Shown: piece after piece, positions 1-64,000 of the stretch | How positions within the stretch are numbered: position 1 is the stretch's first letter | Layout: every line of letters starts with the position of its first letter | NCBI GenBank assembly: GCA_963731035.1 | Contig: CAVSUY010000022.1 | Location: forward strand, 4,887-68,886 | Reading direction: 5' to 3' | Source of the DNA: an uncultured Gammaproteobacteria bacterium | GTDB taxonomy: Bacteria > Pseudomonadota > Gammaproteobacteria > Arenicellales > JAANXG01 | DNA length: 64,000 nt | Notes under the pieces: generated by a model | Databases searched by the model: none | Seen by the model: only the letters and a program-made list of their open reading frames with translations | What the model was told of the DNA's origin: nothing | Program-made: the position numbers and the translations under genes

Positions 1-98
1 CCGGATTGCGTATCGATCCGCGAACCCCCGTTCCCGACTGGTACGGCGAGTCGATGGATGATTCGATGGCGGTGGAGGGATTGTTGCAGCGGGAATAG
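1..98 (+). CDS. 3' end of a DUF222/HNH endonuclease paralogue (runs off left edge)
   Basis: Reads GLRIDPRTPVPDWYGESMDDSMAVEGLLQRE*. This closely matches the C-terminus of the HNH gene at 7181-8493 (GLRIDPQTPIPAWDGEPMDDSMAVEGLLHWD*). Confidence 0.7.
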   Translation, partial: GLRIDPRTPVPDWYGESMDDSMAVEGLLQRE

Positions 99-161
99 GC
101 TCAAGCGCCTGTGTGGAGCGTGCCCACTGCACCGTCTGTCCCGCCGCCCAGGAAAGAGATT

Positions 162-181
162 CGGTATCCTGTCCCCGGAAC
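162..181. repeat. REP family 1 unit (cggtatcctgtccccggaac)
   Basis: Same ~20-mer as at 5564-5583 and 5662-5681, and as the units flanking the RAYT gene at 46.1-46.9 kb. Sits just 3' of the 185-661 stop codon. Confidence 0.7.
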
Positions 182-184
182 TCG

Positions 185-661
185 CTACGCGGCGGGCCGT
201 CCCGTGAACTCGATCTCGCCTCCAGGCAGCATGTAGAGCACCAGCGAGCGGCCTCCCTTCACCGTGGGAAAGTGGTCCGATCCCGCTTCGAAGACGCACC
301 AGCCGCGTGGATGACCATTGAACCGCGCGTCCTCGTCCACCGGCATCACCATGCAGATCTCGCCGTTGGGATGCCGATGATGGGGGCCGACAATGTTCTC
401 CAGGTCAACCACGTCGACACTCAGACCATGGGTCTCACGGGCAGGCTCGATGACACGGCCGAATCGCCGTCCCTGCTCGCCCTGAGCGCACATCCAGCCC
501 GCGGAGATGGCCGCGTGGCAAGCTTCTTCGATGCCACGGAAGATTTCCCCATCCTGAGGAAACTGGGAGTTCAGTAGCTGTGCCAGGCTTTGATCCACCG
601 GCTTGTCCGCGACCGCGTTCAGCACGGGTTCGAGCAGGGGTTGAAATTCCTGGACGTTCAT
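185..661 (-). CDS. cupin-like hypothetical protein (possibly DUF4863-type)
   Basis: 158-aa ORF with an ATG start. His-rich motif GPHHRHPNGE typical of cupin metal sites. Family name is from memory only. Confidence 0.65.
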   Translation of the reverse strand: MNVQEFQPLLEPVLNAVADKPVDQSLAQLLNSQFPQDGEIFRGIEEACHAAISAGWMCAQGEQGRRFGRVIEPARETHGLSVDVVDLENIVGPHHRHPNGEICMVMPVDEDARFNGHPRGWCVFEAGSDHFPTVKGGRSLVLYMLPGGEIEFTGRPAA

Positions 662-760
662 AGGGCAGCGTCACCTCCGGTGCTATGCCATAGTGATTGC
701 AGTCTCCGTAAAGTACCAGCATTCTGGTCCGAATCAAAAAAACAGCAAGAAAACAAGGAC

Positions 761-848
761 AGACCACGGTTCCGTCCACGACTACGTCGGTGTATGCGCT
801 CAATCTGGCGGTAAGCATCGAATATTAGCAACAAATGCTCTCTGACCC
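761..848 (-). repeat. junction module A (28-nt core at 821-848 plus ~60-nt arm shared with module C)
   Basis: Minus-strand core GGGTCAGAGAGCATTTGTTGCTAATATT starts ~20 nt after the K+ channel stop. The arm aligns with 4683-4742. Confidence 0.8.
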
Positions 849-866
849 TGTTTTTCTACTGTTTTT

Positions 867-2576
867 CTAAGCCGAATCATGCGGCAACACTGGATACACT
901 TCGAAATAGCTTGCAAGCGCCTGTTCACTGCCGCAGACGTAGAGGACGTCGCCTTCGGCGATGGTGAAGTCCTCTTCAAACTCCACGAACACCGCGGTGC
1001 CGCGCCCAACGGCGACAATCTGGCATCCGGTCTTTTCGCGCACGCCCGCCCGCCACGGATGGTTGCCTACAAGTCGATCGGCATCCGCGCTCACGACCCT
1101 GAGGCTCGGCTCGACACTGACGTAATCCTCACCCAGCAGATGGTATACGAGCAATCGCCCGGACACCTGCCCGACGGAAAGGGCAAAGTCGACGCCCAGG
1201 CGATGCAGCCGTTCTACACTCTGGTCGAGATTGACACGCGCATACAAAGGCACGTCGGGCGCGTAGTCGCGGAGTATGGCCGCGGCAAAAAGAGATTCGC
1301 TGTCATTGCCGATGGTAAGAATGACGGCACGGGCATTGCGAATGTCGGCGGTCTTCAGCGTCTGCTGGCGTAGCAGATTGCCCACGATGTCGACACCGTC
1401 TTCCGCCCTGTCATTGACGACAAGAACCTCTTCGCCGGCGTCGCGCAGCAATTCCGCAACCTTGGCGCCGACTTCGCCGTAACCCGCCACGACGAGAGGC
1501 CCATCGAGAGGCGTTGCCGTGGCAAGTTCGCCAAGTCGCGCGAGCGCGGGGTGGCTGCCAATGGCAATGAGAATAGAACGGGCATACAAACGCGTGTCGC
1601 CGTTCGGCTGATCGATGAGCTTCCCGTCGTTCCACAGACCAATCACCGTCGCGCCCATCGTTTCACGAATTCCGACTTCTTCCAGCGTGCGCCCCGCCAG
1701 ACGACTGTCGGCAGTGACGCGAAGCTGCGCCACCGCGATGTTGGCGCCGATTTGCTGCACGCCGCTGACACTGGGGTTTATCCGCTGGCTGGCGCGGGCG
1801 GCGAGTGCCGCAGCCAGTACATGCCGCGGCGTGAACACGACGTTCGCCCCAGCTTGAGTCATGGCGTGGCGGTGCAGCGGGTCCTCCGCGAGCGCAACCA
1901 CCTGCCCTTCGAAACCAACTTCGCGGGCGGCCATGGTCAGAATCGCGTTTTCGTCGTCGCTGCCATTGGCCACCAGCGCCTGGGCACCTGTGAGTTGACC
2001 GGCCTGGAAGCGATCTTCATTCAAGTCCATGAGTATTACTTTGTGACCGCGTTCCAACAAGCGCCGCGCCACGGGTTCTTCGGACTCGACGATCAGGTAC
2101 GGCCTATGGAAACTCCGCAGTTCTGCCACCAAGGAGGCAACCGGTGGCCCGTATTGGAATATCAGGATCTCCCCCTCGAGATGCGGCAAGGCCCGCGGCA
2201 CCCGGGCCTCGAACCGTTCCTCGAAGAAGGGCAGGACGTAAACAGGGAGGATCATGAAGATCAGGAACAGACCCGCGAACTGGACGAGGATGACGAACAG
2301 CACCATGCGCGGGTCCTGCCAATGCGCATCCTGGCCGTAACCGGTCGTGGTCAGGGTCTCCGCCGCCCATTCGAGACTTTCCCAGATGGTGCGGGCATGT
2401 CCCTCGAGATGGGCCATGCCCTCCATGTAGACAAAAGCGAATACCACGAGCGACAGCGGTACCATGGCGAGCAGCAATAACAACCGTTGTGTCGGACGAC
2501 GCATCGCACGGCCCCACGCCGGAATTGTTGGAATTGGGGTAAGTCTACCACCAAGCCGTGCAGCGCCCGGTGGCAC
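867..2576 (-). CDS. K+ channel with tandem RCK/TrkA-N domains
   Basis: Selectivity filter TTTGYGQ. GYGEVG Rossmann motif and TrkA-C-like tail. True start may be the internal Met at 2504 (MRRPTQRLLLLL). Confidence 0.85.
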   Translation of the reverse strand: MPPGAARLGGRLTPIPTIPAWGRAMRRPTQRLLLLLAMVPLSLVVFAFVYMEGMAHLEGHARTIWESLEWAAETLTTTGYGQDAHWQDPRMVLFVILVQFAGLFLIFMILPVYVLPFFEERFEARVPRALPHLEGEILIFQYGPPVASLVAELRSFHRPYLIVESEEPVARRLLERGHKVILMDLNEDRFQAGQLTGAQALVANGSDDENAILTMAAREVGFEGQVVALAEDPLHRHAMTQAGANVVFTPRHVLAAALAARASQRINPSVSGVQQIGANIAVAQLRVTADSRLAGRTLEEVGIRETMGATVIGLWNDGKLIDQPNGDTRLYARSILIAIGSHPALARLGELATATPLDGPLVVAGYGEVGAKVAELLRDAGEEVLVVNDRAEDGVDIVGNLLRQQTLKTADIRNARAVILTIGNDSESLFAAAILRDYAPDVPLYARVNLDQSVERLHRLGVDFALSVGQVSGRLLVYHLLGEDYVSVEPSLRVVSADADRLVGNHPWRAGVREKTGCQIVAVGRGTAVFVEFEEDFTIAEGDVLYVCGSEQALASYFEVYPVLPHDSA

Positions 2577-2750
2577 TTGCCGGGAGAGGATACGGGGAAC
2601 TCTCCGCCAGTAATTGTCACGACGCCGCTCGCTATCCCGAGCAAGCGATCCGGGGCCACCCTCGGCGATTTCGAGCCACCCGACTTTACGCAGGGATGCA
2701 CGAGGGGAAAATGGGAATGGACCTTCTTTGACTGCGGATCTTGTTCTCGA

Positions 2751-2778
2751 ATATCAGGAACAAATGCTCTCTGACCCG
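2751..2778 (-). repeat. junction core B
   Basis: Plus strand aatatcaggaacaaatgctctctgaccc. Lies in the divergent gap between the K+ channel and the JmjC-like gene. Confidence 0.8.
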
Positions 2779-2838
2779 GTTTTCACAAAATAACTTGGAA
2801 CACGGCTAAAATCGCCGCTGAAGACTGGTGGAATATCT

Positions 2839-4131
2839 ATGACCAAACAAAATCTGAAATTCCTGGACCAGCTGTTTCCCGAGTCTGGCGGAGAGGCGTT
2901 TATCAATGATTGGTGGCTCAAGAGATATACTCTCCAGCACGGTGAAGTGTCGCGCTTGCCATCTTGTTTGCAAGCTCCGGACGGAGCAGTTGCCGGTATA
3001 CATTGCCTTGAAAACTGGCGCAAAGGCGACCTTTTTGATGTCGCCGTGGTTGACGACATCGACTATACCCAATACACGGTTCGCGACTTGCCTCCGATGG
3101 CGTTATATCGAGTTGGCGCACCTGTAATGCTAAGTAACCCTCATTATCGCAACAATGAACTTGCCGATTGGGTGACCGGAGTCAGCAGTGAACTCGGTAT
3201 CGCCAACGAATTTGTGACAGTTAATGCCTGGTTCGCGCGAAAGTCCTACGGACTAGGCATGCACTACGACCCAGGTGAAGTCATCCTGATTCAACTGGTT
3301 GGCAACAAACGAATGCAAATTTGTACTAATCAATTCACGACGATGCCGGATACACAATATGAGCTCTGCAAGCCCTGCGAGCAGAGCGAGTTGCCGCTCT
3401 TTGCCAATGGGTTTCCAGAGGGTGAACTGGAAGGCACGGAGGAAATAGAGCTGTACCCCGGGTCCGTACTGGCCATGCCGCGCGGCACTTGGCATAACTC
3501 TCTGGCGATGGATTCAGAATCGATTGCCCTCGCTCTGTTCTTTCGCACGCCGACAGTCGTAAGCCTTGTAATTTCATACTTGCGGGAATTCTTACGGCAG
3601 GATCCACTCTGGCGTACGCCCTTGTTCGGCCTCAAACTGGAAGGTGACAACAGTAAAGATATCCAAGGAGCAATGGACACTATATCAACCAGTTTGCAAA
3701 CTCTTGACAAGTATATCCATGCCATTCACCCGGAGCAGGTGATCGCTCATGCAGAACCGGTGATCAGCCGTATTCATCGACTGAAACAGGCGCCCTATTC
3801 GCTTCAGCGGCTACCTGAAGCCAGTTTATCGATCAAGGCAACGAACAGCGACGCCTGTCAGATAGTCATCCACGCTCGACTGAACATGCAACAGACCAAA
3901 ACCAGCGAGATGGAACTGGATAGCAGCGTAGTCGGAGCACTGGAATGGATATCCGAACATCCAGCGCGATTTACAATAAAGGAAATTGCTTCAGCGTGCC
4001 CGGAATTACCTTTGGATCATATCGAAGGTTTGATTGACGTACTTCTGGAAACAAACTATTTGGCACTTCTGCCTTTCCCATCAATCCAACCCAATGACGG
4101 TTTCTCGAGTTCAGTTGGGGAGCAAAACTGA
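2839..4131 (+). CDS. JmjC/cupin-4-like putative 2OG-Fe(II) oxygenase
   Basis: 430-aa ORF with lower GC than background. HxD...H pattern (GMHYDPGEVILIQLVGNKR ... PRGTWHNS). Confidence 0.7.
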   Translation: MTKQNLKFLDQLFPESGGEAFINDWWLKRYTLQHGEVSRLPSCLQAPDGAVAGIHCLENWRKGDLFDVAVVDDIDYTQYTVRDLPPMALYRVGAPVMLSNPHYRNNELADWVTGVSSELGIANEFVTVNAWFARKSYGLGMHYDPGEVILIQLVGNKRMQICTNQFTTMPDTQYELCKPCEQSELPLFANGFPEGELEGTEEIELYPGSVLAMPRGTWHNSLAMDSESIALALFFRTPTVVSLVISYLREFLRQDPLWRTPLFGLKLEGDNSKDIQGAMDTISTSLQTLDKYIHAIHPEQVIAHAEPVISRIHRLKQAPYSLQRLPEASLSIKATNSDACQIVIHARLNMQQTKTSEMELDSSVVGALEWISEHPARFTIKEIASACPELPLDHIEGLIDVLLETNYLALLPFPSIQPNDGFSSSVGEQN

Positions 4132-4596
4132 ATCAATTCCCGATTGATCCCATTCCTCAAGACTTGCCATTTTCAATCCCAATAAGTCATACCGAACCAT
4201 GAGATAGCCGTCGGCTCTCCTTCTCAAGGCATAAGGGTGGCTGCAAATCAAGTCCTGCGCCATCAACCCTACGTGAGTTTTCTTCGTCGGATCGTTCTTA
4301 TATTGGAATCGATACAGCTGAATTCCATTTTCCGTAACGGATAAAGCCTCAATTTCAGTCTTCAGTCGGATGTCACTCGCGTTTCCGGCATTTCCGGCAT
4401 TCCCCGCGTTTCCAGCATTCCCGGCGTTTCCAGTCGAGTCAGAACTCTCGCTGGTTTGAGCATGGGCCGGGAGAATGACAGAGTCAATAACAGGTTTCTT
4501 CCACCCATTGGTTACTTGAGCAGTTGCCGTCATGACCAATGCACTACTTCCGGCCGTCCGCATCAAACGGCGGCGTTGCAATTGTTTTTTATTCAT
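4111..4596 (-). CDS. secreted protein: RR-containing signal, (GNA)6 linker, peptidase-S74 intramolecular-chaperone domain
   Basis: ATG at 4596 preceded by GGGGGA. Signal region QRRRLMRTAGSSALVMTATA...LPAHA. SDIRLKTEI...VGLMAQDL...MVRYDLL matches the S74 autocleaving chaperone motif. Confidence 0.8.
   Translation of the reverse strand: MNKKQLQRRRLMRTAGSSALVMTATAQVTNGWKKPVIDSVILPAHAQTSESSDSTGNAGNAGNAGNAGNAGNASDIRLKTEIEALSVTENGIQLYRFQYKNDPTKKTHVGLMAQDLICSHPYALRRRADGYLMVRYDLLGLKMASLEEWDQSGIDSVLLPN
4378..4431 (-). repeat. in-frame 9-bp tandem repeat x6 encoding (Gly-Asn-Ala)6
   Basis: Units cgcgtttcc/ggcatttcc/ggcattccc... read directly. Lies inside CDS 4111-4596. Confidence 0.9.
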
Positions 4597-4682
4597 CGCT
4601 ATATCCCCCACAATCTCAGTTTCTGGAACTGACGTTATAGAAGGTATGGCACCGCTGGTCAACCTTGGTAAAAAAACAGGTA

Positions 4683-4780
4683 CTGACCACGGTCCGTCCA
4701 CGACTACGCCAGTGTATGCGCTCATACTGGCGGTCAGCATCCAATATCAGAAACGATATGCTCTCTGACCCGGTTTCTGA
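4683..4780 (-). repeat. junction module C (core 4743-4771; 8-bp stem 4747-4754/4773-4780)
   Basis: Aligns with module A over ~90 nt. TCAGAAAC ... GTTTCTGA brackets the conserved tgctctctgaccc loop. Confidence 0.8.
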
Positions 4781-4820
4781 GCAGAAAGTGGATCTGTTCC
4801 CTCTCTCGCACGAATTGTGG

Positions 4821-5451
4821 TCAGGCATTCAGCCCCCATACGGTATCGAGAACTGTTCGCAGCGCCCTGGTACCGGACGAGGAAAAAAGCCACCCGAGGA
4901 TCCCGCAATTGATAACAACCGTCCCCCAGAACACGATCTGAAACGACCGCTTCCTGGACTTGTGACGAAGCAGCCTTTGCGCCGCCAACGCACCCGGCCA
5001 ACCGCCCACCAGGGCGAACAGGTGCAAGGTGCTCTCCTGGGTCCGCCAGCGATCATTCCTGGCGGCGGACTTGTCGAGCGCATAGGCGACAAATGCCACG
5101 ACGCTGGCGGTGCAGTACAGCCCAAGGACGGCAATCGGCAATTTGCCCGGCGAATACCGCCCCCGCCACGAATACCAGGAACCCGCCGGCCAGCACGAGC
5201 GGGATGCCACTGCGGCCGGATGATGCGTCCGACGGCAATCTCTCGCCAGCGAAAGCAACGCGCTCGGCCTGTGCCCGTCCCTTGGCGTCGGTCCGGAGCT
5301 CGTAGGTCACGACCTCGTCGCCGGCGGGTCTTCGCTGGCGGTTTGCAAACGACTTGATGTGAACGAAGACCTGCTGCCCACCGCCGTTGGGGGCGATGAA
5401 GCCAAAGCCCCTGTCGTCCTTCCAGCTTGTCATTCTGCCCTTGTGTCGCAT
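4821..5451 (-). pseudogene. cold-shock domain + DUF1294 membrane protein, frameshifted near 5145
   Basis: N-terminal frame reads MRHKGRMTSWKDDRGFGFI...VAGAVFAG. C-terminal frame reads KLPIAVLGLYC...DKSAARNDRWRTQESTLH. Span is 631 nt (3n+1), consistent with a 1-nt insertion at gggCaaa. Confidence 0.8.
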
Positions 5452-5563
5452 ACTCGCTCCTCCCGAAGGCTCTGGACGGACGCCGCGCCCGGCCTGACCT
5501 GATCCCAAGCTAAGGCCGACTAACCGAGTCTGCTACCGCAACCACAGGTTGCAACCTGGTGTT

Positions 5564-5604
5564 CGGTATACTGTCCCCGGAACACGAGACCGGGGACAGT
5601 ATAT
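5564..5604. repeat. REPIN (inverted doublet of REP family 1)
   Basis: cggTATACTGTCCCCGGaacacgagaCCGGGGACAGTATAt. A 14-nt perfect palindrome, caggttgcaacctg, lies at 5544-5557. Confidence 0.8.
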
Positions 5605-5661
5605 TGAGTTCCTTCTGCGGCAGCAGGACGGTTTGCAAGAAGCAAGTCGTCCCGACCAATC

Positions 5662-5681
5662 CGGTATACTGTCCCCAGAAC
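5662..5681. repeat. REP family 1 unit
   Basis: cggtatactgtccccagaac. Confidence 0.7.
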
Positions 5682-5685
5682 TACT

Positions 5686-5800
5686 CTTCCTCGCGCCGTG
5701 CTGCCGCCATCAGCCGCTTGCATCAATTGCTCTCCGAGGAGTCCTATGGCGCATGTCGTCGCTCGGAATCAAATATAAGGAACAAATGGTCCTCCGGGCC
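5686..5800 (-). repeat. junction module D (degenerate core plus leader and first ~13 codons shared with module F)
   Basis: Aligns with 9731-9844. Encodes M(M)QAADGGSTARG versus MRATDGSSTARG, then diverges into REP sequence. Confidence 0.75.
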
Positions 5801-5982
5801 ACGGAACAGTGATAGCCGCCTCGCCGCTCAACTCTGGCGGGGTGAAGATGTAGCAATCTTCCAAGTGGTTGGAAGGGCCAGGACTACTCCTTTCAACAGC
5901 TTGCGACGGCTTCGCCGAGTCATGCGAGTTGCTCCATCCTGCGTACTCATCTGGTTTCATCTGACGCCCGGCCTGATCTCTG

Positions 5983-6022
5983 AATATTGGGAACAAATGC
6001 TCTCTGACCCGGCTTTTGTTCC
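5983..6022 (-). repeat. junction core E with perfect 8-bp stem
   Basis: GGAACAAA (5990-5997) and TTTGTTCC (6015-6022) bracket the loop tgctctctgacccggct. Starts ~20 nt after the stop of ORF 6033-6254. Confidence 0.8.
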
Positions 6023-6032
6023 GGGAGGAGGG

Positions 6033-6254
6033 TCAATTCGAAGGGCCACAGGCGCCATCTTCGCAACTCCACGGTCCCGTCACGACCTGCCCGCCTCCCG
6101 GGGTAATGGTGCCGTCGGGAATCGAGACGGTGGCGAACAGGTTGTTGCAATCCAGACTGGTCGTGGTGTACGTGAGCGTCTCGCTCGAGCACTCGGTCGA
6201 TATGGTTATGGTATGAGTGTCAAAACCACGTCTCGCCTGAGTGGCGGGAAGCAC
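6033..6254 (-). CDS. small Thr/Cys-rich hypothetical protein (uncertain)
   Basis: 73-aa ORF. Overlaps the end of the nhaA fossil. No recognisable SD or family. Confidence 0.3.
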   Translation of the reverse strand: MLPATQARRGFDTHTITISTECSSETLTYTTTSLDCNNLFATVSIPDGTITPGGGQVVTGPWSCEDGACGPSN

Positions 6255-6904
6255 CAGTACTTAGCCTGGCTACCCACATGATTATGCCAACGAGTATGTA
6301 CGGGCTCTTCGATACATCATCGGCTCTATTGAGCACACCCAACACCGCCCCGCAAAGGACCGCTGCCCCACGCACTGGCAGAGATGATGGCCGTGTAGAA
6401 CAATGCAAGAATCAATATTGCACCAATGTCTTCCATATCGCCAGGGCAGATACTAATCTCTTGAGAGAAGTTTGCACACGACTACCCAACAATGGCAATA
6501 TACCTAACGCGAATGCGATATCCGTGGCAGCGGGAATTGCCCAACCCTGTGCGTCAGCGCATCACCGACGTTGATGACACGTAGATCCCCGCCGGGACAA
6601 GCATCCCCCCAAGAGCATCGATCCCTGGATGAATAATATTCTTTACGTCAGATAGCTCACCTGCTATGTGTTCCCGCTTCTACTCCAGACTGACACGGTC
6701 GAAAAAGACCGCCATGACGCGATCGTTAATCCAAAGCACCAGAGGCTTCGCGATTTCATCAGTCCCGATACGCACTTCCACGGCAGTCGACAGAAGCTGG
6801 CGATAATACGTGTCGAGGCGGGAATTGGCAGCGACCAGCGCCACTAGGGCGGCGAAGATCAGGATGATTCCGCCGGCGGACTCTTTCTTCAGGAATTCCG
6901 ACAT
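6220..6904 (-). pseudogene. nhaA: Na+/H+ antiporter NhaA fossil (N-terminal ~230 codons, stops and frameshifts, 3' truncated)
   Basis: MSEFLKKESAGGIILIFAALVALVAANS...LWINDRVMAVFF matches the NhaA N-terminus. Later frames give [13 protein letters not shown] and SPYILVGIIMWVA, interrupted by stops. Confidence 0.8.
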
Positions 6905-7142
6905 TATTTATCGATGTTCGCGCTTGCCGGGAACAGTATATCAACTTCGTCTGCTTCGCGACGGCCGCGATTCCGTATGCGGAACTCAACCCTATCCGCG
7001 CTCGACGCGCACCTTCTCGAGTCAAGAATCGGGTTCATGGTGCCTCCGGTTCTCGGAAAAGGATCCAACGCAAACTCTGCATTGATGTAGTTGGACATGT
7101 TCCTTTGCGCAAGTCCTTGGAAAGTAGACTCTTCAAATAAAA

Positions 7143-7162
7143 TACTGTACATTTGTACAGTA
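7143..7162 (+). promoter_or_regulatory. putative LexA (SOS) box
   Basis: TACTGTACATTTGTACAGTA fits CTGT-N8-ACAG and lies within a perfect 11+11 inverted repeat. Located 19 nt upstream of the HNH gene ATG. Confidence 0.6.
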
Positions 7163-7180
7163 TTCAAAAAGGATCCCACC

Positions 7181-8493
7181 ATGACGCACGCCGCGGCACT
7201 ACCCACCGATCACGAACGCAAACCGCTGCAAACCCTGGCCGACGAAATCACCGAGTTGTCCGCGCATATCGCCGCCGCCACCTATCGCTTCCTGATCCTG
7301 ATCCGCGAGTTCGACGAGCGCGAGGGCTGGGAAGGGCCGGGCCTCAAGTCCTGCGCCCATTGGCTCAACTGGCAATGCGGCATCGGCCTGGGCGCCGCCC
7401 GAGAGAAAGTCCGCGTCGCCCACGCCCTCACGGACCTGCCCCGGATCAGTGACGCGTTTCGCACCGGACGGATCAGCTTCTCCAAGGTCCGCGCCATGAC
7501 GCGCGTGGCGACGCCGGAGAACGAGGAGTATCTGCTCATGATCGCCGAGCACGGCACGGCCGCCCATGTCGAGCGCCTGGTCCGGGGCTACCGGAGCGTC
7601 AAGCGGACCGAGGCGCTGGAGGCGGAGAATCTTCGCCATGACCTGCGGGAGCTGTGCTGGTTCATCGACGACGACGGCAGCTACGTGCTCAAGGCCCGGC
7701 TGACCCCCGAGCAAGGAGCACGAGTCGTGCAGGCCCTGAATGCCGGCGATGGAAGCCCAATCGGATGGCGAGTCCGAGGAGCACAAAAACGTTTCCGCGG
7801 AAACGCCCATCGCCTCACGCCGCGCCGACGCCCTGGAACGCGTCGCCGAAGGATTCCTCGCCGGCGGAGACGCAGGCCAACACCGGCGGCGACCGCTGCA
7901 CCCTCCATATCCATACCGACATCGACACCCTGCGCGCCGACGGCGAAGGCGCGGAAGCCGAGCTGGCCTCAGGCGGACGCGTTTGTGCGGAAACGTCGAG
8001 ACGGCTCGCTTGCGATAGCGGCGTGGTCCGGTGGCTGGAGGCCGCCGACGGCACCACCCTGGACGTGGGCCGCCGCACCCGCAGTATTCCCCCTGCCCTG
8101 CGGCGGGCCCTGGCGCGCCGCGATCAGGGCTGCCGTTTCCCCGGCTGCACCAGCGAGCGCTTTGTCGACGCCCACCACATCCACCACTGGGCCGACGGCG
8201 GCGAAACCCGGCTCGACAACCTCGTGCTCCTATGTCGCCACCACCACCGCCTGGTGCACGAAGGCGGCTATGCGGTCAGGATGGACTCGGGCAGTGAGCC
8301 CATCTTCACCGACCAGGCCGGTGAAACCATCCCCACCGGACCCGATACACGTTTCCGCGGAAACGTCTTCGCGCTCACCACCCGCAATCGCCGAGCCGGG
8401 CTGCGCATCGACCCGCAAACCCCCATTCCCGCCTGGGATGGCGAGCCGATGGACGATTCGATGGCAGTGGAGGGGTTGCTGCACTGGGACTGA
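7181..8493 (+). pseudogene. DUF222 + HNH endonuclease with two frameshifts (near 7742 and 7870)
   Basis: Reading passes through three frames: MTHAAALPTD...QALNA, then AMEAQSDGE...VSAETP...RRADALERVAEGF, then NTGGDRCTLHIHTD...CRFPGC...HHIHHWADGG...LLCRHHHRLVHEGG. Confidence 0.85.
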
Positions 8494-8513
8494 GCTGGCG
8501 GTCCTGCAATTGA

Positions 8514-9233
8514 TCAGGTTTCCTTCATCCGAACATACAGCTGGCCCGCAGCGCTGCCGTCGCCGCTCCTCCGGTTGTCAACTTCCAGATACGCCTGATC
8601 ACGTACCAGGTCGCCAAGCTTCTTGTAACCAAAGTTGCGGGAGTCGAACGACGGATCGTTCTTGTTCACGAGGCTTCCAACCGTCCCAAGGTTTGCCCAC
8701 CCATCTTCCTGAGCAGTGGAGGAAATCGCCGAGGTAAGCAGCTCCCGCAGCTTGCTTTCGTCCGCCTTCCCGGGTTTGGTCTTCTTCTCCGACTCTCCGA
8801 GAATTTCGGTGAAGATGAACTTGTCGCACGCCGCCACGAAGGGTTTAGGAGTCTTCTTCTCCCCAAAGCCATAGACAGCCAGCCCGGCCTCGCGCATGCG
8901 TGTTGCAAGGCGAGTGAAATCGCTGTCGGACGAGACCAGACAGACCCCATCTATCTTCCCCCCATGGAGAAGATCCATGGCGTCGATGATCAGCGCCGAG
9001 TCCGTGGCATTCTTTCCGGTCGTGTACCGGAATTGCTGAATCGGTTGGACGGCATGAACATGCAGCACATCCTTCCAGCCATTCAGATTCGGCGTCGTCC
9101 AATCGCCGTACGCTCGTTTCACCGTCGCCGTTCCATACCTGGCGACTTCCCCGAGTATCTCCCCTATTGCCGATGCTTGCGCATTATCCGCGTCAAACAG
9201 TACGGCCAGGTTTGAGGTTTCTGAAGCACTCAT
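8514..9233 (-). CDS. NYN (LabA-like) nuclease domain + OST-HTH/LOTUS domain protein
   Basis: NLAVLFDADN...YGDW...LVSSDSDFTRLATRMREAG is NYN-like. C-terminal GWANLGTVGSLV...FGYKKLGDLV is LOTUS-like. Start taken at MSASETS. Confidence 0.85.
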   Translation of the reverse strand: MSASETSNLAVLFDADNAQASAIGEILGEVARYGTATVKRAYGDWTTPNLNGWKDVLHVHAVQPIQQFRYTTGKNATDSALIIDAMDLLHGGKIDGVCLVSSDSDFTRLATRMREAGLAVYGFGEKKTPKPFVAACDKFIFTEILGESEKKTKPGKADESKLRELLTSAISSTAQEDGWANLGTVGSLVNKNDPSFDSRNFGYKKLGDLVRDQAYLEVDNRRSGDGSAAGQLYVRMKET

Positions 9234-9323
9234 ACGAACGACCTCATGCCGATGGCTTTGATAGCCAGGTGCCTGTTCCTGCGACGGAACATCGTTCTGA
9301 TCCCATTTCCCCGCTGGCAATCT

Positions 9324-9768
9324 TTATTCATTGTGGGTCCCTATCCAAGGGATTGACGGATCTACGCCCAGAAAGGTCTTCGTTTCCGTGAGGCTCTGCT
9401 CTATGAGTCGACGAGATTCCTCGGATGCTTGCGTACCTGGGGAAACAGCCTCTGGAATATTCGCCTTCGCTTCCACCAGCAGTACCCGCCCGTCAGCAGT
9501 GCGACCAAGCGCATCCCACTGCGGCCCGCGATTCGGCCATCGCCAGCGCTCGATTCGGCAAAGTGATGCCAACCCGATCCAGGAAATCCTGATCTCCGTA
9601 CTCCGCATAATCATCCTCGACCAGGGGCGAGACCCATTCGATTTCGCTTGGTCCGAGTCGGCAGGCAGCGGATATCTCTCCGTTCAAGGTGTCCGGATGG
9701 TCGTTCACCGCCGCACGAATCCACCTGAGACTTCCTCTCGCTGTGCTGCTGCCATCAGTGGCTCGCAT
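9324..9768 (-). pseudogene. PD-(D/E)xK-like protein, frameshifted near 9540
   Basis: Frame 1 reads MRATDGSSTARG...DRVGITLPNRALA. Frame 2 reads WPNRGPQWDALGRTADGRVLLVEAKANIPE. Span is 445 nt (3n+1). Confidence 0.65.
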
Positions 9769-9844
9769 CGATCGCTCTCCGAGCAGCCCTATGACGCATG
9801 TCGTCGCTCAGAATCAAATATTAGGAACAAATGCTCTCTGACCC
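9731..9844 (-). repeat. junction module F (core 9817-9844 plus leader and first codons of the 9324-9768 gene)
   Basis: Aligns with module D. Core on the plus strand is aatattaggaacaaatgctctctgacccc. Confidence 0.8.
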
Positions 9845-10018
9845 CGTCCTTCTCTGGGCTTTTCGTTTTCAGCCATCTTGTGACTCCTGAAACGCCTAAA
9901 ACGCCTAGGTTCAGCGGCGTTTGAGGCGACGGCCGCTTTTGCGGTGGCAAAAATGGGCGGCGGCCCAAACGTCCGCTGCAACGATTTGTTGGGCGTCAGA
10001 TCCGCAGGGCTTAGGTTT

Positions 10019-11329
10019 TCATCTGAGTCGCGACGCTGATGGTCGGACTGAACAATCGATAACGCGGGTGGCGATTACATGCGCGGAGTTGTCCGGGTTT
10101 TTGGCCAACGTCTCGATGAATTCGCGTGTTCTTTCTAAGTCGTTTGATTTCGGTTCTGAAAAGTAGCGTCCCGCTTCATCCTTGAACCACATCAGGATGA
10201 AGATACCGTGCGAACATGGGATTGAGTCCATGTAGCGCGGGAGCTGGCGGGTGACTCCCGCTTTCACCTCTTTGTGGTGGGCCAGCTTAAATTCCGCCGC
10301 AACTGACACGAGTTCGGATTTGGTGTTTGTCGTGGAAAAGCGAAAGTCCAACGAGCCAGAGCCCTCGTAACTCTCCCTTATGACGTGAACACCAAATGGT
10401 TCCAAAGCCATTTGCAGAAAAACATGCAGAGTTGGCTGTATTTCTGTCTCGTTCTTGGGAATTCTCGGTATGTCTAGCTTTTCGCCGTCAACATCAATCG
10501 TCCGGGAGCCATCCCAGAAGGGTTCGACCAATCTACGTGTTTCAAAATGATGAACCAACACCTTGTCGATCGCGGATGTCACCAATGACTGCAACTCTGG
10601 TTCATTAGATGGAGGCGAAGAATGCTGAGCTTTGAGAGCTGCGAGGGCAACGGTAACGCTGTCACGGGCATCGCCTAGGTAGTATTCCTCCGTGGCGTTC
10701 TTGAAAGCGGCTGGTGTCGTAACCAAGCTGACAGTCCGGGCTAGAAGACGTTGCTCGGATTTAAGGCCGTGAGTTGTAACTAGAGCTGTGACCTCATCAG
10801 CCGATATGGGTCTGCCATTGTTGAGTCTAAGTTCCTTAATCGCTCGATTTGTTGCGGAAAGGGCGACAAGCTTTTCCGGCATTGGATCAGGGCCCAGGAT
10901 ATCCATACGCTCACGATCCTCATCAGTGATAGGCGTATCGGGTGCACGTATGGTGTCGCCATCAACGCGCACGGGAAAGCACGCCTCCACCGCGACGCAA
11001 GGGTAATGACCCCGGTTATCCAACAAATGGCGCGTCGGTACGAACGCCCTTCCTTTCTCGTCAGCAGCTAGAACGAGATCCTTCGAAGCTTGATATATGG
11101 GATCCTCGTCCTCGCTTCTTACAAGTAGGAAACGAATTCTCGCGTCACCTAGTCGAGTTTGTACCTGGCAGGTGCCCGGTTCAAAGCCTTCCGGAGTGAA
11201 AGGGGCCACAAACCATACGCACGACCCGATACTTGCAGGTTCAGCAGCAGCTACTTCGTCACGAGAGCCCTGAGTGAGATGCATCGACTGAATGTCGAAG
11301 GGAATATCAAAGCGGGACCGTGCCGACAT
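10019..11329 (-). CDS. hypothetical protein with C-terminal PD-(D/E)xK nuclease-like motifs
   Basis: 436-aa ORF with lower GC. Motif series ETEIQPTL ... GSLDF ... AAEFKL ... QLPRYM (E, D, ExK, QxxxY). N-terminal region unassigned. Confidence 0.75.
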   Translation of the reverse strand: MSARSRFDIPFDIQSMHLTQGSRDEVAAAEPASIGSCVWFVAPFTPEGFEPGTCQVQTRLGDARIRFLLVRSEDEDPIYQASKDLVLAADEKGRAFVPTRHLLDNRGHYPCVAVEACFPVRVDGDTIRAPDTPITDEDRERMDILGPDPMPEKLVALSATNRAIKELRLNNGRPISADEVTALVTTHGLKSEQRLLARTVSLVTTPAAFKNATEEYYLGDARDSVTVALAALKAQHSSPPSNEPELQSLVTSAIDKVLVHHFETRRLVEPFWDGSRTIDVDGEKLDIPRIPKNETEIQPTLHVFLQMALEPFGVHVIRESYEGSGSLDFRFSTTNTKSELVSVAAEFKLAHHKEVKAGVTRQLPRYMDSIPCSHGIFILMWFKDEAGRYFSEPKSNDLERTREFIETLAKNPDNSAHVIATRVIDCSVRPSASRLR

Positions 11330-11435
11330 CGCTACGCGCTCACTTCATTGACTCGGGGTCGGGCCGACGTCCAAGGATACCGATGAGTCACGCTTGAGGG
11401 CGACCGAGCGGAGCGGCAGCGAAGGGAGCGAGCGG

Positions 11436-11795
11436 TCAAGCGTCGGACTCCATCGCCCTTGTTGGGTTTCCACTGCTTCTTTCATCAAAGAGCGCCTGGA
11501 TCTCTGAAAAGGCAGACAATGCATTAATTGATCGCCGAAGAAATCTCTCCGCCTCTTCGTAATTCTGTGTCCGTATCTTATCGGAGGCTTCGCGCAGATT
11601 GTCCCTAACCGTATTAGCCCAAATAGCGTACCTACTAAAAGTGGCTCCACCCTCATCAGCCTGATTCAGGGCTGCACGGGCTAAACGAGGAAAGAGCGGA
11701 TCCACGCCGCCATCCGGAAATACTGTCGACACAACGATCTCTTCATCCGTGTCGTGTCGATCTAGGATTTCTTGTATTTGATTCTCTACATCCAT
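11436..11795 (-). CDS. hypothetical 119-aa protein upstream of the nuclease-like gene
   Basis: ATG-started ORF, same strand and lower GC. No family recognised. Confidence 0.55.
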   Translation of the reverse strand: MDVENQIQEILDRHDTDEEIVVSTVFPDGGVDPLFPRLARAALNQADEGGATFSRYAIWANTVRDNLREASDKIRTQNYEEAERFLRRSINALSAFSEIQALFDERSSGNPTRAMESDA

Positions 11796-11970
11796 AGCTC
11801 TCAGGAGACCCAGCAGTGAATTGGGCAGAGTTCGTAGATCCCGTAATAGGCAGAGTTCCTGACTCGGGTGCTAGCGAGATTCCGAGCGGGTCCGGTCGCG
11901 GCGCGGGTGCTGCGGGTCGTGGTTCGTGATCGAATGGAGAGGTCCTTGCGGTGTCAAGCTGTCCTCTGTG

Positions 11971-13098
11971 TTACGGGGCGATGAAATGTTTGCTGAGCTT
12001 CAGGCCTTGGCTTTGGTAGCTGGATTTCAGGTCCTGGCCGTAGACTTTGTGTGGGGGTTCGGCCAGGGGTTCGTAGATTAGGCGGCCTACTATTTGGCCG
12101 TGTTCTATTACGAAGGGGACTTCGAAGGATCTGACTTCGAGGACGGCTCTGGAGCCTTCGCCGCCGGCGGCGGCGTCGCCGAAGCCGGGGTCGAAGAAGC
12201 CGGCGTAGTGGACTCGGAATTCGCCGACGAGGGTGTCGTAGGCGATCATTTCGGCGGCGTAGTGGGTGGGGACGCGGACGGCTTCCTTGCTGGCGAGGAT
12301 GTAGAACTCGCCGGGGTCGAGGATGAGGCTGGGGCCGTTGCTGCGGTGGATGGGCTCCCAGAAGTCCTCGGCCTGGTAGTGGTTCTTCTTGTCCATGTCG
12401 ATGAGGCCGGCGTGGGACTTGGCGCGGTAGCCGATGAGGCCGGTATGCGGGTCGCCGGCGACGTCGACGGTGATGGGGACGCCGTTCTTGATGTCTTCCT
12501 GGGTCAGCTCGGCGTCGACGATCTTGAGCTCTTCCTGCAGTCGGATGTGCTCGGCGTCGGAGCGGGTGGCGATGCCGCGGCGCACGCGGAGCTGGTTGAG
12601 GCGCGAGCCGGCGCGGACCAGCACGCTGAAGGTGCGCGGGGCGATCTCGGCGTACAGGGGGCCGGCGTAGCCGGGCTTGACCTGGTCGAACTCGACGCCA
12701 TGGTCGGTGATGAGCCGGGTGAAGACGTCGAGGCGGCCGGTGGAGCTTTTCGGGTTGCCGATGGCGCTGTGGTCCGGGGGCAGGTTGACCGATTCCATGA
12801 GGGGCACGATGTAGACGCAGTCGCGCTCCAGCACGGCGCCGTTGGTGAGGTCGAACTCGTGCATGGTGAGGGCCTTGATCCGGTCCTGCACGGTGTTGTG
12901 CTTGCCCGGGAGGAAGCTGGCGCGGACGCGGTAGGCTTTGTGGCCGAGGCGCAGGTCCAGGCTGGCGGGTTGGATCTGGTCGTCGGCGATGGGGTCGGTG
13001 GCTTTGAGGGCGCCGGTGTGGATCAGGGCGACGATGGATTGGGACGGGAGGACGCCTTTGGGTTGGGGGTCCATTTTGGGGGCTGGGTGGTCCGTCAT
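11971..13098 (-). CDS. dcd: 2'-deoxycytidine 5'-triphosphate deaminase (long DCD family)
   Basis: 375 aa. IQPASLDLRLG... and the overall length match the long proteobacterial dCTP deaminase family. Several Arg/Pro-rich shadow ORFs overlap it. Confidence 0.8.
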   Translation of the reverse strand: MTDHPAPKMDPQPKGVLPSQSIVALIHTGALKATDPIADDQIQPASLDLRLGHKAYRVRASFLPGKHNTVQDRIKALTMHEFDLTNGAVLERDCVYIVPLMESVNLPPDHSAIGNPKSSTGRLDVFTRLITDHGVEFDQVKPGYAGPLYAEIAPRTFSVLVRAGSRLNQLRVRRGIATRSDAEHIRLQEELKIVDAELTQEDIKNGVPITVDVAGDPHTGLIGYRAKSHAGLIDMDKKNHYQAEDFWEPIHRSNGPSLILDPGEFYILASKEAVRVPTHYAAEMIAYDTLVGEFRVHYAGFFDPGFGDAAAGGEGSRAVLEVRSFEVPFVIEHGQIVGRLIYEPLAEPPHKVYGQDLKSSYQSQGLKLSKHFIAP

Positions 13099-13143
13099 TG
13101 GTGGGCGTGGGGTGTGTTGGCTGTGGTGCCTGGGTTTTGAGTT

Positions 13144-13167
13144 GATCGCGACTGAAGTCGCTCCTAC
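13144..13167. repeat. REP family 2 unit (gatcgcgactgaagtcgctcctac)
   Basis: Same GC-rich hairpin unit as at 23.1, 23.9, 27.0 and 40.9 kb. Confidence 0.8.
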
Positions 13168-13182
13168 GGGGGGCTTCGTTCA

Positions 13183-13461
13183 TCAGGCGGCGAGGTCTAT
13201 GAGCTCGTTTCTTATGTGGCCGTGTTTTTGTTTGACCAGATCCAGGACTTCGGGGGAGCCCTCGAGCTCGTAGCTGAGGTTGTGGATGTCGGTGCCCTTA
13301 ATCAGGATGCGCAGGGGATTGTGGCAGTCGGGGATCTGGACGTCGGCGAACTTCTGCTTGACCTGGCGGGCGGCTCTCAGGAGCACTGCTTTTTGGACGC
13401 TGTCGCCTATGAAGCAGGGGTCGAGCTTGCGGCCGGCCAGTTCGTAGTGGATTTCCAGCAT
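13183..13461 (-). CDS. hypothetical 92-aa protein between nrdJb and dcd
   Basis: Start at MLEIHYELAGRK. No family recognised. Confidence 0.5.
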   Translation of the reverse strand: MLEIHYELAGRKLDPCFIGDSVQKAVLLRAARQVKQKFADVQIPDCHNPLRILIKGTDIHNLSYELEGSPEVLDLVKQKHGHIRNELIDLAA

Positions 13462-13614
13462 TGGCGTTTCAGTTCTGTGTTGGTTGGTATCGCATAGAGA
13501 TAAAAATGCTCCCTCCCCCATGCGTCGAGGGAGGGAGTACTGCTAGGTCCATCCTTGGACGAGGAGGAACGGGGTTCCCCTGCCAATCTTTCTTGGGCAA
13601 TTCTGTCGGTTCCG

Positions 13615-14391
13615 TCAGCCGCACTTGGATTCGCCGCAGTTGAGGCAGGTGAGGCAGCCGTCGAGTTGGACCATGGCCTTGGTGTGGCACTTGGTGCACA
13701 GGGTGGCGCCGCTGGGGAACTCGGCGTCGCCCTCCTCGTCGTCGGCCTCTTCCTCGGCCTCTTTTAGGGCCTTTTTGTGGGCTTCTCCCCGGGCGCCCGT
13801 GGCCCGCTCGTACTTGGTGCGGGCTTCCTCGACGTGCGTCTGCTGGTTCTCGTCCAGGCTCGGCTTTTCGAGGAGGCCGATGCTGATCAAGTGCTGCTCG
13901 ATGACGGTGCCGAGCTCGGCCACCAGGGACGGCATGTAGCGGCCGCCTTTCTTGAAGTAGCCGCCGCGCGGGTCGAAGACCGAGTGCAGCTCTTCCACCA
14001 GGAAGGTGACGTCGCCGCCCTTGCGGAATACCGCCGACATGATGCGCGTGAGGGCGACGATCCACTGGAAGTGGTCCATGTTCTTGGAGTTGATGAAGAC
14101 CTCGAAGGGACGGCGCAGCTCGTGCTCGGTGCCCTCGTTGAGGACGATGTCGTTGATGGTGACGTACATCGCGTGCTCGGACTGCGGGGTCTTGATCTTG
14201 TAGGTGGAGCCGCGCAGCACCGGCGGGCGCGCCACCTGCTCGTGCATCTGCACGACTTCGGCACGCTCGGGGTCGCGCTTGGGCTCGGCGGCCGGTTTGG
14301 GCGCAGCCTCGGGCTCCGCCTGCCGGGCTTCCGGGGGTTCGTTCTGCAGGACTTTGTAGTCCACGATGGGTTTTTCGATTTTGATGGCCAT
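13615..14391 (-). CDS. nrdJb: class II (B12-dependent) ribonucleotide reductase, small C-terminal polypeptide
   Basis: TSCPD-like region (YVTINDIVLNEG...PFEVFINSKN) and a C-terminal Cys cluster CTKCH...CLTCLNCGESKCG. Sits 16 nt downstream of nrdJa. Confidence 0.85.
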   Translation of the reverse strand: MAIKIEKPIVDYKVLQNEPPEARQAEPEAAPKPAAEPKRDPERAEVVQMHEQVARPPVLRGSTYKIKTPQSEHAMYVTINDIVLNEGTEHELRRPFEVFINSKNMDHFQWIVALTRIMSAVFRKGGDVTFLVEELHSVFDPRGGYFKKGGRYMPSLVAELGTVIEQHLISIGLLEKPSLDENQQTHVEEARTKYERATGARGEAHKKALKEAEEEADDEEGDAEFPSGATLCTKCHTKAMVQLDGCLTCLNCGESKCG

Positions 14392-14407
14392 GTCTTGTCT
14401 CTAAACT

Positions 14408-16561
14408 TTAAAACTTGCCGTAGTAGCCTTCTTTCAAGGCTTCGAACAGGTTGGCAGCGGTGTGGGTCTCGCCGTCGTACTCGATTTCCTCGTTGCCGCG
14501 GGCGCTGACCGTGGTGCCGTCCTTGAGGGTGAACTCGTAGACGGTGTTCTCGAGGTCCTTGTCCTTGACCAGCACGCCCTGGAACGCTTCCGGGTTGAAT
14601 CGGAAGGTGGTGCAGCCTTTGAGGCCGCTTTCGTAGGCGTACAGGTAGATATCCTTGAAGTCCTCGAAGGGATAGTCGGTCGGCACGTTGGCGGTCTTGG
14701 AGATCGACGAGTCGATCCACTTCTGGGCCGCGGCCTGGATGTCCACGTGCTGCTTGGGGCTGATGTCGTCGGCGGTGATGAAATAGTCCGGCAGGCGCTT
14801 GTCCGGGTCGTCCGAGAACGGCTCGGCCTTGCCGTTGATGTGATGCTTGTAGGCCAGCATCTCCATGGAGTGAACGGTCACCTTCTCCTTGGATTTGCGG
14901 CCCTCGCGGATGACGTTGCGCGAGTACTGGTGCGCGAAGCTCGGCTCGATGCCGTTGCTGGCGTTGTTGGCCAGCGACAGCGAGATGGTGCCGGTGGGCG
15001 CGATGGAGCTGTGGTGGGTGAAGCGTGCGCCGGCCTCGGCGATCTCGCTCACCAGGTCCGGATCGGCCTCGGCGAGCTGGCGCATGTAGCGGCTGTACTT
15101 CGCGATCAGCACCCTGCCCTTCACGGTGTCGCCGGCCTGGTAGCCGTCGCTCTCCAGTTCCGGGCGCTTGCGCAGCATCTCCGCGGTGATGGTGAAGTCA
15201 TCGTCCATGATGGGCGCCGGTCCTTTTTCCCGGGCCAGGGCGACCCCCTCACGCCAGCCCGCGAGGGCCATCTCGCGGGTCACGCGCTCGGTGAACTCGA
15301 GCGAATCGGATTCACCGTACTTCATGCGCAGCATGGTGAGGGTCGAGCCCAGGCCGAGATAACCCATGCCGTGCCGGCGCTTGTACTCGATCTCGTGGCG
15401 TTGCTGCCCGAGCGGCAAGCCGTTGATCTCGACCACGTTGTCCAGCATCCGGGTAAACACGCTGACGACGTCTCGGAATTCATCCCAGTCGAAGCGCGCA
15501 TCGTCCGTAAACGGATCGCGCACGAACTTGGTGAGGTTTACCGAACCCAGAAGGCATGAGCCATACTCCGGAAGAGGCTGCTCTCCGCAGGGATTGGTCG
15601 CACGGATGTTCTCGCAGAACCAGTTGTTGTTCATCTCGTTGACGCGGTCGATCAGGACGAAGCCCGGCTCGGCGTAGTCGTAGGTCGACGCCATGATCAT
15701 GTCCCACAGGCGGCGGGCCTTGATGGGCTTGTAGACCCGGCACGCCACCAGTCCCTCGTCGTTGCTCACGTAGCCGCGCCTGGTGGGCCACTCTCGCCAA
15801 ACGATGTCCTCGGCCTGCATGGCCTCGGGGTTATCCCGCAATTCCTTCTCGTCGACCGGGAAGATCAGCTTCCACATGCGGTCGTGCTTGACCGCCTCCA
15901 TGAAGTCGCGGCTGATCAGCAGCGACAGATTGAACTGGCGCAGGCGGCCGTTCTCGCGCTTGGCGCGCACGAAGTCCTTCACGTCCGGATGGGCAACGTC
16001 GAAGGTGGCCATCTGCGCGCCGCGCCGGCCGCCGGCGGAGGACACGGTGAAGCACATCTTGTCGTAGATATCCATGAACGAAAGCGGGCCGGAGGTGTGG
16101 GCACCGGCGCCGGAGACGTAGGCGCCCCTGGGGCGCAGGGTCGAGAACTCGTAGCCGATGCCGCAGCCGGCCTTGAGCGTCAGTCCTGCCTCGTGGACCC
16201 GCTGCAGGATGCCGTCCATCGAGTCCTGCACCGTGCCGGACACGGTGCAGTTGATGGTGGAGGTGGCGGGCTTGTGGTCCCAGGCGCCGGCGTTGGAAAC
16301 GATGCGGCCGGCCGGGATAGCGCCGCGGCGCAGGGCCCAGGTGAAGCGCTCGTACCAGTGCTCCTTCTTTGTCTCGTCCGACTCCACGTCGGCGAGGGCC
16401 CGGGCGACGCGCTTGTAGGTGCCGTCGAGGTCCTCGTCGATGGGGTGCCCGGACTTGCTCTTCAGGCGATACTTCTTGTCCCAGATGTCCAGCGACGCTT
16501 CCTGGAGGGGAAGATCTTTCTTCGACTCTTTGTCGGCCGCCGGTAACTGTACGCTGCTCAT
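14408..16561 (-). CDS. nrdJa: class II ribonucleotide reductase, large polypeptide
   Basis: 717 aa. SNAGAW...TINCTVS, NPCGEQPLP and APTGTISL are RNR catalytic motifs. Confidence 0.95.
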   Translation of the reverse strand: MSSVQLPAADKESKKDLPLQEASLDIWDKKYRLKSKSGHPIDEDLDGTYKRVARALADVESDETKKEHWYERFTWALRRGAIPAGRIVSNAGAWDHKPATSTINCTVSGTVQDSMDGILQRVHEAGLTLKAGCGIGYEFSTLRPRGAYVSGAGAHTSGPLSFMDIYDKMCFTVSSAGGRRGAQMATFDVAHPDVKDFVRAKRENGRLRQFNLSLLISRDFMEAVKHDRMWKLIFPVDEKELRDNPEAMQAEDIVWREWPTRRGYVSNDEGLVACRVYKPIKARRLWDMIMASTYDYAEPGFVLIDRVNEMNNNWFCENIRATNPCGEQPLPEYGSCLLGSVNLTKFVRDPFTDDARFDWDEFRDVVSVFTRMLDNVVEINGLPLGQQRHEIEYKRRHGMGYLGLGSTLTMLRMKYGESDSLEFTERVTREMALAGWREGVALAREKGPAPIMDDDFTITAEMLRKRPELESDGYQAGDTVKGRVLIAKYSRYMRQLAEADPDLVSEIAEAGARFTHHSSIAPTGTISLSLANNASNGIEPSFAHQYSRNVIREGRKSKEKVTVHSMEMLAYKHHINGKAEPFSDDPDKRLPDYFITADDISPKQHVDIQAAAQKWIDSSISKTANVPTDYPFEDFKDIYLYAYESGLKGCTTFRFNPEAFQGVLVKDKDLENTVYEFTLKDGTTVSARGNEEIEYDGETHTAANLFEALKEGYYGKF

Positions 16562-16702
16562 GTGATTCGGTCTCTCCGTATGCTGCTTTTGTCTGTTTTT
16601 TCAACGTGTTGCAGAGGAACGGAGTGCAGCCTTGGCCGGCGACTCGAGCGTTGCGACCTGTCTGCCACCCTTCCCCACTTCGGGCCGCGGCCCCTGGTTG
16701 AA

Positions 16703-16751
16703 CCCACAACATATTGGGGTTTCATGCGACTCAAATCATAAGATAATGGGA
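16703..16751 (-). promoter_or_regulatory. putative tandem NrdR boxes
   Basis: cccacaacatattgggg matches 12/16 to acaCwAtATaTwGtgt. A weaker box, tcataagataatggga, lies ~32 bp centre-to-centre. Located 140-190 nt upstream of nrdJa. Confidence 0.4.
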
Positions 16752-16867
16752 TTTTGGGGTGGATGCAAGGGCCATTTGTCGGGCTGGTGGAGGGCTTCGA
16801 CAGCGCTCCGGGGTGGCGGAATATTTTCTTGTGAAATCAAGGGGTTGTTGGTGTCATTTGCCGTTGT

Positions 16868-16939
16868 TCACCCCCTCACCCTGACTCCCTCCCTGGAGGG
16901 GAGAGGGATTGGCTCCCGGCTCCCCTTCGAGGGGGTGAC
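16868..16939. repeat. G/C-rich hairpin repeat (family 3)
   Basis: TCACCCCCTC ... GAGGGGGTGA flanks ctccctccctggaggggagaggg. Related to 18369-18470 and 57063-57088. Confidence 0.7.
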
Positions 16940-17110
16940 GCCATGGCTCGATCCCCCAACCTTGAAAACCACTACTTCACCCCGCACTCCAGACGTTCAG
17001 CCCATCGCGTCACCGGCCGGACCCACCGACGCCGCACGGGGCTGTCGTATTACCTGCTCACCCTTGGATATGCGGGCGACGTATGCTCGTCCGGCGGAAT
17101 AAGAACCAAC

Positions 17111-18328
17111 ATGGCCGACCCCAAACAAACACGCGACCTGGGCCTCATCCTCCTGCTCGGCCTGCTGACGGCGGCAGCCCCGTTGTCCATCGACATGTAC
17201 CTGCCCGCCCTGCCCCAGTTGCGCACGGATTTCGGGGTGGGCGAGGCGGCGGTGCAGCGCAGTCTCAGCAGCTTCTTCCTGGGGCTGGCGGTGGGCCAGC
17301 TTCTGCTCGGGCCGCTGTCCGATCGCTTCGGGCGCCGGGTCGTGCTCCAGATCGGGCTGGCGATGTACCTGGTGGGCTCGGTGCTGTGCCTGGCCAGCGA
17401 CGGCATCGCCGTGCTGGTCGCGGCGCGCTGCTTTCAGGGCCTGGGCGGCGCGGTGGGACCGGTGATCTCCAGGGCCATCGTCCGCGACCGCTTTCACGGT
17501 CCCCAGGCGGCGCGGGTGATGTCCTTCGTCATCATGGTGATGGGCGCGGCGCCCCTGCTGGCGCCGCCCATAGGCGGCATCGTCGTGACATGGTCGGGAT
17601 GGCGGACCATCTTCTGGATCCTCACGGCTTATGCGCTGCTGGCCCTGGTGCTGGTGACCTGGCGGCTGGCGGAAACCAATCCCGAGTCGCGCCGCCAGGG
17701 CGTGCACCTGTGGTCCCGCTTCCAGGCCTACGCGACGGTGCTGTCGAAGCCCTACGCCGTCGCCCAGCTATTGATCGGCGGCCTCACCTTCGGCGGCCTG
17801 TTCGCTTTCATCGCCGGGGCGCCGTTCGTGTTCATGGACCGCTTCGGAATTGCGGCTGATCATTTCGGCTTCTACTTCGCCGCCAATGTCGTCGGCATGC
17901 TGGTGATCACCTATCTCAACGGCCGGCTGGTGCTGCGTTATGGCACCGCCCGGCTGCAGCGGCTCGGCCTCACCGTGTCGGCGGCGGCCGGCGTGGCGCT
18001 GGCGGCGATGGCGCTGGCCGGCAAGCCCGGGCTGGTGAGCGTCACCTTACTGCTGATTGCGACGGTATCGATGATCGGGTTCATCGCCGGCAATACCGTG
18101 GCCAACCTGCTGGACCTGTTTCCGAACAACGCGGGGGCGGCGTCGGCGCTGTTCGGGGTGTTTCAGTTTACGATGGGCGCCGCGACCTCCGCCCTGGTGG
18201 GGATGGTTTCGGATGATCCCGTCACGGCGATGGGGGTGGTGCTGGCGATTACCGGGTGCGGGGCGTTGGGGGTGCAGCGGTTGTGTGCTTATCTCGGGGC
18301 GCGGGTGGTTTCCTCGGATTTGCCTTAA
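17111..18328 (+). CDS. bcr: MFS transporter, Bcr/CflA family
   Basis: PLSIDMYLPALPQLRTDFG...LGPLSDRFGRR signature. The track ORF start at 16943 runs over the repeat, so ATG 17111 is preferred. Confidence 0.9.
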   Translation: MADPKQTRDLGLILLLGLLTAAAPLSIDMYLPALPQLRTDFGVGEAAVQRSLSSFFLGLAVGQLLLGPLSDRFGRRVVLQIGLAMYLVGSVLCLASDGIAVLVAARCFQGLGGAVGPVISRAIVRDRFHGPQAARVMSFVIMVMGAAPLLAPPIGGIVVTWSGWRTIFWILTAYALLALVLVTWRLAETNPESRRQGVHLWSRFQAYATVLSKPYAVAQLLIGGLTFGGLFAFIAGAPFVFMDRFGIAADHFGFYFAANVVGMLVITYLNGRLVLRYGTARLQRLGLTVSAAAGVALAAMALAGKPGLVSVTLLLIATVSMIGFIAGNTVANLLDLFPNNAGAASALFGVFQFTMGAATSALVGMVSDDPVTAMGVVLAITGCGALGVQRLCAYLGARVVSSDLP

Positions 18329-18368
18329 GGATGGGGTTTGTCAGTGGGGTGGTGTGGCTTGTTGCCGC

Positions 18369-18470
18369 TTCCCCCTCATCCTGACCTTCTCCCCCAAGGG
18401 GGAGAAGGGACAATACTCCCTCTCCCGCTTGCGGGAGAGGGTCGGGGTGAGGGCTGTTGGGGTGAGGGTG
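18369..18470. repeat. G/C-rich hairpin repeats (family 3, two perfect hairpins)
   Basis: cttctcccccAAgggggagaag and ccctctcccgcTTgcgggagaggg. Confidence 0.8.
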
Positions 18471-18478
18471 TTGAGCTA

Positions 18479-19120
18479 TCAGGCGGTCTGCGTCAGGCAC
18501 GCCCCCGTGCCGGCCAGACCGCAGTAGCCGCCGGGGTTCTTCTCCAGATACTGCTGATGGAAATCCTCGGCGTAGTAGAAGGCCGGGGCGTCCAGGATCT
18601 CGGTAGTAATGTCGCCGTAGCGCCGTTCCTTCAATGCCTGCTGGAACTCCTGTCGCGAAGCCTCGGCGGCGGCCCGTTGGGCATCGTTGTGCACGTAGAT
18701 GGCGGAGCGGTACTGGGTACCCACGTCGTTGCCCTGGCGCATGCCCTGAGTGGGATCGTGGGACTCCCAGAACAGCTTGAGCAAGGTCTGGTAGCTGACC
18801 TGCGCGGGATCGTAGACTACCAGCACTACCTCGGTGTGCCCGGTCATGCCGCTGCAGACTTCTTTATAGGTCGGGTTGCGGGTGTAGCCGCCGGCGTAGC
18901 CCACGGCGGTGGTGTACACGCCCGGCAGCTTCCAGAACTCGCGCTCCGCGCCCCAGAAGCAGCCCATCCCGAACACCGCCTGCTCCATCCCGTCGGGGAA
19001 CGGGCCCTTGAGGGGCGTGCCCAGCACGCAGTGCCGGTCCGGGACCGACATTTGCTCGTCGCGGCCCGGCAGGGCGTCAGTCTCGGCGGGGATGGATGTC
19101 TTCTTGTCGAACCAGTGCAT
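18479..19120 (-). CDS. msrA: peptide-methionine (S)-S-oxide reductase (cytoplasmic)
   Basis: MHWFDKK...ALPGRDEQM...GMGCFWGAE. Aligns along its length with E. coli MsrA. Confidence 0.9.
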
Positions 19121-19227
19121 GAGGCCTCGTTTGATCATGGTCGGTGGTTGCCGTCGTCGAAAGTCTATCACCCGGTGTCACAAATTGATCCGCGGAAGCG
19201 GCCTGAAGTTCCCCTGCGGCCGGCGTG

Positions 19228-19431
19228 TCACCGGGCGGCCGCCTCCCCCTCCGCCGTCTTGTGGCGGTATTCCTCGGATTCCTTGAGAATCCGCTCGATG
19301 TCCACCAGGGCCATCTCGCCGCTCTCCAGCAGCCCGGCATAGGTGAAATAGCCCGAGTGGTCGATGTCCCGCCCGAGCAGCTCGCGGTAGAGCCGGTTCA
19401 GCTCGTGGTAGTAGGGGCGGATTCCGGCCAC
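19228..19431 (-). CDS. small DUF4214-like protein
   Basis: LYRELLGRDIDHSGYFTYAGLLESG pattern. Lies 4 nt after the 888-aa gene. Confidence 0.5.
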   Translation of the reverse strand: MAGIRPYYHELNRLYRELLGRDIDHSGYFTYAGLLESGEMALVDIERILKESEEYRHKTAEGEAAAR

Positions 19432-19434
19432 GGC

Positions 19435-22101
19435 TCAGACCCCGCCCCTGCACGCCAGCGGCTTGCCGGAGCTGCGGCCGGTCCACTGCTCCCCCAGCAG
19501 CGCCATGATGGTGGGCACCACATCGAAGGTGCTGCGCCGTCCATAGTCGCCTGGCGCTATGCCGTCGGCGACAAGCCATGCCGCACCAAAGCCGCGGTGT
19601 CCGCCGGGCCGGCGCCACGGCGCCGGCCCGACGCGGCCGTAGTCCGGGTGATCGATCGCCACCGTGGGAGATTTCCAGCGCACTTTCAGATCGCAGTCGG
19701 TGGCGTCGAGGCGCAAAGGGTCCGGCCCGTCGTAGCGACGTACGTGGTCGACCACCGTCTCCCCGGTCTGGTGGTCGCGGCACTTCATCAGGGTGTCGAC
19801 GAGGTGCTCGCAAAGCGCTCCGTACTGCTCTAGCGGCACCCTGCCCTGGCGCTCGCGCCCGCGCAGGTTGATCCGGATCCTGCCGTCGTAGAGTGACGGC
19901 AGGGCGAAGGCGTCCATCATGTGCCAGGCCGGCTGGTAGTGCGCCGCAGGCATGAAAGCCAGATTGCCGAGGTCGTTCGCGTCGGGTGCGGCAAACTGCT
20001 CCGGCAGCGTGATCTGCCGGTTCACCGTTTGTGACCAATCCGCGCCCGGCGCCAGCATCGCGGCAGGGTCCGCGCCATGCCAATCCGCACGCGGTTCGAA
20101 CGCGGGGCATCCGAAGGCGCGGCGGAACATGAGCTCCGGCAACAACAGCATGCTGGAGACGTCGGAGCGATTGCCTCCCATGCCGTGCGGCGAGAACACC
20201 AGCAGGTCGACGCCCGGAAACTCCGCCCGGAGTTCGCCCAGCACACTGTCGGCTGCCCGGAACACCGCGCGTATGCCCTCGCCCGCGACGACCGCCGAGG
20301 GCGCCGCGTGCAGGGGATGCCCGCGATCGACACCGTGCCATAAGCCCTCCACCGCGGAATGGAATTCGCCCATGGTCACCATGGCCAGATCCCAACTGGT
20401 AAAGCGCTCGCTGAACAGCCAACGGCAGATCTCGCCGCGGCGACGCACCGACTCGGCCAGTAGTCTGCCCATCTCGGCCGCGCGCTCGACGCTGGGCCAC
20501 ACGAAACCGTAGATCCAGTCGCGTGCTGGATAGTCGCCGAAGCGGCCCGCGATTTCCCGTTCCAGGGACACCGGCTTGGAACGCCGCGGCGTTCCGGGAT
20601 CATGCGCGCCCCAGCTTGTGAGGCCGGAGACGTTGCGGGTGCCGGCGAGATCGAAATACGGGACATCGAAGACCACGGTATGGGCCTCCAGGCCGTCGAC
20701 GAAAGTACGCTCCCGGGTGCCGCGCTGGCGGGTGCGATAGGTGTCGACATCGAAATCGATGGCGGAGAAGCGGCCGTAATCCGCCGGCGCATACCCGGTG
20801 CTGAAGTGCTCCCAGGCCAGGCCGGTCAACAAGGCATCACCGTGGTCGAGCTCGAAACGCGCGCTGTCTTCGTGAAGTGCCTTGAATCCCGGCAACTCGC
20901 CCGCGGCGACCATCTCGTCGGCCAGCGAAGCGACAAAACCGTCCAGGCACACCACCAGCAGCGGCCGGGTCTTCTTCCTGCGCCGCGCCCGGTAGTGGCC
21001 GGGCACGACCTCCCAGGCCAGCCGGCGGCCGTCCTCGACGGCGCCCTGGTGCAGCTCCGCCAGCCACTGCGAGGGCGGTGTATCGACAGCCAGGTGCGCG
21101 CGCCGAGAACCAAACAGCCGGTCCAGCGCGTCACCCGAGACCGCGGCGACGGCCGCGTCCGGGTCGCCGTCCACGTCCAGCAGCTCGTCCAGGAAGCCGT
21201 CGCCGAGACCGTGGTCGTAGAGCCAGCGGAGGGTCTGGCGTTCCGGTCCGATCCAATTCTCCACCCCGGCCGGCGGCAGCCACAGTCCGCAGGCGCCGTC
21301 CCCGGTGAGTCTGCGGAATATGCACTGCTCGTCGCCGCCGCGCAGCACCGTGCCGGGCTGTCGCCCGAGCCGGGGGTCGAAGCGCAGACGCTCGAAAGTG
21401 CCGGCGCGAAACGCCATGTTGGCACCGAAGGGCAAGAACGCCGCGCCCTCGCCCAGCTCCGCGAATTCCGCGCTGGGATCGATGTGGGCGAATACCTCCG
21501 GGAAAAGCCGGGCCGCGGTCCCGGTCCAGGGCGGAGGTTCGCCTTCGAACCGGGCGCGCACCGGACCGCCGAAAAACGAGAACTGCGGCCAGTACCGGAA
21601 CGCGCGTTCGTACACGGACAGCCAGTTGTCGGGCACGGCCACATCGTCGTCGGTCCACAGCGTGTGGCGATGGGGACCGATCCACTCGATAGCCCGGTTG
21701 CGGGCCCGGGCATGGCCGGGCTCGGGCTCGTGGAGCAGCGTGAGGGGCAGAGTCGCTTCGAATTCACGCACCACGCGCCGGGTAGCGTCGGCGTGAGCAC
21801 CGCCATCGTCGTTGTTGTCCACAATCACGACTTCCCAGTTCAGGTCGCCCGGCACCTGCATCCCCGACAGGGACTGCAGCAGCCTGGCCAGTGGCCGCGG
21901 GCGGTCGCGGGTGCAGACCACGATCGAGATCATGGATGCGGTACCGGGGCCGGCATCGGGCACCACGAATTCCACCGGCTCGGTCGACGCCGCCGGGGCG
22001 GACATGGCACTGTTCGATCTGGAAGATGGTACCGACCGGGCGCCGGCACCGGCTCTATGACGCATCGAATCGACAGGACTCGTTTGTTGACCACCGATCA
22101 A
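19435..22101 (-). CDS. fusion protein: GT2 glycosyltransferase (N) + alkaline-phosphatase-superfamily phosphodiesterase/sulfatase-like domain (C)
   Basis: ISIVVCTRDRP...VVIVDNNDDGG is GT2-like. LVVCLDGF...GELPGF...FSPHGMG is AlkP-like. Start is ambiguous (MSAPAAS or MISIVV). Confidence 0.8.
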   Translation of the reverse strand: MIGGQQTSPVDSMRHRAGAGARSVPSSRSNSAMSAPAASTEPVEFVVPDAGPGTASMISIVVCTRDRPRPLARLLQSLSGMQVPGDLNWEVVIVDNNDDGGAHADATRRVVREFEATLPLTLLHEPEPGHARARNRAIEWIGPHRHTLWTDDDVAVPDNWLSVYERAFRYWPQFSFFGGPVRARFEGEPPPWTGTAARLFPEVFAHIDPSAEFAELGEGAAFLPFGANMAFRAGTFERLRFDPRLGRQPGTVLRGGDEQCIFRRLTGDGACGLWLPPAGVENWIGPERQTLRWLYDHGLGDGFLDELLDVDGDPDAAVAAVSGDALDRLFGSRRAHLAVDTPPSQWLAELHQGAVEDGRRLAWEVVPGHYRARRRKKTRPLLVVCLDGFVASLADEMVAAGELPGFKALHEDSARFELDHGDALLTGLAWEHFSTGYAPADYGRFSAIDFDVDTYRTRQRGTRERTFVDGLEAHTVVFDVPYFDLAGTRNVSGLTSWGAHDPGTPRRSKPVSLEREIAGRFGDYPARDWIYGFVWPSVERAAEMGRLLAESVRRRGEICRWLFSERFTSWDLAMVTMGEFHSAVEGLWHGVDRGHPLHAAPSAVVAGEGIRAVFRAADSVLGELRAEFPGVDLLVFSPHGMGGNRSDVSSMLLLPELMFRRAFGCPAFEPRADWHGADPAAMLAPGADWSQTVNRQITLPEQFAAPDANDLGNLAFMPAAHYQPAWHMMDAFALPSLYDGRIRINLRGRERQGRVPLEQYGALCEHLVDTLMKCRDHQTGETVVDHVRRYDGPDPLRLDATDCDLKVRWKSPTVAIDHPDYGRVGPAPWRRPGGHRGFGAAWLVADGIAPGDYGRRSTFDVVPTIMALLGEQWTGRSSGKPLACRGGV

Positions 22102-22140
22102 TTACCATCATTCACTCCGAAAGATCAATCCGGGAAACCC

Positions 22141-22683
22141 ATGAAGTTCCTGAAACGCTTAATCCTGTTGTTACTCCTGCTGATCCTCATCCTGATCGGC
22201 ATCGGCTACGAGCTGCCGGACACGGCCCACGTGGAGCGCAGCATTCGCATCGACGCACCGCCCGAGACCGTGTTCCCCTACGTCAGCGACTTCAGGAAGT
22301 TCAATGAGTGGTCGCCGTGGGCGCAGAAGGATCCCGACATGAAATACACTTTCGGCGGGCCTGAATCGGGTGTGGGGGCGACCATGACCTGGCACAGCAA
22401 TGACCCGGACATCGGCAACGGCAGCAACCTGATCACCCAGAGCAAGCCGCCGCACCACGTAGCCAGCCGGCTGGAGCTCGGTGCAGAAGCGACCACGGCA
22501 ACATCCTACTTCAACATCACGCCCGTGAGCGGCGGCAGCAAAGTGACCTGGGGCTTCGATACCGAGTTCGGCAACAACCTGATCGCACGCTACTTCGGCC
22601 TGATGATGGACCGTTGGGTCGGCGGCGAGTACGACACGGGACTCCAGAACCTCAAGACCCTGGTGGAGAAGAAAGATGCCTGA
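22141..22683 (+). CDS. SRPBCC (polyketide-cyclase-like) family protein with N-terminal TM anchor
   Basis: MKFLKRLILLLLLLILILIG followed by HVERSIRIDAPPETVFPYVSDFRKFNEWSPW. Confidence 0.8.
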   Translation: MKFLKRLILLLLLLILILIGIGYELPDTAHVERSIRIDAPPETVFPYVSDFRKFNEWSPWAQKDPDMKYTFGGPESGVGATMTWHSNDPDIGNGSNLITQSKPPHHVASRLELGAEATTATSYFNITPVSGGSKVTWGFDTEFGNNLIARYFGLMMDRWVGGEYDTGLQNLKTLVEKKDA

Positions 22684-23116
22684 GCTCGGACATGTGGTTT
22701 TTTACGTACGCGATCTTCAGCGATCCGTGGATTTTTATCGCGACGCCGTCGGCCTGACGTTCAAGGGCAAAATCTTCGATGGACGTGCCGGCATGCTGAC
22801 CGGCGGCCGCACCCATCACGAGCTGCTGTTGATCGAAGTGGATGATGCGCCCGGTCCGATGCAGGGCCGCCGCATCGGCCTGTATCACACCGGCTGGAAG
22901 ATCGGCGAGTCGCTGGACGAGCTGCGCGCCAAGAAAGCGCAGCTCGAGAAGCTCGGCTACGGCATCGACGGCCAGTCCGACCACACCGTGAGCCAGAGCT
23001 TGTACCTGCGCGATCCCGACGGCAACGAGGTGGAGCTGTTCGTGGATGATCCAAGCTATGACTGGAAGAATCGCGAGGAGTGGATGGAGGCGCCGGTGTT
23101 GCCGCTGGAGTTGTGA
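22676..23116 (+). CDS. VOC/glyoxalase family protein
   Basis: LGHVVFYVRDLQRSVDFYRDAVGL. Overlaps the previous gene by 8 nt. Confidence 0.85.
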   Translation: MPELGHVVFYVRDLQRSVDFYRDAVGLTFKGKIFDGRAGMLTGGRTHHELLLIEVDDAPGPMQGRRIGLYHTGWKIGESLDELRAKKAQLEKLGYGIDGQSDHTVSQSLYLRDPDGNEVELFVDDPSYDWKNREEWMEAPVLPLEL

Positions 23117-23118
23117 GG

Positions 23119-23199
23119 AATCGCGGCTGAAGCCGCTCCTACAATCCGGGGTTCACCGTGGTGCCGATCCCGGGATCGCAGGAGCGGCTTCAGCCGCTA
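23119..23199. repeat. REPIN of REP family 2
   Basis: aatcgcggctgaagccgctcctac ... gcaggagcggcttcagccgcta in inverted orientation. Confidence 0.85.
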
Positions 23200-23218
23200 T
23201 TGCCGAGGAACACGACAT

Positions 23219-23830
23219 ATGAGAATACTGAAATCGCTCATCCCGGCCATCGCGCTGCTCGCGGCCTGGTCATGCGCCGGTCCCGCCTCCGCGTCGGACA
23301 CGGGCCCCGCCATCGCCACCTTCGCCGGCGGATGCTTCTGGTGCATGGAGCCGCCTTTCGAAAAGCTGGATGGCGTCGTCTCCGTCACGTCCGGCTACAC
23401 CGGCGGCCACACTGTGAACCCCACCTACGAAGAGGTCTCCGCCGGCGGCACCGGCCATGCCGAGTCGGTGGAGATCAAGTACGACCCCGCCAGGATCAGC
23501 TATCAACAGTTGCTGGACGTGTTCTGGGTGAACCACGACCCGACCACCAACACGGGCCAGTTCTGCGACCATGGCAACCAGTATCGCCCGGCGATTTTCT
23601 ACCACGACGCCGAGCAGAAGCGTCTCGCCGAGGCGTCGAGGCAGAAGATCGAGGATACCCACCCGTTCCCGGTGCTGACCGAGATCACGCCGGCGACGGA
23701 GTTCTATCCCGCGGAGGAATATCACCAGGGCTACTACAAGAAGAATCCCCTCAGGTACAAATTTTATCGCTATACCTGCGGGCGCGACGCCCGCTTGAAG
23801 GAGCTGTGGGGCGAGGCGGCGGCCCACTAG
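23219..23830 (+). CDS. msrA: peptide-methionine (S)-S-oxide reductase with signal peptide (periplasmic paralogue)
   Basis: MRILKSLIPAIALLAAWSCAGPASA followed by GGCFWCMEPPFE...GYTGG. Confidence 0.9.
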   Translation: MRILKSLIPAIALLAAWSCAGPASASDTGPAIATFAGGCFWCMEPPFEKLDGVVSVTSGYTGGHTVNPTYEEVSAGGTGHAESVEIKYDPARISYQQLLDVFWVNHDPTTNTGQFCDHGNQYRPAIFYHDAEQKRLAEASRQKIEDTHPFPVLTEITPATEFYPAEEYHQGYYKKNPLRYKFYRYTCGRDARLKELWGEAAAH

Positions 23831-23862
23831 CACGGCGCGGGTATTGACCACGGTTCACGCCG

Positions 23863-23986
23863 GTCGCGGCTGCAGGCCGCTCCTGTAACCCGAAGGTCAC
23901 CGTGGCACCAATTACGGGGTTGCAGGAGCGGCTTTAGCCACGATGATCCGGGAACCGGTACCGATCGCGACTGAAGTCGCTCCTAC
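23863..23986. repeat. cluster of three REP family 2 units
   Basis: gtcgcggctgcaggccgctcctgt, gcaggagcggctttagccacgat, gatcgcgactgaagtcgctcctac. Confidence 0.85.
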
Positions 23987-24010
23987 GATCCGTGGTTCAA
24001 TGCGGGCGCG

Positions 24011-25129
24011 TCAGTCTTGCAGCGCCTCTCGCGGGTCGTAGTAGGTGTAGCCGAGATCGTCGGCGACTTCCCTGTAGACCACCTTGCCCTTGTAAACGTT
24101 CAAGCCGTTGAGTAGATGCGGATTGTCCAGCAGGGCCTGCTTGTAGCCCTTGTCGGCGATGTTCAACAAGTGCGGCAGGGTGACGTTGTTCAGCGCGTAA
24201 GTGGAGGTGAGCGGTACCCCGCCGGGCATGTTGGCCACGCAGTAGTGCACTACGTCGTGCACGACGTACGTGGGATGCGAATGAGTGGTCGCCCTGGAAG
24301 TCTCAAAGCAGCCTCCCTGGTCGATGGCGACGTCGACGATCACCGCGCCGGCTTTCATCTCCTTGACCATTTCCTCGGTCACGAGCTTGGGCGCCGCGGC
24401 CCCAGGGATGAGAACGCCGCCGATGACGAGGTCCGCGTCCCGAACGTGCTGCTCGATGGCCTCGGTCGTGGAGAACACGGTGGTGGTGGTGCGGCCGAAC
24501 TGCTGCCAGTGGGACTCCAGCACCTCCGGATTGCGATCGATGACCCACACGTCCGCGCCCATGCCGACGGCGATGAAGGTCGCATGCTTGCCCACGACCC
24601 CCGCCCCGATGACCACGACCTTGGCCGGATGCACGCCCGGCACGCCGCCGAGCAGCATGCCGAGACCACCGTGGGGATGCTCCAGGCAGTAGGCACCCGC
24701 CTGCACCGCCATGCGCCCGGCCACCTTGGACATGGGCGCGAGCAGCGGCAGGCCGCCGTAGGGAGAGGTCACGGTTTCGTAAGCAATACAGACTGCGCCG
24801 CTGTTCACCAGGTCCTTGGTCTGCTCGGGATCGGGCGCGAGGTGCAGGTAGGTATAAAGGATCTGGTTCTCGCGCAGCATGGCGCGCTCCACCGCCTGGG
24901 GCTCCTTGACCTTCACGATCATGTCGGCCCGGGCAAAGATCTCCTCGGCGCTGTCGATGATCTGCGCCCCGGCGTTGCGATAGTCTTCGTCGCTGGATCG
25001 AATACCCTCGCCGGCGTTGGCCTGCACCAGCACCTCGTGGCCATGCGTCACGGCTTCGCGCACGCTCGAGGGTGCCATGCCTACGCGGTATTCGTTGTCT
25101 TTGATTTCCTTGGGTACGCCAATCAGCAT
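24011..25129 (-). CDS. ald: alanine dehydrogenase
   Basis: [20 protein letters not shown]...VIGAGVVG... 372 aa. The track ORF has a spurious 31-aa N-terminal extension. Confidence 0.95.
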
Positions 25130-25569
25130 GATTCGTCTCCGGGGCAATTGATAAAGGCCGGCGTGCTGCTTGCCGGCCTTCGGGTGAACATTTTCGGTAT
25201 GCGCAATGTTAGGGCGTTGCACGCCCGTGTACCAGAGGCGGCGGGCGGCGGGGACCCGGTTGCGGGCCCGGCAACGACGTTTGTGTGCGTTTTATGTAGA
25301 AAGATCTTCTTGAGCCGGCTCGAGGCTCGATTCTTCCCGCAAACGACGCTCGCTTGTCCCCAAGACCGATGTCACGGCCGCAAGGGACCGGCTACGTCCC
25401 TTCCGTGGGGCCGGGCTTCGCGGTTGCCTCGGAAAGAGTTTCCAGCGGCGCACAAAGAATAGAAAAAAACGTCTGCCGCTCGACGGTGCCGGAATGTTCC
25501 GCCGGGCTGGAGCACAGGCGCCTTCCTTTGTGTCAAAATGAGCCGAAGCCACAACGGCGTGTAAGACCC

Positions 25570-26880
25570 ATGAAACTCGACCAAGACAATATGTACAACT
25601 ACTGGATGCCGTTCACCGGCAACCGAGACTTCAAATCCGAGCCCAGGATCATGGTCCGGGGCGAAGGTGTTTACGTGTGGAACCAGAACGGGGACCGGGT
25701 GCTGGACGGCTCGTCGGGATTATTCTGCTGCGCCGCCGGCCACAGCCGGCGGGAGATCGCCGACGCCGTCTACGAGCAGATGAAAGAGCTCGCCTACGCA
25801 CCGCCGTTCCAGGTCGCGCAGCCCAAGGCCTTCGAGCTGGCTCGCCGGGTGGCGGCGCTGACGCCGGCGGACCTGGACCACGTGTTCTTCGTGAACTCCG
25901 GCTCGGAGTCCGTGGACACGGCGATGAAGATCGCCTATGCGTATCACTATGCGCGCGGCGAGGGCCAGCGGATCCGCTTCGCCTCCCGGGAACGCGCCTA
26001 CCACGGGGTCAACATGGGCGGCGTTTCCTTGAGCGGCATGATTAAGAACCGTCAGGCCTTCGGTCCCGGCCTGCCGGGCGTTGCCCACATGCGGCACACC
26101 TGGCTGCCGGAGCACCGGATGGTCAGGGGCCAGCCCGAAGCCGGCGCCGAGCTGGCGGACGACCTGGATCGCATCGCCATGAACTTCGGGCCCGATACCA
26201 TTGCCGCCTGCGTGGTGGAACCCATCGCCGGCTCCACCGGGTGCCTGGTGCCGCCCAAGGGCTACCTGGAGCGGCTGCGGGAGATCTGCGACCGGCACGG
26301 CATACTGCTGATATTTGACGAGGTGATCTGCGGCTTCGGGCGCACCGGCAAGCCTTTTGCTTCCGACAGCTTCGGTGTGGTGCCCGACATCATGACCATG
26401 GCCAAGGCGCTCACCAATGCCGCCCAGCCCATGGGTGCGGTGGCAGTGAACAACAAGGTCCACGATGCCATCATGAACGCGGCCCCGGGCAAGTCCATCG
26501 AGCTGTTCCACGGCTATACCTACTCCGCCCACCCGGCGGCCTGCGCCGCGGGGCTCGCCACCCTGGACATCTATGAAAAAGAGAAGCTGTTCGACAAGGC
26601 GGCCGGGCTGTCGGGGTACTTCCTGGATTCGATCTTCGCCCTGCAGGAGCTGCCGGTGGTCAACGACATCCGCGGCTACGGTCTGATCGCGGCCTTCGAG
26701 TTGAAACCTGGCGACGCTCCCGGCGCCCGCGGCTTGGAGGTGCAAAAGCGACTGTTCAAGGCCGGCCTGCACGTCAAGTTCACCGGCGACACCGGCATCC
26801 CCGCTCCACCGTTCGTGAGCGAGAAAGGGCATATCGACGAGATGTGCGGGATTCTGCGCGAGGTGCTGGGGGAGTATTGA
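25570..26880 (+). CDS. class III (omega-amino acid/beta-alanine:pyruvate-type) aminotransferase
   Basis: YWMPFTGNRDF, LIFDEVICGFGRTG and MAKALTN (PLP lysine). Confidence 0.9.
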   Translation: MKLDQDNMYNYWMPFTGNRDFKSEPRIMVRGEGVYVWNQNGDRVLDGSSGLFCCAAGHSRREIADAVYEQMKELAYAPPFQVAQPKAFELARRVAALTPADLDHVFFVNSGSESVDTAMKIAYAYHYARGEGQRIRFASRERAYHGVNMGGVSLSGMIKNRQAFGPGLPGVAHMRHTWLPEHRMVRGQPEAGAELADDLDRIAMNFGPDTIAACVVEPIAGSTGCLVPPKGYLERLREICDRHGILLIFDEVICGFGRTGKPFASDSFGVVPDIMTMAKALTNAAQPMGAVAVNNKVHDAIMNAAPGKSIELFHGYTYSAHPAACAAGLATLDIYEKEKLFDKAAGLSGYFLDSIFALQELPVVNDIRGYGLIAAFELKPGDAPGARGLEVQKRLFKAGLHVKFTGDTGIPAPPFVSEKGHIDEMCGILREVLGEY

Positions 26881-26960
26881 GGCTCCGGAGGGAGCCAAAC
26901 GTCAATCGCGGCTGGCGGCAATTGCTCCCGGCAATATGCCGCACTTCCTCCGTCCGTGGA

Positions 26961-27037
26961 GGTCGAAGCCGCTCCTGCAATCCCGGGCCAATCGCGGTGC
27001 TGATCCCTGGATCGTAGGAGCGGCTTTAGCCGCGATT
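26961..27037. repeat. REPIN of REP family 2
   Basis: ggtcgaagccgctcctgc ... gtaggagcggctttagccgcgatt. Confidence 0.85.
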
Positions 27038-27042
27038 CCTCC

Positions 27043-27267
27043 TTACTCACGCCAGAACGGTTTCCGATACTCCCGATACGCGTCGAGCCGGCTGATCCCA
27101 ATGTCTTTCAGGAGGTGCTCCGGCATCTCCAGCAGCTCCCGGCGCTCGACGGCGCGCTTGTGCCACTCGGACAGGCGGTCCATGGCACGAAGAACCCGTT
27201 CGAACAGGGAAACCCGCACGGTGGGCCGGTCGCACAGATCGTCAAAGCAGATATCAGTCGTGGTCAT
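27043..27267 (-). CDS. DUF1127 small protein
   Basis: C-terminal ELLEMPEHLLKDIGISR motif. Divergent from the LysR gene. Confidence 0.75.
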   Translation of the reverse strand: MTTTDICFDDLCDRPTVRVSLFERVLRAMDRLSEWHKRAVERRELLEMPEHLLKDIGISRLDAYREYRKPFWRE

Positions 27268-27336
27268 GGCTTATCTCCATTAGTATTTGCAATAGTGGCA
27301 TGGGCGGTATTGCCCTGCTGAGATGCGTTATATGCC

Positions 27337-28329
27337 TTGTATTCAGGCTTCACAAACCATATATTTTGCGTTGATTCATTAGTACAACTAATACTACCGC
27401 GACCACCTGTGAAACTGCCCCCGCTCGCTCCCCTTCGGGCCTTCGAGGCCGCCGCCCGCCACTTGAGCTTCACGCGGGCCGCCGAGGAACTGCACGTGAC
27501 CCAGGGCGCGATCAGCCAGCAAGTCAAGCAGCTCGAGGAATACCTCGGGTTCGCCCTGTTCCACCGCCGGCCCCGCAAACTGGCACTCACCGCGGAAGGC
27601 GGCGCCTTTCAGGAGGTGGTCGGCAACGCCCTGCGGCAGATCTCGGACAAGGCGGAATCATTGAAGTCGTCGCGGGACAGCGGACCCGTCACCGTGAGCG
27701 TGGTGCCGTCGTTCGCCGCCAAGTGGCTGATTCCCCGGCTCACGGCATTCCGGCAGGCCCATCCTGATATACCGGTACGAGTGGATGCCAACCATGACCG
27801 GGTCGACCTGCGCGACGGCGAGGTGGACCTGGCGGTGCGCTTCACCTGGCGGAAATTTCCCGACCTGCACTCGGTGGAGCTGTTCCGGGACCGGGTGTTC
27901 CCTGTCTGCAGCCCCGATCTGGTTCGCGAGGGTCGTGCACCCCGCACTTTGGAGGACCTGGCCAACGTGGTGCTGCTGCACGACAACGCGACGATGTGGG
28001 ATGAAAGCGCCTGCGATTGGGAGTACTGGGCCAGGGCCGTCGGCTTGAAAAACATCGATGTGCGCAGCGGACCCGGATTCACCCAGGGCGACATGGTGCT
28101 GCAGGCCGCCATGCTCGGGGACGGCGTGGCGCTGACCCGCAGCTCGCTGGCCGAGTTGGACCTCGCATCGGGGCGCCTGGTGAAACCCCTGGACATCAGC
28201 ATACCCTGCCCGTGGGCGCACTATGTCGTGTGCCTCGAAGAGTCGTTGGACCGCCCCAATATCAGGGCGTTCTATGACTGGCTGCTCGCCGAAGGATCGA
28301 GGGTCGCGCCTGTCTACGACAAGAGCTGA
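27337..28329 (+). CDS. LysR-family regulator (GcvA-like)
   Basis: LPPLAPLRAFEAAARHLSFTRAAEELHVTQGAISQQVKQLE. Start uncertain (possibly GTG near 27406). Confidence 0.85.
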   Translation: MYSGFTNHIFCVDSLVQLILPRPPVKLPPLAPLRAFEAAARHLSFTRAAEELHVTQGAISQQVKQLEEYLGFALFHRRPRKLALTAEGGAFQEVVGNALRQISDKAESLKSSRDSGPVTVSVVPSFAAKWLIPRLTAFRQAHPDIPVRVDANHDRVDLRDGEVDLAVRFTWRKFPDLHSVELFRDRVFPVCSPDLVREGRAPRTLEDLANVVLLHDNATMWDESACDWEYWARAVGLKNIDVRSGPGFTQGDMVLQAAMLGDGVALTRSSLAELDLASGRLVKPLDISIPCPWAHYVVCLEESLDRPNIRAFYDWLLAEGSRVAPVYDKS

Positions 28330-29356
28330 GCGGTCGAGCCGCCGCGTTGCCTATCCGCCTCCGGACCACCTCCAGGGAACGTTCAACGCCTGCCGCGAGA
28401 ATCCCGGAGACCGCCAGGATCAAGGGCAGCGAAGACAACACCAGCCCTGCCCCGTGCCGGCTGACTCCGATCCCCAGGGCGTGGTACAGATAGAAGACGG
28501 TCAGGCCCGCCAGAAAGTGCACCAGGTATATGGGGTAACTCAGATCACCGAGGCGCTTATCGAAGCGCCGGGTGAGCCATGAGGAAGGCTTTATCTCGGA
28601 CAGGCCCGCTACCGCCAGGCTGCACAGCACGTAGTTCGAGTAGAAGAATATTCCCGTTGACCGACCGGTCAGCCAGCCGCCCAGCCAGTTCGCAAGTATG
28701 ATCCCGACCAACACCAATGGAACCCAGGCTCCCGTCAAGTCGAGAGCTCGCCTGAAGTATTGCGGGATCGAAGCACCGAAATGAAAGATCAAGGCGCCGG
28801 TGGCGAAAGGGAGAGACGCGGAAGGGATTGCGAAGTACTGGTAAGGCCAGCCGAACTGAGCCGTCACAGCGACGACATGGTAGGCGACGCTTGCGGCAAA
28901 CCATACGATCACTGACTTTTTCGTCTTCGACAACCCGAGACCGATCAGGATATAGAAGCACAGCTCGACGGTCAGCGCCCAGGCCGGGGGTATCAAACGG
29001 GGAGCCGCCCTGGCCGGGAAGAAGATCAGGATATTCCGAGCGAGCTCGTCGACACTACCGGGGAGATAGAGAGTCGGGCGATAAGCGGTGGCAAACTGCT
29101 CTCCCACCAGCGCGATCAATAAGGCGGAAAGGCCGATGGACAGCCAATAGATCGGATAGATCCGGAGAAACCTGTTCAGTAGATAGCGAGCCGCGCCGGC
29201 CGGGGTGTGACCGTAGTCCCGGTGCATGATGCAACTCATGAGATAGCCGCTCAGCACGTAGAATCCGAACACGGCGTACGCGCCCATCCGTGGCGCCCCG
29301 CCAAGGTGCTGGGCGACCACCATCAACGCCAACGCGGTGCGGAACGTGCCGAACAT
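28262..29356 (-). CDS. acyltransferase family 3 (membrane O-acyltransferase)
   Basis: FRTALALMVVAQHLGG...FGFYVLSGYL with multiple TM segments. Last gene of the 32939-28262 operon. Confidence 0.85.
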   Translation of the reverse strand: MFGTFRTALALMVVAQHLGGAPRMGAYAVFGFYVLSGYLMSCIMHRDYGHTPAGAARYLLNRFLRIYPIYWLSIGLSALLIALVGEQFATAYRPTLYLPGSVDELARNILIFFPARAAPRLIPPAWALTVELCFYILIGLGLSKTKKSVIVWFAASVAYHVVAVTAQFGWPYQYFAIPSASLPFATGALIFHFGASIPQYFRRALDLTGAWVPLVLVGIILANWLGGWLTGRSTGIFFYSNYVLCSLAVAGLSEIKPSSWLTRRFDKRLGDLSYPIYLVHFLAGLTVFYLYHALGIGVSRHGAGLVLSSLPLILAVSGILAAGVERSLEVVRRRIGNAAARPLSSCRRQARPSILRRAASHRTP

Positions 29357-29380
29357 TACACGGCGGACCGTCGGGTCGCG

Positions 29381-30682
29381 CTAGCCGAGAATATCGAAGG
29401 TCCCTCCATCCGACAGGATGGTGCCTTCGCCGATTTCGTAGCGCAGCCCCGTATTCAGGATCCGTATATCCATGGTGCCGGCACAGCCCCTCCCGATCAC
29501 GAGCTTGTTGTGGCTGCCGCGAACCCAGATCCGCGATCCCTTGCGAAATACGACGTCGTCGCCGATCTCGACCCGGTTGTCGTGGCCCACGAGCTCGAGA
29601 CGGGCGCCCGACTCTATGCGGACATTCCGCCCGATGCTCACGACGTTCGCGAATCCCCTGGCCTTGACCTCCAGCGAGCCCGCCACTTTGCCGGATTGGC
29701 ATGTGACGCGATTGTCCTCGGAGCTCGAGTCCATGGTCACGCCCTCGACGCATGCAGCCGTAGCGGGATCTGCGGCATCCTCGCTCTCGCCCGCTCTGAG
29801 AATGCGCGGCCAGAGTCCGGAGCCGGGCGAGAATCTGTCCAGAAAACTCCGCGCATCTTCCTTGAGCGCCGGCACCACCTCGCGCAGAGCTTCGCCATCC
29901 CAGTCTACCGGTGTATCGGCAAACGGACGCCGCAGCCCGAGTTCCTTCAGAAGGGGATCAATGTGGTCGGGAGGTATCCTATCCAGCGCCTGGGCGATCT
30001 CCGGGAACTTCCCGCGTTTTCGGAAGTGCCGCATGCGCTGCGTATCGTAGAGCTTCTCCCTCCCTTCGTTCAGGCGGATGTCACATTCGGGTATTTCAAC
30101 ATCCGGATCCACGCCCAGAAAATCGAAACATCCCCGCAATACCATTCTTGGGTCCGCGGCGAGATGCTCGAGAAACACGACGTGTATCCGCCCCTCGTCC
30201 ATGTGGTCGAGATAGTTGCGGATCCGCTTCCAGTAGAAAGCATTCTCGAGAATCGACTCGTCTGTACGGGTGGCACAACCCAGAGAGTATGGCGCCAATA
30301 CGCCGTAGAGATGGCCGCTGTGATGAATCTCCTTGTACGCAGCCTCCACCCGGTCGATGGGATCGCGGGCAATGAAGATCAGCTTCATTCCTGGATAGTG
30401 ATGCAGCATCCGCTCCCGGGAGACGCGTTCGAATTCAAAATCCGTGTAGCAGGTGCTGCATTCCCCGAGCAACACGCCGGGCCGGGCATCCTTGAATCTT
30501 TCCGCGTATCCCGACCAATGGCTTAGGTAGTCCTCTTTGGGAAAGAAACAGAATTCCTTGAGACCCTCCCCCGTCGGCATGAAGAGCTGCGGATGACGCG
30601 AGAGCAGCTCGGTCAGGGTGGTAGTTCCACACTTGCTGAAACCCGGAACGATGAAATCGACGTGAATCGGAGGGCGCGTCAT
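29381..30682 (-). CDS. sulfotransferase (PAPS-dependent) fused to a C-terminal beta-helix/hexapeptide-like domain
   Basis: 5'-PSB motif VPGFSKCGTTTL and 3'-PB motif IARDPIDRVEAAY. C-terminus has repetitive V/I-G-x-x patterns. Confidence 0.85.
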   Translation of the reverse strand: MTRPPIHVDFIVPGFSKCGTTTLTELLSRHPQLFMPTGEGLKEFCFFPKEDYLSHWSGYAERFKDARPGVLLGECSTCYTDFEFERVSRERMLHHYPGMKLIFIARDPIDRVEAAYKEIHHSGHLYGVLAPYSLGCATRTDESILENAFYWKRIRNYLDHMDEGRIHVVFLEHLAADPRMVLRGCFDFLGVDPDVEIPECDIRLNEGREKLYDTQRMRHFRKRGKFPEIAQALDRIPPDHIDPLLKELGLRRPFADTPVDWDGEALREVVPALKEDARSFLDRFSPGSGLWPRILRAGESEDAADPATAACVEGVTMDSSSEDNRVTCQSGKVAGSLEVKARGFANVVSIGRNVRIESGARLELVGHDNRVEIGDDVVFRKGSRIWVRGSHNKLVIGRGCAGTMDIRILNTGLRYEIGEGTILSDGGTFDILG

Positions 30683-30691
30683 CTCACGAGC

Positions 30692-31363
30692 TCACTGGTC
30701 ACGGTATTCGAACCGGTATCGAAAGGTCTCGATGTCATCAGCGTACATCTCGGCGACCCGGTTGCGCGTCTCATCCGTATAGTAATCGCTGTAGTGCCTG
30801 GCGTTGCCGCGCCGGTTGCTGCGGGAGATCAGGCGCTCGTAGACGTCATCCATACCCAGGGAGTACAAGTACGGTCTCAAGGTAAGCTGGAGATCTTCCA
30901 GACGCAGAATTCTATCCACCATCAGTTCGCCGTCCCCGTCGCCCGCGTAGTGCCGTGTGTCGTAGGCGCCGTACTTTCGCCAGCGCACCGAGTCTTCACC
31001 GCCTCCCCCGGGGCCCTCGGTGCGCACCGTGCGCAGCCAGGCGGCGAAGCTCCCGGGGGAGTCATCTGCTTCGCCGCGCTCCTCCTCCTCGAGTACGTGT
31101 CGGTACAGCGAGACCAGCCTTTCCCAGGGATTTCGCGTGAGCATGAACCGGGTGTAGCTGTCGAAATCCAGACCTCGGCTGACGAACACCTCGCGCACCT
31201 CGATGGGACGCATGTGAGGATAGTACGGCAAGTCCTCAGTCCTCGTCAGATAATCCTTCGCGGGAAACTCGTCACTGTAGGGATTCAGGAACTGGCGTAC
31301 GCTGGAGGAACCGGTCTTGGGGTTGGCGAAGAAGATGAATCTGTAGCGGTGCGAAACGCGCAC
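30692..31363 (-). CDS. sulfotransferase family protein (type 2-like)
   Basis: FIFFANPKTGSSSV and MLTRNPWERLVSLY. Confidence 0.8.
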   Translation of the reverse strand: MRVSHRYRFIFFANPKTGSSSVRQFLNPYSDEFPAKDYLTRTEDLPYYPHMRPIEVREVFVSRGLDFDSYTRFMLTRNPWERLVSLYRHVLEEEERGEADDSPGSFAAWLRTVRTEGPGGGGEDSVRWRKYGAYDTRHYAGDGDGELMVDRILRLEDLQLTLRPYLYSLGMDDVYERLISRSNRRGNARHYSDYYTDETRNRVAEMYADDIETFRYRFEYRDQ

Positions 31364-31374
31364 GATGTTTCTCT

Positions 31375-32579
31375 CTAGGCCGCTTCGCGGGGCGGCCTCC
31401 CCGTGGTGGCCTCCAGAATCAAGGCGCTGCAGGTCTCACTCCCTTCGGCATCCCCCAGCGCCCGCAGCAGACACATCAGGTCGCCGAGCGCTACATCCCA
31501 TCGGAACCTCTCGCGAATGCGCGCCGAGGCTGCCGCCGCCGAGGACTTGTACCGGTCCCACTCGCTCCACATCTGGTGCAGCGCCGCCTCGAGCGCGCTC
31601 TCGTCGACCTTGTAGCCGCAATCCGACGGGTAGCCGAGCGGATCCCGCGATACCTCGCCTCGGTCCATCGGAAGATCCAGGGAGTTGTCATCGTCGAGGT
31701 ATTCCCCCAGCGCCGTATGCCGCGGAGCAATGACCGGGGTTGCGCAGGCGATTGACTGCAGTGGAATCAGGCCGAAACCCTCGGACTTGCTGGGGTGCAC
31801 GGTGCAGTGCGCGTTGCGGTAGCAGGCGGCGAGGCTTTCCACCTCGCGGTGCTCGGGCATGTCGAGATGGACCAGCTCTTCCGTCCGGTGCTCTTCGATG
31901 AGCTTCGGCAGATTGCCCGGCTCGTCCACTCGCAGTTGCAGCCGGACGCCGCGCGTGCCGCGAAACACATTCGCGAAGCATCGGATCAGCTCCGCGGCCC
32001 CCTTGCGGTCGGCGAAGCGGCTCGAAAACACGTTGAGAAACGTGAACGGACCGTCGGCCGGCGGCCCTTCCCCCGGCCTGAACGCCGGCTCCAGGCCGTG
32101 CCCCACAACCATGATGGGCGTCGTGACGCCGGAATCAATGAACGCGCGCCGGCAGAACTCGGACGGAACGATGACGAGGTCCATGGTCTGCAGGCGCTCC
32201 ACCCAGGCCGCCGGGATTGTCTCGCTCTCGCAGACGAAACCCGCAATCCGGACCCGGTGGCCGTCGAAGAAATCCGGGATATAACCCGGAAAACCATAGA
32301 AAAATCCCACGGGCGCATGACTATCCAGGCCAAGCCCGCTTCGAGCTCGCCGCGGAACAACGGCGGACCATAGTAGTTGCAGATTCCCGCGCCGGGGATG
32401 TGCTTCAGGACATGGGTGGCGATCTCGCCGGCGACACTCGCGATGGAACCGTATCCCTTCAGCGGTCCGTAGAATTGCAGGGGCAGACCGGAGCGCCTCG
32501 GCGCGGAGAAATCGAGAGGGGACGGAAGCTCAAACTTCGTTTCGACGGAAGCGACTACGGTTCCCATTGTGGTATTCAA
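31375..32579 (-). pseudogene. GT4 glycosyltransferase with one frameshift near 32335
   Basis: N-terminal frame reads MNTTMGT...GYGSIASVAGE...ELEAG. C-terminal frame reads LGLDSHAPVGFFYGFPGY...HPSKSEGFGLIPLQSIACATPVIAP. Span is 1205 nt (3n+2). Confidence 0.75.
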
Positions 32580-32606
32580 GCATTGACCGCACCGGCCACA
32601 CTACCC

Positions 32607-32939
32607 TCAGCAGACGTTCGTCGCGGAGAGACTGACGTTGGTGATGGTATGGCTCAGGGGGCCGGTGAGGTAGGTACTGTTGCAGTAGGGCGTGGAGCCG
32701 ACGTAGGTGAAGTGCAGGTCAACGCGCATGGCACCAGCGCTGGTCTGGGTACAGGTAACCGATACGTTGAATGCCCCGCAGGTCGGGTGCACGTATACGA
32801 ATCTCGTAGCATTGACTGAGGTGCCAACACCCGTGAGCACACCGTCCGCCGGCTTACTCACCGCGTTGAAAGTGATGATTCCATTGCTGGAACCGGGAGT
32901 GTGACAGTAGGTCACCGAGACGTTGACACTGATGGACAT
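32607..32939 (-). CDS. small Cys/Ser/Thr/Val-rich protein, first gene of the modification operon
   Basis: 110 aa from MSISVNVSVTYCHTPG. 6 Cys and 5 N-x-S/T sequons (NVS x3, NAT, NST). No signal peptide seen. Lies 27 nt upstream of the GT4 gene. Confidence 0.55.
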   Translation of the reverse strand: MSISVNVSVTYCHTPGSSNGIITFNAVSKPADGVLTGVGTSVNATRFVYVHPTCGAFNVSVTCTQTSAGAMRVDLHFTYVGSTPYCNSTYLTGPLSHTITNVSLSATNVC

Positions 32940-33299
32940 GTATGTCGCTCTTCTTTGTTCTATACTCGGTTCATCGGGGGCCGAATCACGTTGCACTTTT
33001 TCGCGAGCGACCAGGCGAGAATCCGGACGTCGGCGGAATTCGCAGGATCTGTCGCGAATTATATCCGGTAACGCTCCGACCGCAAATCAGGGATGGCGAT
33101 TGCTCCCAATCCTTGTCGGCGCGCGGGAGCAAAGCGCTATTCGACGGATGTGGACCACCAGTCAACTCTGATGGGCCGCTGGGCTCGGTTCGCCGGAAGC
33201 GGCCGGGGGGCCGGCATTCCAGTTGCGGGCGATCCTCGTCTCTGCTGTCTGAACGGCACTTCACTAGCTGATAACTGGCTTCTGCTAGCAGCAGGCACA

Positions 33300-36250
33300 G
33301 ACTGATGCCATCGCGGTATAGATCACGACTGTGGGGTCGCTCATCGCGTACAAGGGCTGATACTCCAGCCTGAAGAAAAGCTCTCTGGTGAGCGAAAGCC
33401 GGTATGTGCCCAGATACGGCTGTACGATCGCGAGCTGATCCACAGCATCCTTTCCGTGGACTTGGCGATGGGACTAGCACGTCTAGGTTGCAGGAGGCGA
33501 TGAGAACCGCTAAGGCGCACACGGCACCACTAGGCTCAATGGATGTGCTCTGGGAAAAGGCATTGCATCTTGTCCCAAGACAACCAATGAAGCGTAGACA
33601 GAACTACTGCAGCTGTACTCGGAGGGGTGATCCTCCGCAATACTGTCTTTGCTCGCCAGTACGAACTAGATGTCGACTAGATCGCTAGCAGGACTACCGT
33701 GAAAAGCGCGTCACTGCGAAAGCTGTTTATGACGGTTCTCGCAGCTAGGAGCTGAACCACTGTCGCGAGAATCAGAACTGGGACTAGGAAACGCTGGCAA
33801 AGCAGGACGACTACGGGAAACAGAAGGTAGAACTGCATCTCCAGTGACAGCGACTAGTGCCGAACAGGATGTTGCGGTACTCACTGTCGCTATACAACAG
33901 CTCAAAGGTATAGTTGGCGAAGTTGAGCAGGCGCTGGCACCGACGATCAGGTTGCTCTTGACTGTTCTCAACGCTCCGGTTTCATTGAACTGCGCCTAGC
34001 ACGAGACCTGCGATACCGTCTACGCTGCGCATGATGCGCTAGATGCGGCGGATCTAGAAGGCTGTGGCGTGTGGTAGAACTGTCTCTTGCTCGATGCGGT
34101 TTGAAGCTGCGAGAGCAAGTGCGTGCGATCTCGAAACTCGAGTGACTAAGAAAAGAGTGACGCTACTGGCGCTTGAACTAGTCGCTGAAAAACTACAGAG
34201 ACTCGGTCTTCTAGTGGAACTGTTTGAGCTTCAGTTGATAGATTATACTAGTACTATCGCGACGGTTAGGAGCACTTCGATGTCGTCAATCTGGGAAGTT
34301 GCGCTGCTTTTTTCAGAGGCGTACATGTCGGTTAGAGCGGCATGGATTGATCTCTTTGGTTGTGAACTATCTAAGCGAGTTCTCTGTATTATATATTCGA
34401 ACTGTGGAGCTAGCTGAGTTACTAGGGGTCGTTTATGTCGGATTATTGATCTTTTGATGAACGACAACGTTTCTTTGTCTATTTGCTTCGGAAAGCTCTG
34501 TGGTAGCGATGGTCTCGGCTCGGGCAGTCGAGACTGTGTGGTGTATTTATCTGAAAGCGCTGCGAGGACTGAGAAACACAGAGGTGGCATCGGATACAGA
34601 GTCGCGTAACGATGATGACTAGCGAGTGCTACGTCATCGCTTTCTCATCTCTCTCGGCTGGCGCGCTCGGTTAGCGCGCTGCTGCTGTGATTTTCACCGG
34701 CTACGACGTCTACGATGATTCGTACAAGACTGACACTTCGGGACGCTGATCGGATAGCTGAACGACTATTCGTTGATCGTGTGTGCTCTGAGCTTACAGC
34801 GCTTACTGTCTGATATTAACTGACTAAAGCGATAGCGAGATCGCTGCAATTATATCTCTCTGTTAGAGCGCTACGACACTGTTAGAAAGAACTATGACTG
34901 CTATAGAGAAATCGAGCTTGCTTCAGTGCTGTATACGTGGACAGCTACTATCTTTGCTTCTCTCGGTAAAGCTCGTAGAGCTATTTCTCAGCGCTGGGGT
35001 TTCGAATCTCACTGAAATCGGCGACAGTGTTTGCTGCGCGTGCTGGACTTCTGCTGATCGGGTGAGTGCTTTAGCTTTTGAGAAGTTTTGTACTGCTAGA
35101 AGATTGAAGAACTTAGAAGAATGCTGACAGAGCTATGATTCTGCTGCTAAAGCGAATTGATATGCATCAATTTTTCTATGTATTACTAAATATAAGAGCA
35201 ATTAAGTTAGATTAGATTGCTCTGCGACTTAGTCAGAGCTAAGAAACGATCTATTCTGAGAAACGATAGCAATTTCAATAAAGTGATATATGTGATAGAA
35301 ATCTTAGATCAGCTACATTTCTCTGCGATTTCGGAGTACTTTGCGAGCGACTCTATTGAACTACTGCAATTGCTGATAGAGCGCGTAGCGCTGATTCTGT
35401 CGATTAGTACTATGCTAGAGATCTACGCTGCGCTGAGAACAAACTCGCTATCTTAGTGTCTGTTGACTTGTGAGCTCTACTCGCATCTTCTGAGTAACAG
35501 CTGAATGCTGAGTATTAATTCGAAGTGCTGAGCGCTTTCTGCTTAACGCACCGCTTCTACGACGACGCTACTCTGTTCTTCTAGACCGACGCTCTCGATC
35601 TCATACTGCTGCGCATGTCTGAGAGCTAGCGAAAATAAAACGTTTATATGCTAAGTGCTATTAATAGCTGTAGATCTGAACTCAACTTCTTATTGCAACT
35701 AGCTAGCGAACACTACTTTCTTCTTCCTAGACTACTCTGCGATGTGTCTGCTCAAACAATCGCGGATTTCTTGATCCTAGCGTAGTGCTCATCGCGCTGA
35801 GCTGAGACGCTCATACAGAACTGATCTCTGCTGAAAATAAGTACAAATTAAACTCTTAGCGCTACACAGATCTACGCTCTTCGAATCTCCCACTCTCTAC
35901 TGAGACAGCTTGTGCGACTATAACTGAGAGAGCTTCGCAGAGTTTTCTAAAAATATTACAAAACTACGCTAACGACACGGACACCGATTACTCTCTGTGT
36001 CCGCTGCACGCGCTAACTGTTAGCGCGCTACTGAGAAACTCACACCGTAGCTACGCACTCTAGAGCTAGCTCTATCCGTTACTGCGCTATCTTGCTCATA
36101 GCTGCGACGCTGAGAAGACCGCTCTCTATTGCACTGAGCTGAGCTGACCCGAATACAGCTATACTTCGATCTCAAAGCTTCCTGCCGATATTGAACGCAC
36201 GATCGCTATTCGAACTGCCAAACTCACGGCCCGACTCAACAGTGAACCGA
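33300..36250. other. ORF-free, compositionally graded tract (GC minimum ~32% near 35.2 kb; CTAG-rich; GG/CC-poor)
   Basis: No ORF >117 aa in six frames, and all three stop codons occur in all frames. Dinucleotide and tetranucleotide hand counts are given in the findings. Confidence 0.8.
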
Positions 36251-36606
36251 CAGATCGCCTGAATCTCTCCGCTGTGCTACGCCCGCCGCCCGCACTCCGA
36301 GCAGCTCCGACGAGCTCGTGCCGCTGTTCGCACGGAATTCGACGATATCCCGCGAGGAATGAGCACCTGCCGCAGAACGACTGACGCGCGCTCGAGAGAC
36401 ACGAGAGCCATCCCCACTCCGCGTCGCGCACGGCGGTGCGCACGCATGCGTCGCACCCGCGAACGATCCCGCCCGCTCGCGCCCTGCGCAGAGAACACGA
36501 CCGGCCGAACCGGTACGGCCTGGTGGTGGAGAGAAACGACGCGGACAGCCGATCGCTACCACCGGTAAGGCGGAAGGGGAGCTGACACGGAGCTGAGCGC
36601 ACCTGC

Positions 36607-37228
36607 ATGAGATATCGCTTCCCGGAGGCGCGGCGCCCCCGAGCCCGACGACGAGAGCCGGCGACCACGGAGCTGGAGCTCCGGGCGACGACACCCACGA
36701 TCCGAATCCGCCGGACGGCCGCAGAACTGCGTCGACCCGACACTGCTACTGCCTGGCTCTCACACACCCGGACGCCACCTACTGCACCCGACCACACGAC
36801 ACCAACCTCGGTGTCGGCCACTCCCGCACCCCTTGCGACGGTGGCACGGCAGAAATGCCGCGTCGCGCTCACCAACAGCTCCATCCGGACGCCGCGATCG
36901 CCGCCCGCCCTGGCGAGCCACTACTGCGACAACGCGACCAGCGGCGAAGGCCAGTGCCGCCGCTGATGGAGTACATGTCCGCCGGCGCACCGGCAGTGGC
37001 TCCCGATCACACGGGAATGATGGACTACGTGAACCGGCACAACGCGCCATCGCGGAGGCCGACCGCGAGCCCTGCGGATGGCCCCAGGATGGCCGCGGCG
37101 CGCACCGCACCCCGCCGGCGCCCAACAAGGAGTCCCTGGTGCGCCAGCTCCGGAGAAGCTACGACGTCGCGGCCAACTCTCCCTCCTTGTACGCGGAGAT
37201 GGCCGGGCGAGCCCGGTCGACCTGCTGA
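36607..37228 (+). pseudogene. GT4 glycosyltransferase fossil (C-terminal half recognisable, several frame changes)
   Basis: ...RVALTNSSIRTPRSPPALASHYCDNATSGEGQCRR / LMEYMSAGAPAVAPDHTGMMDYV / PNKESLVRQLRRSYDVAANSPSLYAEMAGRAR lie in three frames. They align to VHLDMPEH..LAACYRNA..PSKSEGFGLIPLQSIACATPVIAPRHTALGEYL of the gene at 31375-32579. Confidence 0.55.
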
Positions 37229-37319
37229 AGCACTGCTCGCCGGCGGCTGTCTCCACAAGCTCCAGCAACCGACGACGCGCACGGCGAGCGGATGTCTCCA
37301 CCCCGTGAGGCGGAGGAAC

Positions 37320-37901
37320 ATGGTCGAAATTCGGACACGAACGCCAAGCCAAACGCGCCTACCTGGTTCTGGGAGCGGAGTCCAGCGGCACGCACATGGT
37401 GACCGAGCTGTTGATCAGCGCGGGCTGCATTGGCCATGCCGGTGATCACATCGATTGGCAGATCGACCAGCGGGAGCTGCCGAGGACGGATTTCGGCTCT
37501 GGGAGTCCGTCGTGCCCACCGCCAGCAGCCGTGGGATCCGAGCTGCCCCATGACCAGACTCCCATCGTCTGGCGCTAGAGCTCCCCCACGGTGGCGATCG
37601 GGTGGACATCTCCGGGTTGATACAGTTGCTCGAGGAGCGGGGCTATTCGGTCACGACTGTGGTGATCACCCGCTACCGCCACGCCACGATCCAGTCGCAG
37701 CTCAAATGGCGTCATGCCGCCGATGCCACGGCGGCCGCCGCCGCGATCGATCGTGCCACCAGGCATATACCCGCTCATCTCGACAGATGCGCCGCGGATT
37801 TCACCCGGGTGACATACGAGATTCTGGTGCGCGATCCCGGCGCTCGCGAGACCTTGCTGTCGTCGCTGCGCCTCGTGGTGCCTAGCGGTTGGCGCCTGTG
37901 A
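37320..37901 (+). pseudogene. P-loop (sulfotransferase/kinase-like) small protein with two compensating frameshifts (near 37350 and 37575)
   Basis: MVEIRTRTPSQ / KRAYLVLGAESSGTHMVTELLISAGC...TPIVWR / ELPHGGDRVDISGLIQLLEERGYSVTTVVITRYRHATIQSQ. Confidence 0.6.
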
Positions 37902-38068
37902 GAGAAGACAACACAAAATGGGACGCAACGGACGCGGGCGGGCCGGTGGAGGGTTTTCCGGCCGCCGAAGCGCAGATACCGCTCGACGGATTTCCCGAAT
38001 GGAGCTTCGCCTGCCAGCACGCCTTGAGGCGGAACTATCTCGAGTGCGCTCACTAGGGCTGTAAGCGC

Positions 38069-38816
38069 ATGAAGGAGTCCACGGTCATGCTGTGCGGGTT
38101 GGCGCGAGACGTTGAAAGATATCTTGACCCGGTCATTGCCCGCGTTGAGCGATTCGGCCGCTGCTTTGCGAACTACAGGGTGGCGGTATATGAGAACGAT
38201 TCACGCGATTCGACGGCCGCCCGGCTTCAGCGGTGGAGAGAGGAAAACGAACGCGTAGTGGTTCTCAATGAAACCCGGGGCGTCTCTGCGTGGCCAGTTG
38301 GCACTTCCCCTGAGCGCATGGGGCACATGGCGCAATGCAGGAATCGGTATGGAGCTCGCCGGCGATACCTGCCCGGCGGCCGACTTCGTCGTCGTGTTGG
38401 ACATGGACCTGCCGCAGGGATTCAGCTACGAGGGAATCGCCAACACGTTCGGCGATTCGGAGTGGGACATCGTCGGGTCCAACGGTATACTGTTCGCGCC
38501 GGCCGGGGGGATGCCGCTGGGCAGGCGCGACTCTTCGATATGGGCGTTCAGGACAGACGAGTATCCGGACGGGTCGGCATTGGAGATGGTGAACGCGCTC
38601 CGTTTCGAGCGAGGAGAGCCTCTGGTCCCGGTGCGCTCGTGCTTCGGCGGCCTGTGTGTTTACCGCGCGCCGGCTTTCTTCTGCGGCGAACGGTACGATG
38701 GCGGGGACTGTGAGCACGTCGTGTTCCATGAAGCTCTGAGGCGCCGCGGGTATGATCGCCAATTCCTGAATCCGAGCCAGATCGTACTTTACACGGGACC
38801 AGACAAAGCGGGATGA
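38069..38816 (+). pseudogene. GT-A-fold-like transferase, frameshifted near 38348
   Basis: MKESTVMLCGLARDVERYL...VAVYENDSRDST...AQCRNRY, then MELAGDTCPAADFVVVLDMDL...CFGGLCVYR. Span is 748 nt (3n+1). Family call is inference. Confidence 0.6.
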
Positions 38817-39571
38817 ATGCTCATCCACAACAGATTCATGAACTCAGCTCGCCGCGCTACGGCTCCCACTGCTGCGAACCTCGCTCGATTGTCACCCGCA
38901 GATCGAATGCCATACCGAGGTATTCAATCCGGACTTCACCGTGTTCGCCCCGTATGATCGCGCCACTCCCGCGGTAAAGATCTCGATAATCACATCTTCG
39001 GCACACGGCCGTCCGAAATCCAATCGGTGGGCTTCTTACTGCATAGAAGCGCGCCAACTTCGGCGCCTGGCAGGACCTGTGGCCCCGGCTGGAGAAGGAT
39101 GATGCCCTGCGCATCGTCAGCCTGCGGCGCGAGAACCTGCTGCGCCGTTACCTGTCTTATCTCACCATGAAAGAGCCGCGCGAGCGCAAGCTCCATCCAC
39201 GGACACTGGATCCCGTGGAGTTGGAGGCGGAGTTCGAGGCGCGCCACAGTGAAATCACATCGTTCGACGAACGCTTCGCGGGCCATCCGCTGCTGGTCGT
39301 GACCTACGAGCAGCTGTGCCACGACCACGCCAACACCCTCGAGGCTGTGCAGCACTTCCTGTCAGTGCCGGTGACGGACCTGGCTCCGCACACCAACCGC
39401 AATCCGCGCCTGGATCTCAGGTCGGCGATTTCGAACTACGACGCCCTCCGCGCCCACTTCGAGCACACGCCCTGGGCGGGATTCTTTGACGACAGACCGG
39501 AGCCCCCGGTTGACCAGATCAAGTTCGGTGGATACACGGGACGCATCACCATTGCTTCCTCTGGCGACTGA
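38813..39571 (+). pseudogene. sulfotransferase with at least 2 frame changes and an in-frame TAG
   Basis: MNAHPQQIHELSSPRYGS / LLRTSLDCHPQIECHTEVFNPDF / ...SVGFLLH / NFGAWQDLWPRLEKDDALRIVSLRRENLLRRYLS...LLVVTYEQL...FLSV. ATGA overlap with the previous gene. Confidence 0.6.
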
Positions 39572-39603
39572 GACCGGCCTCCGGGGACGGACGCCGGAGA
39601 ATC

Positions 39604-40068
39604 TTGGAGGCCGCGTCCCCGGGAATATCCCCTATGAATGATCCTGAGCCGGGGTCTCTTTATGTGCCGTATCTAACCGACAACTTCTGGGAAGAAACCG
39701 CACTCGACCGCTTCCGCTACGATACGTTCGTGGAAACAGGGAGTTACAGAGGGTTCGTGCTTGAGTTCATGAAAACCCGATTCAGGTTCATTGACAGCAT
39801 CGAGCTTTCGAATAGATGGTATGAGTTTTGCCGGGAAAAGTTCAGGAATGATGCGCATATGTATTTGCATCAGTTTGAGTACAACTGGACCGGTATCACA
39901 CTGGAGAGGGTACTGGGTCTGATGAAGCCGGGTTATGGGTGCTTGGAGAACGCACAATCCCGGTATACAGTGACACCTCGCGAGGACCAGTTGATCTTCT
40001 ATCCTCTTGGGGACCGGGCGTTCTTCGAGCGACGAGGAGCGGGGTGTAACGGCTGGGGAGGCTTCTAG
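39604..40068 (+). CDS. hypothetical protein with methyltransferase-like N-terminal motif, possibly degraded
   Basis: DTFVETGSYRGFVLEFM...IDSIELS resembles class I/FkbM-type MTases. Downstream motifs not found. Confidence 0.35.
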   Translation: MEAASPGISPMNDPEPGSLYVPYLTDNFWEETALDRFRYDTFVETGSYRGFVLEFMKTRFRFIDSIELSNRWYEFCREKFRNDAHMYLHQFEYNWTGITLERVLGLMKPGYGCLENAQSRYTVTPREDQLIFYPLGDRAFFERRGAGCNGWGGF

Positions 40069-40283
40069 GCGCCGATCGAGAAGGCCTGGCTGGTGGTGCC
40101 CCTGAGCCCGTGGGTGGCGATGACGGAGCTTCTCGCATGAGCCGGCAGCGTAACGGATTCGATGATGGGCCTCACCCAGCGCGTCGGTACCGTCGTACCC
40201 GCGAACAGCGAAGCGGCGAGCAGAGTCCGGCGAACGTGCTTGTGATCGAAAGATCCATCGCCCTTTTTAGACTTTTCTTTCAT
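40065..40283 (-). CDS. small secreted peptide precursor sharing the leader of the 4111-4596 protein
   Basis: 72 aa. HVRRTLLAASLFAGTTVPTRWVRPIIESVTLPAHA then a 22-aa tail. The motif W-x-[KR]-P-[VI]-I-[DE]-S-V-x-L-P-A-H-A is shared. Confidence 0.5.
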   Translation of the reverse strand: MKEKSKKGDGSFDHKHVRRTLLAASLFAGTTVPTRWVRPIIESVTLPAHARSSVIATHGLRGTTSQAFSIGA

Positions 40284-40413
40284 AACTGAAACCTTCTTCG
40301 GCAGGCCGAGACAACCCGATAAGCAAAGTATACAGCTTTTCGCCGGCAAGTCGTCGCGGCGGCCAATCTGCGGCCTGGGCCTTCGTTCGTTCATCCCGCC
40401 GGTCCGGCTGAGG

Positions 40414-40884
40414 TTGCACCGGCCGGCGGGATGGAACGGGGCTCAGCTCAACGAATACGCCCACTCGGCGCCGCTCGCGCGGCAGATCCCCAGCGCCCGG
40501 CTGGTGGAGCTGCCGGGTCCTGATCACTTGTTGTTCGCCGGTGACAACAGCGACGAGATCACCCGGGCCATCGTGGATTTTATCGAGGCTCCGGCGAAAC
40601 GCGAGAAGACCAATCGCGTGCTCGCGACCATTGTTCTGATCCAGTACGGAGACGGCGTGGGCGACCGTGTGTCCGACGCCGTGGCGGCATCTGTCAGTGA
40701 CGAGCTCCGGCGTTTTCGTGCCACCCACGTCGCGGCCCAGGACGGCGCCGGGATCGCGGCGACCTTCGACGGTCCCGCCAGGGCTCTCGAATGCGCGCGC
40801 TCATTGTCGCTGCTTCTCTCTGCGGCGGGCATCCATCACCGCATCGGGGTACACGCCGGCGAGGTTACCCGCGATCGTCTGTGA
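40414..40884 (+). pseudogene. fragment of an alpha/beta-hydrolase + class III nucleotidyl cyclase fusion
   Basis: ARLVELPGPDHLLFAGDNSDEITRAIVDFI is a hydrolase C-terminus. RVLATIVL...GIHHRIGVHAGEVTRD is a degenerate, truncated cyclase. Ends at a REP. Confidence 0.6.
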
Positions 40885-40886
40885 GC

Positions 40887-40910
40887 AATCGCGGCTGAAG
40901 CCGCTCCTAC
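40887..40910. repeat. REP family 2 unit
   Basis: aatcgcggctgaagccgctcctac. Confidence 0.85.
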
Positions 40911-40937
40911 CATCCGTGGATCAGCCCTGTGGCAGCA

Positions 40938-45146
<4,209 letters not shown>

Positions 45147-45342
45147 GACTCAGTAAACCACGAAGCCGGGTTGCCGCCAAGGGAGTATGCCACGCCGGAT
45201 CGGCTCAAAGGGTCTGCGTGGATTCGGCGTCGCCACCGGCGATTCGACGCCGGTTTGTTCACATCGCAATAAAACGCATCGGGGCCGGCGTGGTGATATT
45301 GGCGGACGTCCTTGGCACGGTGCCAATCGTTCGATTCAGGCG

Positions 45343-46152
45343 CTACCAGATTACCTCGTCGGCCATCAGTGCCATGGCGCGGATCGGCTCATAGTCTTCA
45401 TCCTGAACCGGAGCCATTTTGAGCAAGCCATGCTCTTCCAGAATGCTCCGTCCCGGTTCGCCTTCGTGCATTCGCCAGAGAGCCTCACGAATTGCCTGAC
45501 GCAGTTCCGGCGGCACATCTTTATGGACCACCCACGGCGGTATGGGGCTCGGTCCCAGAACGTCAATGACTCGCAGCTGGGTCTTGAGCCGGGGCTGAAG
45601 GTCCATTTCGATTTCGAGGACGGTACTGTCAATCGCGCTTGCGTCAACGGCCCCGTCCAGGACCATCTCAAGGGCCCGGAGGTGGGAACCGGCTTCGATA
45701 ACACGGCCAAAGTAACCTTTGCTCTCGCCCAGGGCCGCCAGGTGGTACCGGGTAATATTGTATCCCGACTGGGAGCCGGTTTCGTTATAAGCCCACGACG
45801 CACCGCGTAAGTCGGTGAAGCAGCCATATTCCCTGTCACTGCGCACGACGACATCGGAGAAATAGACCGGTCGCTGCTGATAACGCGGGTGCTGCATGAC
45901 CGGCGCGGCCACCAGTTCGATGCAGGGAAACTTCCGGTCCACCCTACGCACATACGGCAATCCGCAAATCCAACCTAAGTGGACCTGTCCCGCGTCCAAC
46001 ATCCGTCCCCGCTCTTTCCACGGAATATCGTTGACGAACTCCGTCTCTACGCCCAAGTGATCACCAAGATAGCCGGTAACTGCCCGGCACATGGGAGCCG
46101 CGTTGTCCGACTGGATCGAGATGACCTTGAGAGTTCCGGGGACACAATACAT
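45343..46152 (-). CDS. PhnD-like substrate-binding-fold protein (no signal peptide)
   Basis: SQSGYNITRYHLA and an overall PhnD-like pattern. The annotated ATG lies inside a REP unit, so the true start may be internal. Confidence 0.7.
   Translation of the reverse strand: MYCVPGTLKVISIQSDNAAPMCRAVTGYLGDHLGVETEFVNDIPWKERGRMLDAGQVHLGWICGLPYVRRVDRKFPCIELVAAPVMQHPRYQQRPVYFSDVVVRSDREYGCFTDLRGASWAYNETGSQSGYNITRYHLAALGESKGYFGRVIEAGSHLRALEMVLDGAVDASAIDSTVLEIEMDLQPRLKTQLRVIDVLGPSPIPPWVVHKDVPPELRQAIREALWRMHEGEPGRSILEEHGLLKMAPVQDEDYEPIRAMALMADEVIW
46133..46150. repeat. REP family 1 unit flanking the RAYT (inverted relative to 46913-46930)
   Basis: gttccggggacacaatac. Confidence 0.8.
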
Positions 46153-46154
46153 AA

Positions 46155-46814
46155 CTAGTCAGCCCTTTTCGGGCCAGGCTTCTGGCGCCGCAGGCGACGA
46201 CCCGTTAGAGATTCGAGGCGCCGAAGGAACGAATCGGAGCCCAACGGGCGGCCGGTACGTTCATGGAGCTTAAGCACTTCGGTATCTTGCGGGCTCGGAT
46301 TTTCCGTCAAGTATTCGGACCAATCGTCGACGCGATTTAGCATCGGGGCCACGCTTACCAATTCGTCGTCCCTGCCGTCCAAATGTGCCCGGGCACTGGA
46401 CCATTTCCAGCTTCCCGGACGAGTACACAGGCCGGCTCGAACCGGGTTCAGCTCAATGTAACGGACGGCGGCTATCAAGTGAGACTCATCCATCGGGAAC
46501 GAAGCAAAGCGGCCCTGCCACAGATACCCCCTCCATCCTTCACGAAAGTTGACATAGCGTGTGTATCTCCTGTGTGCTTCAGCCAGTGATCGATGCAGAC
46601 CGTCAATACTGCGGGGCAATAGCACGAGATGCACATGATTGGGCATCAGACAGTAGGCCCATACCGCAACATTGGCCTTCTTACAGTGGCGGCTGATCAA
46701 GAGCCTGTAGTGACGATAGTCCCTGTCGGAAAAAAAGACTCGTTGCCGGCGATTGCCGCGTTGCGTGATGTGGTGTGGGATATCAGGTACCACGACCCGT
46801 GCCATCCTGGCCAT
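46155..46814 (-). mobile_element. REP-associated tyrosine transposase (RAYT, IS200/Y1 family)
   Basis: IPHHITQRGNRRQRVF...YCLMPNHVHLVL...YIELNPVRAGL. Flanked by inverted REP units. Confidence 0.85.
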
Positions 46815-46912
46815 ATTGCTCCTTTCTAGTCAGCCCCATTGAGGGACCACAAGTCTAACCCATGCGGTGGCCTAGATCGAGTTCCTAGCCTCTCTCGAGC
46901 GGGAGGAATTGA

Positions 46913-46945
46913 GTATTGTGTCCCCCGAATACCGAATACAATACT
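46913..46945. repeat. REP family 1 unit with hairpin partner
   Basis: GTATTGTGTCCCCCGAAT followed by gaATACAATACT, which is complementary to AGTATTGT. Confidence 0.8.
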
Positions 46946-47327
46946 ATTCGCTGCCCAACAGCTCGATCAACGCGCGGAACAGGTCGGTTTCAGTGAGGAG
47001 GCCGACGACGCGGCCGCCTTTGAGCACTGGCAGTCCGCCGATGCGGTTTGAGACCATCAGCCTGGCGGCGGACGCCAGTGGGTCATCGGGGGAAACGGTT
47101 ATCACCGGGGAATGCATGACCTCATAGACCTCGACCTTCGCTTCCCGGAAATGGCGCGCGGCGAGTTGAAGATCCCGGTGCGTCAGTATGCCGACCAACT
47201 TCCCTTCCGGGTCCACCACCGGCAGATGATGCAGGTTCTTGTCGTGCATGATGTCGAAGGCTTCCCGGTAGTCGGTGTCGGTCTGAATGGTGATAGGGGC
47301 CTCGGACATGTAGCTACTGACTTTCAT
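46944..47327 (-). CDS. CBS-pair domain protein
   Basis: 127 aa with two CBS-like repeats (HHLPVVDPEGKLVGILT; IGGLPVLKGGRVVGLLT). Confidence 0.85.
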   Translation of the reverse strand: MKVSSYMSEAPITIQTDTDYREAFDIMHDKNLHHLPVVDPEGKLVGILTHRDLQLAARHFREAKVEVYEVMHSPVITVSPDDPLASAARLMVSNRIGGLPVLKGGRVVGLLTETDLFRALIELLGSE

Positions 47328-47585
47328 TGAGGTTCTCCGTCGACTGACCGGTAATACCGGCGAATGTTTTTTTCACAGGGTCCGTCTCAATGCCGCGGCG
47401 GGCGGTGGACAGCCTCCGTGCCACTCTGCGCTCGGACGCGGAAAAAGTGTTGATCCAGATCAGAATTCCGTTTCAGGATGACAGGTCCATTGGTGGAACC
47501 CACCGCCGGATGCTACATTAGAGTCAACAATCGCATGGTCGCGCGCCAGTATGGGCGGCGACCGGCAAGAGAGCGAAAAACCGCT

Positions 47586-48686
47586 ATGGAAACGATCGCG
47601 AGCGCCACCAATGGAGACGCGCAGCGCCTCCGCAGCTTGATTCCGCTGGAAAGCCTCAGCGACGAAGGCTTCGAGCGCGTGGTGAACACCATGACCCTTC
47701 GTCCAGTCAAGGCCGGAACGCTGTTGTTCCGTATGGGCAAGCAGAACGAATACTCCCTTTATCTCCTCGATGGCCGCGTGGAGCTCTCCAATTTCGAGAC
47801 GCTGGAGCGGATCGATGCCGACACCGAGCGCGCCCGCCGCCCCCTGGCCAACGTCAAGACCAACAAATTCAACGGCGTGGCGGCGACCGACTGCATCGTG
47901 GCGGTTATCGACGGGGCCCTGTTGGAAAAGCATCTTGCTTGGGATCAGATGGCGCGCAAACCGGTGGAAGGCTACGAAGTCCGGGAGTTCGAAGGCACCG
48001 CCGACGTCGACTGGATGCTGCAGATGCTCCAGACAAAAGTCTTCATGCGCCTGCCCACCGCAAACATTCAGACCCTGTTCGATCGATTCGAAGAGTGTCA
48101 GGTTACTGCGGGCCAGGTGGTGTTGACACAGGGCGACCCTGGCGACTACTACTACATTATCAAGCAGGGACGTTGCAGCGTCACTCGTTGCGATGTCGAG
48201 GGAACGCCGGAATCAACGCTGGCCGAGCTGGGCCCGCGCGACGCTTTCGGAGAAGAGTCACTGCTGTCCGACAATCCGCGCAACGCCACCATAACCATGC
48301 TCACCGACGGCGTATTGATGCGTCTGGCAAAGGAGGACTTCCGGACCCTGATGACCGAACCGCTGGTCAAGCGCGTCGACGGCGCGCGGATGGCCGCGAT
48401 GATGCGGGAAGGCGCGGTGGTACTGGACGTGCGCCTGGAAAGCGAGTTCCAGCAGGGCAGTATCGAGAAGGCCCGCAACCTGCCGCTGTACCTGTTGAGG
48501 CTCAAGGCCGCCACCCTGGATCCTGGAACTCGCTACGTCATCGTCTGCGACACGGGAGCGCGCAGCGCCGCCGCGACCTTCCTGTTAAGCGAGCGCGGCC
48601 TGGACGCCTCGATGCTTCAGGGCGGGCTGGCGTCTCTGCGCCCCCCGGGACAGCCTCAAACTGAGCCGCGCGACCCAGGGTCGTGA
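47586..48686 (+). CDS. two cyclic-nucleotide-binding domains + C-terminal rhodanese domain
   Basis: GDPGDYYYIIKQGRC...FGEESLL is cNMP-like. VVLDVRLESEFQQGSIEKARNLP...VIVCDTGARS is rhodanese-like. Confidence 0.8.
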   Translation: METIASATNGDAQRLRSLIPLESLSDEGFERVVNTMTLRPVKAGTLLFRMGKQNEYSLYLLDGRVELSNFETLERIDADTERARRPLANVKTNKFNGVAATDCIVAVIDGALLEKHLAWDQMARKPVEGYEVREFEGTADVDWMLQMLQTKVFMRLPTANIQTLFDRFEECQVTAGQVVLTQGDPGDYYYIIKQGRCSVTRCDVEGTPESTLAELGPRDAFGEESLLSDNPRNATITMLTDGVLMRLAKEDFRTLMTEPLVKRVDGARMAAMMREGAVVLDVRLESEFQQGSIEKARNLPLYLLRLKAATLDPGTRYVIVCDTGARSAAATFLLSERGLDASMLQGGLASLRPPGQPQTEPRDPGS

Positions 48687-48717
48687 TCCCAGGAGAAGGA
48701 CGATCGGGCAGACGGGT

Positions 48718-48921
48718 CTACTGACTCTGCTGCTCGATCTCTTTGCGCTGCCGGTCCGCGTCCTGGAGGACGGTCTGCTCCACCTGCTTTGCCTTATCGA
48801 GCGCCCGGGTCTGCCCTTTCCAGACCGTATCGTCGCTCTTGCTTCCGCTACCGTCGGAGCATGCGGCTGTCGCGAGTATCAGCGCGATCATGATGAGTCG
48901 GTACGACTTTGCCATGTTCAT
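48718..48921 (-). CDS. small lipoprotein
   Basis: Lipobox ILATAAC after a hydrophobic signal. Confidence 0.6.
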   Translation of the reverse strand: MNMAKSYRLIMIALILATAACSDGSGSKSDDTVWKGQTRALDKAKQVEQTVLQDADRQRKEIEQQSQ

Positions 48922-48947
48922 AGTGTAGTCCCGACGGGCGACGCGCC

Positions 48948-49445
48948 TTATGATTGAGAATCGTCTATGACGAGGCGCTCGATTCCGTGCTTCTCGAATT
49001 CCGCGGCGTACTTCTGCTCGTAGGGGGCGGCGCGTTTCCAGAACTCCTCCGTATCGAGACGGTCTGGCGCGTCGTCGGGCAACCCCCCGTATACGTCGCG
49101 ATCGGTGAAGCGCTCGATGAGCTCCTCCCAGAAGTTCATGGCGTCATATTCCTCGATCCTATCGAACACGTCGTTTGCGTCCTCGTACTCCTTCGTGGGG
49201 TAGTAGCGGTTCAGCTCCGGAGCAGCCTCGACCAGGTTCCGAAATCCCGACTCCTCGGCGTAGGAATAGATCTTCTGAAACAGCATCTGATACGGATCGT
49301 CGTCCGAGGGTTCTTCCACGTCGTGGGAGGTCAGAATCCAATCGGCAATGAAAACCACGTCGAGAAGCAGGCGATATTCTTGCTTGGTGAAGTCGATCTT
49401 CAAGTCTGTCGTCCAGGCCGTACTATTGAAATCCAGGCAGACCAT
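48948..49445 (-). CDS. acidic hypothetical protein
   Basis: 165-aa ORF. No family recognised. Confidence 0.55.
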   Translation of the reverse strand: MVCLDFNSTAWTTDLKIDFTKQEYRLLLDVVFIADWILTSHDVEEPSDDDPYQMLFQKIYSYAEESGFRNLVEAAPELNRYYPTKEYEDANDVFDRIEEYDAMNFWEELIERFTDRDVYGGLPDDAPDRLDTEEFWKRAAPYEQKYAAEFEKHGIERLVIDDSQS

Positions 49446-49532
49446 TGGTCCCGCCTGAGAACCGGTTTACACGGGATTTCTCCCTTACCAGATAGTAGCC
49501 GGTAATCGCGCCTATTGTCAGCAGACGAGTAG

Positions 49533-50291
49533 TTATTGCACGAGCGGCGAATCAGAAGCCTGGATTTCCACTCCCTTGATCTCGGCCTCGGCGGCCAGGC
49601 GACCAATGTACTGACTCACGGCGCGACGCCAGGCACGCTCGTGCAGGTAATCGGCGATCAGGTGGTGGACCTGGTCGTAGTCAAGCGGCTCGCCGCCGGA
49701 GCGCCGCAGGACCTCTACGATGTGAAAGCCGTACCGCGTCTCGACCGGCCGTTCGGCGAGTCCCACCGCCAGCCGGAGGATGACTTCCTCGAATTCGGGG
49801 ACTGTCTGGCCGCGTCCCACGACCCCCAGGTGTCCCCCCTGGTCGGCTGAAGGGCAATCCGAATGGCGGGTGGCAAGCCTGGCGAAATCATCCGGCGTGT
49901 CGCGCAGCTCCGCCAGCAGCGCCTCCGCAGTGTCCCGCTGGCGCACGCGGGCGGCGGGGTCGTCGGGGGCCGCCGCCAGCAGAATATGCCGTACCTCGAT
50001 CTCGTCGGGAGATCGAAAACGCTCGCGGTTGGCCTCGAAGTAGCGGCGGCACGCCGCGACGTCGGCTTCCGGGACCCGGACCTCGGTGGCCAGAAGCTCG
50101 TCTATCGCTTCCCCGGTGCGGTCATTTGAGGAGATCCCCGTCGCTTCGGCACGCTGCCGCAGCAGCTCGCGGATCACCAGCCGTCTCGCCGCCTCCTCCC
50201 GGCGCCCCTCGATGGTCCCCTCTTCGACGTGCCCGGACTCGAGGTTGATATCCTCTTTGGACACGAGAACCCGGTTTACGGATACCAGCAC
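49533..50291 (-). CDS. parvulin-type peptidyl-prolyl isomerase associated with the nar operon
   Basis: VRHILL...HSDCPSADQGGHLGVVGRGQTVPEFE...GFHIVEV. Confidence 0.8.
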   Translation of the reverse strand: MLVSVNRVLVSKEDINLESGHVEEGTIEGRREEAARRLVIRELLRQRAEATGISSNDRTGEAIDELLATEVRVPEADVAACRRYFEANRERFRSPDEIEVRHILLAAAPDDPAARVRQRDTAEALLAELRDTPDDFARLATRHSDCPSADQGGHLGVVGRGQTVPEFEEVILRLAVGLAERPVETRYGFHIVEVLRRSGGEPLDYDQVHHLIADYLHERAWRRAVSQYIGRLAAEAEIKGVEIQASDSPLVQ

Positions 50292-50301
50292 CGGACCAAG
50301 C

Positions 50302-50988
50302 TCAGACGGCTCGCCGGCGGACGATCTGGTACTGCCTCGCGACGTAGCCCACGGGAATACTCCAGATGTGGACCAGACGCGTGAACGGAAACACCAGGAA
50401 AATCGTCAGGCCGAGGAACAGGTGCACCTTGTATACCCAGTGCACACCGGCGATGTAGTCGGCCGCCCCGGGGCGGAAAGTGACGATGCGCTGAGCCCAG
50501 TCGGCCAGCACCAGCATCATGGAACCATCCAGGTGGCGTCCGGAGATCGCGATGGTGAAAAGGCCCAGGATGAGCTGGGCATACAAGAGCACCAGGATGA
50601 AAATGTCCATGCGCGTGGAATGCGCCCGGACACGCGGATGATACAACCGCCGGTGCAGGAGTATCGTGCCGCCTACCAGCGCAATGACGCCGGCGATGCC
50701 GCCCGAGACCATGGCCATTATTTGTTTGCTTTCGGCCGTCAGCCCGAAATAGGGATAAAGCCAGTGCGGCATCAGCAGGCCGACCAAGTGGCCCAGGAAC
50801 AGGAACAGCACGCCCACGTGGAACAGCACGCTGCCGACCTGGAAACGAAACGAGTTGTCGAGCAGCTGGCTGGAGTTGGTCTTCCAGGTGTACTGGCTCA
50901 TGTCGAAGCGAACCAGACTACCGAGCAGGAAGACCGTGCCGGCAATGTAGGGGTAGTAACCGAACAGTAGATTGTTGAGAAAGGACAT
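50302..50988 (-). CDS. narI: respiratory nitrate reductase gamma subunit
   Basis: MSFLNNLLFGYYPYIAG... with multiple TM segments and haem-ligand His residues. Confidence 0.9.
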   Translation of the reverse strand: MSFLNNLLFGYYPYIAGTVFLLGSLVRFDMSQYTWKTNSSQLLDNSFRFQVGSVLFHVGVLFLFLGHLVGLLMPHWLYPYFGLTAESKQIMAMVSGGIAGVIALVGGTILLHRRLYHPRVRAHSTRMDIFILVLLYAQLILGLFTIAISGRHLDGSMMLVLADWAQRIVTFRPGAADYIAGVHWVYKVHLFLGLTIFLVFPFTRLVHIWSIPVGYVARQYQIVRRRAV

Positions 50989-50990
50989 GG

Positions 50991-51728
50991 TCAGATGCTC
51001 CTCGGTTTCCGGCCCGTGCGCGGCTTTTCCACCCATTGCACGGGCTGTTCCCGCCATTGTTTGGTTGCGCCGCAGTTGGTGTGCTCCTGTCCCGGTCCGA
51101 AGATGACCGGCGCCTCCATCCAGGCGCGATCGAGCGCCGCCGGCGTATCGTCGCGCTCCTCGCCCGCGGTCGTCTCCAACATCGCCCCGGGCATCGGATC
51201 CAAGCCGATGATTCGCAGCAGCACACGCATCGGCACGGCGTGCCGACTCTCGCGATCATGCAGACGTACGTGCACTTGCTGCACGATCTCTCCGATTTCT
51301 TCCAGCCAGGAGCGCGCCTGCTCTTCCGGCAGCTCGGAGCAGAACTCCAGGAACATGGGCAGGAAGTCGGGCAGCTCGCGGCTGTCGATTTCCAGTCCCT
51401 GCTCCCGGTAGGACTCGCGCAACTCCACCATGGCCGGACCGCGGTCGCGTGACTCGCCATATACATGCTCGAAGAGGTACAGGGATACCTTCTTGCTGCG
51501 ATCGAAGGTTTCGACATAAACGGCCTGGATGTCGAGCAGCGGCGCGCCGCCAAACCAGTCCAGAAAGTCCTCCAGGGCAAGGCGCTCTTCGGACCCCAGC
51601 TCCGGCCGGATCACGAGCAACGCACCGATTTCACCGGTGTTGCGCTGGACGTCGTCCTCGGGGTAGGCGAGCAGTGCGGCGATCGCTCTCAACGGATACC
51701 GCAGGGGATTTTCGTGGGGCGCGTTCAT
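50991..51728 (-). CDS. narJ: nitrate reductase chaperone
   Basis: LLAYPEDD...VYVETFD...SLYLFEHVYGESRDRG. ATGA overlap with the narH stop. Confidence 0.9.
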   Translation of the reverse strand: MNAPHENPLRYPLRAIAALLAYPEDDVQRNTGEIGALLVIRPELGSEERLALEDFLDWFGGAPLLDIQAVYVETFDRSKKVSLYLFEHVYGESRDRGPAMVELRESYREQGLEIDSRELPDFLPMFLEFCSELPEEQARSWLEEIGEIVQQVHVRLHDRESRHAVPMRVLLRIIGLDPMPGAMLETTAGEERDDTPAALDRAWMEAPVIFGPGQEHTNCGATKQWREQPVQWVEKPRTGRKPRSI

Positions 51729-53293
51729 TGATGGGTCTCCGGCACTTTCGACCGCATGGCGGCGCCGGCCGGCTTCTGGTGCTCGCGCTGGCGCGGGCTC
51801 TTGCTGCCAAACAGGTTGGTGCGCGTGACCCCGTGAGTGTGGCAGCCGTCGCCGAAGCTGAAACCGCACCCGCTGCGCTCGCCGTACGGATCGTCGCTGG
51901 AGAGCTCCCGGTGGTTGGTGGGCACCACGAAGCGGTCCTCGTAGTTGGCGATGGCCATGTATCGGTACATCTCCTCGACCTGGTTCTCGTCCATCCCCAC
52001 CTGCTCGAGCACCTCGTGCCGCGGCTCACCCTCCACCGTCTGCGAGCGCTTGAATACCCGCATCGCCAGCAGGCGGCGCAGCGCGTGGATCACCGGGCGC
52101 TCGTCGCCGCCGGTGAGCATGTTGGCCAGGTACATGACCGGGATGCGCAACGACTCGACGTCCGGGATCAAGCCGTCCAACCCGACCTTGCCGGTGTCGG
52201 CGGCAGCCTGGACCGGCGACAGCGGCGGCACGTACCAGACCATGGGCAGAGTGCGGTACTCGGGGTGCAGGGGGAACGCGACCTTCCAGTCGATGGCCAT
52301 CTTGTAGACCGGAGAGCGCCGCGCCGCTTCCAGCCAGGAATCCTGTACGCCGTCGGCGCGCGCCTGGCGGATTACCTCGGGGTCGTTTGGATCGAGGAAG
52401 ATATCGAGCTGGGCCTGGTAAAGGTCCTGCTCGTTGGGCACGCTCGCAGCCTCCTTGATGCGGTCGGCATCGTAAAGCACCACGCCGAGGTAGCGGATGC
52501 GGCCCACACAGGTCTCGGAGCACACGGTGGGCTGGCCCGACTCGATGCGCGGGTAGCAGAAGGTGCATTTCTCCGACTTGCCCGACTGCCAGTTGTAGTA
52601 GATCTTCTTGTAGGGACAGCCCGAGATACACATGCGCCAGCCGCGGCACTTGTCCTGGTCGATGAGGACGATGCCGTCCTCCTCGCGCTTGTAGATCGCG
52701 CCGCTCGGGCAGCTCGCCACGCAGCTCGGGTTCAGGCAGTGCTCACACAGGCGCGGCAGGTACATCATGAAGGTGTTCTCGAACTGGCCGTAGATCTCCT
52801 TCTGAACGTTCTCGAAGTTGCAGTCCCGGGAACGCTTGGCGAACTCGCCGCCCAGAATCTCCTCCCAGTTCGGCCCCCACTCGATCTTCTCCATGGGTTT
52901 GCCGGTGATGGCCGAGTAGGGCTTGGCGGTCGGCTGCGCCTTCGAAGCGGGCGCCGTCTGCAGGCGCTGGTAGTCGAAGTTGTACGGCTCGTAGTAGTCG
53001 TCGATCTCGGGCAGGTGGGGATTGGCGAAGATCTTGGCCAGCAGGCGCCACTTGCCGCCCTGCTTCGGCGTGATGTCGCCGTCGCTGCGACGCACCCAGC
53101 CGCCCTTCCAGCGGTCCTGGTTCTCCCAGTCCTTGGGGTAGCCGATGCCGGGCTTGGTCTCGACGTTGTTGAACCACGCGTATTCCATGCCCTCGCGCGA
53201 GGTCCACACGTTCTTGCAGGTCACCGAGCAGGTGTGGCAGCCGATGCACTTGTCGAGGTTCAGGACTTTTCCGATCTGCGCGCGAACCTTCAT
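51725..53293 (-). CDS. narH: respiratory nitrate reductase beta subunit
   Basis: MKVRAQIGKVLNLDKCIGCHTCSVTCKNVW plus further Fe-S Cys clusters. 522 aa. Confidence 0.95.
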   Translation of the reverse strand: MKVRAQIGKVLNLDKCIGCHTCSVTCKNVWTSREGMEYAWFNNVETKPGIGYPKDWENQDRWKGGWVRRSDGDITPKQGGKWRLLAKIFANPHLPEIDDYYEPYNFDYQRLQTAPASKAQPTAKPYSAITGKPMEKIEWGPNWEEILGGEFAKRSRDCNFENVQKEIYGQFENTFMMYLPRLCEHCLNPSCVASCPSGAIYKREEDGIVLIDQDKCRGWRMCISGCPYKKIYYNWQSGKSEKCTFCYPRIESGQPTVCSETCVGRIRYLGVVLYDADRIKEAASVPNEQDLYQAQLDIFLDPNDPEVIRQARADGVQDSWLEAARRSPVYKMAIDWKVAFPLHPEYRTLPMVWYVPPLSPVQAAADTGKVGLDGLIPDVESLRIPVMYLANMLTGGDERPVIHALRRLLAMRVFKRSQTVEGEPRHEVLEQVGMDENQVEEMYRYMAIANYEDRFVVPTNHRELSSDDPYGERSGCGFSFGDGCHTHGVTRTNLFGSKSPRQREHQKPAGAAMRSKVPETHQ

Positions 53294-56200
53294 CGTACGT
53301 ACTCCTGACTGATAATGCTTTCGTCGTCGCCTTCCAACCAGTCGACGCGGTCCATCTTGCGGACCACGACGAATTCGTCGCGGTTGGAGCCGACGGTACC
53401 GTAATAGTTGAAGCCGTAGCTCTGCTGGGCGTAGCCGCCGATCATGTGGGTCGGCTTGACCACGGCGCGGGTCACCGAGTTGTGGATGCCGCCGCGCACC
53501 CCTGTGATCTCGGAGCCGGGCGTGTTCACGATGCGTTCCTGGGCGTGGTACATCATCGCCATGCCCTCGCGTACCCGCTGGGATACCACTGCCCGGGCCA
53601 CCACGGCGCCATTGATGTTGTAGACCTCGATCCAGTCGTTGTCCTCGATGCCAACTTTCTGCGCATCCTTCTCCGACAGCCATACGATGGGTCCGCCGCG
53701 GGACAGGGTGAGCATGATCAGATTGTCGCTGTAGGTGCTGTGAATGCCCCACTTCTGGTGCGGGGTGATCCAGTTGAGCACGATCTCCGGGTTGCCGTTG
53801 GGTTTGCTGCCGACGATCTGCTTCCAGGTCTTGGTGTTCACCGGCGGCCGGTAGGACACCAGCGCCTCACCGAAGCCGCGCATCCACTTGTGGTCCTGGT
53901 AGAGCTGCTGGCGGCCGGTGAGGGTGCGCCAGGGGATCAGTTCGTGGACATTGGTCCAGCCGGCGTTGTAGCAGACCTTCTCCGACTCGATGCCGGACCA
54001 GGTCGGCGAGGAGATGATCTTGCGCGGCTGGGCCTGGATGTCGCGGAAGCGGATCTTCTCGTCCTGCTTGTGGATGGCGAGATGGGCGTGCTCGCGCCCG
54101 GTGACTTTCTCCAGCGCCTGCCAGGCCTTGACCGCCACTTCGCCGTTGGTCTCGGGTGCCAGGGACATGATCGCCTCGGCGGCGTCGATGGCGCTGACCA
54201 TGCGCGGGTGCCCGCGGGCGGCTTTGCCGCCGGTATGGCGGCCGTTCAGTTGACCGAGATACTCGACTTCGCTCTCAGTGTTCCAGGAAATGCCCTTGCC
54301 GCCGTTGCCGAGCTTCTCCAGCAGCGGGCCGATGGACGTGAAACGCTCGTAGGTGGCGGGATAGTCGCGCTCCACCACCAGCAGATTGGGCATGGTCTTA
54401 CCGGGCACCGGCTCGCACTCGCCGCGCTTCCAGTCGCGCACATCGAACGCCTGGCCCAATTCGCCGGGCGTATCGTGCAGCAGCGGCAGGGTCACGAGGT
54501 CCTGCTCGACCCCGAGATGCCCATCGACCAGCTCGGAGAACTTCTTCGCGATCCCCTTGAAGATGTCCCAGTCGGAGCGCGACTCCCAGGCGGGATTCAC
54601 CGCTTCGGACAAGGGATGGATGAAGGGATGCATGTCCGATGTATTCAAGTCGTCCTTCTCGTACCAGGTTGCCGTGGGGAGAACGACGTCCGAATACAGG
54701 CAGGTGGTGGACATGCGGAAGTCCAGGGTTACCAGGAGATCGAGCTTGCCTTCCGGCGCCTGCTCATGCCACACGACCTCCTCTCCGCCCTGCTCGGCGG
54801 GGTCGCCCAGGTCCTTGCCTTGCACGCCGTCGTCGGTGCCGAGGAGGTGTCGAAGCAGGTACTCGTGGCCCTTGCCGCTGGAGCCCAGCAGGTTGGAGCG
54901 CCACACGAACAGGTTGCGCGGGAAATTCTCCGGCGCGTCCGGATCCTCGCAGGCCAGACGCAGATCGCCGGACTTGAGCTGCTCAACCACATAGTCCTTC
55001 GGATCCTTGCCAGCCGCGGCGGCGTGGCGCGCGACCTCCAGCGGATTACGGTTGAGCTGCGGCGCCGACGGCAGCCAGCCCATGCGCTCGGCACGCACGT
55101 TGTAGTCTATGAGACTGCCGGGCCAATCGGCCGGATCGGCAAGCGGCGAAAGGATCTCGTCGACGTGCAGCTTTTCGTAGCGCCACTGGTCCGAGTGGGC
55201 GTACCAGAACGAGGTGCCGTTCATGTGCCGCGGCGGGCGTACCCAATCCAGGGCAAACGCCACCGGCAGCCAGCCGGTCTGCGGACGCAGCTTCTCCTGG
55301 CCAACGTAATGCGCCCAACCGCCGCCGCTCTTGCCGATGCAGCCGCACATCACCAGCATGTTGATGATGCCGCGGTAGTTCATGTCCATGTGATACCAGT
55401 GGTTGAGACCGGCGCCGAGGATCACCATGGAACGCCCTTCGGTCTTCGCCGCGTTGTCGGCGAACTCCCGGGCCACGCGGATCACGTCGTCGGCCGGGAC
55501 CCCGGTGATCGCTTCCTGCCACTTCGGGGTATACGGCACGTCGTCGTCGAAGGAACTCGCCACGGCGTCGTCGCCCAGACCGCGATCGACGCCGTAGTGG
55601 GCGGCCATCAGATCGAAGACGGTGGCCGCGCTCACGGTACGGCCATCCGCCAGCTGGACGCGCTTCACCGGAACCTTGCGCTCCAGAACATCCTGCTGGG
55701 TATTGTGGGTGAAGTACTCGTGCTCGACGCCTCCGAAATACGGAAACGATACGGTTTCCACCGCGTCATGGTCGTCGACCATCGACAGCCGCAGGCGGGT
55801 CTCGCCGCCCCCGCCGCCTTCCTTCTCCTCGAGGTTCCATTTCCCGCTCTTGTCCCAGCGAAAGCCGATTGAGCCCTGCGGCGCCACCAGCCTCTTCGAC
55901 TCCTCGTCCCAGGCAATGGTCTTCCAGTCCGCATTGTCCTTCCCGCCCGGGTTGCCCGTCAGATCGCTCGCCCGCAGGAAACGACCCGGCACCTGTCGGC
56001 CGCCGCTCTCCTCGAGTTCCACCAGCATCGGCATGTCGGTGTAGCGCCGGCAGTAGTCGGTGAAGTACGGCGTCTGTTTATCGACATGGAATTCCTTGAG
56101 GATGACGTGCCCCAGCGCCATCGCCAGCGCTGCGTCCGTGCCCTGCTTGGGCGACAGCCACAGGTCGGCAAACTTGGTGGCCTCGGCATAGTCCGGAGAG

Positions 56201-57042
56201 CAGACTACGATCTTGGTGCCGTTGTAGCGCGCCTCGGTCATGAAATGCGCATCCGGGGTGCGCGTCTGCGGCACGTTGGAGCCCCACATCATGATGAACT
56301 TCGAGTTGTACCAGTCGGCGGACTCCGGCACGTCGGTCTGCTCGCCCCAGGTCATGGGGGAGCTGGGCGGCAGGTCGCAGTACCAGTCGTAGAAGGACAG
56401 GCACACGCCGCCGATAAGCGACAGGTAGCGGCTCCCCGCCGCGTATGAAATCATGGACATCGCCGGAATGGGCGAGAAGCCGATAACACGATCGGGGCCG
56501 TAGCGCTTCACCGTGTAGACATTGGCAGCCGCAACCAGCTCGTCGACTTCTTCCCAGGTTGAACGCACGAGGCCGCCCAGACCGCGCCGCTTCTGATAGC
56601 GGCGCCGTTTGTCCGGATCCTCGACAATGGAGCGCCACGCCTCGACCGGATCGGCGTTAGTCTCCCGCGCCTCGCGCCACAATCCGAGCAAGGTGCCCCG
56701 AACCATGGGGTACTTCAGGCGCGCGGCGCTGTAGATGTACCAGGAATAGCTGGCGCCCCGGGCGCACCCCCGGGGCTCGTGGTTGGGCATGTCGGGACGG
56801 GTGCGCGGGTAGTCCGTCTGCTGCGTTTCCCAGGTCACCAGGCCGTCTTTCACGTAGATCTTCCAGGAGCACGCACCAGTGCAGTTCACGCCGTGGGTCG
56901 AGCGCACCACTTTGTCGTGCTGCCAACGCTGGCGGTATGACTTCTCCCAGGACCGATCCTCACTGGTCGTGCGGCCATGGCCGCCGGAGAACTCGCTGCC
57001 GGTCCGAGAGAGAAACCGCATGCGGTCAAGAAAATGACTCAT
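53290..57042 (-). CDS. narG: respiratory nitrate reductase alpha subunit
   Basis: 1250 aa. MSHFLDRMRFL...HGVNCTGACSW... Confidence 0.97.
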   Translation of the reverse strand: MSHFLDRMRFLSRTGSEFSGGHGRTTSEDRSWEKSYRQRWQHDKVVRSTHGVNCTGACSWKIYVKDGLVTWETQQTDYPRTRPDMPNHEPRGCARGASYSWYIYSAARLKYPMVRGTLLGLWREARETNADPVEAWRSIVEDPDKRRRYQKRRGLGGLVRSTWEEVDELVAAANVYTVKRYGPDRVIGFSPIPAMSMISYAAGSRYLSLIGGVCLSFYDWYCDLPPSSPMTWGEQTDVPESADWYNSKFIMMWGSNVPQTRTPDAHFMTEARYNGTKIVVCSPDYAEATKFADLWLSPKQGTDAALAMALGHVILKEFHVDKQTPYFTDYCRRYTDMPMLVELEESGGRQVPGRFLRASDLTGNPGGKDNADWKTIAWDEESKRLVAPQGSIGFRWDKSGKWNLEEKEGGGGGETRLRLSMVDDHDAVETVSFPYFGGVEHEYFTHNTQQDVLERKVPVKRVQLADGRTVSAATVFDLMAAHYGVDRGLGDDAVASSFDDDVPYTPKWQEAITGVPADDVIRVAREFADNAAKTEGRSMVILGAGLNHWYHMDMNYRGIINMLVMCGCIGKSGGGWAHYVGQEKLRPQTGWLPVAFALDWVRPPRHMNGTSFWYAHSDQWRYEKLHVDEILSPLADPADWPGSLIDYNVRAERMGWLPSAPQLNRNPLEVARHAAAAGKDPKDYVVEQLKSGDLRLACEDPDAPENFPRNLFVWRSNLLGSSGKGHEYLLRHLLGTDDGVQGKDLGDPAEQGGEEVVWHEQAPEGKLDLLVTLDFRMSTTCLYSDVVLPTATWYEKDDLNTSDMHPFIHPLSEAVNPAWESRSDWDIFKGIAKKFSELVDGHLGVEQDLVTLPLLHDTPGELGQAFDVRDWKRGECEPVPGKTMPNLLVVERDYPATYERFTSIGPLLEKLGNGGKGISWNTESEVEYLGQLNGRHTGGKAARGHPRMVSAIDAAEAIMSLAPETNGEVAVKAWQALEKVTGREHAHLAIHKQDEKIRFRDIQAQPRKIISSPTWSGIESEKVCYNAGWTNVHELIPWRTLTGRQQLYQDHKWMRGFGEALVSYRPPVNTKTWKQIVGSKPNGNPEIVLNWITPHQKWGIHSTYSDNLIMLTLSRGGPIVWLSEKDAQKVGIEDNDWIEVYNINGAVVARAVVSQRVREGMAMMYHAQERIVNTPGSEITGVRGGIHNSVTRAVVKPTHMIGGYAQQSYGFNYYGTVGSNRDEFVVVRKMDRVDWLEGDDESIISQEYVR

Positions 57043-57062
57043 TGTCTACCTCCTAAAAATTT

Positions 57063-57088
57063 CCCCTCTCCCGCTGGCGTGAGAGGGA
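57063..57088. repeat. G/C-rich hairpin (family 3) between narK and narG
   Basis: cccctctcccgcTGgcgtgagaggga, compare ccctctcccgcTTgcgggagaggg at 18.4 kb. Confidence 0.7.
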
Positions 57089-57143
57089 GTCCTCTTGCGA
57101 CATCGTCTCGAAAGGAGGGAAAGGGAACTTTGTTTCAATTCAC

Positions 57144-58460
57144 TCACGCGGTTTCCGCCGCGCCGGCAATCCGTCGGGGCTTCGTCATCCATATCAGCAC
57201 AACCGACAGCAGCGCGAGTGCCACGTACACCAGGTAACCGCGTGCATAGCCCACCGGTCCCATCCATTCGACAGTCTTGCCGAGCATCGGCGGGACAGCG
57301 AACCCGCCCAGGGCGCCCAAGCCACCGACCCAACCGGCGGCGCCGCCAACGGCATTAGGGACGTAGTCTGGAACCAGCCGGAACACTGCGGCGTTGTTTA
57401 CGCCCATGCCAACCGCCACCACCAGCATCGCGATACCGGCCAGCACGGGACCTTCGGAAAAGCTCACTAGCAACGCGCCGGCAAGCAGTATCAACAAAGA
57501 GACCGCCGCCACGCGTTCACCGCCAAGACGGTCGGAAAGGCTGCCTCCGGGAACGCGGATAATAGACGCCAGCAGCGAAAATGATGCCGTCATGATCACG
57601 GCGGTCCAGTTGGATACACCGAAGTAGCTCTGCCAGTAGTTCGGCAGCCACGCGGTCAGGGCGAGGAATCCACCGAAGGTCGTGAAATAGAGGATCACCA
57701 GAACCCATGTGCGCCAGATCTTTGCCGCTTCCAGCAACGCGTGCAGAGCCGATTTCTGGGGAAACACTTCCTGGCCCTCGGCTTGCGCCTTCTTGCGCGC
57801 CTCGGCGGGGTCGATGCCATGCTTACGGATCTGGAAGTACCAGGCGTTCTGACCCAGAAAGTAGTACAGGATCAAGCCGGCGATCACGATCGCCACCGAA
57901 ACCAGGTACGCCATCCACAAGCCGGCGAAGGCGATAATCAAGGGCAGGATCAGTACCACCAGACCCGGCGAGGTGTTGCCGAGGCCGGCGTAGATGGCCA
58001 GGGCGGAACCCTGCTGGCTGCGCGGGTACCAGTACGACACCTGGCCGATACCGACGCTGAACGTCGCAATACCACAGCCGGCAAATGCGCCGAACAACAG
58101 CAGCAACGGGTAGTACGCCTGCGTCAGATGCTCCGGGTACAGGGTGAGCAGCATGTACCACAGGCCCGCGATGCCTATCAGCGACAGCACGAGCAGCACC
58201 AGGAACGGCTGCTTGCCGCCGGTGCTGTCCACCCAGGCGCCGAACGGAATACGCAGCAGCGAGCCGGTCAGCAGGGGAATCGAGACCAGCAGTCCGACCT
58301 GCGTCGGCGTGAGCTGCATCACTTCGATGAAGCGATGAGCGGTGGGACCGAACAGCGAGACGGCTCCGAACCCGATGAAGAAGCCGATTGTGGCGCCGAA
58401 CAGCGCGTCTCGCGGACTACCACTGAGGGCCAACTCCCGCCCCGGAGTTGTCTGTGCCAT
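57144..58460 (-). CDS. narK: MFS nitrate/nitrite transporter
   Basis: 438 aa, 12-TM MFS. Position upstream of narG and Gly-rich NNP-type motifs. Confidence 0.88.
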   Translation of the reverse strand: MAQTTPGRELALSGSPRDALFGATIGFFIGFGAVSLFGPTAHRFIEVMQLTPTQVGLLVSIPLLTGSLLRIPFGAWVDSTGGKQPFLVLLVLSLIGIAGLWYMLLTLYPEHLTQAYYPLLLLFGAFAGCGIATFSVGIGQVSYWYPRSQQGSALAIYAGLGNTSPGLVVLILPLIIAFAGLWMAYLVSVAIVIAGLILYYFLGQNAWYFQIRKHGIDPAEARKKAQAEGQEVFPQKSALHALLEAAKIWRTWVLVILYFTTFGGFLALTAWLPNYWQSYFGVSNWTAVIMTASFSLLASIIRVPGGSLSDRLGGERVAAVSLLILLAGALLVSFSEGPVLAGIAMLVVAVGMGVNNAAVFRLVPDYVPNAVGGAAGWVGGLGALGGFAVPPMLGKTVEWMGPVGYARGYLVYVALALLSVVLIWMTKPRRIAGAAETA

Positions 58461-58519
58461 TGCTGCATCTCCCGTTAATGTCTACGCGCGACTCTAGTGC
58501 AGCCCGGCGCCGGTTGTAC

Positions 58520-58533
58520 TTGACAATAGTCAA
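58520..58533 (-). promoter_or_regulatory. putative FNR/ANR/Dnr-type box
   Basis: TTGACaataGTCAA is a perfect palindrome ~60-70 nt upstream of the narK ATG. Confidence 0.5.
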
Positions 58534-58723
58534 GCTGTGCGACGGAATGTGAGGAAAGGGTCCCGGTGAATGCAAATAAGGGCAGCGGGCGGGCATACGG
58601 GCCGTATCCGCTCGTGCCGCGCCAGGGTTTGCGGCAATTCGGGTGTCACCGTGTCGTGGCGCGGGACCCTGCCGGTTGGCCGCGGTCAACCACCACTCAA
58701 CATCGCTACCTGGAGGTGTTCAA

Positions 58724-59278
58724 ATGAGTATCGGTCGCTCACTGCTGGCTCTGATTCTTCTGGCGTCGATCCCGGCCGTTCACGCGGCGGGCTTCAGTGT
58801 CACCAGCCCCGACGTTCAAGAGGGCGGAACCATCGCCAACGAGCAGGTCTACAATGGCTTTGGGTGTTCGGGCGACAACGTGTCGCCGGCCTTGAGCTGG
58901 TCCGGCGCGCCGGCCGGCACCAAGAGCTTCGCGGTGACCTTGTACGATCCGGACGCCCCAACGGGCAGCGGCTGGTGGCACTGGCTGGTTTTCAATATTC
59001 CCGCCTCCGTCACCGCGCTCGCCAAGGGTGCCGGAGATCCATCCGCCGGCACGCTGCCGGACGGCAGCGTTCAAAGCCGCACGGATTTCGGCCAACCCGG
59101 CTACGGCGGACCCTGCCCCCCGCAAGGCGACGCACCGCACCACTACATCTTCACCGTCTACGCGCTGAAGACCGACCACCTGGAGATCGACAGCAACGCG
59201 CCCGGCGCGATGGTGGGCTTCAACCTGCACGCGGCCATGATCGGCAAGGCGATGTTGACCGCGACTTACGGGAGGTAG
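58724..59278 (+). CDS. YbhB/YbcL (PEBP) family periplasmic protein
   Basis: Signal peptide MSIGRSLLALILLASIPAVHA. LYDPDAPTGSGWWHW motif. GGAGG SD. Confidence 0.85.
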   Translation: MSIGRSLLALILLASIPAVHAAGFSVTSPDVQEGGTIANEQVYNGFGCSGDNVSPALSWSGAPAGTKSFAVTLYDPDAPTGSGWWHWLVFNIPASVTALAKGAGDPSAGTLPDGSVQSRTDFGQPGYGGPCPPQGDAPHHYIFTVYALKTDHLEIDSNAPGAMVGFNLHAAMIGKAMLTATYGR

Positions 59279-59282
59279 CCGC

Positions 59283-61973
59283 TCAGCCCGGAGTGGGTCC
59301 CTGACTCACCCGGACGAGGTCCTTGGGGCGCAGCCACTTCTTGAAGGCGGCCTGGATCTCGGGTGCACCCAGCTTCAGGTAGCGGCGCGCGGCCCGGGTG
59401 GGCTCATCCAGTGGCAGGCCGAGGGTCTCTCGGTGGATGAAGCCGTTGGCGATGGCCTCGACTCCCGATTCGCCGAGCGGAATCTGGCGCAGCAGGTAAG
59501 CTTTCGCCTGCTCCAACTCGTGGTTGCTCACCGGCGTCTTTTGCATGGTCTCCAGCTCGCGTGCCACGATGTGCTGGACTCGCGACACGTTCTTCGGATC
59601 GCAGGCGTATTCGACGGAATACACGCCGCGGGTGCGACCGATATCGAGGTCCGACGAGACGTAGTAGACCAGACCCGCGTCCTTCCTCAGATCGCGCGTC
59701 AGGCGGGTCGAATAGAAACTTCCGCCCAGCACCGTGTTGCCCAGTGTCAGCGCATAGTAGTCCGGATCGGAGCGTGTCAGGCCGAGGGTCTGCGCCAGGT
59801 CCACGCTGTCCTGCACCCGGCTCGAATCAGGCACGGAAACAACGCTGACTTTGTTGCGAGGCGCCGCCGGCAGATCGGTATCGGGCTTGGGCCCCCGGGC
59901 CGTCCAACCGCCGAAGTACTTCTCGATTACCGCCTTGGCCCGGGACGGCGTCACCTTGCCGATGACGACGATAGTGGTCATGTCGGGACGGAAGACGTCA
60001 CCGTAGTAATCGCGCACATCCTCGAGGGTGAGGCTCGATACGGTGTCGGGAACCGCCTCACGCAGCACCGGGTCGTCTTTCGGAAAGAGCGCGGCGCGCA
60101 GCGCCCGCTGCGAGAGGTATCCCGGACTCTTGAGGCGGCTCGTCACCGTCTGCAGGGTCTGGCGTTTCACCACCTCGAAAGCCTTTTCGGGAAACGCGGG
60201 ATGCAGCTCATTGTCCGCCAGCAGCTCAACGCCACGGTCGAGCTTCCCGGCCAGCACCTGCAGGGAGAATTTCGCGCCCGCGTCCGCGCTGGCGCCGATT
60301 TCGTCCAGCGCTTTCTGGAAAGCGAGGCGATCCAGGTGCTCGGTGCCGTAGGAGAACAGATCGTCAAGCACCATGGACAAACCTTCCTCGCCGGGTGGCA
60401 CCTGCATCTGTGCGCGGTGCTCGACGTGGCCGACAACGGTGACCGTGTCGCTCACATCCTCCGGCTGGACGATCAGCTTGATCCCGTTGGGCAGCGTGCT
60501 CACCGTGGGCTTTGCGGTGGTCGCGGGGATCTTCAGGCGGCTCAGCGCCGTTTCGGCCCAGTGCGGCAGCTTGGTGGGCATGGCGTGTCCGAGAGAGATG
60601 TTTTCCTGGCCACCGAAACCGCCGGAGGCCACCGGCTTGCCGGAGCTCCGGGGTACCGTGGTCGCAACGACAGCCTGGTCCAGCGTCAGATACTTCCGCG
60701 CCGCGCGGTTGACGTCGTCGACGGTGACCTTCTCGATGCGTGCGAGATCCTGGTCCGGCGAGTCGAGGCCGTAGACCGCCACCGCCTCCGACCAGACCTG
60801 GGCCAGGCCCTCGATGGAATTCTTGGTGAGCTCCAGGTCCCGCCTTTCCTGCAATTTTGCCGCCCGCACCAGGTCCGGCGACACGCCGTGCTCGGCGATC
60901 CGGGCCAGGATGCCCCGGATCTCTTTGTTCAGCCCGTCGATGTCGCTGCCTTCGGGCACGCTCACCGCCGCATAGCCGAATCCCGCCCCGGGCATCGGGT
61001 CGTAAGAGAAGCTCGCGTCGAATGCCTTTCCCTGCGGCACCAACTGGTACAAGTCGCCCCGCTGGCTGCTCAATACATCCGCGAGCACCTCGACTGCGGG
61101 ATAGTCCGGGCTGTCCAGACCCGGCATGCGCAGCGCAATAACGTGCTCGGCGTAAGGCAGATCGCTGTCGACGGTGAACGACTGTGACTTCACCGGAAGC
61201 AGGTGGATCTCTGGACGCGCCGGCAGGCGCTTCTCGGGGATCGATCCGAACAGCTTCTTGATGTGGCGCAGCGTGGATTCGGGATCGACGTTGCCCACTA
61301 CCACCAGGACAGCGTTGTTGGGGGCATACCATTTGTCATAGAAAGACTTCAGATCGGCGCCCGCCGTCTTGTCGAACGACGGTCTCGTGCCCAGCGCATC
61401 ATGCTCATAAGCCGTGCCCTTGAACAGCGCGCCGAGCACCTTCGTGTACATCACGTAGTTGGGACTGGATAGATCCTGGGCCACCTCCTGTTCGATGGCG
61501 CCGCGCTCCTGCTTCCAGTCTTTTTCGCTGTCTTCGACGCCGCGCATTCTCACCGCTTCGATGTGCAAAGCGGTATCGAGGTCTTCCGCCGGTACGGTGA
61601 AGTAGTATTGGGTGATCGTATGGCGGGTGTCGGCGTTGAAACGTCCGCCCATGACGCTGCCGATGTAAGCGAGCTGGTCGGCCGACAGCCCGGGGCTGCC
61701 GCGGAACATCATGTGCTCCTGGGCATGGGCGGTGCCGGGAAACCCCGCCGGCGTTTCGTTGGAGCCCGCCAGGTAGTTGACGACTGTTGTCGCCACCGGC
61801 GCCAGCGTGTTGCGGACGACCACCACCCGCAGGCCGTTGTCCAGGGTGGCGCGCACCACGTTCGAGCCGGCCGCCAGGGTGTTGCCGGCGGCCAGCAGGA
61901 GCGCACAGGCGAAGCCGAGACGGGCCAGCCGGCGGTTGTTCAGTATTCGTAAGCGCAAGGAGAGTCTTTCCAT
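59283..61973 (-). CDS. M16-family zinc peptidase (double M16 unit, PqqL-like)
   Basis: Signal-like N-terminus MERLSLRLRILNNRRLARLGFACALLLAAG. HxxEH motif HAQEH. The track ORF N-terminal extension is rejected. Confidence 0.85.
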   Translation of the reverse strand: MERLSLRLRILNNRRLARLGFACALLLAAGNTLAAGSNVVRATLDNGLRVVVVRNTLAPVATTVVNYLAGSNETPAGFPGTAHAQEHMMFRGSPGLSADQLAYIGSVMGGRFNADTRHTITQYYFTVPAEDLDTALHIEAVRMRGVEDSEKDWKQERGAIEQEVAQDLSSPNYVMYTKVLGALFKGTAYEHDALGTRPSFDKTAGADLKSFYDKWYAPNNAVLVVVGNVDPESTLRHIKKLFGSIPEKRLPARPEIHLLPVKSQSFTVDSDLPYAEHVIALRMPGLDSPDYPAVEVLADVLSSQRGDLYQLVPQGKAFDASFSYDPMPGAGFGYAAVSVPEGSDIDGLNKEIRGILARIAEHGVSPDLVRAAKLQERRDLELTKNSIEGLAQVWSEAVAVYGLDSPDQDLARIEKVTVDDVNRAARKYLTLDQAVVATTVPRSSGKPVASGGFGGQENISLGHAMPTKLPHWAETALSRLKIPATTAKPTVSTLPNGIKLIVQPEDVSDTVTVVGHVEHRAQMQVPPGEEGLSMVLDDLFSYGTEHLDRLAFQKALDEIGASADAGAKFSLQVLAGKLDRGVELLADNELHPAFPEKAFEVVKRQTLQTVTSRLKSPGYLSQRALRAALFPKDDPVLREAVPDTVSSLTLEDVRDYYGDVFRPDMTTIVVIGKVTPSRAKAVIEKYFGGWTARGPKPDTDLPAAPRNKVSVVSVPDSSRVQDSVDLAQTLGLTRSDPDYYALTLGNTVLGGSFYSTRLTRDLRKDAGLVYYVSSDLDIGRTRGVYSVEYACDPKNVSRVQHIVARELETMQKTPVSNHELEQAKAYLLRQIPLGESGVEAIANGFIHRETLGLPLDEPTRAARRYLKLGAPEIQAAFKKWLRPKDLVRVSQGPTPG

Positions 61974-62149
61974 ATTGCCTCGCATGGATTTGTTGGTTGC
62001 TTCCGGGTTGGAGCCGGGGGACACGCAGCTAACGCATACTCCCGGTTCGTCGCGTACCCACTGAGACCAATCGGCGACAAAAGCGTTCCCTGACGCGTCC
62101 GTCGCGGGATCCGAACCGCGGGAGAAAAGACCCTTCGGTACACGTCCTT

Positions 62150-63055
62150 TCAACCGGTGTTGCGCTGAAACCAGTCCACCACCGCCGCAATGATGGCGCG
62201 GTCGGGGTGGCGGGCGCCGAGGATGTACCCGTATCCCTGCCTCTCCACGACCGGATCCATGCGCACCAAGGTGCCCTCCTCTATCATCGACTCCACCAGG
62301 CCGGACCAGCCCAGCGCCAGGCCATTGCCTTCGACCGCCGCGTTCAACAGCAAGGGATAGTTGTTGTAATGGAAGCGCGTGCGGGCCGGCGCGTCCAGGC
62401 CGGCGAGCTGGCACCAGCGGCTCCAATCCAGCCAGCGCGCGTTATGGGCGTCCATGTGCAGCAACGGCACCCGCGCCAGCGCATCGCTGTCGACTACGCC
62501 GCCGAGATCGTAGCGCGCGGCACATCCCGGGCTGCACACGGGAAATACCGATTCGTGAAACAGGGGCCACTCGTCCTCGCCACGCTGGTCGAAGCGGTCG
62601 AAACGGATGGTCAGGTCGGCGCTGGTCATCTCCGGGGCATCGTCGCGATCAACGGGAATTACCTCGAACTGGGTGCCGGGAAACGCCGACTCGAGACGCG
62701 CCATGCGCGGCAGCAGCCAACGATGGGCGAACCCGAAGTGCACCGCGAACATCAGCTCACGGTGCAGTGCATGGGCCCGCGACTGGAGCCGCCGGGTGGC
62801 GCCGACGAGCCGGCGCAGCGCGGCGGCGGTGTCCTCGTAGTATTCCTGACCGTTGCGGGTGGGACGCAGCCGCCGGCTGGTGCGGTCGAACAAGGGAACG
62901 CCCACGGCATCCTCCAGTGCCCGGATTCGCTGGGAAACGGCGGGCTGGGTGCTGCCCAGCTCCCGGGCTGCCGCGGTCATGGACCCGAGGCGCGCTGCCG
63001 CCTCGAAGGCCGCAATAGCCTTCAGGGAAGGCAGTGGTCGGTCTTCTTCGCTCAT
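62150..63055 (-). CDS. LysR-family regulator
   Basis: LPSLKAIAAFEAAARLGSMTAAARELGSTQPAVSQRIRALE. Confidence 0.85.
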   Translation of the reverse strand: MSEEDRPLPSLKAIAAFEAAARLGSMTAAARELGSTQPAVSQRIRALEDAVGVPLFDRTSRRLRPTRNGQEYYEDTAAALRRLVGATRRLQSRAHALHRELMFAVHFGFAHRWLLPRMARLESAFPGTQFEVIPVDRDDAPEMTSADLTIRFDRFDQRGEDEWPLFHESVFPVCSPGCAARYDLGGVVDSDALARVPLLHMDAHNARWLDWSRWCQLAGLDAPARTRFHYNNYPLLLNAAVEGNGLALGWSGLVESMIEEGTLVRMDPVVERQGYGYILGARHPDRAIIAAVVDWFQRNTG

Positions 63056-63150
63056 AAGATTATTGCATGTCGCCTATCATCAATCATTGAATTTACAGCA
63101 AATCACATCCGGTTCCATAATGCGCTCACCAGCAACCCCAGGACTCCTCC

Positions 63151-64000
63151 ATGACTCGCGTACGATTCGAAATCGATACCGCCGCGGCGCGGATCGTCGC
63201 CTGCCTCGACCGGGGCCAGGTGGAGCTGCCTGCCCTGTGGCTCCGCGAGCGCTCCCGGGACCCCGAGCAGCTCGACCCGCAGACTCACCAGCGGCTGTTC
63301 AATCCCCACCAGTTGCCGGACGATCTGACTCTGACCGCCGTGGAATCGGGCGAACCCGGGCAGGCCCGGGTGAGCTTCAGCGACGGCTACCGTGGCTGCT
63401 ACGAGCTGCAGGCACTCGCGGACGAGCTCGACCCGGACGACGGCGTTCCCGCGCCCCGGCCGTGGGACGCGACCCTGGACCGCCGGGAAGTAAGCTTCGA
63501 CTGGCGCCTGCTGACCGATACCGCGCACATGCACGCGGCGCTGGGCGAATTCCTGGCCAGGGGCTTCCTGATCCTGCGGCAGGTCCCGACCGATCCGCAG
63601 CGTATTCTCGAGGTAGCGCGCAGTTTCGGCTACCTGCGGGACACCAACTTCGGTTTGTATTTTGAAGTGTATTCGCGACCGGTATCCAACGACCTGGCTT
63701 ACAGCAGTCAGGCGCTCGGCCCCCACACCGACAATCCTTACCGTGAGCCGGTGCCCGGCATTCAGCTCCTGCACTGCCTGGTGAACGAGACCAGCGGCGG
63801 GCTGTCCGCCCTGGCGGACAGCCTGGCCGTCGGGAGGGCATTGGCGGAAGAAGACCCGGAAGCGTTCGAGCGGCTCGCCACCACACCGGTGCGGTTCCGC
63901 TTCCTGGACGCCGAGGAAGAGTTCATCGAAAGGCGGTTCATCATCCGGCGCGATGCCCTGGGACGGATGACCGGCGTGCACTATAGCCCGCGTATGGACT
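63151..64000 (+). CDS. TauD/gamma-butyrobetaine-dioxygenase-like 2OG-Fe(II) oxygenase (3' end off window)
   Basis: Translated by hand from ATG 63151: MTRVRFEIDTAAARIV... and ALGPHTDNPYREPVPGIQLLHC (HxD). Open to the window end, hence absent from the ORF track. Confidence 0.8.
   Translation, partial: MTRVRFEIDTAAARIVACLDRGQVELPALWLRERSRDPEQLDPQTHQRLFNPHQLPDDLTLTAVESGEPGQARVSFSDGYRGCYELQALADELDPDDGVPAPRPWDATLDRREVSFDWRLLTDTAHMHAALGEFLARGFLILRQVPTDPQRILEVARSFGYLRDTNFGLYFEVYSRPVSNDLAYSSQALGPHTDNPYREPVPGIQLLHCLVNETSGGLSALADSLAVGRALAEEDPEAFERLATTPVRFRFLDAEEEFIERRFIIRRDALGRMTGVHYSPRMD

Follow-up and report, generated by a model that had tools for sequence, protein, structure and literature searches.

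A Co-oriented Core Repeated at One End of the Window

Within the window (the whole 64-kb stretch of DNA that we analyzed), a short core recurs on the minus strand between positions 821 and 9844 as five near-perfect copies and one partial copy, here labeled A to F and assigned to a repeat family that we call REP1. Four copies were recovered by a pattern search for the core that allowed at most three mismatches: A (GGGTCAGAGAGCATTTGTTGCTAATATT, 821–848), B (2750–2777, the preliminary description having recognized this copy but placed it one base too far right), E (5983–6010) and F (9817–9844), which matches the core exactly. Copy C (4743–4771) has a 1-nt insertion and keeps the invariant GGTCAGAGAGCA, and the partial copy is the minus-strand fragment D (5772–5788). 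Shuffled sequences gave 0.00 core matches expected by chance and no further copy was found on either strand of the other 54 kb, so that pattern search and shuffles together confirm the earlier report of a repeated, co-oriented core absent from the rest of the window; no REP1 copy was found in the 10 kb to its left either. Such clustering, six copies in 9 kb, differs from the evenly spread copies of a typical REPIN population.

Several copies share more than the core, as had been reported: A and C have ~105 nt in common at 86–88% identity, C being a paralogue of A over this length, and D matches F over 106 nt at 87% identity, including ~80 nt of the sequence that flanks F. Fragment D holds up as a partial copy, of which only CATTTGTTCCTTATATT, the inner 17 nt of an arm, is repeat-derived; its junction falls within an ORF of which the strain variant L014 has an intact version, and the preceding GGCCCGGAGGACC, formerly counted with the repeat, belongs to that ORF.

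The arms sit between ORFs, in the window and in other contigs (ORFs for counts of arm context were called by a simple longest-ORF rule). In agreement with the preliminary description, four of the window copies follow minus-strand stop codons (A by 18 nt, C by 49, F by 174 and E by 22, the last after a truncated 174-aa gene), and the DNA between copies is heterogeneous in GC content and gene function. Copy B instead precedes a divergent plus-strand JmjC gene, by 61 nt to its start, and lies 174–243 nt upstream of a TrkA-type channel gene. Readings of the core as a sigma-70, sigma-54 or ECF promoter were rejected on inspection because the spacings do not fit, as was, also by inspection, a resemblance to dif/Xer sites or Tn3 inverted repeats. 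No tRNA or tmRNA that might mark an integration site was found, and Rfam returned nothing in positions 1–12000 at E <= 1 and nothing in the whole window at gathering scores.

The Core in a Dispersed Family of Inverted Doublets

More than 130 other contigs carry the core, mostly from sediment metagenomes and gammaproteobacterial MAGs (>120 are metagenome contigs), and a literature search with the core sequence gave nothing but unrelated eukaryotic primers. The REP1 doublet is an inverted repeat of ~48 bp, AAAACCG-GGTCAGAGAGCA-N7-CTAATATTAG-N7-TGCTCTCTGACC-CGGTTTT, and this palindromic form occurs in genomes of Sedimenticola, Thiohalomonadales, Ectothiorhodospiraceae and Arenicellales, with a strict-pattern scan giving 1–3 matches per representative genome. 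The loci that we fetched contain 111 short doublets and 16 longer inverted pairs; their 95 solo arms include flanks of RAYT genes, described below. Inverted doublets thus predominate across these loci, and the window copies are all singlets.

Two features commonly expected of REP sequences are missing from REP1. The consensus arm aaaAAnCnGGGTCAGAGAGCAATTnTTTCTAATATT has neither the GTAG nor the CGTC tag, one of which characterizes most described REPs (PMC3733652). A single arm is also not a convincing palindrome: the best stem within an arm averages 4.6 bp, versus 4.6 bp in a flank-swap control and 4.4 bp after shuffling, and stems of at least 6 bp occur in 21% of solo arms versus 16% and 13% in the respective controls. 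The two 8-bp stems noted earlier beside E (GGAACAAA at 6022–6015 with TTTGTTCC at 5997–5990) and C (TCAGAAAC at 4780–4773 with GTTTCTGA at 4754–4747) are present in the sequence as described. The general local hairpin proposed along with them, in which the upstream flank would pair with the 3' part of the core and leave GGGTCAGAGAGCA in the loop, shows no enrichment relative to controls in a set of 76 solo and 210 doublet arms; the pairing that recurs in the family is that of an arm with an inverted arm.

All window copies leave the family consensus exactly after ATATT, which is both the center of the doublet and the inner end of the arms that flank RAYT genes. Beyond this point, a second arm survives as a clear vestige at A and weakly at C, E, and F. 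Copy A is the left arm of a long hairpin of ~125 nt spanning ~740–865, whose degenerate right arm is GGTCTGTCCTTGTTTTCTTGCTGTTTT (RNA fold z = -3.6; duplex of left arm and downstream sequence z = -3.4, with 0/300 shuffles as good), and a 92%-identical relative (L142) likewise has the copy A arm and the right arm after TrkA. The vestige at C is weak (p = 0.07), and E may have one in ATGACTCGGC, ~57 nt downstream (p = 0.017). At F, CGGGGTCAGA pairs with TTTGATTCTG, whose start coincides with the last bases of AATATT and which shows four departures from perfect complementarity, all C-to-T. The downstream duplex test found no significant second arm at B.

RAYT Genes Flanked by REP1 or REP2 Arms

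In nine contigs, two inverted REP1 arms lie 766–841 bp apart around a single ORF of 232–238 aa, with additional examples cut short by contig ends. The enclosed ORF matches Pfam Y1_Tnp (E = 3e-15 and 4e-16), and its best NCBIfam match is the REP-associated tyrosine transposase (REP_Tyr_transpos), with a score of 67 bits against a curated cutoff of 80. The proteins share invariant NHVH and RYIE-N-VRA motifs; a profile built from them matches ISDra2 TnpA (2XM3, E = 2e-5) and E. coli TnpA-REP (4ER8, E = 1.4e-3), and a PDB search with a single sequence gave no match. A RAYT of this REP1 type was found neither in the 64-kb window nor in the 10 kb to its left.

The window does encode a RAYT-like Y1/HUH transposase of 219 aa (46155–46814, minus strand), detected by tblastn and NCBIfam. 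It is 36% identical to the RAYTs that REP1 flanks elsewhere (tblastn E = 4e-35), retains, in alignment, both the HUH motif and the region of the catalytic Tyr, and finds its best NCBIfam match in NF047646, REP-associated tyrosine transposase, again at 67 bits, under the cutoff of 80. This gene goes with a repeat different from REP1, which we call REP2 (TTCCGGGGACAswATAC): one arm, TTCCGGGGACACAATAC, lies on its 3' side (46134–46150, plus strand) and another, inverted relative to the first, on its 5' side (46913–46929, minus strand). Inverted arms around a RAYT gene are accordingly found for REP2 in the window and for REP1 in other contigs. REP2 also occurs in the island that holds the REP1 copies, as a three-arm cluster at 5566–5680 (5664–5680 minus, 5590–5606 plus, 5566–5582 minus), which sits at the right edge of a strain-variable spacer after E; a further minus-strand singlet (164–180) directly follows the stop codon of PnbB.

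The association with a Y1/HUH transposase, where an integron would have an integrase, bears on whether the cores could be variant attC sites in a cassette array that has lost its integrase. The copies are indeed co-oriented sites at gene 3' ends, the doublet-carrying contig L002 resembles a classical attC array, and F has an attC-like hairpin immediately upstream. However, the RYYYAAC and GTTRRRY boxes are absent, on reading, from the six copies and from the family consensus, which upholds the misfit to attC rules already recorded in the preliminary description; tblastn with an IntI1 query found no IntI-like gene in the window or the fetched loci, gene calling in the adjoining 10 kb to the left gave no integrase, and the edges of strain indels fall off the sites. 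We consider attC sites to be extremely improbable.

Window Copies as Probable REPIN Remnants

We conclude that the core is very probably one arm of a RAYT-associated REP/REPIN element, and the window copies singlets of it. A complete REP1 element would consist of two inverted arms that abut at an AATATT center; the hairpin formed by them would measure ~48–60 bp, have outer flanks rich in A and T, and include a conserved 7x7 mismatch bubble. Arms of this kind also flank the gene for a RAYT, which is a Y1/HUH transposase and a relative of IS200. On the model of E. coli TnpA-REP and of IS608/ISDra2, this enzyme would presumably bind and cut the single strand in its folded form, and then copy or move the doublet. 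REP singlets have been described as remnants of REPINs, left behind when a doublet decays, takes up an insertion or loses an internal segment (Bertels and Rainey 2011, PMC3116915). The window singlets would correspondingly be REPINs whose second arm was lost or replaced at the center, and D a fragment copied along with the flank of F. Most likely, they are immobile remnants in the 3' untranslated and intergenic DNA of a strain-variable, lower-GC island, where they would now act mainly as short identical repeats at which rearrangements take place.

REP1 is hence, in all probability, a new sequence family of a known selfish kind of repeat and not a new gene-cassette system, its cores being single arms of a REP/REPIN that a RAYT would mobilize in other sediment bacteria. 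Of the mobilization or recombination signal that had been suspected at this locus, the link to an HUH/Y1 enzyme, with a RAYT already named as a candidate, is borne out; a locus-specific signal that marks cassette boundaries is not, the core being an arm of a dispersed family found in >130 unrelated contigs. This dispersal essentially corresponds to the "ordinary REP/MITE" that the preliminary description had itself set against its proposal.

Orientation of Solo Arms

Solo arms are oriented consistently, both with each other (in the window and in 6/6 independent multi-arm contigs) and, in other contigs, with their flanking genes (16:3), and they lie a median of ~45 nt after a co-oriented stop codon. 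Doublets offer no precedent for this bias: they show no asymmetric decay of the gene-distal arm (the better arm is proximal in 19 and distal in 20, with 54 versus 56 mismatches) and no oriented insertion relative to genes (18:20), and neutral decay consequently leaves the co-orientation of solo arms unexplained. The idea that deletions are better tolerated downstream of genes is likewise unsupported, since just 21/44 doublets lie nearer the upstream stop than the next start, which is no excess.

Roles in transcript ends, transcript stability and translation coupling have been reported for E. coli REPs in 3' untranslated regions. A sense-transcribed REP1 arm after a stop codon might similarly be a selected 3'-UTR element with a signal of one of these kinds, which would explain singlets co-oriented with genes and would be compatible with an origin as REPs. 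The short distance to the stop codon and the gene co-orientation are consistent with such a role, as are the near-identity of arms whose partners are gone and the C-to-T changes in the partner of F, all of which would preserve G–U pairs in RNA. Nevertheless, there is no Rfam match, for most singlets the fold does not surpass that of shuffles (B, z = 0.2; E, z = 0.75; F, z = -0.76), the family shows no enrichment of the local stem, and B has no co-oriented gene before it. On the sequence evidence, we regard selection as a 3'-UTR element as rather unlikely.

Strain Variation and Breakpoints

Gene content around the cores differs among strains, a comparison that the preliminary description had proposed as a check. 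L014 has an intact NhaA gene together with an arm belonging to it, which four other strains lack. In a 1.3-kb metagenome contig (L107), arm B and the region downstream of it are conserved, and the points at which homology with the window breaks coincide exactly with the outer edge of arm B and the ATAT end of arm A. In another contig (L099), two inverted arms enclose cargo other than a RAYT. Together with the co-orientation of solo arms, these observations would fit a RAYT-driven gene-cassette array, in which modules of a gene and its arm are excised and re-inserted as single-stranded circles and the arms act as ends of the IS200/IS605 type.

The details of the variable segments argue against such an array. 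The left edge of the NhaA module lies at no core and its right edge 35–50 nt past its core, and the variable spacer between E and CSD begins ~38 nt past E; strain indels thus mostly end elsewhere than at the cores and do not support the view of the cores as cassette boundaries. Fragment D was made by segmental copying and not by insertion of a cassette, and the REP1-type RAYT is missing from the window and the adjacent 10 kb. There is no sign of TrkA as a traveling cassette: arms accompany it in the 92% relative, and its homologues at 80% and 65–68% identity sit in ordinary contexts without arms. L107 is short, and ordinary homologous recombination at the sole shared repeats would give the same breakpoints. 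A RAYT-driven cassette array is, on balance, very unlikely. We hold it to be highly improbable, too, that co-oriented REP1 singlets are the working ends of RAYT-mobilizable modules of gene and arm that assemble accessory-gene arrays, which would explain both the strict co-orientation of solo arms and the changes of context at arm edges in L107; if true, REP1 modules would be a single-strand, HUH-enzyme counterpart of integron cassettes.

Under the preferred reading of the singlets as REPIN remnants, two results are still unaccounted for, namely the co-orientation of solo arms with genes and the breaks in homology at arm edges in L107. Both bear on whether REP singlets do anything.

Comparison with Known Systems

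Among integron sites, attC resembles REP1 in being an imperfect palindrome at co-oriented gene 3' ends that acts as a folded single strand, but it has other conserved boxes and its enzyme is the tyrosine recombinase IntI; moreover, crossover in attC takes place at one end of the site, whereas REP1 singlets end at the center of the doublet. The MITEs of Neisseria (Correia/NEMIS) and the ERIC sequences of enterobacteria are, like REP1, small, intergenic and bounded by inverted repeats, exist in long and short forms, and are often co-transcribed with the upstream gene; unlike REP1, they are not associated with a Y1/HUH transposase. Elements of the IS200/IS605 family (IS608, ISDra2) share with the REP1 RAYTs a transposase fold family, as the profile match to 2XM3 indicates, and presumably also the recognition of folded single-stranded ends. 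Their ends are, however, different hairpins at left and right on one strand and not terminal inverted repeats, and no populations of miniature doublets accompany them.

The closest likeness is to the REP/REPIN-RAYT systems, such as the GI–GIII REPINs of P. fluorescens SBW25 and the REP/BIME sequences of E. coli with TnpA-REP/YafM. In these, too, a Y1/HUH gene lies between inverted short repeats, the repeat is dispersed in intergenic DNA mostly as hairpin-forming inverted doublets, singlets occur as broken doublets, and a genome can harbor more than one repeat family, each having a RAYT to itself. REP1 departs from them in lacking the GTAG/CGTC tag, in a single arm that is not a GC-rich palindrome, in the direct junction of its two arms at AATATT, and in its conserved 7x7 mismatch bubble; its RAYT sits between two single arms, like an insertion sequence with terminal inverted repeats of ~35 nt, and not beside REPIN clusters, and in the window its copies are all singlets clustered in one island.

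What had appeared to be a possible new cassette system thus becomes an annotatable REP family plus its transposase, and the sequence model of arm, doublet, and RAYT can be used to mask or annotate repeats in sediment Gammaproteobacteria. As an atypical REP family, untagged, with arms like abutting terminal inverted repeats and a RAYT inside the doublet, REP1 is a helpful intermediate case in the question of how REPIN-RAYT systems arose from IS200-like elements.

Core Copies and Their Gene Surroundings

A pattern search of the window for the 28-nt core GGGTCAGAGAGCATTTGTTCCTAATATT returns four minus-strand matches with at most one mismatch (copy A, 821-848; copy B, 2750-2777; copy E, 5983-6010; copy F, 9817-9844), against a chance expectation of 0.00 in dinucleotide-preserving shuffles, and a fifth minus-strand copy (C, 4743-4771) is longer by one inserted base. 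Exactly five occurrences of the invariant 12-mer GGTCAGAGAGCA were counted, all of them on the minus strand and none in the other 54 kb of the window, where the preliminary description had likewise seen no copies. That description counted six cores; five stand, and the "degenerate" sixth (D, 5772-5788, minus strand) is a fragment consisting of CATTTGTTCCTTATATT only. Comparison with the strain variant L014 places the bases preceding CATTTGTTCCTTATATT within an ORF that is intact there, into which the repeat fragment and ~80 nt of the flank of copy F have been joined. The coordinates described earlier are present in the sequence (copy B being placed here at 2750-2777), as are the two 8-bp stems and the extended A/C and D/F similarities. 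Because they have in common a rare variant, GCATTTGTTC in place of the consensus GCAATTGTTT (6 of 331 arms, or half-palindromes, four of these six lying in the window), the window copies are each other's closest relatives.

The copies sit in a ~11-kb island of lower and uneven GC (50-63%), and its mixed assortment of genes matches the heterogeneity in composition and function previously noted between copies: a PnbB-family protein, a TrkA-type K+ channel, a divergent JmjC protein, a protein with a peptidase S74 chaperone domain, a frameshifted cold-shock/DUF1294 gene, an NhaA remnant, a DUF222/HNH gene, an NYN/OST-HTH protein and a 436-aa protein without a Pfam match. Housekeeping genes (dCTP deaminase, ribonucleotide reductase) follow from ~11.9 kb on, and no tRNA or Rfam family was found in the region.

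Several features of these genes were observed in passing. A perfect LexA-type box (TACTGTACAAATGTACAGTA, 7146-7165) lies directly 5' of the DUF222/HNH gene (7183-8493, plus strand), a second copy of which has its 3' end at the window start (1-110; 81% identity over 101 nt); both are convergent with the minus-strand genes and are also carried by the strain variants. The S74-domain protein (4596-4111, minus strand) bears near its N terminus the motif W(K/R)(K/R)P(V/I)I(D/E)SV.LPAHA(Q/R)(T/S)S, preceded by an Arg-rich leader, and both recur in an unrelated small ORF (40394-40065, minus strand); the start of a small ORF after copy E (5923-5829, minus strand; full length in L014) resembles the same leader. 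Within the S74-domain gene, a 9-bp tandem repeat (GCATTTCCG-like, at least four units, 4378-4431) encodes a GNA run (GNAGNAGNAGNA). Outside the island, ~2.6 kb at 33500-36150 has 42-49% GC (~63% around it), almost no ORFs of at least 90 aa, and no Rfam or tRNA match.

The Core Is an Arm of a REP/REPIN-RAYT Family

When one genome per species was scanned, the core turned up in Sedimenticola and in MAGs of Thiohalomonadales, Ectothiorhodospiraceae and Arenicellales, there almost always as one half of an inverted doublet, aaaaCCG-GGTCAGAGAGCA-N7-CTAATATTAG-N7-TGCTCTCTGACC-CGGtttt; a metagenome scan yielded at least 120 further contigs with the core, mostly from marine or estuarine sediment. The 349 arms over all retrieved loci include 111 short doublets, 16 longer inverted pairs and 95 solo arms. 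At 10 loci two inverted arms lie ~750-840 bp apart, and at nine of them the sole ORF in between codes for 232-238 aa (MPRKPRFNLPGIPQHVIQRGNNREPCFF...NHVHLL...GTLWEGRYK...RYIELNPVRA). The encoded protein matches Pfam Y1_Tnp (E = 3e-15); among NCBIfam models it scores best against "REP-associated tyrosine transposase" (RAYT), at 67 bits, below the curated 80-bit cutoff, and a profile of these proteins matches the structures of ISDra2 TnpA (2XM3) and E. coli TnpA-REP (4ER8). The earlier suggestion of an HUH/Y1 enzyme as the relevant partner is thereby borne out. A dispersed short repeat that forms hairpin doublets and stands inverted around a Y1 transposase is the hallmark of REP/REPIN-RAYT systems (PMC3116915, PMC5581495), and because its architecture is the one that defines them we named the core REP1: the repeat is real, and its sequence family is new within this known kind.

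At L099:147-924, a pair of inverted REP1-like arms, separated by 751 bp, encloses small ORFs instead of a RAYT, including one of 83 aa with, by eye, an XRE-type HTH; this would be a REP-bounded unit with cargo. Short direct partial duplications of the arm's outer end, of varying end points (for example, aaaaaacGGGGTCAGAGAG|gaaaaaacGGGGTCAGAGAGCAATTG), adjoin RAYT-flanking arms in five loci (L033, L053, L123, L133, L138), and the arm head recurs as a degenerate direct copy 10-45 nt downstream in copy E and in the metagenome contig L107.

Solo Arms and Their Orientation

In all six window copies likeness to the consensus stops exactly after ATATT. Copy A is the left arm of a ~125-nt hairpin with a degenerate right arm (fold z = -3.6; arm/downstream duplex z = -3.4), an element also present after TrkA in a 92% relative, and copy C is its paralogue. 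For copy E a vestigial arm may survive ~57 nt downstream (p = 0.017), copy F pairs with ten bases starting at the end of AATATT, including four G-U pairs, and copy B has no convincing second arm. Published routes to REP singlets comprise decay, insertion into a doublet and internal deletion (PMC3116915), and the window singlets are consistent with these.

On other contigs, 16 solo arms point the same way as the genes on both sides and 3 the opposite way (13 vs 3 per locus), exploratory counts in which ORFs were called by a simple longest-ORF rule; non-RAYT solo arms are mutually co-oriented in all six independent contigs with at least two. Complete doublets are oriented without preference (18:20), and their gene-distal arm does not decay faster (19:20). 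Singlet formation or retention is thus directional, which may reflect strand-specific RAYT action, an RNA-level role or selection.

A Second System in the Window

The window encodes a RAYT homologue of its own (46155-46814, minus strand, 219 aa), 36% identical to the REP1-type RAYT by tblastn and with the same best NCBIfam match. It is flanked by mutually inverted copies of a different repeat, REP2 (TTCCGGGGACACAATAC, 46134-46150 and 46913-46929), and 46134-46929 is a complete REP2-RAYT unit. Close REP2 variants (TTCCGGGGACAGTATAC) lie in the island at 164-180, 5566-5582, 5590-5606 and 5664-5680, with a weaker one at 6927-6943. A recombinase, for which the preliminary description suggested looking left of the window, was not found in the 10 kb supplied by L012; neither this stretch nor the 64-kb window holds a REP1-type RAYT, the stretch to the left has no further core, and REP1 is an orphan within these limits. 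At three loci (L060:~362, L069:~1370, L081:~2324) a REP2-like CCGGGGACAGTA is directly followed by TGAACCTCCCCCAGTTTAACGGACAC-like sequence, which we take to resemble an IS3-family terminal inverted repeat, suggesting an IS inserting into REP2.

Arms and Module Boundaries among Strains

Six strain variants, retrieved through a PnbB protein look-up, keep copies A, B, C and E at homologous junctions. Gene content, proposed earlier as a point of comparison, does differ: in L014 the NhaA gene is intact and has a REP1 arm of its own at the stop codon, the NhaA module is missing altogether from four other strains, and a 1-kb deletion in the window has fused two pseudogenes. Two pseudogenes were seen in this strain only, the cold-shock/DUF1294 gene (4821-5508; two overlapping ORFs, 209 aa and intact in L012-L017) and the product of the deletion, in which the NhaA remnant is fused with the 3' portion of a 174-aa gene (6033-6904).

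It is very improbable that RAYT mobilises gene modules here. One result favours it: in L107 (1.3 kb, ~86% identical to the window) homology begins precisely where arm B has its outer edge and ceases at arm A's ATAT end, the DNA past both edges being different; however, the same pattern is expected from recombination at the only shared repeats. The NhaA module, moreover, has its left edge at no arm and its right edge 35-50 nt beyond one, the hypervariable spacer after copy E starts ~38 nt beyond the arm and ends at REP2, and TrkA homologues at 80% and 65-68% identity occupy ordinary, arm-free contexts. With the NhaA and spacer edges off the arms, the idea that the core marks the cassette boundaries of a special array is not upheld, and REP1 is best read as a dispersed REP.

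Comparison with Known Systems

A unique imperfect hairpin of ~70 nt (9890-10005, minus strand; DNA fold z = -3.6), between ...GCCCAAC... and ...GTTTTAGGC..., comes immediately after the 436-aa gene's stop codon and ~55 nt ahead of copy F; it is like attC in layout and has no relatives among the retrieved loci. L002:2440-5400, from a Thiohalomonadaceae MAG, looks like a classical integron cassette array, with small co-oriented genes, imperfect palindromes between them and GTTAGGC-like end boxes, and has one REP1 doublet, located after an attC-like hairpin and ahead of the next start codon.

The arm consensus reads aaaAAnCnGGGTCAGAGAGCAATTnTTTCTAATATT. Since RAYT-flanking arms terminate at CTAATAT, the short doublet is a pair of arms abutted at a common AATATT and is equivalent to a RAYT element minus its interior. 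The N7 blocks of one doublet agree at 3.66/7 positions, lower than the 4.00/7 predicted by random pairing, and of 97 doublets no more than 3 are perfect; the hairpin thus carries a conserved 7x7 bubble. The GTAG or CGTC tag is absent from the arm consensus and the lone arm forms no convincing palindrome, making REP1 atypical among described REPs. The core is, as the preliminary description held, not attC: it is a REP/REPIN-RAYT arm, which at other loci flanks a Y1 transposase.

Follow-up and report, generated by a model that had tools for sequence, protein, structure and literature searches.

A Tat-like leader with a long conserved c-region in a large protein family centred on Arenicellales, and its linkage to PqqD-like and transferase genes

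Two small genes on a contig of an uncultured gammaproteobacterium of the order Arenicellales encode proteins that begin with the same N-terminal leader. The question raised by this locus is whether the leader is a plain export signal, a sorting tag or a recognition sequence of the kind found in RiPP precursors.

Two window genes with a shared leader

Both genes lie on the minus strand of the window, by which we mean the whole stretch of 64,000 nucleotides that was analysed, and their coordinates had been given correctly in a preliminary description. They are (i) a gene for a 161-aa protein (4111..4596, stop codon at 4111-4113), composed of the leader, a Ser-rich linker, a (GNA)6 run and a Peptidase S74 domain, and (ii) a gene for a 72-aa protein (40065..40283, stop codon at 40065-40067), composed of the leader and a 22-aa tail. 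A longer in-frame alternative of the first ORF would start at 4740 and encode 209 aa; the 161-aa start is preferred because orthologs open at the same MNKK, and a Shine-Dalgarno-like box (GGGGGA) is found 7 nt 5' of its ATG. The leader match first noticed, WKKPVIDSVILPAHAQTS versus WVRPIIESVTLPAHARSS, holds by direct count (11 of 18 residues identical). At the DNA level, the 15-codon core of the leader is identical at only 29 of 45 positions, and the two genes are therefore not a recent DNA duplicate. The motif is confined to these two ORFs in a six-frame regular-expression scan of the window, and a leader HMM searched against the 1,119 stop-to-stop ORFs of the window retrieved them with E-values of 4e-22 (161-aa protein) and 3.7e-13 (72-aa protein), the next best being 0.68. 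Together with the exhaustive profile search reported below, this HMM scan rules out chance similarity of the two leaders. Rfam gave no match on the whole window, and promoter and terminator scans yielded nothing informative.

The 161-aa protein opens with the n- and h-regions of a Tat-like signal (aa 1-31, MNKKQLQRRRLMRTAGSSALVMTATAQVTNG; 4504..4596, minus strand), whose RR is conserved across the family. They are followed by the conserved c-region motif W32-A46 (WKKPVIDSVILPAHA; 4459..4503, minus strand), detected by regular expression and HMM, which is a putative RRE docking sequence and ends in a putative signal-peptidase site between AHA and QTS. Its counterpart in the 72-aa protein, retrieved in the same two ways, is W36-A50 (WVRPIIESVTLPAHA; 40134..40178, minus strand). 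A Tat-style n-region and an uncharged h-region precede the motif in both proteins, namely QRRRLMR followed by TAGSSALVMTATAQVTNG in one and VRRTLL followed by AASLFAGTTVPT in the other.

The Peptidase S74 or intramolecular-chaperone auto-processing domain that had been recognised in the 161-aa protein (aa 74-161; 4114..4377, minus strand) is supported by Pfam (Peptidase_S74, PF13884, aa 74-116, E 6.6e-9; 36.4 bits against a gathering cut-off of 22), by alignment, by an AF2 model and by BFVD. The Ser74-Lys79 dyad lies within SDIRLK, and an alignment of 10 sequences shows no variation at S74, D75, R77, L78 or K79. In BFVD, the fold that AF2 predicts for aa 75-156 (pLDDT ~90) has counterparts among phage models named "intramolecular chaperone auto-processing domain" (E 5e-6 to 1e-3; short alignments of 62-74 columns with rmsd 1-3 A, and targets of 300-1,500 aa); these structure matches rest on a monomer model of an obligate trimer and concern predicted viral models only. 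Sequence and fold searches of the PDB with the S74 protein returned no match. As had been suspected, the fibre-like cargo is missing: no large trimeric fibre or spike precedes the domain, and the same minimal architecture recurs in three metagenomic orthologs (P0001-P0003), which are 54-66% identical and start and end as the 161-aa protein does. Leader-bearing S74 relatives with real cargo also occur (L040, L053 and L076), with 150-200 aa between the leader and the S74 domain.

A hypervariable segment of 27 residues, a putative acceptor or linker, separates the leader from Ser74 (4378..4458, minus strand; TRF and ortholog alignment). It consists of QTSESSDST (aa 47-55) and (GNA)6 (aa 56-73, nt 4378-4431), and among orthologs its length varies from 6 to 45 aa and it is unalignable. 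The (GNA)6 run is encoded by a 9/18-bp tandem repeat (4382-4433 according to TRF), which has the appearance of a recent 9-bp, slippage-type expansion. The G-X-Y run is absent or replaced in the orthologs, and "GNAGNA" ahead of SD.RLK is kept in distant S74 proteins. Assignment to Collagen triple helix was rejected (PF01391, 13.4 bits against a gathering cut-off of 27.2). The leader motif is echoed at the C-terminus of the protein (W149-P160, WDQSGIDSVLLP versus WKKPVIDSVILP; 4117..4152, minus strand), with identity at 7 of 12 positions, a value reached by none of 5,000 shuffles; the echo is also present in ortholog P0001, with an I/V co-change. The JmjC-like neighbour (2839-4131) was rejected as a partner of the S74 gene, as it was not found beside P0001 and P0003, on contigs of only ~1.5 kb. 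Exact look-ups of the S74 protein, with five possible starts, and of the contig of the JmjC protein found nothing on record.

The tail of the 72-aa protein (RSSVIATHGLRGTTSQAFSIGA, 22 aa; 40068..40133, minus strand), read directly from the ORF, is a putative mature peptide or acceptor and is only moderately S/T-rich (8 of 22 residues). The gene is nucleotide-identical on four other assemblies and has a syntenic ortholog of 75 aa (P0012), in which the reading frame and stop region are conserved and part of the tail is retained; 21 synonymous and 21 non-synonymous codon differences separate the two genes. It adjoins sulfotransferase, CAP59-like and GT1 genes, and the order Lhr, small gene, sulfotransferase is preserved in the ortholog locus (L165). 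The sulfotransferase-like and CAP59-mannosyltransferase-like genes (37302..39571, plus strand) are convergent with the 72-aa gene and are given here as context, their membership in the same system being uncertain; they are intact in close relatives and split into several ORFs in the window. Cleavage after AHA and before the S74 domain would release products of 27 and 22 aa from the two proteins, and the arithmetic of this earlier prediction is correct if both cleavages occur.

Both window genes could also be decayed, functionless remnants of full-length members. This would agree with the greater length of most genomic members, with the apparent frameshifts in several neighbouring window genes and with weak constraint on the tail of the 72-aa protein, where 5 synonymous and 7 non-synonymous differences from P0012 were counted. 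It is hard to reconcile with the retention of the minimal S74 architecture in the three orthologs, in which leader and S74 domain are conserved and variation is limited to the linker, or with the conserved frame of P0012 and the identical copies of the 72-aa gene. Moreover, short genes made of a leader and a T-rich tail share clusters with enzymes in the PqqD-anchored loci described below, and in L106 such a gene lies directly upstream of them in one operon. We therefore consider decay highly improbable.

Conservation, size and lineage range of the leader family

The preliminary description had presented the leader as a feature of two small proteins, a scope that proved far too narrow, since it heads thousands of proteins, mostly of 150-220 aa and with unrelated cargos. 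With a threshold of E<=1e-3, an exhaustive profile search retrieved 4,676 representatives of protein clusters, and with E<=1e-10 it retrieved 1,835; in all 150 best matches the leader was N-terminal, starting within the first 45 residues, and most of these proteins measured 150-220 aa. A word-indexed search with the leader profile gave 238 matches, and a genome scan gave 135 confirmed leader sites, the best 80 of which fall in 36 genomes. Most of these genomes belong to Arenicellales or to unclassified Gammaproteobacteria; a single genome has as many as 8 leader loci, and tandem arrays reach 7 genes. Arenicellales is the window's own order, and its genomes hold many copies on very diverse cargos. 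The leader-bearing lineage is common in marine sediments and sponges. Most genomic leader proteins are 150-400 aa long, and short genes made of the leader and a tail are in the minority. Of 104 leader proteins, 95 have tails of at least 40 aa; clustering sorted these into 57 groups with no relation to one another, among them CHRD, ALK_LTK glycine-rich and S74 domains. No leader was found among 2.9 M viral contigs scanned. These searches establish the family, its size and its lineage range: the leader marks the N-terminus of a large protein family that is unannotated and has its centre in Arenicellales. That it is not a described signal, as had been supposed, is borne out for the databases consulted: no Pfam or NCBIfam model covers it in the two window proteins, and a literature search for the motif, for Tat signals in Arenicellales or for RiPPs combined with Tat signals and glycosyltransferases found nothing relevant.

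The c-region of the family reads W-x-[KR]-P-V-[VI]-[DE]-S-V-x-L-P-A-H-A, followed by Q-T-[ST]. An alignment of 52 leader sequences shows no change at W, L, P, A, H and A, and at least 90% conservation of the Pro that follows W-x-x. LPAHA is present in all 123 leader-bearing matches; the third residue after AHA is S or T in 122 of them, and the second is T in 79. Codon-position entropies of the leader over 106 copies are 0.59, 0.35 and 1.67 bits, that is, positions 1 and 2 are fixed and the third is near saturation, which demonstrates protein-level selection. The leader is therefore a real, conserved protein-level signal, and a DNA- or RNA-level element is ruled out by the same entropies.

A Tat-like character of the leader, which had been described at the outset as RR-containing, is supported in part by the curated TAT model TIGR01409 (cut-off 16.7 bits), which four of seven typical family members tested pass (P0013, 18.3 bits; P0036, 22.0; P0099, 23.1; P0116, 21.1). 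P0022 and P0031 remain below the cut-off (15.0-15.4 bits), and P0014 and both window proteins have no match to the model. The n-region follows the consensus RRxxLK, in which the 52-sequence alignment shows R to be invariant or conserved to at least 90%, and the h-region is short and Gly/Ala-rich. The leader does end in an A-x-A-type site (A-H-A), located ~20 residues past the h-region. Such a spacing between h-region and cleavage site is far for signal peptidase I. On these features, the leader looks like a Tat signal with an unusually long, conserved c-region. The motif is moreover repeated within cargos, where AHA occurs 37 times against 1.1 expected.

All ORFs of the 80 genome loci were clustered, and no recurrent peptidase, transporter or sortase-like neighbour was found among them; their ABC-type ORFs are unrelated neighbours. 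The co-occurring dedicated peptidase or transporter that had been envisaged thus has no counterpart in these loci. This result bears on another explanation, namely an N-terminal sorting or anchoring tag, retained in the membrane or handled by a dedicated protease or transpeptidase, that would serve surface display of T/P-rich stalks and small domains, by analogy with the lineage-specific tag of PEP-CTERM/exosortase systems. Such a tag would account for a leader that is multi-copy, lineage-restricted and present on diverse cargos, often with T/P-rich linkers next to it, and processing might take place at the repeated ϕϕDxϕϕPxAHA motifs. Besides the lack of a recurrent peptidase or sortase-like neighbour in the 80 loci, the short Gly/Ala-rich h-region, which is typical of cleavable Tat signals and not of anchors, argues against it, and we regard this explanation as very unlikely.

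Linkage to PqqD-like domains and transferases

Leader-anchored loci, totalling 1.13 Mb, contain 17 ORFs with a PqqD domain, distributed over 14 of 80 loci at a median distance of 681 bp from the leader motif. Some of these domains stand alone (Pfam PqqD, E 2.4e-16), and others are fused to PS_pyruv_trans, GT2, GT2-TPR-GT25 or GT8, and in related loci the PqqD neighbours often include genes for an HprK-like kinase, an NTP_transf_5 protein and sulfotransferases. Three arrangements illustrate this linkage: (i) L023 and L031 share the order three to four leader genes, GMC, Gluconate_2-dh3, HprK-like plus GT2, PqqD, sulfotransferase and two further leader genes; (ii) in the L106 operon a leader gene is followed by NTP_transf_5, PqqD and HprK-like plus GT2, the PqqD gene overlapping both neighbours; and (iii) in L131 and L135 a PqqD domain fused to PF11397 (polypeptide O-GlcNAc-transferase family) is encoded two genes downstream of the leader gene, with an HtrL/YibB-like gene in between. 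A reciprocal search starting from PqqD, the source of L106, L131 and L135, covered 29 metagenome loci 5 kb or longer and recovered a leader ORF in 13 of them (E 1e-9 to 1e-23), and the tails of the leader genes in these PqqD-anchored loci are T-rich or P/T-rich repeats. The genetic linkage of leader genes to RRE and transferase genes is thereby established for these related loci.

The linkage is far from universal. No PqqD was found within 10 kb for 66 of the 80 leader loci, and the four PqqD homologs looked up on long contigs all belong to a bare PqqD-HprK-like-NTP_transf_5 cassette with no leader within 10 kb, adjoining relA or other housekeeping genes. The adjacency of leader and PqqD is therefore frequent and not the rule. 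The 64-kb window itself holds no homolog of PqqD, HprK-like or NTP_transf_5 proteins, and none of the best 120 PqqD matches lies on its 620-kb contig. To our knowledge, peptide binding is the only established role of PqqD-type domains. Membership of the cassette proteins in the named HPr-rel-A families was rejected on the curated cut-offs, with 66-97 bits for the HprK-like proteins against a cut-off of 200 (TIGR04352) and 27.5 bits, or no listing, for the PqqD protein against a cut-off of 35 (TIGR04353). A literature search found no published target of the HPr-rel-A system.

Whether the leader is a RiPP signal, which had been left open at first, receives a divided answer. The PqqD-like linkage speaks for it, as does the succession of a conserved leader and a hypervariable core, a trait of RiPP precursors that the family shares. 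The window without PqqD speaks against it, and so does the size of the products, since most members, at 150-400 aa, are not the small peptides (< ~10 kDa) typical of RiPPs; the window genes would fit this trait, with 27 and 22 aa, if both predicted cleavages occur.

The same data have to be weighed against a plain lineage-specific Tat (or Sec) signal, the c-region of which would serve export and processing only, with PqqD and the transferases acting on other substrates or on a few T-rich members. Some family members do match the TAT model, most leader genes have no RRE gene nearby, bare cassettes exist without leader genes, and the cargos are ordinary secreted-looking domains, all of which suits such a signal. 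It leaves unexplained a 15-residue c-region whose six invariant positions and near-invariant Pro exceed what the -3/-1 rule needs and are held across thousands of otherwise unrelated proteins, as well as the repetition of the motif inside cargos, the concentration of PqqD domains beside leaders and the recovery of leaders in other lineages by the reciprocal search. A plain signal is, in our judgement, rather unlikely.

A proposed dual role of the leader and comparison with known systems

With moderate confidence, we propose instead a dual-purpose leader, which would be a docking site for cytoplasmic modification of Ser/Thr residues and also a Tat signal that is removed after AHA. The leader tag may thus be both an export signal and a mark for prior modification. 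It would be a Tat-type signal peptide with an RRxLLK n-region, a Gly/Ala-rich h-region and a long c-region that would also serve for recognition in the manner of RiPP leaders. The c-region would be bound in the cytoplasm by a PqqD-like (RRE) domain, either standing alone or joined to a glycosyl- or pyruvyl-transferase, and in most cases together with an HprK-like kinase, an NTP_transf_5 enzyme and sulfotransferases; these enzymes would then decorate the Ser/Thr-rich stretch after the motif. Export of the modified protein would follow through Tat, a route open to folded or bulky cargo, and signal peptidase I would finally cut off the whole leader after A-H-A, so that no dedicated leader peptidase or transporter would be needed. 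The 72-aa and 161-aa genes of the window would be two minimal members, and the S74 trimerisation domain of the latter, if it cleaves itself as predicted, probably acts as a removable folded carrier.

A broader reading, which we put forward tentatively and hold to be possible rather than probable, is that a Tat signal with an RRE-recognition c-region sets an entire secretome apart for cytoplasmic phospho-, glyco- or sulfo-modification that is directed by the leader and precedes export, with signal peptidase as the leader peptidase. This would amount to a general glycosylation of RiPP logic in Gram-negatives, in which S74 mini-proteins would be self-cleaving carriers of small modified peptides and the downstream copies of the motif second docking sites. 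In this reading, each genome would contribute dozens of proteins to the secretome, which would amount to thousands of clusters in all.

If the proposal is true, the leader unites protein export signals and RiPP leader recognition, two fields usually kept separate, and extends leader-guided modification beyond small peptides to ordinary secreted proteins. It would also provide candidate substrates for the PqqD/HprK-like/NTP_transf_5 cassette, which is related to the NCBIfam "HPr-rel-A system", a simple sequence tag by which annotators could spot part of a secretome, and a portable tag to direct glycosylation in engineered systems. Read conservatively, the data still describe an N-terminal signal family of very large size and strong conservation that lacks annotation and merits a curated model.

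Several known systems resemble parts of this proposal. The S74 domains of endosialidase, phage tail fibres and MYRF resemble that of the 161-aa protein in their Pfam assignment, in the Ser-Lys dyad within SDxRxK and in fold. In the 161-aa protein, unlike in those proteins, only 27 non-leader residues precede the domain and there is no large trimeric fibre; unlike the phage proteins, it is cellular and has a Tat-like leader and a C-terminal echo of the leader motif.

In TorA/TorD and DmsA/DmsD, a Tat signal is held by a cytoplasmic chaperone until maturation is complete. The TorA and DmsA signals likewise have an RR n-region and a mildly hydrophobic h-region, and the DmsA signal also ends in A-H-A. 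TorD-family chaperones serve cofactor insertion into one enzyme, whereas the candidate binder of the leader family is PqqD-like and the cargos are thousands of unrelated proteins. Gram-positive serine-rich-repeat glycoproteins are exported by accessory Sec after cytoplasmic Ser/Thr glycosylation, and likewise combine an extended atypical signal containing a conserved motif with a Ser/Thr-rich region and modification-tolerant export. The leader family differs in being Tat-like (no SecA2/Y2) and Gram-negative, in its enzymes and in its RRE domains.

The lasso peptides paeninodin and pseudomycoidin (PsmK, PsmN) and the HPr-rel-A system likewise show an N-terminal recognition segment followed by a hypervariable region, a PqqD-like domain that is free or fused, and HprK-like and NTP_transf_5 proteins in one cassette. 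Indeed, the HprK-type kinase PsmK phosphorylates Ser of a RiPP precursor, and the NTP-transferase-like PsmN is needed for the addition of hexose to the phosphate (PMC6993621). Unlike lasso systems, leader loci have no lasso cyclase or leader protease, most of their putative substrates are proteins of full size and a Tat-type signal takes the place of the leader. Bioinformatic work has noted RRE-GT2 fusions as well as RRE systems with Sec-signal precursors (PMC12710340). Among these, DUF2282/bufferin-type precursors with DUF2063 RRE partners likewise place an N-terminal export signal on an RRE-associated precursor, and there too export and the general signal peptidase could replace a dedicated protease and transporter; bufferin-type precursors begin with Sec signals and lack a specific recognition motif (PMC12710340), in contrast to the Tat-like signal of the leader family with its sharply conserved motif, and the linked enzymes are MNIO oxidases in the former and transferases in the latter.

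A signal-like leader shared by two window genes and by a large protein family

ORF reading placed genes for proteins of 161 aa (4111..4596) and 72 aa (40065..40283) on the minus strand, and their shared N-terminal leader was confirmed: the compared 18-residue segments are identical at 11 positions, and a leader HMM run on the 1,119 ORFs of the window matched both (E 4e-22 and 3.7e-13, respectively), the next best ORF reaching 0.68. A six-frame motif scan found no further copy in the window. The DNA of the 15-codon leader core is only 29/45 identical between the two genes, which are therefore not a recent duplicate.

The leader has a Tat-like n-region (RRxLLK) and Gly/Ala-rich h-region, followed by a c-region of about 20 residues ending in an invariant L-P-A-H-A. 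A curated TAT model is passed by four of seven typical members, both window copies falling short, and two members are named by NCBI in line with TAT. LPAHA is present in all 123 leader-bearing sequences retrieved, and the residues at positions +1, +2 and +3 after AHA are Q (87/123), T (79/123) and S/T (122/123). The constraint on the c-region far exceeds the need of a signal-peptidase site. Codon-position entropy over 106 leader copies (0.59/0.35/1.67 bits) indicates selection on the leader protein and rules out a nucleic-acid element.

In the preliminary description, absence of the motif from other proteins would have pointed to chance similarity; it is found in thousands of clusters. A five-leader profile retrieved 238 proteins, and 1.84 billion cluster representatives, searched exhaustively with an HMM, included 4,676 that matched at E<=1e-3, of which 1,835 reached E<=1e-10. 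Among the best 150, the leader is N-terminal in every case, starting within the first 45 residues, and about three quarters of these proteins are 150-220 aa long. The leader has no model in Pfam or NCBIfam, and a literature search found no paper on it. When one genome from each of 185,579 species was scanned, 135 leader sites were confirmed; the best 80 are spread over 36 genomes, mostly Arenicellales or unclassified Gammaproteobacteria MAGs. A single genome has up to eight leader loci, and a tandem array up to seven genes (locus L067). The few genomes otherwise named (Parasphingorhabdus, Desulfobulbaceae, Pseudomonadales, 'Marine bacterium B5-7') may reflect mis-binning. The window belongs to this lineage, since its Lhr helicase clusters with an 'Arenicellales bacterium' protein at 90% identity. 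No leader was found among 2.9 million viral contigs.

Cargos of the leader

The leader had been taken as a trait of small proteins. This did not hold: the typical genomic leader protein has about 200 aa, and short leader-plus-tail genes, of which the 72-aa ORF is one, are a minority in genomes. Such short genes dominated the first profile search; many of those lie on contigs <1 kb, where they may be truncated. The 104 leader proteins gave 95 tails 40 aa or longer, which form 57 unrelated clusters including CHRD, the ALK/LTK glycine-rich domain and S74. In loci L040, L053 and L076, 150-200 aa separate the leader from the S74 domain. A leader-like shape (hydrophobic-hydrophobic-D/E-x-hydrophobic-hydrophobic-x-P-A-H-A) recurs in the same register within many cargos; AHA turns up 37 times, spread over 29 of the 104 tails, where shuffling predicts 1.1, and 23 of 132 representative tails contain it as well (expectation 0.8), most often 28-47 residues past the first AHA.

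Second or third copies of the form ϕϕ[DE]xϕϕ(P)xAHA[GAQ] were seen in cargo regions of, for example, L002, L023, L028, L040, L047, L058 and L070. The seven paralogous leader genes of L067 (9905-19510), split three to four between the strands, have tails of about 100-115 aa ending in a C-terminal Cys. A GMC oxidoreductase/Gluconate_2-dh3 pair (the latter a Tat-signal small subunit) adjoins leader genes in L010, L023, L025, L031, L053, L068 and L070; one cargo cluster is common to the adjacent leader proteins of L010, L023, L031, L053 and L070, possibly serving as third subunit or substrate.

The S74 assignment of the 161-aa protein stands, with a Pfam PF13884 match (E 6.6e-9), invariant S74, D75, R77, L78 and K79 in the domain alignment (SD.RLK), and a confident AF2 model (aa 75-156) whose BFVD matches are phage 'intramolecular chaperone auto-processing' domains in proteins of 300-1,500 aa. 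Three orthologs (P0001-P0003, 54-66% identical) retain the leader. Across four species-level variants, leader and S74 domain are conserved and flank a hypervariable linker of 6-45 aa, so the minimal form is a maintained one and no fresh deletion. Since (GNA)6 is encoded by a 9/18-bp tandem repeat and distant S74 proteins also carry GNAGNA immediately N-terminal to SD.RLK, the run seems to have expanded by slippage from a conserved pre-cleavage motif rather than to be a collagen stalk; the Pfam Collagen score is under threshold, and P0001 lacks the run. The C-terminus echoes the protein's own leader (WDQSGIDSVLLP versus WKKPVIDSVILP, 7/12 identical, reached by 0 of 5,000 shuffles); P0001 has the same echo, with a matching I/V change. 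Tentatively, S74 could carry a short modified peptide as a trimer and then remove itself.

A 430-aa JmjC_2/cupin-like protein (2839-4131, plus strand) converges on the S74 gene with a 21-bp overlap; no such neighbour was seen on the orthologs' short contigs. Three small S74 homologs lack the leader (P0005, P0006, P0010). P0005 has a precomputed IPTL-CTERM (PF18203) match, and by eye all three share an IPTL-CTERM-like segment mid-protein, upstream of GNAGNA-SD.RLK.

The 72-aa gene has the same nucleotide sequence in four other assemblies and differs from a syntenic 75-aa ortholog by 21 synonymous and 21 non-synonymous codons. It adjoins sulfotransferase, CAP59-like and GT1 genes, types that recur in RRE clusters of other loci. 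The gene fits a short acceptor peptide; alternatively, it may be decayed.

The closely related locus L081 has an intact 254-aa sulfotransferase and a 502-aa CAP59-like gene, which at 37302-39571 (plus strand) of the window are split into several ORFs; the window is 93.6% identical to L081 (47 gap positions) and 98% to L083 (27 gap positions). At 4821-5508 (minus strand), a cold-shock-domain ORF (5053-5508) overlaps a DUF1294 ORF (4821-5258) in a different frame. Either assembly indels or true frameshifts seem to underlie both. The stretch 33500-36150 (~2.6 kb) has no ORF >117 aa, a GC content that drops to 42-49% (62% for the window), no Rfam match and no tandem repeat.

PqqD-like genes near leaders

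A search for a co-occurring peptidase or transporter had been suggested; none recurs among the clustered ORFs of the 80 leader loci. PqqD-like (RRE, peptide-binding) domains are encoded by 17 ORFs in 1.13 Mb of leader loci, in 14 of the 80, at a median of 681 bp from the leader motif. The domain occurs free (90 aa, Pfam PqqD E 2.4e-16) or fused to polysaccharide pyruvyl transferase, GT2, GT2-TPR-GT25, or GT8 with a weak MetW-type methyltransferase-like region. Neighbouring genes encode GT2 joined to an HprK-like domain, as well as NTP_transf_5, sulfotransferases, GT11 and a Core-2/I-branching enzyme.

The reciprocal test was a metagenome search started from PqqD: of 29 PqqD loci 5 kb or longer, 13 contain canonical leader ORFs (samples from soil, wetland and sediment). 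In L106, leader, NTP_transf_5, PqqD and HprK-like+GT2 genes follow one another on the same strand; 21 nt separate the leader gene from NTP_transf_5, and the PqqD ORF overlaps the gene on either side. In L131 and L135, the leader is followed by an HtrL/YibB-like gene and a GT60 'GlcNAc' transferase fused to PqqD. In these loci, the leader tails consist of repeats rich in T or P/T. The linkage has its limits: four PqqD homologs from long contigs lie in bare PqqD/HprK-like/NTP_transf_5 cassettes, where no leader gene is closer than 10 kb; leader genes do occur elsewhere in two of these four genomes. The 64-kb window has no cassette homolog. Cassette proteins resemble NCBIfam HPr-rel-A families, with scores under those cut-offs.

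A diverged Tat leader (RREFLRKAAxTGAVAWAxPVIQTVAAxPAxA) with Cys-rich cores, in the PqqD-anchored metagenome loci L134, L147, L148, L150, L152-L154, L156, L161, L163 and L164, is probably a sister precursor family. In L122 (19-975), an AraC-type HTH regulator fused to PqqD adjoins three leader genes and may be a peptide-sensing regulator. The PqqD homologs of L171-L174 and P0291, P0359, P0379 and P0389 are named 'pyrroloquinoline quinone biosynthesis peptide chaperone PqqD' by NCBI, yet they lie in PqqD/HprK-like/NTP_transf_5 cassettes, and the 10 kb around them contain no pqq genes; this naming is probably an over-annotation from a borderline TIGR03859 score.

Possible role of the leader and known systems

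The initial interpretation is partly supported and considerably enlarged. Going beyond the genetic linkage, we infer that the leader could be a dual-purpose tag: a PqqD-like domain would bind the conserved c-region in the cytoplasm and draw a kinase as well as transferases to the Ser/Thr-rich segment past AHA; the decorated protein would then leave via Tat, and signal peptidase would take off the leader. This mechanism is testable and potentially important.

There are precedents: cytoplasmic chaperones (TorD, DmsD) hold Tat leaders, and in serine-rich adhesins glycosylation precedes accessory-Sec export. The HprK-like and NTP_transf_5 genes near leaders can be likened to a RiPP tailoring pair, in which the HprK-type kinase PsmK phosphorylates the precursor and hexose addition to the phosphate needs the NTP-transferase-like PsmN (PMC6993621). 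RRE-GT2 fusions have also been noted, as have RRE systems whose precursors carry Sec signals (PMC12710340), whereas the leader described here is Tat-like. The family is unannotated and widespread, and can be read as a variation on what is known of Tat signals and of leader recognition in RiPP systems.

Follow-up and report, generated by a model that had tools for sequence, protein, structure and literature searches.

Two adjacent genes of low GC content in the window (the whole stretch of 64,000 nucleotides analyzed here, from an uncultured gammaproteobacterium) are two separate integron cassettes lying side by side. One codes for a protein of 119 aa. The other codes for a protein of 436 aa that, by its sequence, belongs to the uncharacterized Pfam family DUF8371 (PF28130), and it is probably a compact defense cassette in which a single gene provides both sensor and nuclease, by a mechanism that we infer. 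The first-pass annotation had read both genes as one defense module. The features to which we refer throughout are the following:

10019-11329, minus strand: DUF8371 ORF, 436 aa, ATG start
10523-11329, minus strand: residues 1-269 of the DUF8371 protein, putative sensor or regulatory part (AF2 secondary structure)
10019-10522, minus strand: putative PD-(D/E)xK nuclease domain, residues 270-436 plus stop (AF2 core, near-invariant residues)
10448-10450, 10346-10348, 10292-10294 and 10286-10288, minus strand: predicted catalytic codons of E294, D328, E346 and K348, respectively
9894-9994, minus strand: attC-2, recombination site of the DUF8371 cassette (hairpin and boxes)
11436-11795, minus strand: 119-aa ORF, ATG start
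11369-11467, minus strand: attC-1 (ca. 99 nt), recombination site of the 119-aa cassette (repetition and core boxes)
11808-11814, minus strand: degenerate R' core GCTGGGT, 5' boundary of the 119-aa cassette
8514-9320, minus strand: NYN plus OST-HTH/LOTUS gene
7091-8493, plus strand: DUF222/HNH gene, frameshifted in the window

The coordinates and translations of both ORFs, on the same strand and separated by 106 nt, agree with those first annotated, and so does their low GC content (0.525 for the 436-aa gene and 0.494 for the 119-aa gene, versus 0.618 for the entire window and 0.654 for the adjacent dcd). Put differently, both ORFs have a GC of 49-53% within DNA of ca. 62-65%. On sequence similarity, both are real genes and not chance ORFs, since there are 62 homologues of the 436-aa protein (E<=1e-41) and 124 of the 119-aa protein (E<=0.01). 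A search for a sigma-70-like promoter of the DUF8371 gene returned none, and the gene may therefore be silent here.

The 119-aa cassette ends in attC-1, which overlaps the 3' end of its ORF and has an R'' box ACCCAAC at 11461-11467 and a degenerate R' CTTGGAC at 11369-11375. The hairpin is imperfect, with an energy no better than that of shuffled sequence, so that the assignment is based on repetition and on the core boxes. The element (ca. 95 nt) is found in three copies in the array L106, behind three unrelated small genes, and one of these copies has the canonical R' GTTGGGT. Both in L106 and in L112, the 119-aa cassette has an identical 5' boundary, G|TTGGGTTTCCTGAGAGCT-ATG, directly after a canonical R' GTTGGGT that belongs to a different attC upstream; the window reads GCTGGGTCTCCTGAGAGCT-ATG. 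The gene is also found with other neighbors in a further array (L113) and constitutes an independent gene cassette. The site of the DUF8371 cassette, attC-2, is made up of R'' GCCCAAC (9988-9994), L'' GTTGCAGC, L' GCTGAAC and an atypical R' GTTTTAGGC (9894-9902), and folds as DNA into a hairpin of -31.6 kcal/mol (z = -4.5) that none of 200 shuffled sequences equaled. Its first 33 nt at the 5' side recur with 100% identity behind a DUF8371 homologue of 81% identity (L002-L005), and 19 of 20 nt of its 5' part behind another one (L007). DUF8371 homologues are flanked by canonical attCs in L006/L109, L007, L014 and L023, including genes of Rugamonas (adjoining a truncated intI), a Burkholderiales MAG and Neptuniibacter, among others; with L002, these are the further arrays in which we recovered the DUF8371 cassette.

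The core sites of both attCs of the window are mutated. No IntI-like sequence was detected by tblastn in the 64 kb, the position expected for intI being occupied by dcd; the array is not a complete integron and fits a cluster of attC sites lacking an integrase (CALIN). As the window has no integrase, this is a decaying, integrase-less cassette array in a low-GC island adjoining dcd. The "cassette junction repeats" of the first-pass annotation correspond in part to the attC-like sites at 11369-11467 and 9894-9994, but the remaining item is an unrelated repeat of 28 nt. All attCs were called by direct inspection, and a MAFFT alignment of nine of them was poor in the variable center. A home-made finder based on regular expressions and complementarity had been neither sensitive nor specific (37 matches, versus 24 in shuffled sequence) and was abandoned in favor of inspection.

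A decaying array is also what remains of the supposed defense-island-like context. The NYN-LOTUS and HNH neighbors were confirmed, the latter with a frameshift, and the neighborhood also includes a pseudogenized NhaA. Profile searches with the stretch at 9324-9768, taken at first for a broken PD-ExK gene, gave zero matches.

That the two genes could form one defense operon, such as a nuclease effector paired with a small regulator or antitoxin, was suggested by the common strand, the short spacing and the similar low GC. The gene order is also retained in a sister contig (L104, 94 to 98% identical), and the fusion of one 119-family member (P0169) with an XRE-type HTH gives a hint of a function resembling that of a regulator or antitoxin. 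However, an attC separates the genes, and outside the window's own lineage they do not occur together: a 119-family gene is absent from all 27 informative DUF8371 loci, and a DUF8371 gene from all 51 informative 119-family loci. Beside close homologues of either gene the neighbors are different ones, and the sole conserved instance belongs to the same lineage, where the linkage is simply inherited. The two-gene module fails because of the intervening attC and the zero co-occurrence, and we consider a common operon barely credible. Matches of the two families on contigs of equal length (11152 and 2464 nt) had hinted at co-occurrence, a coincidence once they were looked up. In low-GC cassette arrays of this kind, the search for attC sites should come first, and adjacent genes on the same strand should be taken as an operon only if they are found together elsewhere as well.

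A 100%-identical protein (P0001) and its homologues bear the precomputed Pfam label PF28130. Ca. 60 homologues are full length, all with this label, of similar size (ca. 420 to 440 aa) and with the same conserved motifs. The whole family is much broader, with ca. 1,200 clusters at 50% identity (E<=1e-3) in both bacteria and archaea. A Pfam scan of 34 aligned homologues detected RVT_1 on reverse transcriptase (RT) fusions only, and a literature search for DUF8371, EruA or HyoA retrieved no relevant paper. The four ordered motifs first noticed in the 436-aa translation are all there: TEIQPTL (E294), GSLDF (D328), AAEFKL (E346 and K348) and QLPRYM (Q362 and Y366). Among ca. 195 diverged relatives taken from the 50% identity clusters, the catalytic residues are nearly invariant (D328 in 195/195, E346 in 196/196, K348 in 196/197 and E294 in 194/194), and so are Q362 (196/196) and Y366 (194/195). 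The AF2 model of the protein (pLDDT 83.7) has an alpha-beta-beta-beta-alpha-beta core, with helices at 294-312 and 355-369 and strands at 315-318, 329-334, 340-349 and 374-381. The best fold matches were Mrr and restriction endonuclease domains, NucS, CinB and PaqCI, all with weak E-values (2.3e-3 at best among viral models and 0.03 in the PDB), and therefore the fold assignment rests on motifs and topology. Sequence searches against the PDB, with the single protein or with a profile, returned either no match or mere noise (Schlafen, E=0.34; fHbp, E=1.1), and profile searches did not assign a housekeeping function. The model and the conserved residues thus support the PD-(D/E)xK-like C-terminus of the first-pass annotation as a predicted nuclease domain with an intact active site, presumably an active one.

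The N-terminal part (residues 1-269) is, as first described, unassignable, with no assignment in Pfam, NCBIfam, PADLOC or the PDB. AF2 predicts a beta-rich domain (ca. 1-125) followed by a helical middle (ca. 136-264), and the residues conserved in the family are P98, D104, Y109, P110 and F118. Hot-dog folds, which came up for this region when the full-length model was compared to the PDB by Foldseek, had a TM of ca. 0.1 and were discarded as meaningless. In relatives, different N-terminal regions take the place of residues 1-269.

PADLOC 2.0 has no model matching the 436-aa protein. The one assignment that the Pfam, NCBIfam and PADLOC scans gave was a local match to the C-terminus of EruA (NF058535 in NCBIfam), with residues 235-427 matching the last ca. 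180 of the 1318 positions of the model at E=6.5e-7. Among relatives this C-terminal match is as strong as E=2.5e-16, and the C-terminus of HyoA (NF058534) is matched by some of them as well. The nuclease domain is therefore common to DUF8371 and to the C-termini of these NACHT proteins, which are antiphage in the NCBIfam naming, with no supporting experiments found in the papers searched. However, the DUF8371 protein has neither the NACHT NTPase nor the repeat sensor, its N-terminal 230 residues are unrelated, and it scores 27.9 bits against a cut-off of 1000, over its C-terminal ca. 190 residues only. A second link is with retrons. In Methanosarcina and relatives, the helical-plus-nuclease module of DUF8371 is a C-terminal fusion on an RT that scores as retron St85 family (257.7 bits, cut-off 235) and also as PADLOC RT_III-A/XIII. 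This RT-DUF8371 combination is absent from the fused types in PADLOC (RT-Toprim I-C, RT-protease XI and RT-TIR XII). Such fusions are limited to distant relatives; the protein of the window has no RT domain, and a scan of positions 1-16000 with Rfam gave no match, hence no ncRNA nearby.

The comparison with Shedu and Cap4 made at first sight holds for the design but not for membership. Like Shedu (SduA, DUF4263), DUF8371 is a single gene with a variable N-terminus and a C-terminal PD-(D/E)xK nuclease, and Shedu has been reported among the commonest defense systems in integron cassettes. But no match to SduA/DUF4263 or to Cap4 was found in PADLOC or Pfam at E<=1, and the neighboring ORFs examined did not include a CD-NTase cyclase (CBASS). 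Integron cassettes have been described as banks of small defense systems, often nuclease fusions coded by a single gene, such as Epona, Divona and Damona in the chromosomal integron of Vibrio cholerae (Darracq et al., bioRxiv 10.1101/2024.07.02.601686). By their description these are similar, one-protein cassettes with a restriction-like nuclease (Mrr/RecB type) and another domain, but they have phage phenotypes, whereas DUF8371 is known here from sequence.

In most loci DUF8371 is a single gene. Its associations are defense-like: relatives are located between a type IIG restriction-modification enzyme and GajA/GajB (Gabija), adjoin a PDC-S37/Hhe-like helicase-nuclease, overlap a DUF4062-TPR gene, are downstream of a UvrD helicase or are found beside two inovirus prophages. 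Integron arrays carry all sorts of functions, so for them guilt by association is a weak argument. The neighbors in the window are not established defense genes. The protein is a reasonable candidate for a single-gene anti-phage defense, and a sensor-nuclease defense cassette is its most likely function. The N-terminal region would keep the nuclease silent or target it, a cue from a phage or plasmid, or a feature of the DNA, would release or direct it, and the nuclease would then cut DNA, either foreign or the host's own (abortive infection). It would be a compact defense cassette of the kind that integrons reportedly stockpile. The sensing step we purely infer, since the N-terminus has no assignable fold.

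Other functions of the DUF8371 protein have to be weighed. Type IV (modification-dependent) restriction, in which the beta-rich N-terminus would read modified bases and the Mrr-like domain would cut, is a sub-case of defense without abortive infection. Type IV enzymes such as Mrr, MspJI and SauUSI have an N-terminal reader and a C-terminal nuclease, without a methyltransferase partner. DUF8371 has this architecture, an N-terminal part joined to an Mrr-like PD-(D/E)xK domain with no methyltransferase; it stands alone in most loci, and Mrr and restriction endonuclease domains were its top viral fold matches. However, no Mrr_cat, SRA, EVE, YTH or other reader was matched in Pfam at E<=1, and the NACHT and RT scaffolds that carry the same nuclease module use it as an effector and respond to a trigger instead of reading DNA, so that this function seems rather unlikely.

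Alternatively, the nuclease could be selfish or toxic, as an addiction-type or inter-bacterial toxin cassette kept in the array for stabilization or competition. Toxin-antitoxin and toxin-immunity cassettes abound in integron arrays, and DUF8371 has barstar cassettes beside it or close by in the loci L109 and L107/L108, as well as a VasX-like toxin in its vicinity in L014. But there is no conserved immunity or antitoxin partner, profile scans did not detect a secretion or delivery domain, and the domain is common to NACHT proteins annotated as antiphage and to retron-type RTs; we regard a toxin as unlikely. Least of all would we expect a housekeeping nuclease of DNA repair or recombination, NucS/EndoMS- or RecB-like, for which NucS/EndoMS and MUS81 came up among the weak fold matches, but the distribution is patchy and mobile (cassettes, prophage edges and islands), the GC is low relative to the host, repair genes are absent among the neighbors and no profile of a repair family was matched.

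More tentatively than the sensor-nuclease cassette itself, we suggest that standalone DUF8371 proteins might form a widespread, so far unrecognized single-gene system against phages or plasmids, with integron cassettes as a main vehicle and the nuclease as a portable effector on at least four scaffolds, namely, the beta-rich N-terminus, a helical extension of ca. 280 aa, NACHT NTPases (EruA/HyoA) and retron-type RTs. Shared by NACHT proteins, retron-type RTs and standalone proteins, the module would offer a clean case of an effector rewired to different sensors. If the cassette does protect, the catalog of defense systems would gain a compact (1.3 kb) sensor-nuclease family, and a Pfam DUF with more than 1,000 sequence clusters would have a function. 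It would also support chromosomal integron arrays, even decayed ones without integrase, as stores of small immune genes.

As for the companion cassette, the scans of the 119-aa protein against Pfam, NCBIfam and PADLOC detected no domain, and the comparison of its AF2 model with the PDB did not provide a fold match. The model (pLDDT 90.6) has five helices and predicts a helical bundle, and the motifs conserved in the family are RAALNQ, SRYAIWANTVRDN and SAFSEIQ. No relatives of this family or of DUF8371 were found in IMG/VR. After clustering the flanking ORFs, each neighbor of the family was limited to at most 6 of the 81 loci, and the 119-aa gene itself has been seen with three different downstream neighbors. 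A copy with 86% identity has a GDSL hydrolase downstream, and one with 95.8% identity is next to a 236-aa gene followed by a Druantia type I system.

The two open reading frames that the first-pass annotation had described, of 436 and 119 aa, lie on the same strand 106 nt apart in the ORF table. Both are real genes, with 62 homologues of the larger protein (E from 1e-291 to 5e-41) and 124 of the smaller. Their lower GC content was also confirmed (0.525 and 0.494, respectively, against 0.654 for the adjoining dcd and 0.618 for the whole window), and the pair sits at one end of a stretch of reduced GC (0.561) running from about 2600 to 11900.

Features around the two genes (ORFs of 436 and 119 aa from the ORF table)
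7091-8493, plus strand: DUF222/HNH gene, frameshifted in the window (profile match)
8514-9320, minus strand: NYN plus OST-HTH/LOTUS protein (profile match)
9994-9894, minus strand: attC-2, predicted recombination site directly behind the stop codon of the 436-aa gene
10019-11329, minus strand: 436-aa ORF
11467-11369, minus strand: attC-1, predicted recombination site overlapping the end of the 119-aa ORF
11436-11795, minus strand: 119-aa ORF
11971-13098, minus strand: two-domain dCTP deaminase, at host GC
13615-14391, minus strand: 258-aa ORF between the dCTP deaminase and the ribonucleotide reductase ORF
14408-16561, minus strand: class II-like ribonucleotide reductase ORF, at host GC

The immediate flank of the array (11971-16561) is made up of housekeeping nucleotide-metabolism genes at host GC. 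On the other side, the NYN-LOTUS and HNH neighbors are those already noted at first pass; a “broken PD-ExK gene” placed at 9324-9768 matched no Pfam, PADLOC, or NCBIfam profile. The DUF222/HNH gene is unbroken (444 aa) in L104, a sister contig 94-98% identical to the window. Gene decay relative to this contig covers 6218-8493 (L104 3460-6984), where the NhaA Na+/H+ antiporter, intact in L104 (394 aa), is reduced to fragments (e.g., 6680-6904) with ~1 kb gone; this could be real pseudogenization or an assembly error.

The first-pass annotation had read the pair as a single module whose two genes should co-occur. Outside the window's own lineage, a 119-family gene was found at 0/27 of the DUF8371 loci for which 500 nt or more of upstream sequence is available, and a DUF8371 gene at 0/51 of the 119-family loci with 700 nt or more available downstream; by that criterion, the two-gene module is refuted. 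Clustering of the flanking ORFs revealed no conserved neighbor of the 119-aa family. The two genes are separate integron cassettes.

The 119-aa gene is an independent cassette. A copy 95.8% identical is present in contig L106, which has in common with the window only this gene and a ~95-nt element, found there three times, behind a 110-aa gene, the 119-aa gene, and a 236-aa gene. Aligned, the copies run from R'' (RYYYAAC: ACCCAAC/CCTAAC) through an imperfect palindrome to R', which is GTTGGGT in one of the L106 copies, and the element is an attC site. In the window (attC-1), the R' core has mutated to CTTGGAC. Contig L112 is a textbook cassette array of four small genes on one strand, with an attC behind each and canonical R' cores (GTTAGGC, GTTATGC, and GTTGGGT); its 119-aa cassette is 86% identical and starts exactly as in L106, G|TTGGGTTTCCTGAGAGCT-ATG, the corresponding window sequence (11814-11796) being GCTGGGTCTCCTGAGAGCT-ATG. 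Downstream of the cassette lie the DUF8371 gene in the window and L104, the 236-aa gene and then a Druantia type I system in L106, and a GDSL-type hydrolase in L113, and at another locus of the family (L086) a divergent IntI homologue is found upstream. The Druantia genes (L106 2321-10987; DruA 626 bits and DruE 667 bits, separated by CoiA_N and DEAD genes) follow directly on three attC-bounded small cassettes, one of them the 119-aa gene, so that a large multigene defense system abuts the cassette array.

The 119-aa family is well conserved (invariant R40, A41, Q45, R55, Y56, I58, W59, A95, F96, and Q100), and its model is a confident bundle of five helices (pLDDT 90.6) that matched no PDB fold (all E>3). 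A few members carry extra domains, XRE-type HTH among them, a hint that the helical domain may regulate or bind a partner. The longer members (182-198 aa) are P0169, with an N-terminal XRE-type HTH (PF01381/PF13560), P0147, with PF26468, P0114, and P0158.

The attC behind the DUF8371 gene (GCCCAAC-AAATC-GTTGCAGC ... GCTGAAC-CTAGGC-GTTTTAGGC) folds as single-stranded DNA with -31.6 kcal/mol (z = -4.5), and 0/200 shuffles folded equally well. Four marine contigs (L002-L005), whose DUF8371 homologue is 81% identical, carry the first 33 nt of this attC behind the gene at 100% identity; in them, the coding sequence itself has diverged and the remaining genomic context is different. A 20-nt stretch recurs, with one mismatch, behind a 64%-identical homologue in a Burkholderiales MAG (L007). 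Reading the flanks directly, we found canonical attCs on both sides of the DUF8371 gene in this MAG and in Rugamonas brunnea (L006/L109), and upstream of it in L002, Neptuniibacter (L014), and L023. The Rugamonas gene occupies the second cassette position beside an integron integrase with an internal truncation. No IntI-like sequence was found in the 64-kb window, and the array, its core sites mutated, resembles a decaying attC cluster without an integrase, the arrangement reportedly termed CALIN by Cury et al. 2016. Since the cassette has no detectable sigma-70-like promoter, no integrase/Pc promoter context, and decaying neighbors, it may be silent here.

The 436-aa protein carries the database label PF28130 (DUF8371), as assigned to an identical protein and to homologues. 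PADLOC gave no match, and NCBIfam a single local one, of residues 235-427 with positions 1138-1318 of 1318 in the model “NACHT domain-containing antiphage protein EruA” (E=6.5e-7); relatives score better over this C-terminal part (E as low as 2.5e-16), and a subset also matches the C terminus of “HyoA.” From an alignment of 34 sequences, AlphaFold yielded a confident model (pLDDT 83.7, pTM 0.71) with a beta-rich region (residues 1-125), a mainly helical one (136-264), and a C-terminal part (270-436) arranged alpha(294-312)-beta-beta-beta-alpha(355-369)-beta, as PD-(D/E)xK nucleases typically are. Foldseek E-values were weak throughout; the highest-probability local matches were nuclease folds, namely CinB, PaqCI, and NucS/EndoMS in the PDB, and, among viral models, an unnamed 118-residue protein (probability 1.00, TM 0.65) and, after it, proteins that bear the names restriction endonuclease and Mrr. 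The motifs quoted at first pass (E...D...ExK...QxxxY) are present, and the predicted catalytic residues are near invariant in an HMM alignment of about 195 sequences from 50%-identity clusters: E294 (194/194), E319 (193/195), D328 (195/195), E346 (196/196), K348 (196/197), Q362 (196/196), and Y366 (194/195). Core order and conservation together bear out the nuclease-like C terminus. The N-terminal region, already called unassignable, found no relative in Pfam, NCBIfam, PADLOC, or PDB sequences and folds.

An exhaustive profile search recovered 1,213 representative proteins (E<=1e-3) with several architectures: about 430 aa, as in the window; about 650-830 aa, with an unassigned ~250-440 aa added before the whole DUF8371 region; about 325 aa, with the nuclease behind a different ~140-aa N terminus; and fusions to a reverse transcriptase (RT). 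As several N-terminal parts are joined to the same nuclease, it would be a portable effector module. P0216 has an RT that scores above the NCBIfam cutoff for the “retron St85 family” (257.7 versus 235 bits), its best-scoring PADLOC models being retron RT_III-A and RT_XIII, and Methanosarcina fusions are of the same kind; this fused architecture is absent among PADLOC retron types. These archaeal single-gene proteins (L016-L018, L110, L111; P0060, P0061, P0216) join the retron-type RT to the DUF8371 helical-plus-nuclease module.

Outside cassettes, the genomic contexts are conflict related. The gene has a type IIG restriction-modification enzyme on one side and GajA/GajB on the other (L015), adjoins a 1568-aa PDC-S37/Hhe helicase-nuclease (L008), belongs to an element that also encodes an integrase and a primase-polymerase (L021), or is followed by a DUF3800 gene (L114/L115). 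In L011 (7839-11302), its start is overlapped by the stop codon of a DUF4062-TPR gene (717 aa, PDC-S60-like N terminus), and in L020 (7241-10588), a UvrD/GajB-like helicase (774 aa) lies 45 nt upstream of a short 325-aa homologue; genuine two-gene systems based on DUF8371 are possible at both. Two unrelated DUF8371 genes are located at edges of filamentous (inovirus) prophages, one directly behind a G2P replication-initiator gene (L009 8697-11107) and one, in Pseudomonas sp. YH-1, at a Pf-like prophage with Zot, coat B, and integrase (L107 1-9299), and may be accessory (superinfection-exclusion) cargo. Neither family was found in IMG/VR viral contigs. Barstar-family genes recur at or near DUF8371 (L109 9389-9664, the next cassette in Rugamonas; L107 11805-12475; L108 4536-5206), in Pseudomonas with a 128-aa partner; they are probably coincidental cassette or island cargo.

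The analysis shows the cassette anatomy, a nuclease fold whose active site is intact and strongly conserved, and modular reuse of the domain on antiphage-annotated scaffolds. Of the earlier interpretation, the nuclease and the candidate-defense reading stand, though on associative evidence, and the two-gene module falls. The best description of the gene is a single-gene cassette for a putative sensor-nuclease of the uncharacterized DUF8371 family. In the proposed mechanism, the N-terminal region would be a sensor or would keep the nuclease autoinhibited, cleavage would be permitted by a cue from a phage or plasmid or by a DNA feature, and the invading DNA would be destroyed or the infection would be abortive. 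Shedu has the same design, as do single-gene nuclease fusions reported from the chromosomal integron of Vibrio cholerae (bioRxiv 10.1101/2024.07.02.601686). Membership of Shedu or Cap4, the comparators named at first pass, was tested with Pfam and PADLOC profiles and failed for both. Within the defense reading, the main specific rival is a restriction enzyme of type IV that depends on DNA modification; a repair function, or one as a selfish element or toxin, is less likely.

The window also contains repeats of other kinds. A 28-nt intergenic repeat (GGGTCAGAGAGCATTTGTTCCTAATATT), not attC-like and without an Rfam match, has four copies with <=1 mismatch (chance expectation 0), all on the minus strand (821-848, 2750-2777, 5983-6010, and 9817-9844), and a degenerate one (4758-4779). 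It is confined to the low-GC first 10 kb in a single orientation, with gene units of 1.2-3.8 kb between copies, and is also present in L104. A 106-nt direct repeat (5686-5791 and 9731-9836, 87% identity) duplicates the upstream region and first codons of a small broken ORF at 9493-9768 (MRATDGSSTARG... versus MQAADGGSTARG...). Short repeats of TTCGGTATACTGTCCCCGGAAC, direct and inverted (families D8 and I6), are found at 160-184, 5562-5586, 5590-5614, and 5660-5684, two of them forming a near-perfect palindrome around 5562-5614.

Follow-up and report, generated by a model that had tools for sequence, protein, structure and literature searches.

A run of five minus-strand genes from an uncultured member of the Gammaproteobacteria raises the question why a 110-aa protein is encoded at the head of a glycosyltransferase, two sulfotransferases and a membrane acyltransferase, and whether this protein is a dedicated substrate of these enzymes. 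The genes are located within the window analysed here, i.e., the whole stretch of 64,000 nucleotides of contig CAVSUY010000022.1, for which an earlier note, made from the letters alone, had proposed a compact operon.

Layout and damage of the cassette

The five genes (28262-32939) sit exactly where they had been placed before. They constitute one half, the right arm, of a cassette of 12 genes and ~12 kb (window 28,262-40,283; Table 1) that is both rare and conserved. The compact operon therefore holds for the five genes and not as a complete unit, which also comprises a second acyltransferase-3 gene upstream and a divergent six-gene arm extending to 40,283. This other half, together with the Tat-type partner of the small protein, had been missed. 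The intergenic distances of 11, 9 and 24 nt were reproduced, whereas the 27 nt reported before the GT4 gene apply only to a TTG start; counted from the conserved ATG (window 32567), the start used by the orthologues, the gap between small ORF and GT4 amounts to 39 nt. No family match was obtained for the 144-aa protein p144 in domain scans and none for the window against Rfam, a plasmid search was negative, and scanning for promoters and terminators returned nothing exceeding shuffles.

Table 1. Genes of the cassette in the window, with strand and basis of annotation
Gene product	Position	Strand	Basis
Acyltransferase-3 membrane protein, last gene of right arm, 364 aa here	28262..29356	-	Pfam Acyl_transf_3, E 7e-16
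Sulfotransferase ST1, 433 aa, fused to hexapeptide-like beta-helix tail	29381..30682	-	Pfam Sulfotransfer_3, E 2e-12; Sulfotransfer_1, E 8e-9
Sulfotransferase ST2, 223 aa	30692..31363	-	Pfam Sulfotransfer_2, E 4e-12
GT4 glycosyltransferase, broken here; 397 aa where intact	31375..32567	-	Pfam GT4-conflict, Glycos_transf_1
110-aa signal-less all-beta protein	32607..32939	-	dN/dS, homologue family, AF2 model
Second acyltransferase-3 gene, remnant, 13 in-frame stops; 396 aa where intact	33162..34326	-	Mapped from intact L002 gene
559-aa protein (p559), GT-B-like C-terminal half, remnant, 35 in-frame stops	34457..36101	+	Intact in L002
Second GT4-like glycosyltransferase (GT_439), remnant; 439 aa where intact	36092..37308	+	Pfam Glyco_trans_1_4 on L002 copy
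CAP59-like (GT69-like) glycosyltransferase (CAP59_502), remnant; 502 aa where intact	37320..38816	+	Pfam CAP59_mtransfer, E 9e-6, under curated cutoff
Sulfotransferase ST3, remnant, 3 in-frame stops; 254 aa where intact	38813..39571	+	Pfam Sulfotransfer_3, E 6.5e-10, L002 copy
144-aa protein (p144), intact in window	39634..40068	+	Also called in L001 and L002
72-aa micro-ORF, twin-arginine-type leader and 22-aa tail, intact	40065..40283	-	Identical to L002 215-433

Six of the 12 cassette genes (GT4 and five others) are broken in the window. The breakage comes from an odd tract in which 5'-CC was turned to CT, and which may have arisen through faulty assembly or through genuine hypermutation. 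The single frameshift described earlier for GT4 was confirmed as one C missing at 32,334, in a run of three, relative to the intact 397-aa copies, leaving ORFs 31375-32310 and 31986-32579. The 110-aa protein carries the exchange G46R, with R46 present only in the window copy as against all other copies. As assembled, the window copy cannot work. Intact copies of the whole cassette were detected in at least three assemblies from other metagenomes, and GT4 is intact at the loci L001-L003, L005 and L006.

The small protein, its leader-bearing partner and their gene context

Purifying selection marks the 110-aa ORF as a real and conserved gene: its dN/dS of 0.17-0.26 equals that of the adjacent GT4, its length is kept at 110 aa in three diverged lineages, and its GC3 is 0.76. 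The traits attributed to it earlier were mostly recovered: the N-terminal hydrophobic stretch of a signal peptide is absent, Ser, Thr and Val account for 41.8% of the residues (about 40% had been given), Tyr occurs five times, and five N-x-S/T sequons (NVS three times, NAT, NST) are present where composition predicts 2.1 (P about 0.03). The count of six Cys has to be corrected to five. As family traits, Cys richness and sequons do not stand. C63 is the only conserved Cys, distant members possess 0-2 sequons at positions that are not conserved, and close orthologues share only N6 and N87. N-glycosylation at N-x-S/T was rejected on these grounds and for want of a GT41 match in Pfam and profile scans. 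What stands of the proposed dedicated protein substrate is a conserved gene tied to the enzymes, not the Cys and sequon features that had prompted the idea.

The family is very rare (about 17 homologues among 5.8 billion proteins) and all-beta; it has no Pfam match, and scanning GTDB representative genomes with the small protein retrieved none. An AF2 model built from 11 diverse sequences predicts seven strands at pLDDT 84; such diversity was needed, as three close orthologues yielded only an unusable pLDDT of 43. Fold searches of PDB and BFVD, proposed already with the first description, returned nothing at E below 0.2, and matches to the DnaK substrate-domain fold (TM about 0.4) were discarded as not significant and hence not evidence. 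The family combines a conserved beta core with a length-variable loop, Tyr being retained always, and this variable Tyr/Gly/Ser/Asp loop is the putative acceptor site.

The micro-ORF with which the cassette ends displays the leader pattern VRRTLLAASLFAG...W..PIIESVTLPAHA and belongs to a family of 443 members, many with RRxLLK. In 9 lineages the small protein comes with an RR-leader micro-ORF, which lies directly upstream in 8 and elsewhere in the cassette in the window; L089 is one locus without an adjacent copy. The window micro-ORF is 45% identical to that of L093, which directly precedes the small protein there. In the window, 7 kb separate the micro-ORF from the small protein, and the divergent arm is its neighbour, a position that counts against the reading preferred below. 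The TIGR01409 cutoff (16.7 bits) is exceeded by the micro-ORFs of L090, L109 and L114, those of L097 and L110 score 16.2 and 14.8 bits, and neither the 72-aa copy of the window nor the L093 micro-ORF was matched; the lack of a match for the window copy likewise weighs against the preferred reading. Conservation across the family is strong in the leader (W..P-I-I..V.LPAHA) and at the QT[ST] junction, whereas the tails vary. Within the window, a 161-aa Peptidase_S74 protein also begins with this leader, and this points to an export signal of general use rather than to a RiPP leader. Read-through fusion of micro-ORF and small protein was dismissed, since the stop codon differs at each of the three junctions examined and, at one of them, the ORFs overlap in different frames.

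The co-occurrence called for in the earlier note is borne out by distant homologues of the small protein (30-40% identity), which cluster with orthologous GT4 and sulfotransferases in about 10 lineages, at loci ranging from 44 to 65% GC. Every locus with enough flank harbours an orthologue of the 397-aa GT4 (GT4_397), and most add GT_439, CAP59_502 and one or more of ST1, ST2 and ST3 (36-52% identity). Judging from gene content, the invariant core is formed by the micro-protein with the Tat-type signal, the small signal-less protein and a dedicated GT4. The trio, with a GT4 of this clade but with unrelated signal-less small proteins beside the leader micro-ORF, recurs at L108, L110 and L177 (the latter chosen for contig size alone). 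The Pfam lists of L001-L003, L087, L089, L090, L091, L093 and L095 contain no initiating phosphoglycosyltransferase (Und-P), Wzx, Wzy, Wza, Wzz or ABC exporter, a negative that leaves aside p559 and p144, neither of them placed in a family, and with which extra domain scans agree. The loci thus lack the hallmarks of Wzx/Wzy- or ABC-dependent polysaccharide (EPS, CPS, O-antigen) clusters. Because the small ORF is conserved and tied to the enzymes and ordinary EPS/LPS machinery is missing, the finding on which the first description would have given way, an unconserved ORF beside enzymes of ordinary EPS/LPS clusters, was not made.

The modifying enzymes

The intact GT4 scores 59.5 bits against PF20706, a match confined to the C-terminal half of the model, which is generic, and 47.9 bits against PF00534 (cutoffs about 26). 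Its orthologues, which adjoin every small-protein homologue at 36-42% identity, all keep the motif SEGFGLIPLQS. The clade is also present without the small-protein family, which counts against the preferred reading, and a PqqD recognition domain adjoins a sister lineage, as does a Tat-signal repeat peptide. An anti-phage or 'conflict' system, brought up by the PF20706 name GT4-conflict, was rejected, as ten cassette proteins gave no PADLOC matches. Orthologues of GT_439 (36-46% identity; L087, L089, L091, L094, L095, L114), to whose family p559 is weakly related, and of CAP59_502 (40-52%; L089, L090, L091, L095, L114) were identified as well; one orthologous glycosyltransferase bears an Exostosin GT47 domain. 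Single-sequence and profile searches of solved structures yielded no usable relative for the CAP59-like enzyme, nor for ST2 and ST3.

By fold and motifs, ST1 and ST2 are PAPS-dependent sulfotransferases, in agreement with their first description as a PAPS-motif and a type-2-like enzyme, respectively. ST1 reaches 48 bits against PF13469 and 36 bits against PF00685 (loop SKCGTTT, motif RDPIDRVEA), and ST2 47 bits against PF03567 (PAPS loop PKTGSSS, 3'-phosphate motif RNPWERLVS); ST3 scores 40 bits against PF13469. The beta-helix-like nature of the ST1 tail is upheld by a match to a separate Hexapep protein at another locus (27% identity, E 7e-8), next to weak matches to hexapeptide and gamma-carbonic-anhydrase chains. 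Among solved structures, ST1 is closest to 3rnl (1e-15) and to heparan sulfate 3-O-sulfotransferases (1e-9), and it is most like carbohydrate sulfotransferases; ST3 shows a marginal likeness to NodH. Tyrosine sulfotransferase structures were not matched significantly (E 0.9), in keeping with the earlier remark that the enzymes are not obviously RaxST-like, and the acceptor of ST2 and ST3 may be sugar or tyrosine. That ST1 is carbohydrate-like and that ST2 and ST3 lack a usable relative counts against the preferred reading. Orthologues were found for ST1 (36-45% identity; L087, L089, L090, L091, L114), ST2 (44-49%; L089, L090, L091, L093, L114) and ST3 (39-48%; L089, L090, L091, L114). The terminal membrane protein was correctly recognized as an acyltransferase-3 (PF01757, 58.6 bits, profile positions 8-324 of 326); it has 347 aa in other copies, and its C-terminus is unlike that of the 347-aa forms P0019 and P0020. 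The second acyltransferase-3 is represented by the intact L002 gene (Acyl_transf_3, E 2e-27, 96.7 bits).

A possible exported sulfated glycoprotein

The reading we prefer, at a probability of roughly 0.4, is that the cassette makes an exported sulfated glycoprotein, the small-protein pair being glycosylated and sulfated in the cytoplasm prior to Tat export. GT4 and two further glycosyltransferases would assemble a short glycan on the pair in the cytoplasm, and three PAPS-dependent sulfotransferases would sulfate it. The folded, decorated protein would then exit by Tat, riding its signal-bearing partner since it has no signal of its own, and two membrane acyltransferases would carry out acylation, either at the membrane or past it. 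Cytoplasmic action is favoured by the N-terminal PAPS loops or GT-B starts of the glycosyl- and sulfotransferases, which have no signal peptides. This scheme presumes a protein acceptor (either of the small pair), export by hitchhiking on Tat and the place assigned to acylation. Against it count that no protein is known to us that is naturally exported by Tat after glycosylation in the cytoplasm and that acyltransferase-3 enzymes usually modify glycans of lipid-linked or secreted polysaccharides. A wider claim appears doubtful: an unrecognised bacterial secretion, in which a dedicated small protein would be glycosylated and multiply sulfated in the cytoplasm (proteoglycan-like) and Tat-exported folded with a micro-protein amounting to scarcely more than its twin-arginine leader, the trio representing a new module family with hundreds of members.

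A product on a non-protein acceptor, namely an oligosaccharide or glycolipid, free or lipid-linked, that carries sulfate and acyl groups, with the small proteins accessory (regulator, chaperone, anchor) or unrelated, would agree with three glycosyltransferases and three sulfotransferases, with the kinship of ST1 to heparan sulfate 3-O-sulfotransferases and the marginal one of ST3 to NodH, and with acyltransferase-3 enzymes decorating Nod factors, O-antigens and periplasmic glucans. We consider it unlikely, as no locus has a NodABC-like set, a lipid glycosyltransferase hallmark, Und-P initiation, or flippase or export genes, and as it leaves unexplained why the Tat-type micro-ORF and a small protein, including unrelated ones, are bound to the GT4 clade across lineages. 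Quite improbable is a RiPP-like system, where the micro-protein would be the substrate, its leader the recognition element, the Thr/Ser next to the leader (AHAQT[ST]) the glycosylated residues and the 110-aa protein a peptide-binding adaptor. The conserved leader and junction with tails varying like RiPP cores, the PqqD neighbour and Tat-signal repeat peptide of the GT4 sister lineage and the DnaK peptide-binding domain among the weak, non-significant top fold matches point that way. However, a conserved leader should have a conserved adaptor, and the protein in question is non-homologous among L108, L110, L177 and the window; moreover, the leader also heads the Peptidase_S74 protein, and leader peptidase and ABC exporter are absent. 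The frameshifted GT4 and the five other broken genes in the window could be taken to mean that the small ORF is spurious or irrelevant in what is otherwise an ordinary polysaccharide cluster, or that the locus is dead and without significance. This view is exceedingly improbable and already contradicted by the conservation data: the ORF is held at 110 aa with a dN/dS of about 0.2 in three diverged lineages, remote homologues share its gene context, the whole cassette is intact in at least three assemblies, and polysaccharide assembly and export genes are missing.

The proposed glycoprotein would have partial precedents. Accessory-Sec glycosylation of SRR adhesins (GtfA/GtfB) likewise involves a dedicated protein substrate encoded beside a GT4-family enzyme, and cytoplasmic glycosylation, extension by further glycosyltransferases, acylation (Asp2 O-acetylation) and dedicated export (SecA2/SecY2) form a scheme that the cassette is proposed to share. 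Similarity of the cassette GT4 to GtfA/SdgA models is weak and at the GT4 level (GtfA, 16 bits against a cutoff of 575 bits). In contrast to accessory-Sec, the cassette has no SecA2/SecY2, Asp genes or serine-rich repeat substrate, possesses sulfotransferases and carries its export signal, of twin-arginine type, on a separate micro-protein. Tat hitchhikers (E. coli hydrogenase-2 HybO/HybC, DMSO reductase DmsA/DmsB) provide the precedent for a signal-less protein beside a twin-arginine partner, with export following cytoplasmic folding and maturation. The known carriers are full-size cofactor proteins, whereas the mature part of the putative cassette carrier comprises only 13-45 residues and the presumed complex involves no redox cofactor.

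In Xanthomonas, RaxX/RaxST likewise pairs a PAPS-dependent sulfotransferase with a small Tyr-bearing ribosomal product. RaxX consists of leader and core, and an ABC transporter with a peptidase domain both exports and cleaves it, while RaxST has no accompanying glycosyltransferases; the 110-aa product, however, is predicted to be a confidently folded domain, and no ABC/PCAT gene occurs at any locus. Glycocins (SunS/GccA type) employ a GT2-family peptide glycosyltransferase, a helical Cys-bridged leader precursor and an ABC exporter, and are set apart by the GT4-like and CAP59-like enzymes, the all-beta protein and the missing exporter of the cassette. The synechan (xss) cluster reportedly includes Wzx/Wzy-type polymerisation and export genes, which the cassette loci lack along with an initiating transferase, and to our knowledge no small-protein pair has been reported for it. 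What it has in common with the cassette is the clustering of glycosyltransferases and sulfotransferases in a bacterium, in this case Synechocystis (PMC8205485). By analogy, the set may also recall animal proteoglycan assembly, with its core protein, several glycosyltransferases (including exostosin GT47) and carbohydrate-type (heparan sulfate) sulfotransferases; compartment, glycosyltransferase set and scale differ, and there is no sign of a polymer.

Sulfated glycoconjugates are rare in bacteria, and a dedicated bacterial protein that carries a sulfated glycan is not known to us. Should it be true, the preferred reading would add a new class of bacterial glycoprotein, natural Tat export of cytoplasmically glycosylated cargo, relevant to glyco-engineers, and a role for two 'hypothetical' small-protein families, one with hundreds of members. 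The compact size of 12 kb and the intact sequences render the idea directly testable by heterologous expression. The damage tract is either a caution on a public long-contig MAG or the trace of an APOBEC3G-like, CC-specific cytosine deaminase on a bacterial chromosome.

Extent and insertion of the cassette

The window contains a copy, which as assembled is defective, of a rare and undescribed cassette; the cassette is built on a wider, likewise undescribed module (in the following termed trio) consisting of a Tat-type leader micro-protein, a small protein and a GT4 glycosyltransferase (GT). A paper on such a cluster was not found in the literature search. The five minus-strand genes noted earlier are located as claimed, and their proposed enzyme types were borne out by Pfam: acyltransferase-3, two sulfotransferases (Sulfotransfer_3/_1 with a C-terminal tail, and Sulfotransfer_2) and GT4, the latter in two overlapping ORFs. 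The tail of the 433-aa sulfotransferase (ST1), previously described as beta-helix-like, is kin to hexapeptide-repeat proteins. Intergenic gaps of 11, 9 and 24 nt had been given correctly; the first gap amounts to 39 rather than 27 nt, counting from the ATG of the orthologues. As a five-gene operon, however, the unit had been drawn too small, since comparison with three metagenome contigs (L001–L003) carrying the same locus in near-perfect mutual agreement revealed these genes to form only half of a larger cassette. In L001–L003, the GT4 is intact at 397 aa, a second acyltransferase-3 gene is located upstream of the small gene, and a divergent arm encodes, in this order, a 559-aa protein, a second GT4-like GT (439 aa), a CAP59-like GT (502 aa), a third sulfotransferase (254 aa; ST3), a 144-aa protein and the 72-aa leader micro-ORF.

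In a related gammaproteobacterial MAG (L008), the Lhr helicase gene lies directly beside the genes for aminotransferase and alanine dehydrogenase; the cassette together with LysR and DUF1127 genes therefore represents an accessory insertion of ~14 kb in its host, an uncultured gammaproteobacterium of the Arenicellales. Where the acyltransferase gene meets the convergent LysR gene, the sequence shares only about 75–80 % identity with L003, the adjoining cassette being identical; owing to this diverged junction, the C-terminus of the window acyltransferase is 17 aa longer and its gene overlaps the 3' end of LysR. The junction resembles a recombination boundary. A few kb past Lhr, a gene for an IS200-like Y1 transposase is located beside a phosphonate-binding protein gene.

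Coordinates of the cassette, its surroundings and related loci
Feature	Sequence	Position	Strand
Whole cassette	window	28,262–40,283	
Five-gene arm	window	28,262–32,939	−
Small protein (110 aa)	window	32,607–32,939	−
Small protein, C-terminus compared	window	32,607–32,620	
Leader micro-ORF (72 aa)	window	40,065–40,283	−
161-aa protein with same leader	window	4,111–4,596	−
Acyltransferase/LysR junction	window	28,224–28,390	
IS200-like Y1 transposase	window	46,155–46,814	−
Differences from L002	window	32,334–40,380	
Tract of dense change	window	32,334–39,100	
Region compared with L008	window	about 27,000–40,500	
Lhr beside aminotransferase and alanine dehydrogenase	L008	14,221–17,247	
Trio	L177	8,553–13,471	
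Glyco_transf_34	L177	1,088–1,849	
Trio small protein, C-terminus compared	L108	796–1,056	
Trio small protein, C-terminus compared	L110	9,665–10,081	
Trio small protein, C-terminus compared	L177	10,238–10,489	
Sister-lineage GT4 cluster	L100	6,683–13,727	

The small protein and the leader micro-ORF

The small ORF represents a real gene. Its 110 codons are kept exactly in two diverged orthologues (80–82 % identity), its dN/dS of 0.17–0.26 against these is the same as that of the neighbouring GT4 (0.19), and its GC3 is 0.76. The 110-aa product lacks an N-terminal hydrophobic stretch and contains 42 % Ser+Thr+Val, 5 Tyr and five N-x-S/T sequons, all as described before, and five instead of the six Cys counted previously. 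Exhaustive HMMER and profile searches yielded only about a dozen remote relatives (30–40 % identity, 98–128 aa), to which a metagenome scan seeded with GT4 added three more. Since across 17 family members C63 is the sole invariant Cys and the sequons are unconserved, the Cys richness and sequons to which the earlier note had attached meaning are lineage-specific. The signature of the family is a conserved beta core combined with a variable loop, which changes in length, has a high content of Tyr, Gly, Ser and Asp (e.g., GYGYGYGY or SSYDQGSYDGES) and contains at least one Tyr in each of the 17 members. An AlphaFold2 model based on 11 diverse sequences is confident (pLDDT 84, pTM 0.76) and all-beta with seven strands, residues 81–95 forming a low-confidence loop; Foldseek searches with this model retrieved no significant neighbour from PDB or BFVD. 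The otherwise unrelated small proteins of the trio often have a Cys among their four C-terminal residues (NVC, GCTT, GCG, KCST); this Cys is absent from distant members of the 110-aa family.

In eight lineages, an ORF of 59–91 aa with a twin-arginine motif and h-region is located immediately upstream of the small-protein gene, to which it is often translationally coupled. Three of these upstream micro-ORFs pass the curated Tat model TIGR01409 and two more nearly do so. The 72-aa micro-ORF of the window, which is not recognized by TIGR01409, is homologous to the ORF that immediately precedes the small-protein gene in contig L093. At least 443 "hypothetical" proteins belong to this micro-ORF family, sharing a leader (RR, h-region, W.KP[IV][IV]..V.LPAHAQT[ST]), after which comes either a short tail that varies or a longer domain. 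The same leader (QRRRLMRTAG...WKKPVIDSVILPAHAQTS) heads a 161-aa protein in the window, where it precedes a (GNA)n repeat and a Peptidase_S74 intramolecular-chaperone domain (E 6.6e-9), an arrangement more in line with a general export signal than with a RiPP leader. The gene of this protein sits in a low-GC patch. In a sample of about 20 of the 443 matches, a subgroup (e.g., P0049, P0084, P0100 and P0120) carries a Cys-rich tail of roughly 60 aa (C.TDT.VGGPL.G...CQAACE.EA...LC...C.C.LDLP); such proteins occur in Arenicella as well as in MAGs of other marine gammaproteobacteria.

Associated enzymes and proposed function

The remote small-protein homologues are accompanied by orthologues of the 397-aa GT4 in every locus with enough flank (44–65 % GC across loci), and in most of them also by orthologues (36–52 % identity) of the 439-aa GT, the CAP59-like GT and the sulfotransferases ST1, ST2 (223 aa) or ST3. 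The acyltransferase-3 genes are replaced in other loci by genes for hexapeptide acetyltransferases or FkbM-type methyltransferases. Genes for an initiating phosphoglycosyltransferase, a flippase, a polymerase or polysaccharide export are absent from all of these loci. The cassette enzymes are devoid of signal peptides, and a comparison of ten cassette proteins with known defence systems (PADLOC) gave no match.

The trio is also present in L108, L110 and L177, there with small proteins lacking detectable homology. Contig L177, selected solely for its length and originating from the same sample as L002, encodes the leader micro-ORF, an 83-aa protein and GT4 beside eukaryote-like GTs (Glyco_transf_18), with Glyco_transf_34 about 9 kb upstream. 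In a different cluster (L099–L104 and L111), a GT4 lineage that is sister to this clade resides together with a PqqD recognition domain, GT2s, a DXD-type GT, a Stealth phosphotransferase and a 103-aa Tat-signal protein with GSNMGxPL repeats; this cluster looks like one for peptide-directed glycosylation or phosphoglycosylation.

From gene content and conservation we infer, with a probability of about 0.4, a four-step decoration and Tat export route as the most economical reading. The GTs and sulfotransferases would modify a dedicated small protein, or both small proteins, in the cytoplasm; the product would be exported by Tat because it is already folded and bulky; the signal-less small protein would be carried by the signal-bearing micro-protein; and the decoration would be completed, in the form of the cassette seen in Arenicellales, by two membrane acyltransferases. 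A role of the small protein as cargo or substrate would fit better than one as adaptor, since leader and GT4 are conserved while tails and small proteins vary. What endures of the dedicated-substrate interpretation proposed earlier is the conservation of the small gene and its tie to the enzymes, not the Cys and sequon features. There are two main rivals: that the cassette instead produces a sulfated glycan or glycolipid with a non-protein acceptor is less likely than this route, and a RiPP-like scheme with the micro-protein as substrate is less likely still, its leader also heading the Peptidase_S74 protein.

Differences between the window copy and intact cassettes

Between 32,334 and 40,380, the window shows 837 differences from the intact cassette of L002, most densely at 33,200–37,200, and none at 28,400–32,333, the metagenome copies being identical to it apart from this tract; except for four isolated G-to-C changes, all differences lie below 39,100. 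Along the plus strand, the classes of change start one after another: C-to-T almost only at C after C (49–56 % of such sites versus 0–4 % of others), then A-to-T and C-to-A, then G-to-A at GG together with G-to-T, and finally a deletion zone with G-to-C and T-to-C. With CC-to-CT and GG-to-AG changes close to saturation, CC dinucleotides are near-absent at 34.0–35.5 kb and GG at 35.0–36.5 kb, the GC content falls from 62 to 45 %, and 174 deletions between 33,000 and 38,000 compare with only 2 insertions. The tract could reflect a real event, namely CC-specific cytosine deamination of the APOBEC3G type with a strand switch like that at resected breaks; it could also be a consensus/basecalling or assembly artefact, which is favoured by the occurrence of deletions only and by the way in which the error classes set in one after another. 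As assembled, the GT4 is frameshifted, the genes for the 396-aa acyltransferase-3, the 559-aa protein, the 439-aa GT, the CAP59-like GT and ST3 are destroyed, and the small protein carries, unlike every other copy, Arg at the near-invariant Gly46.
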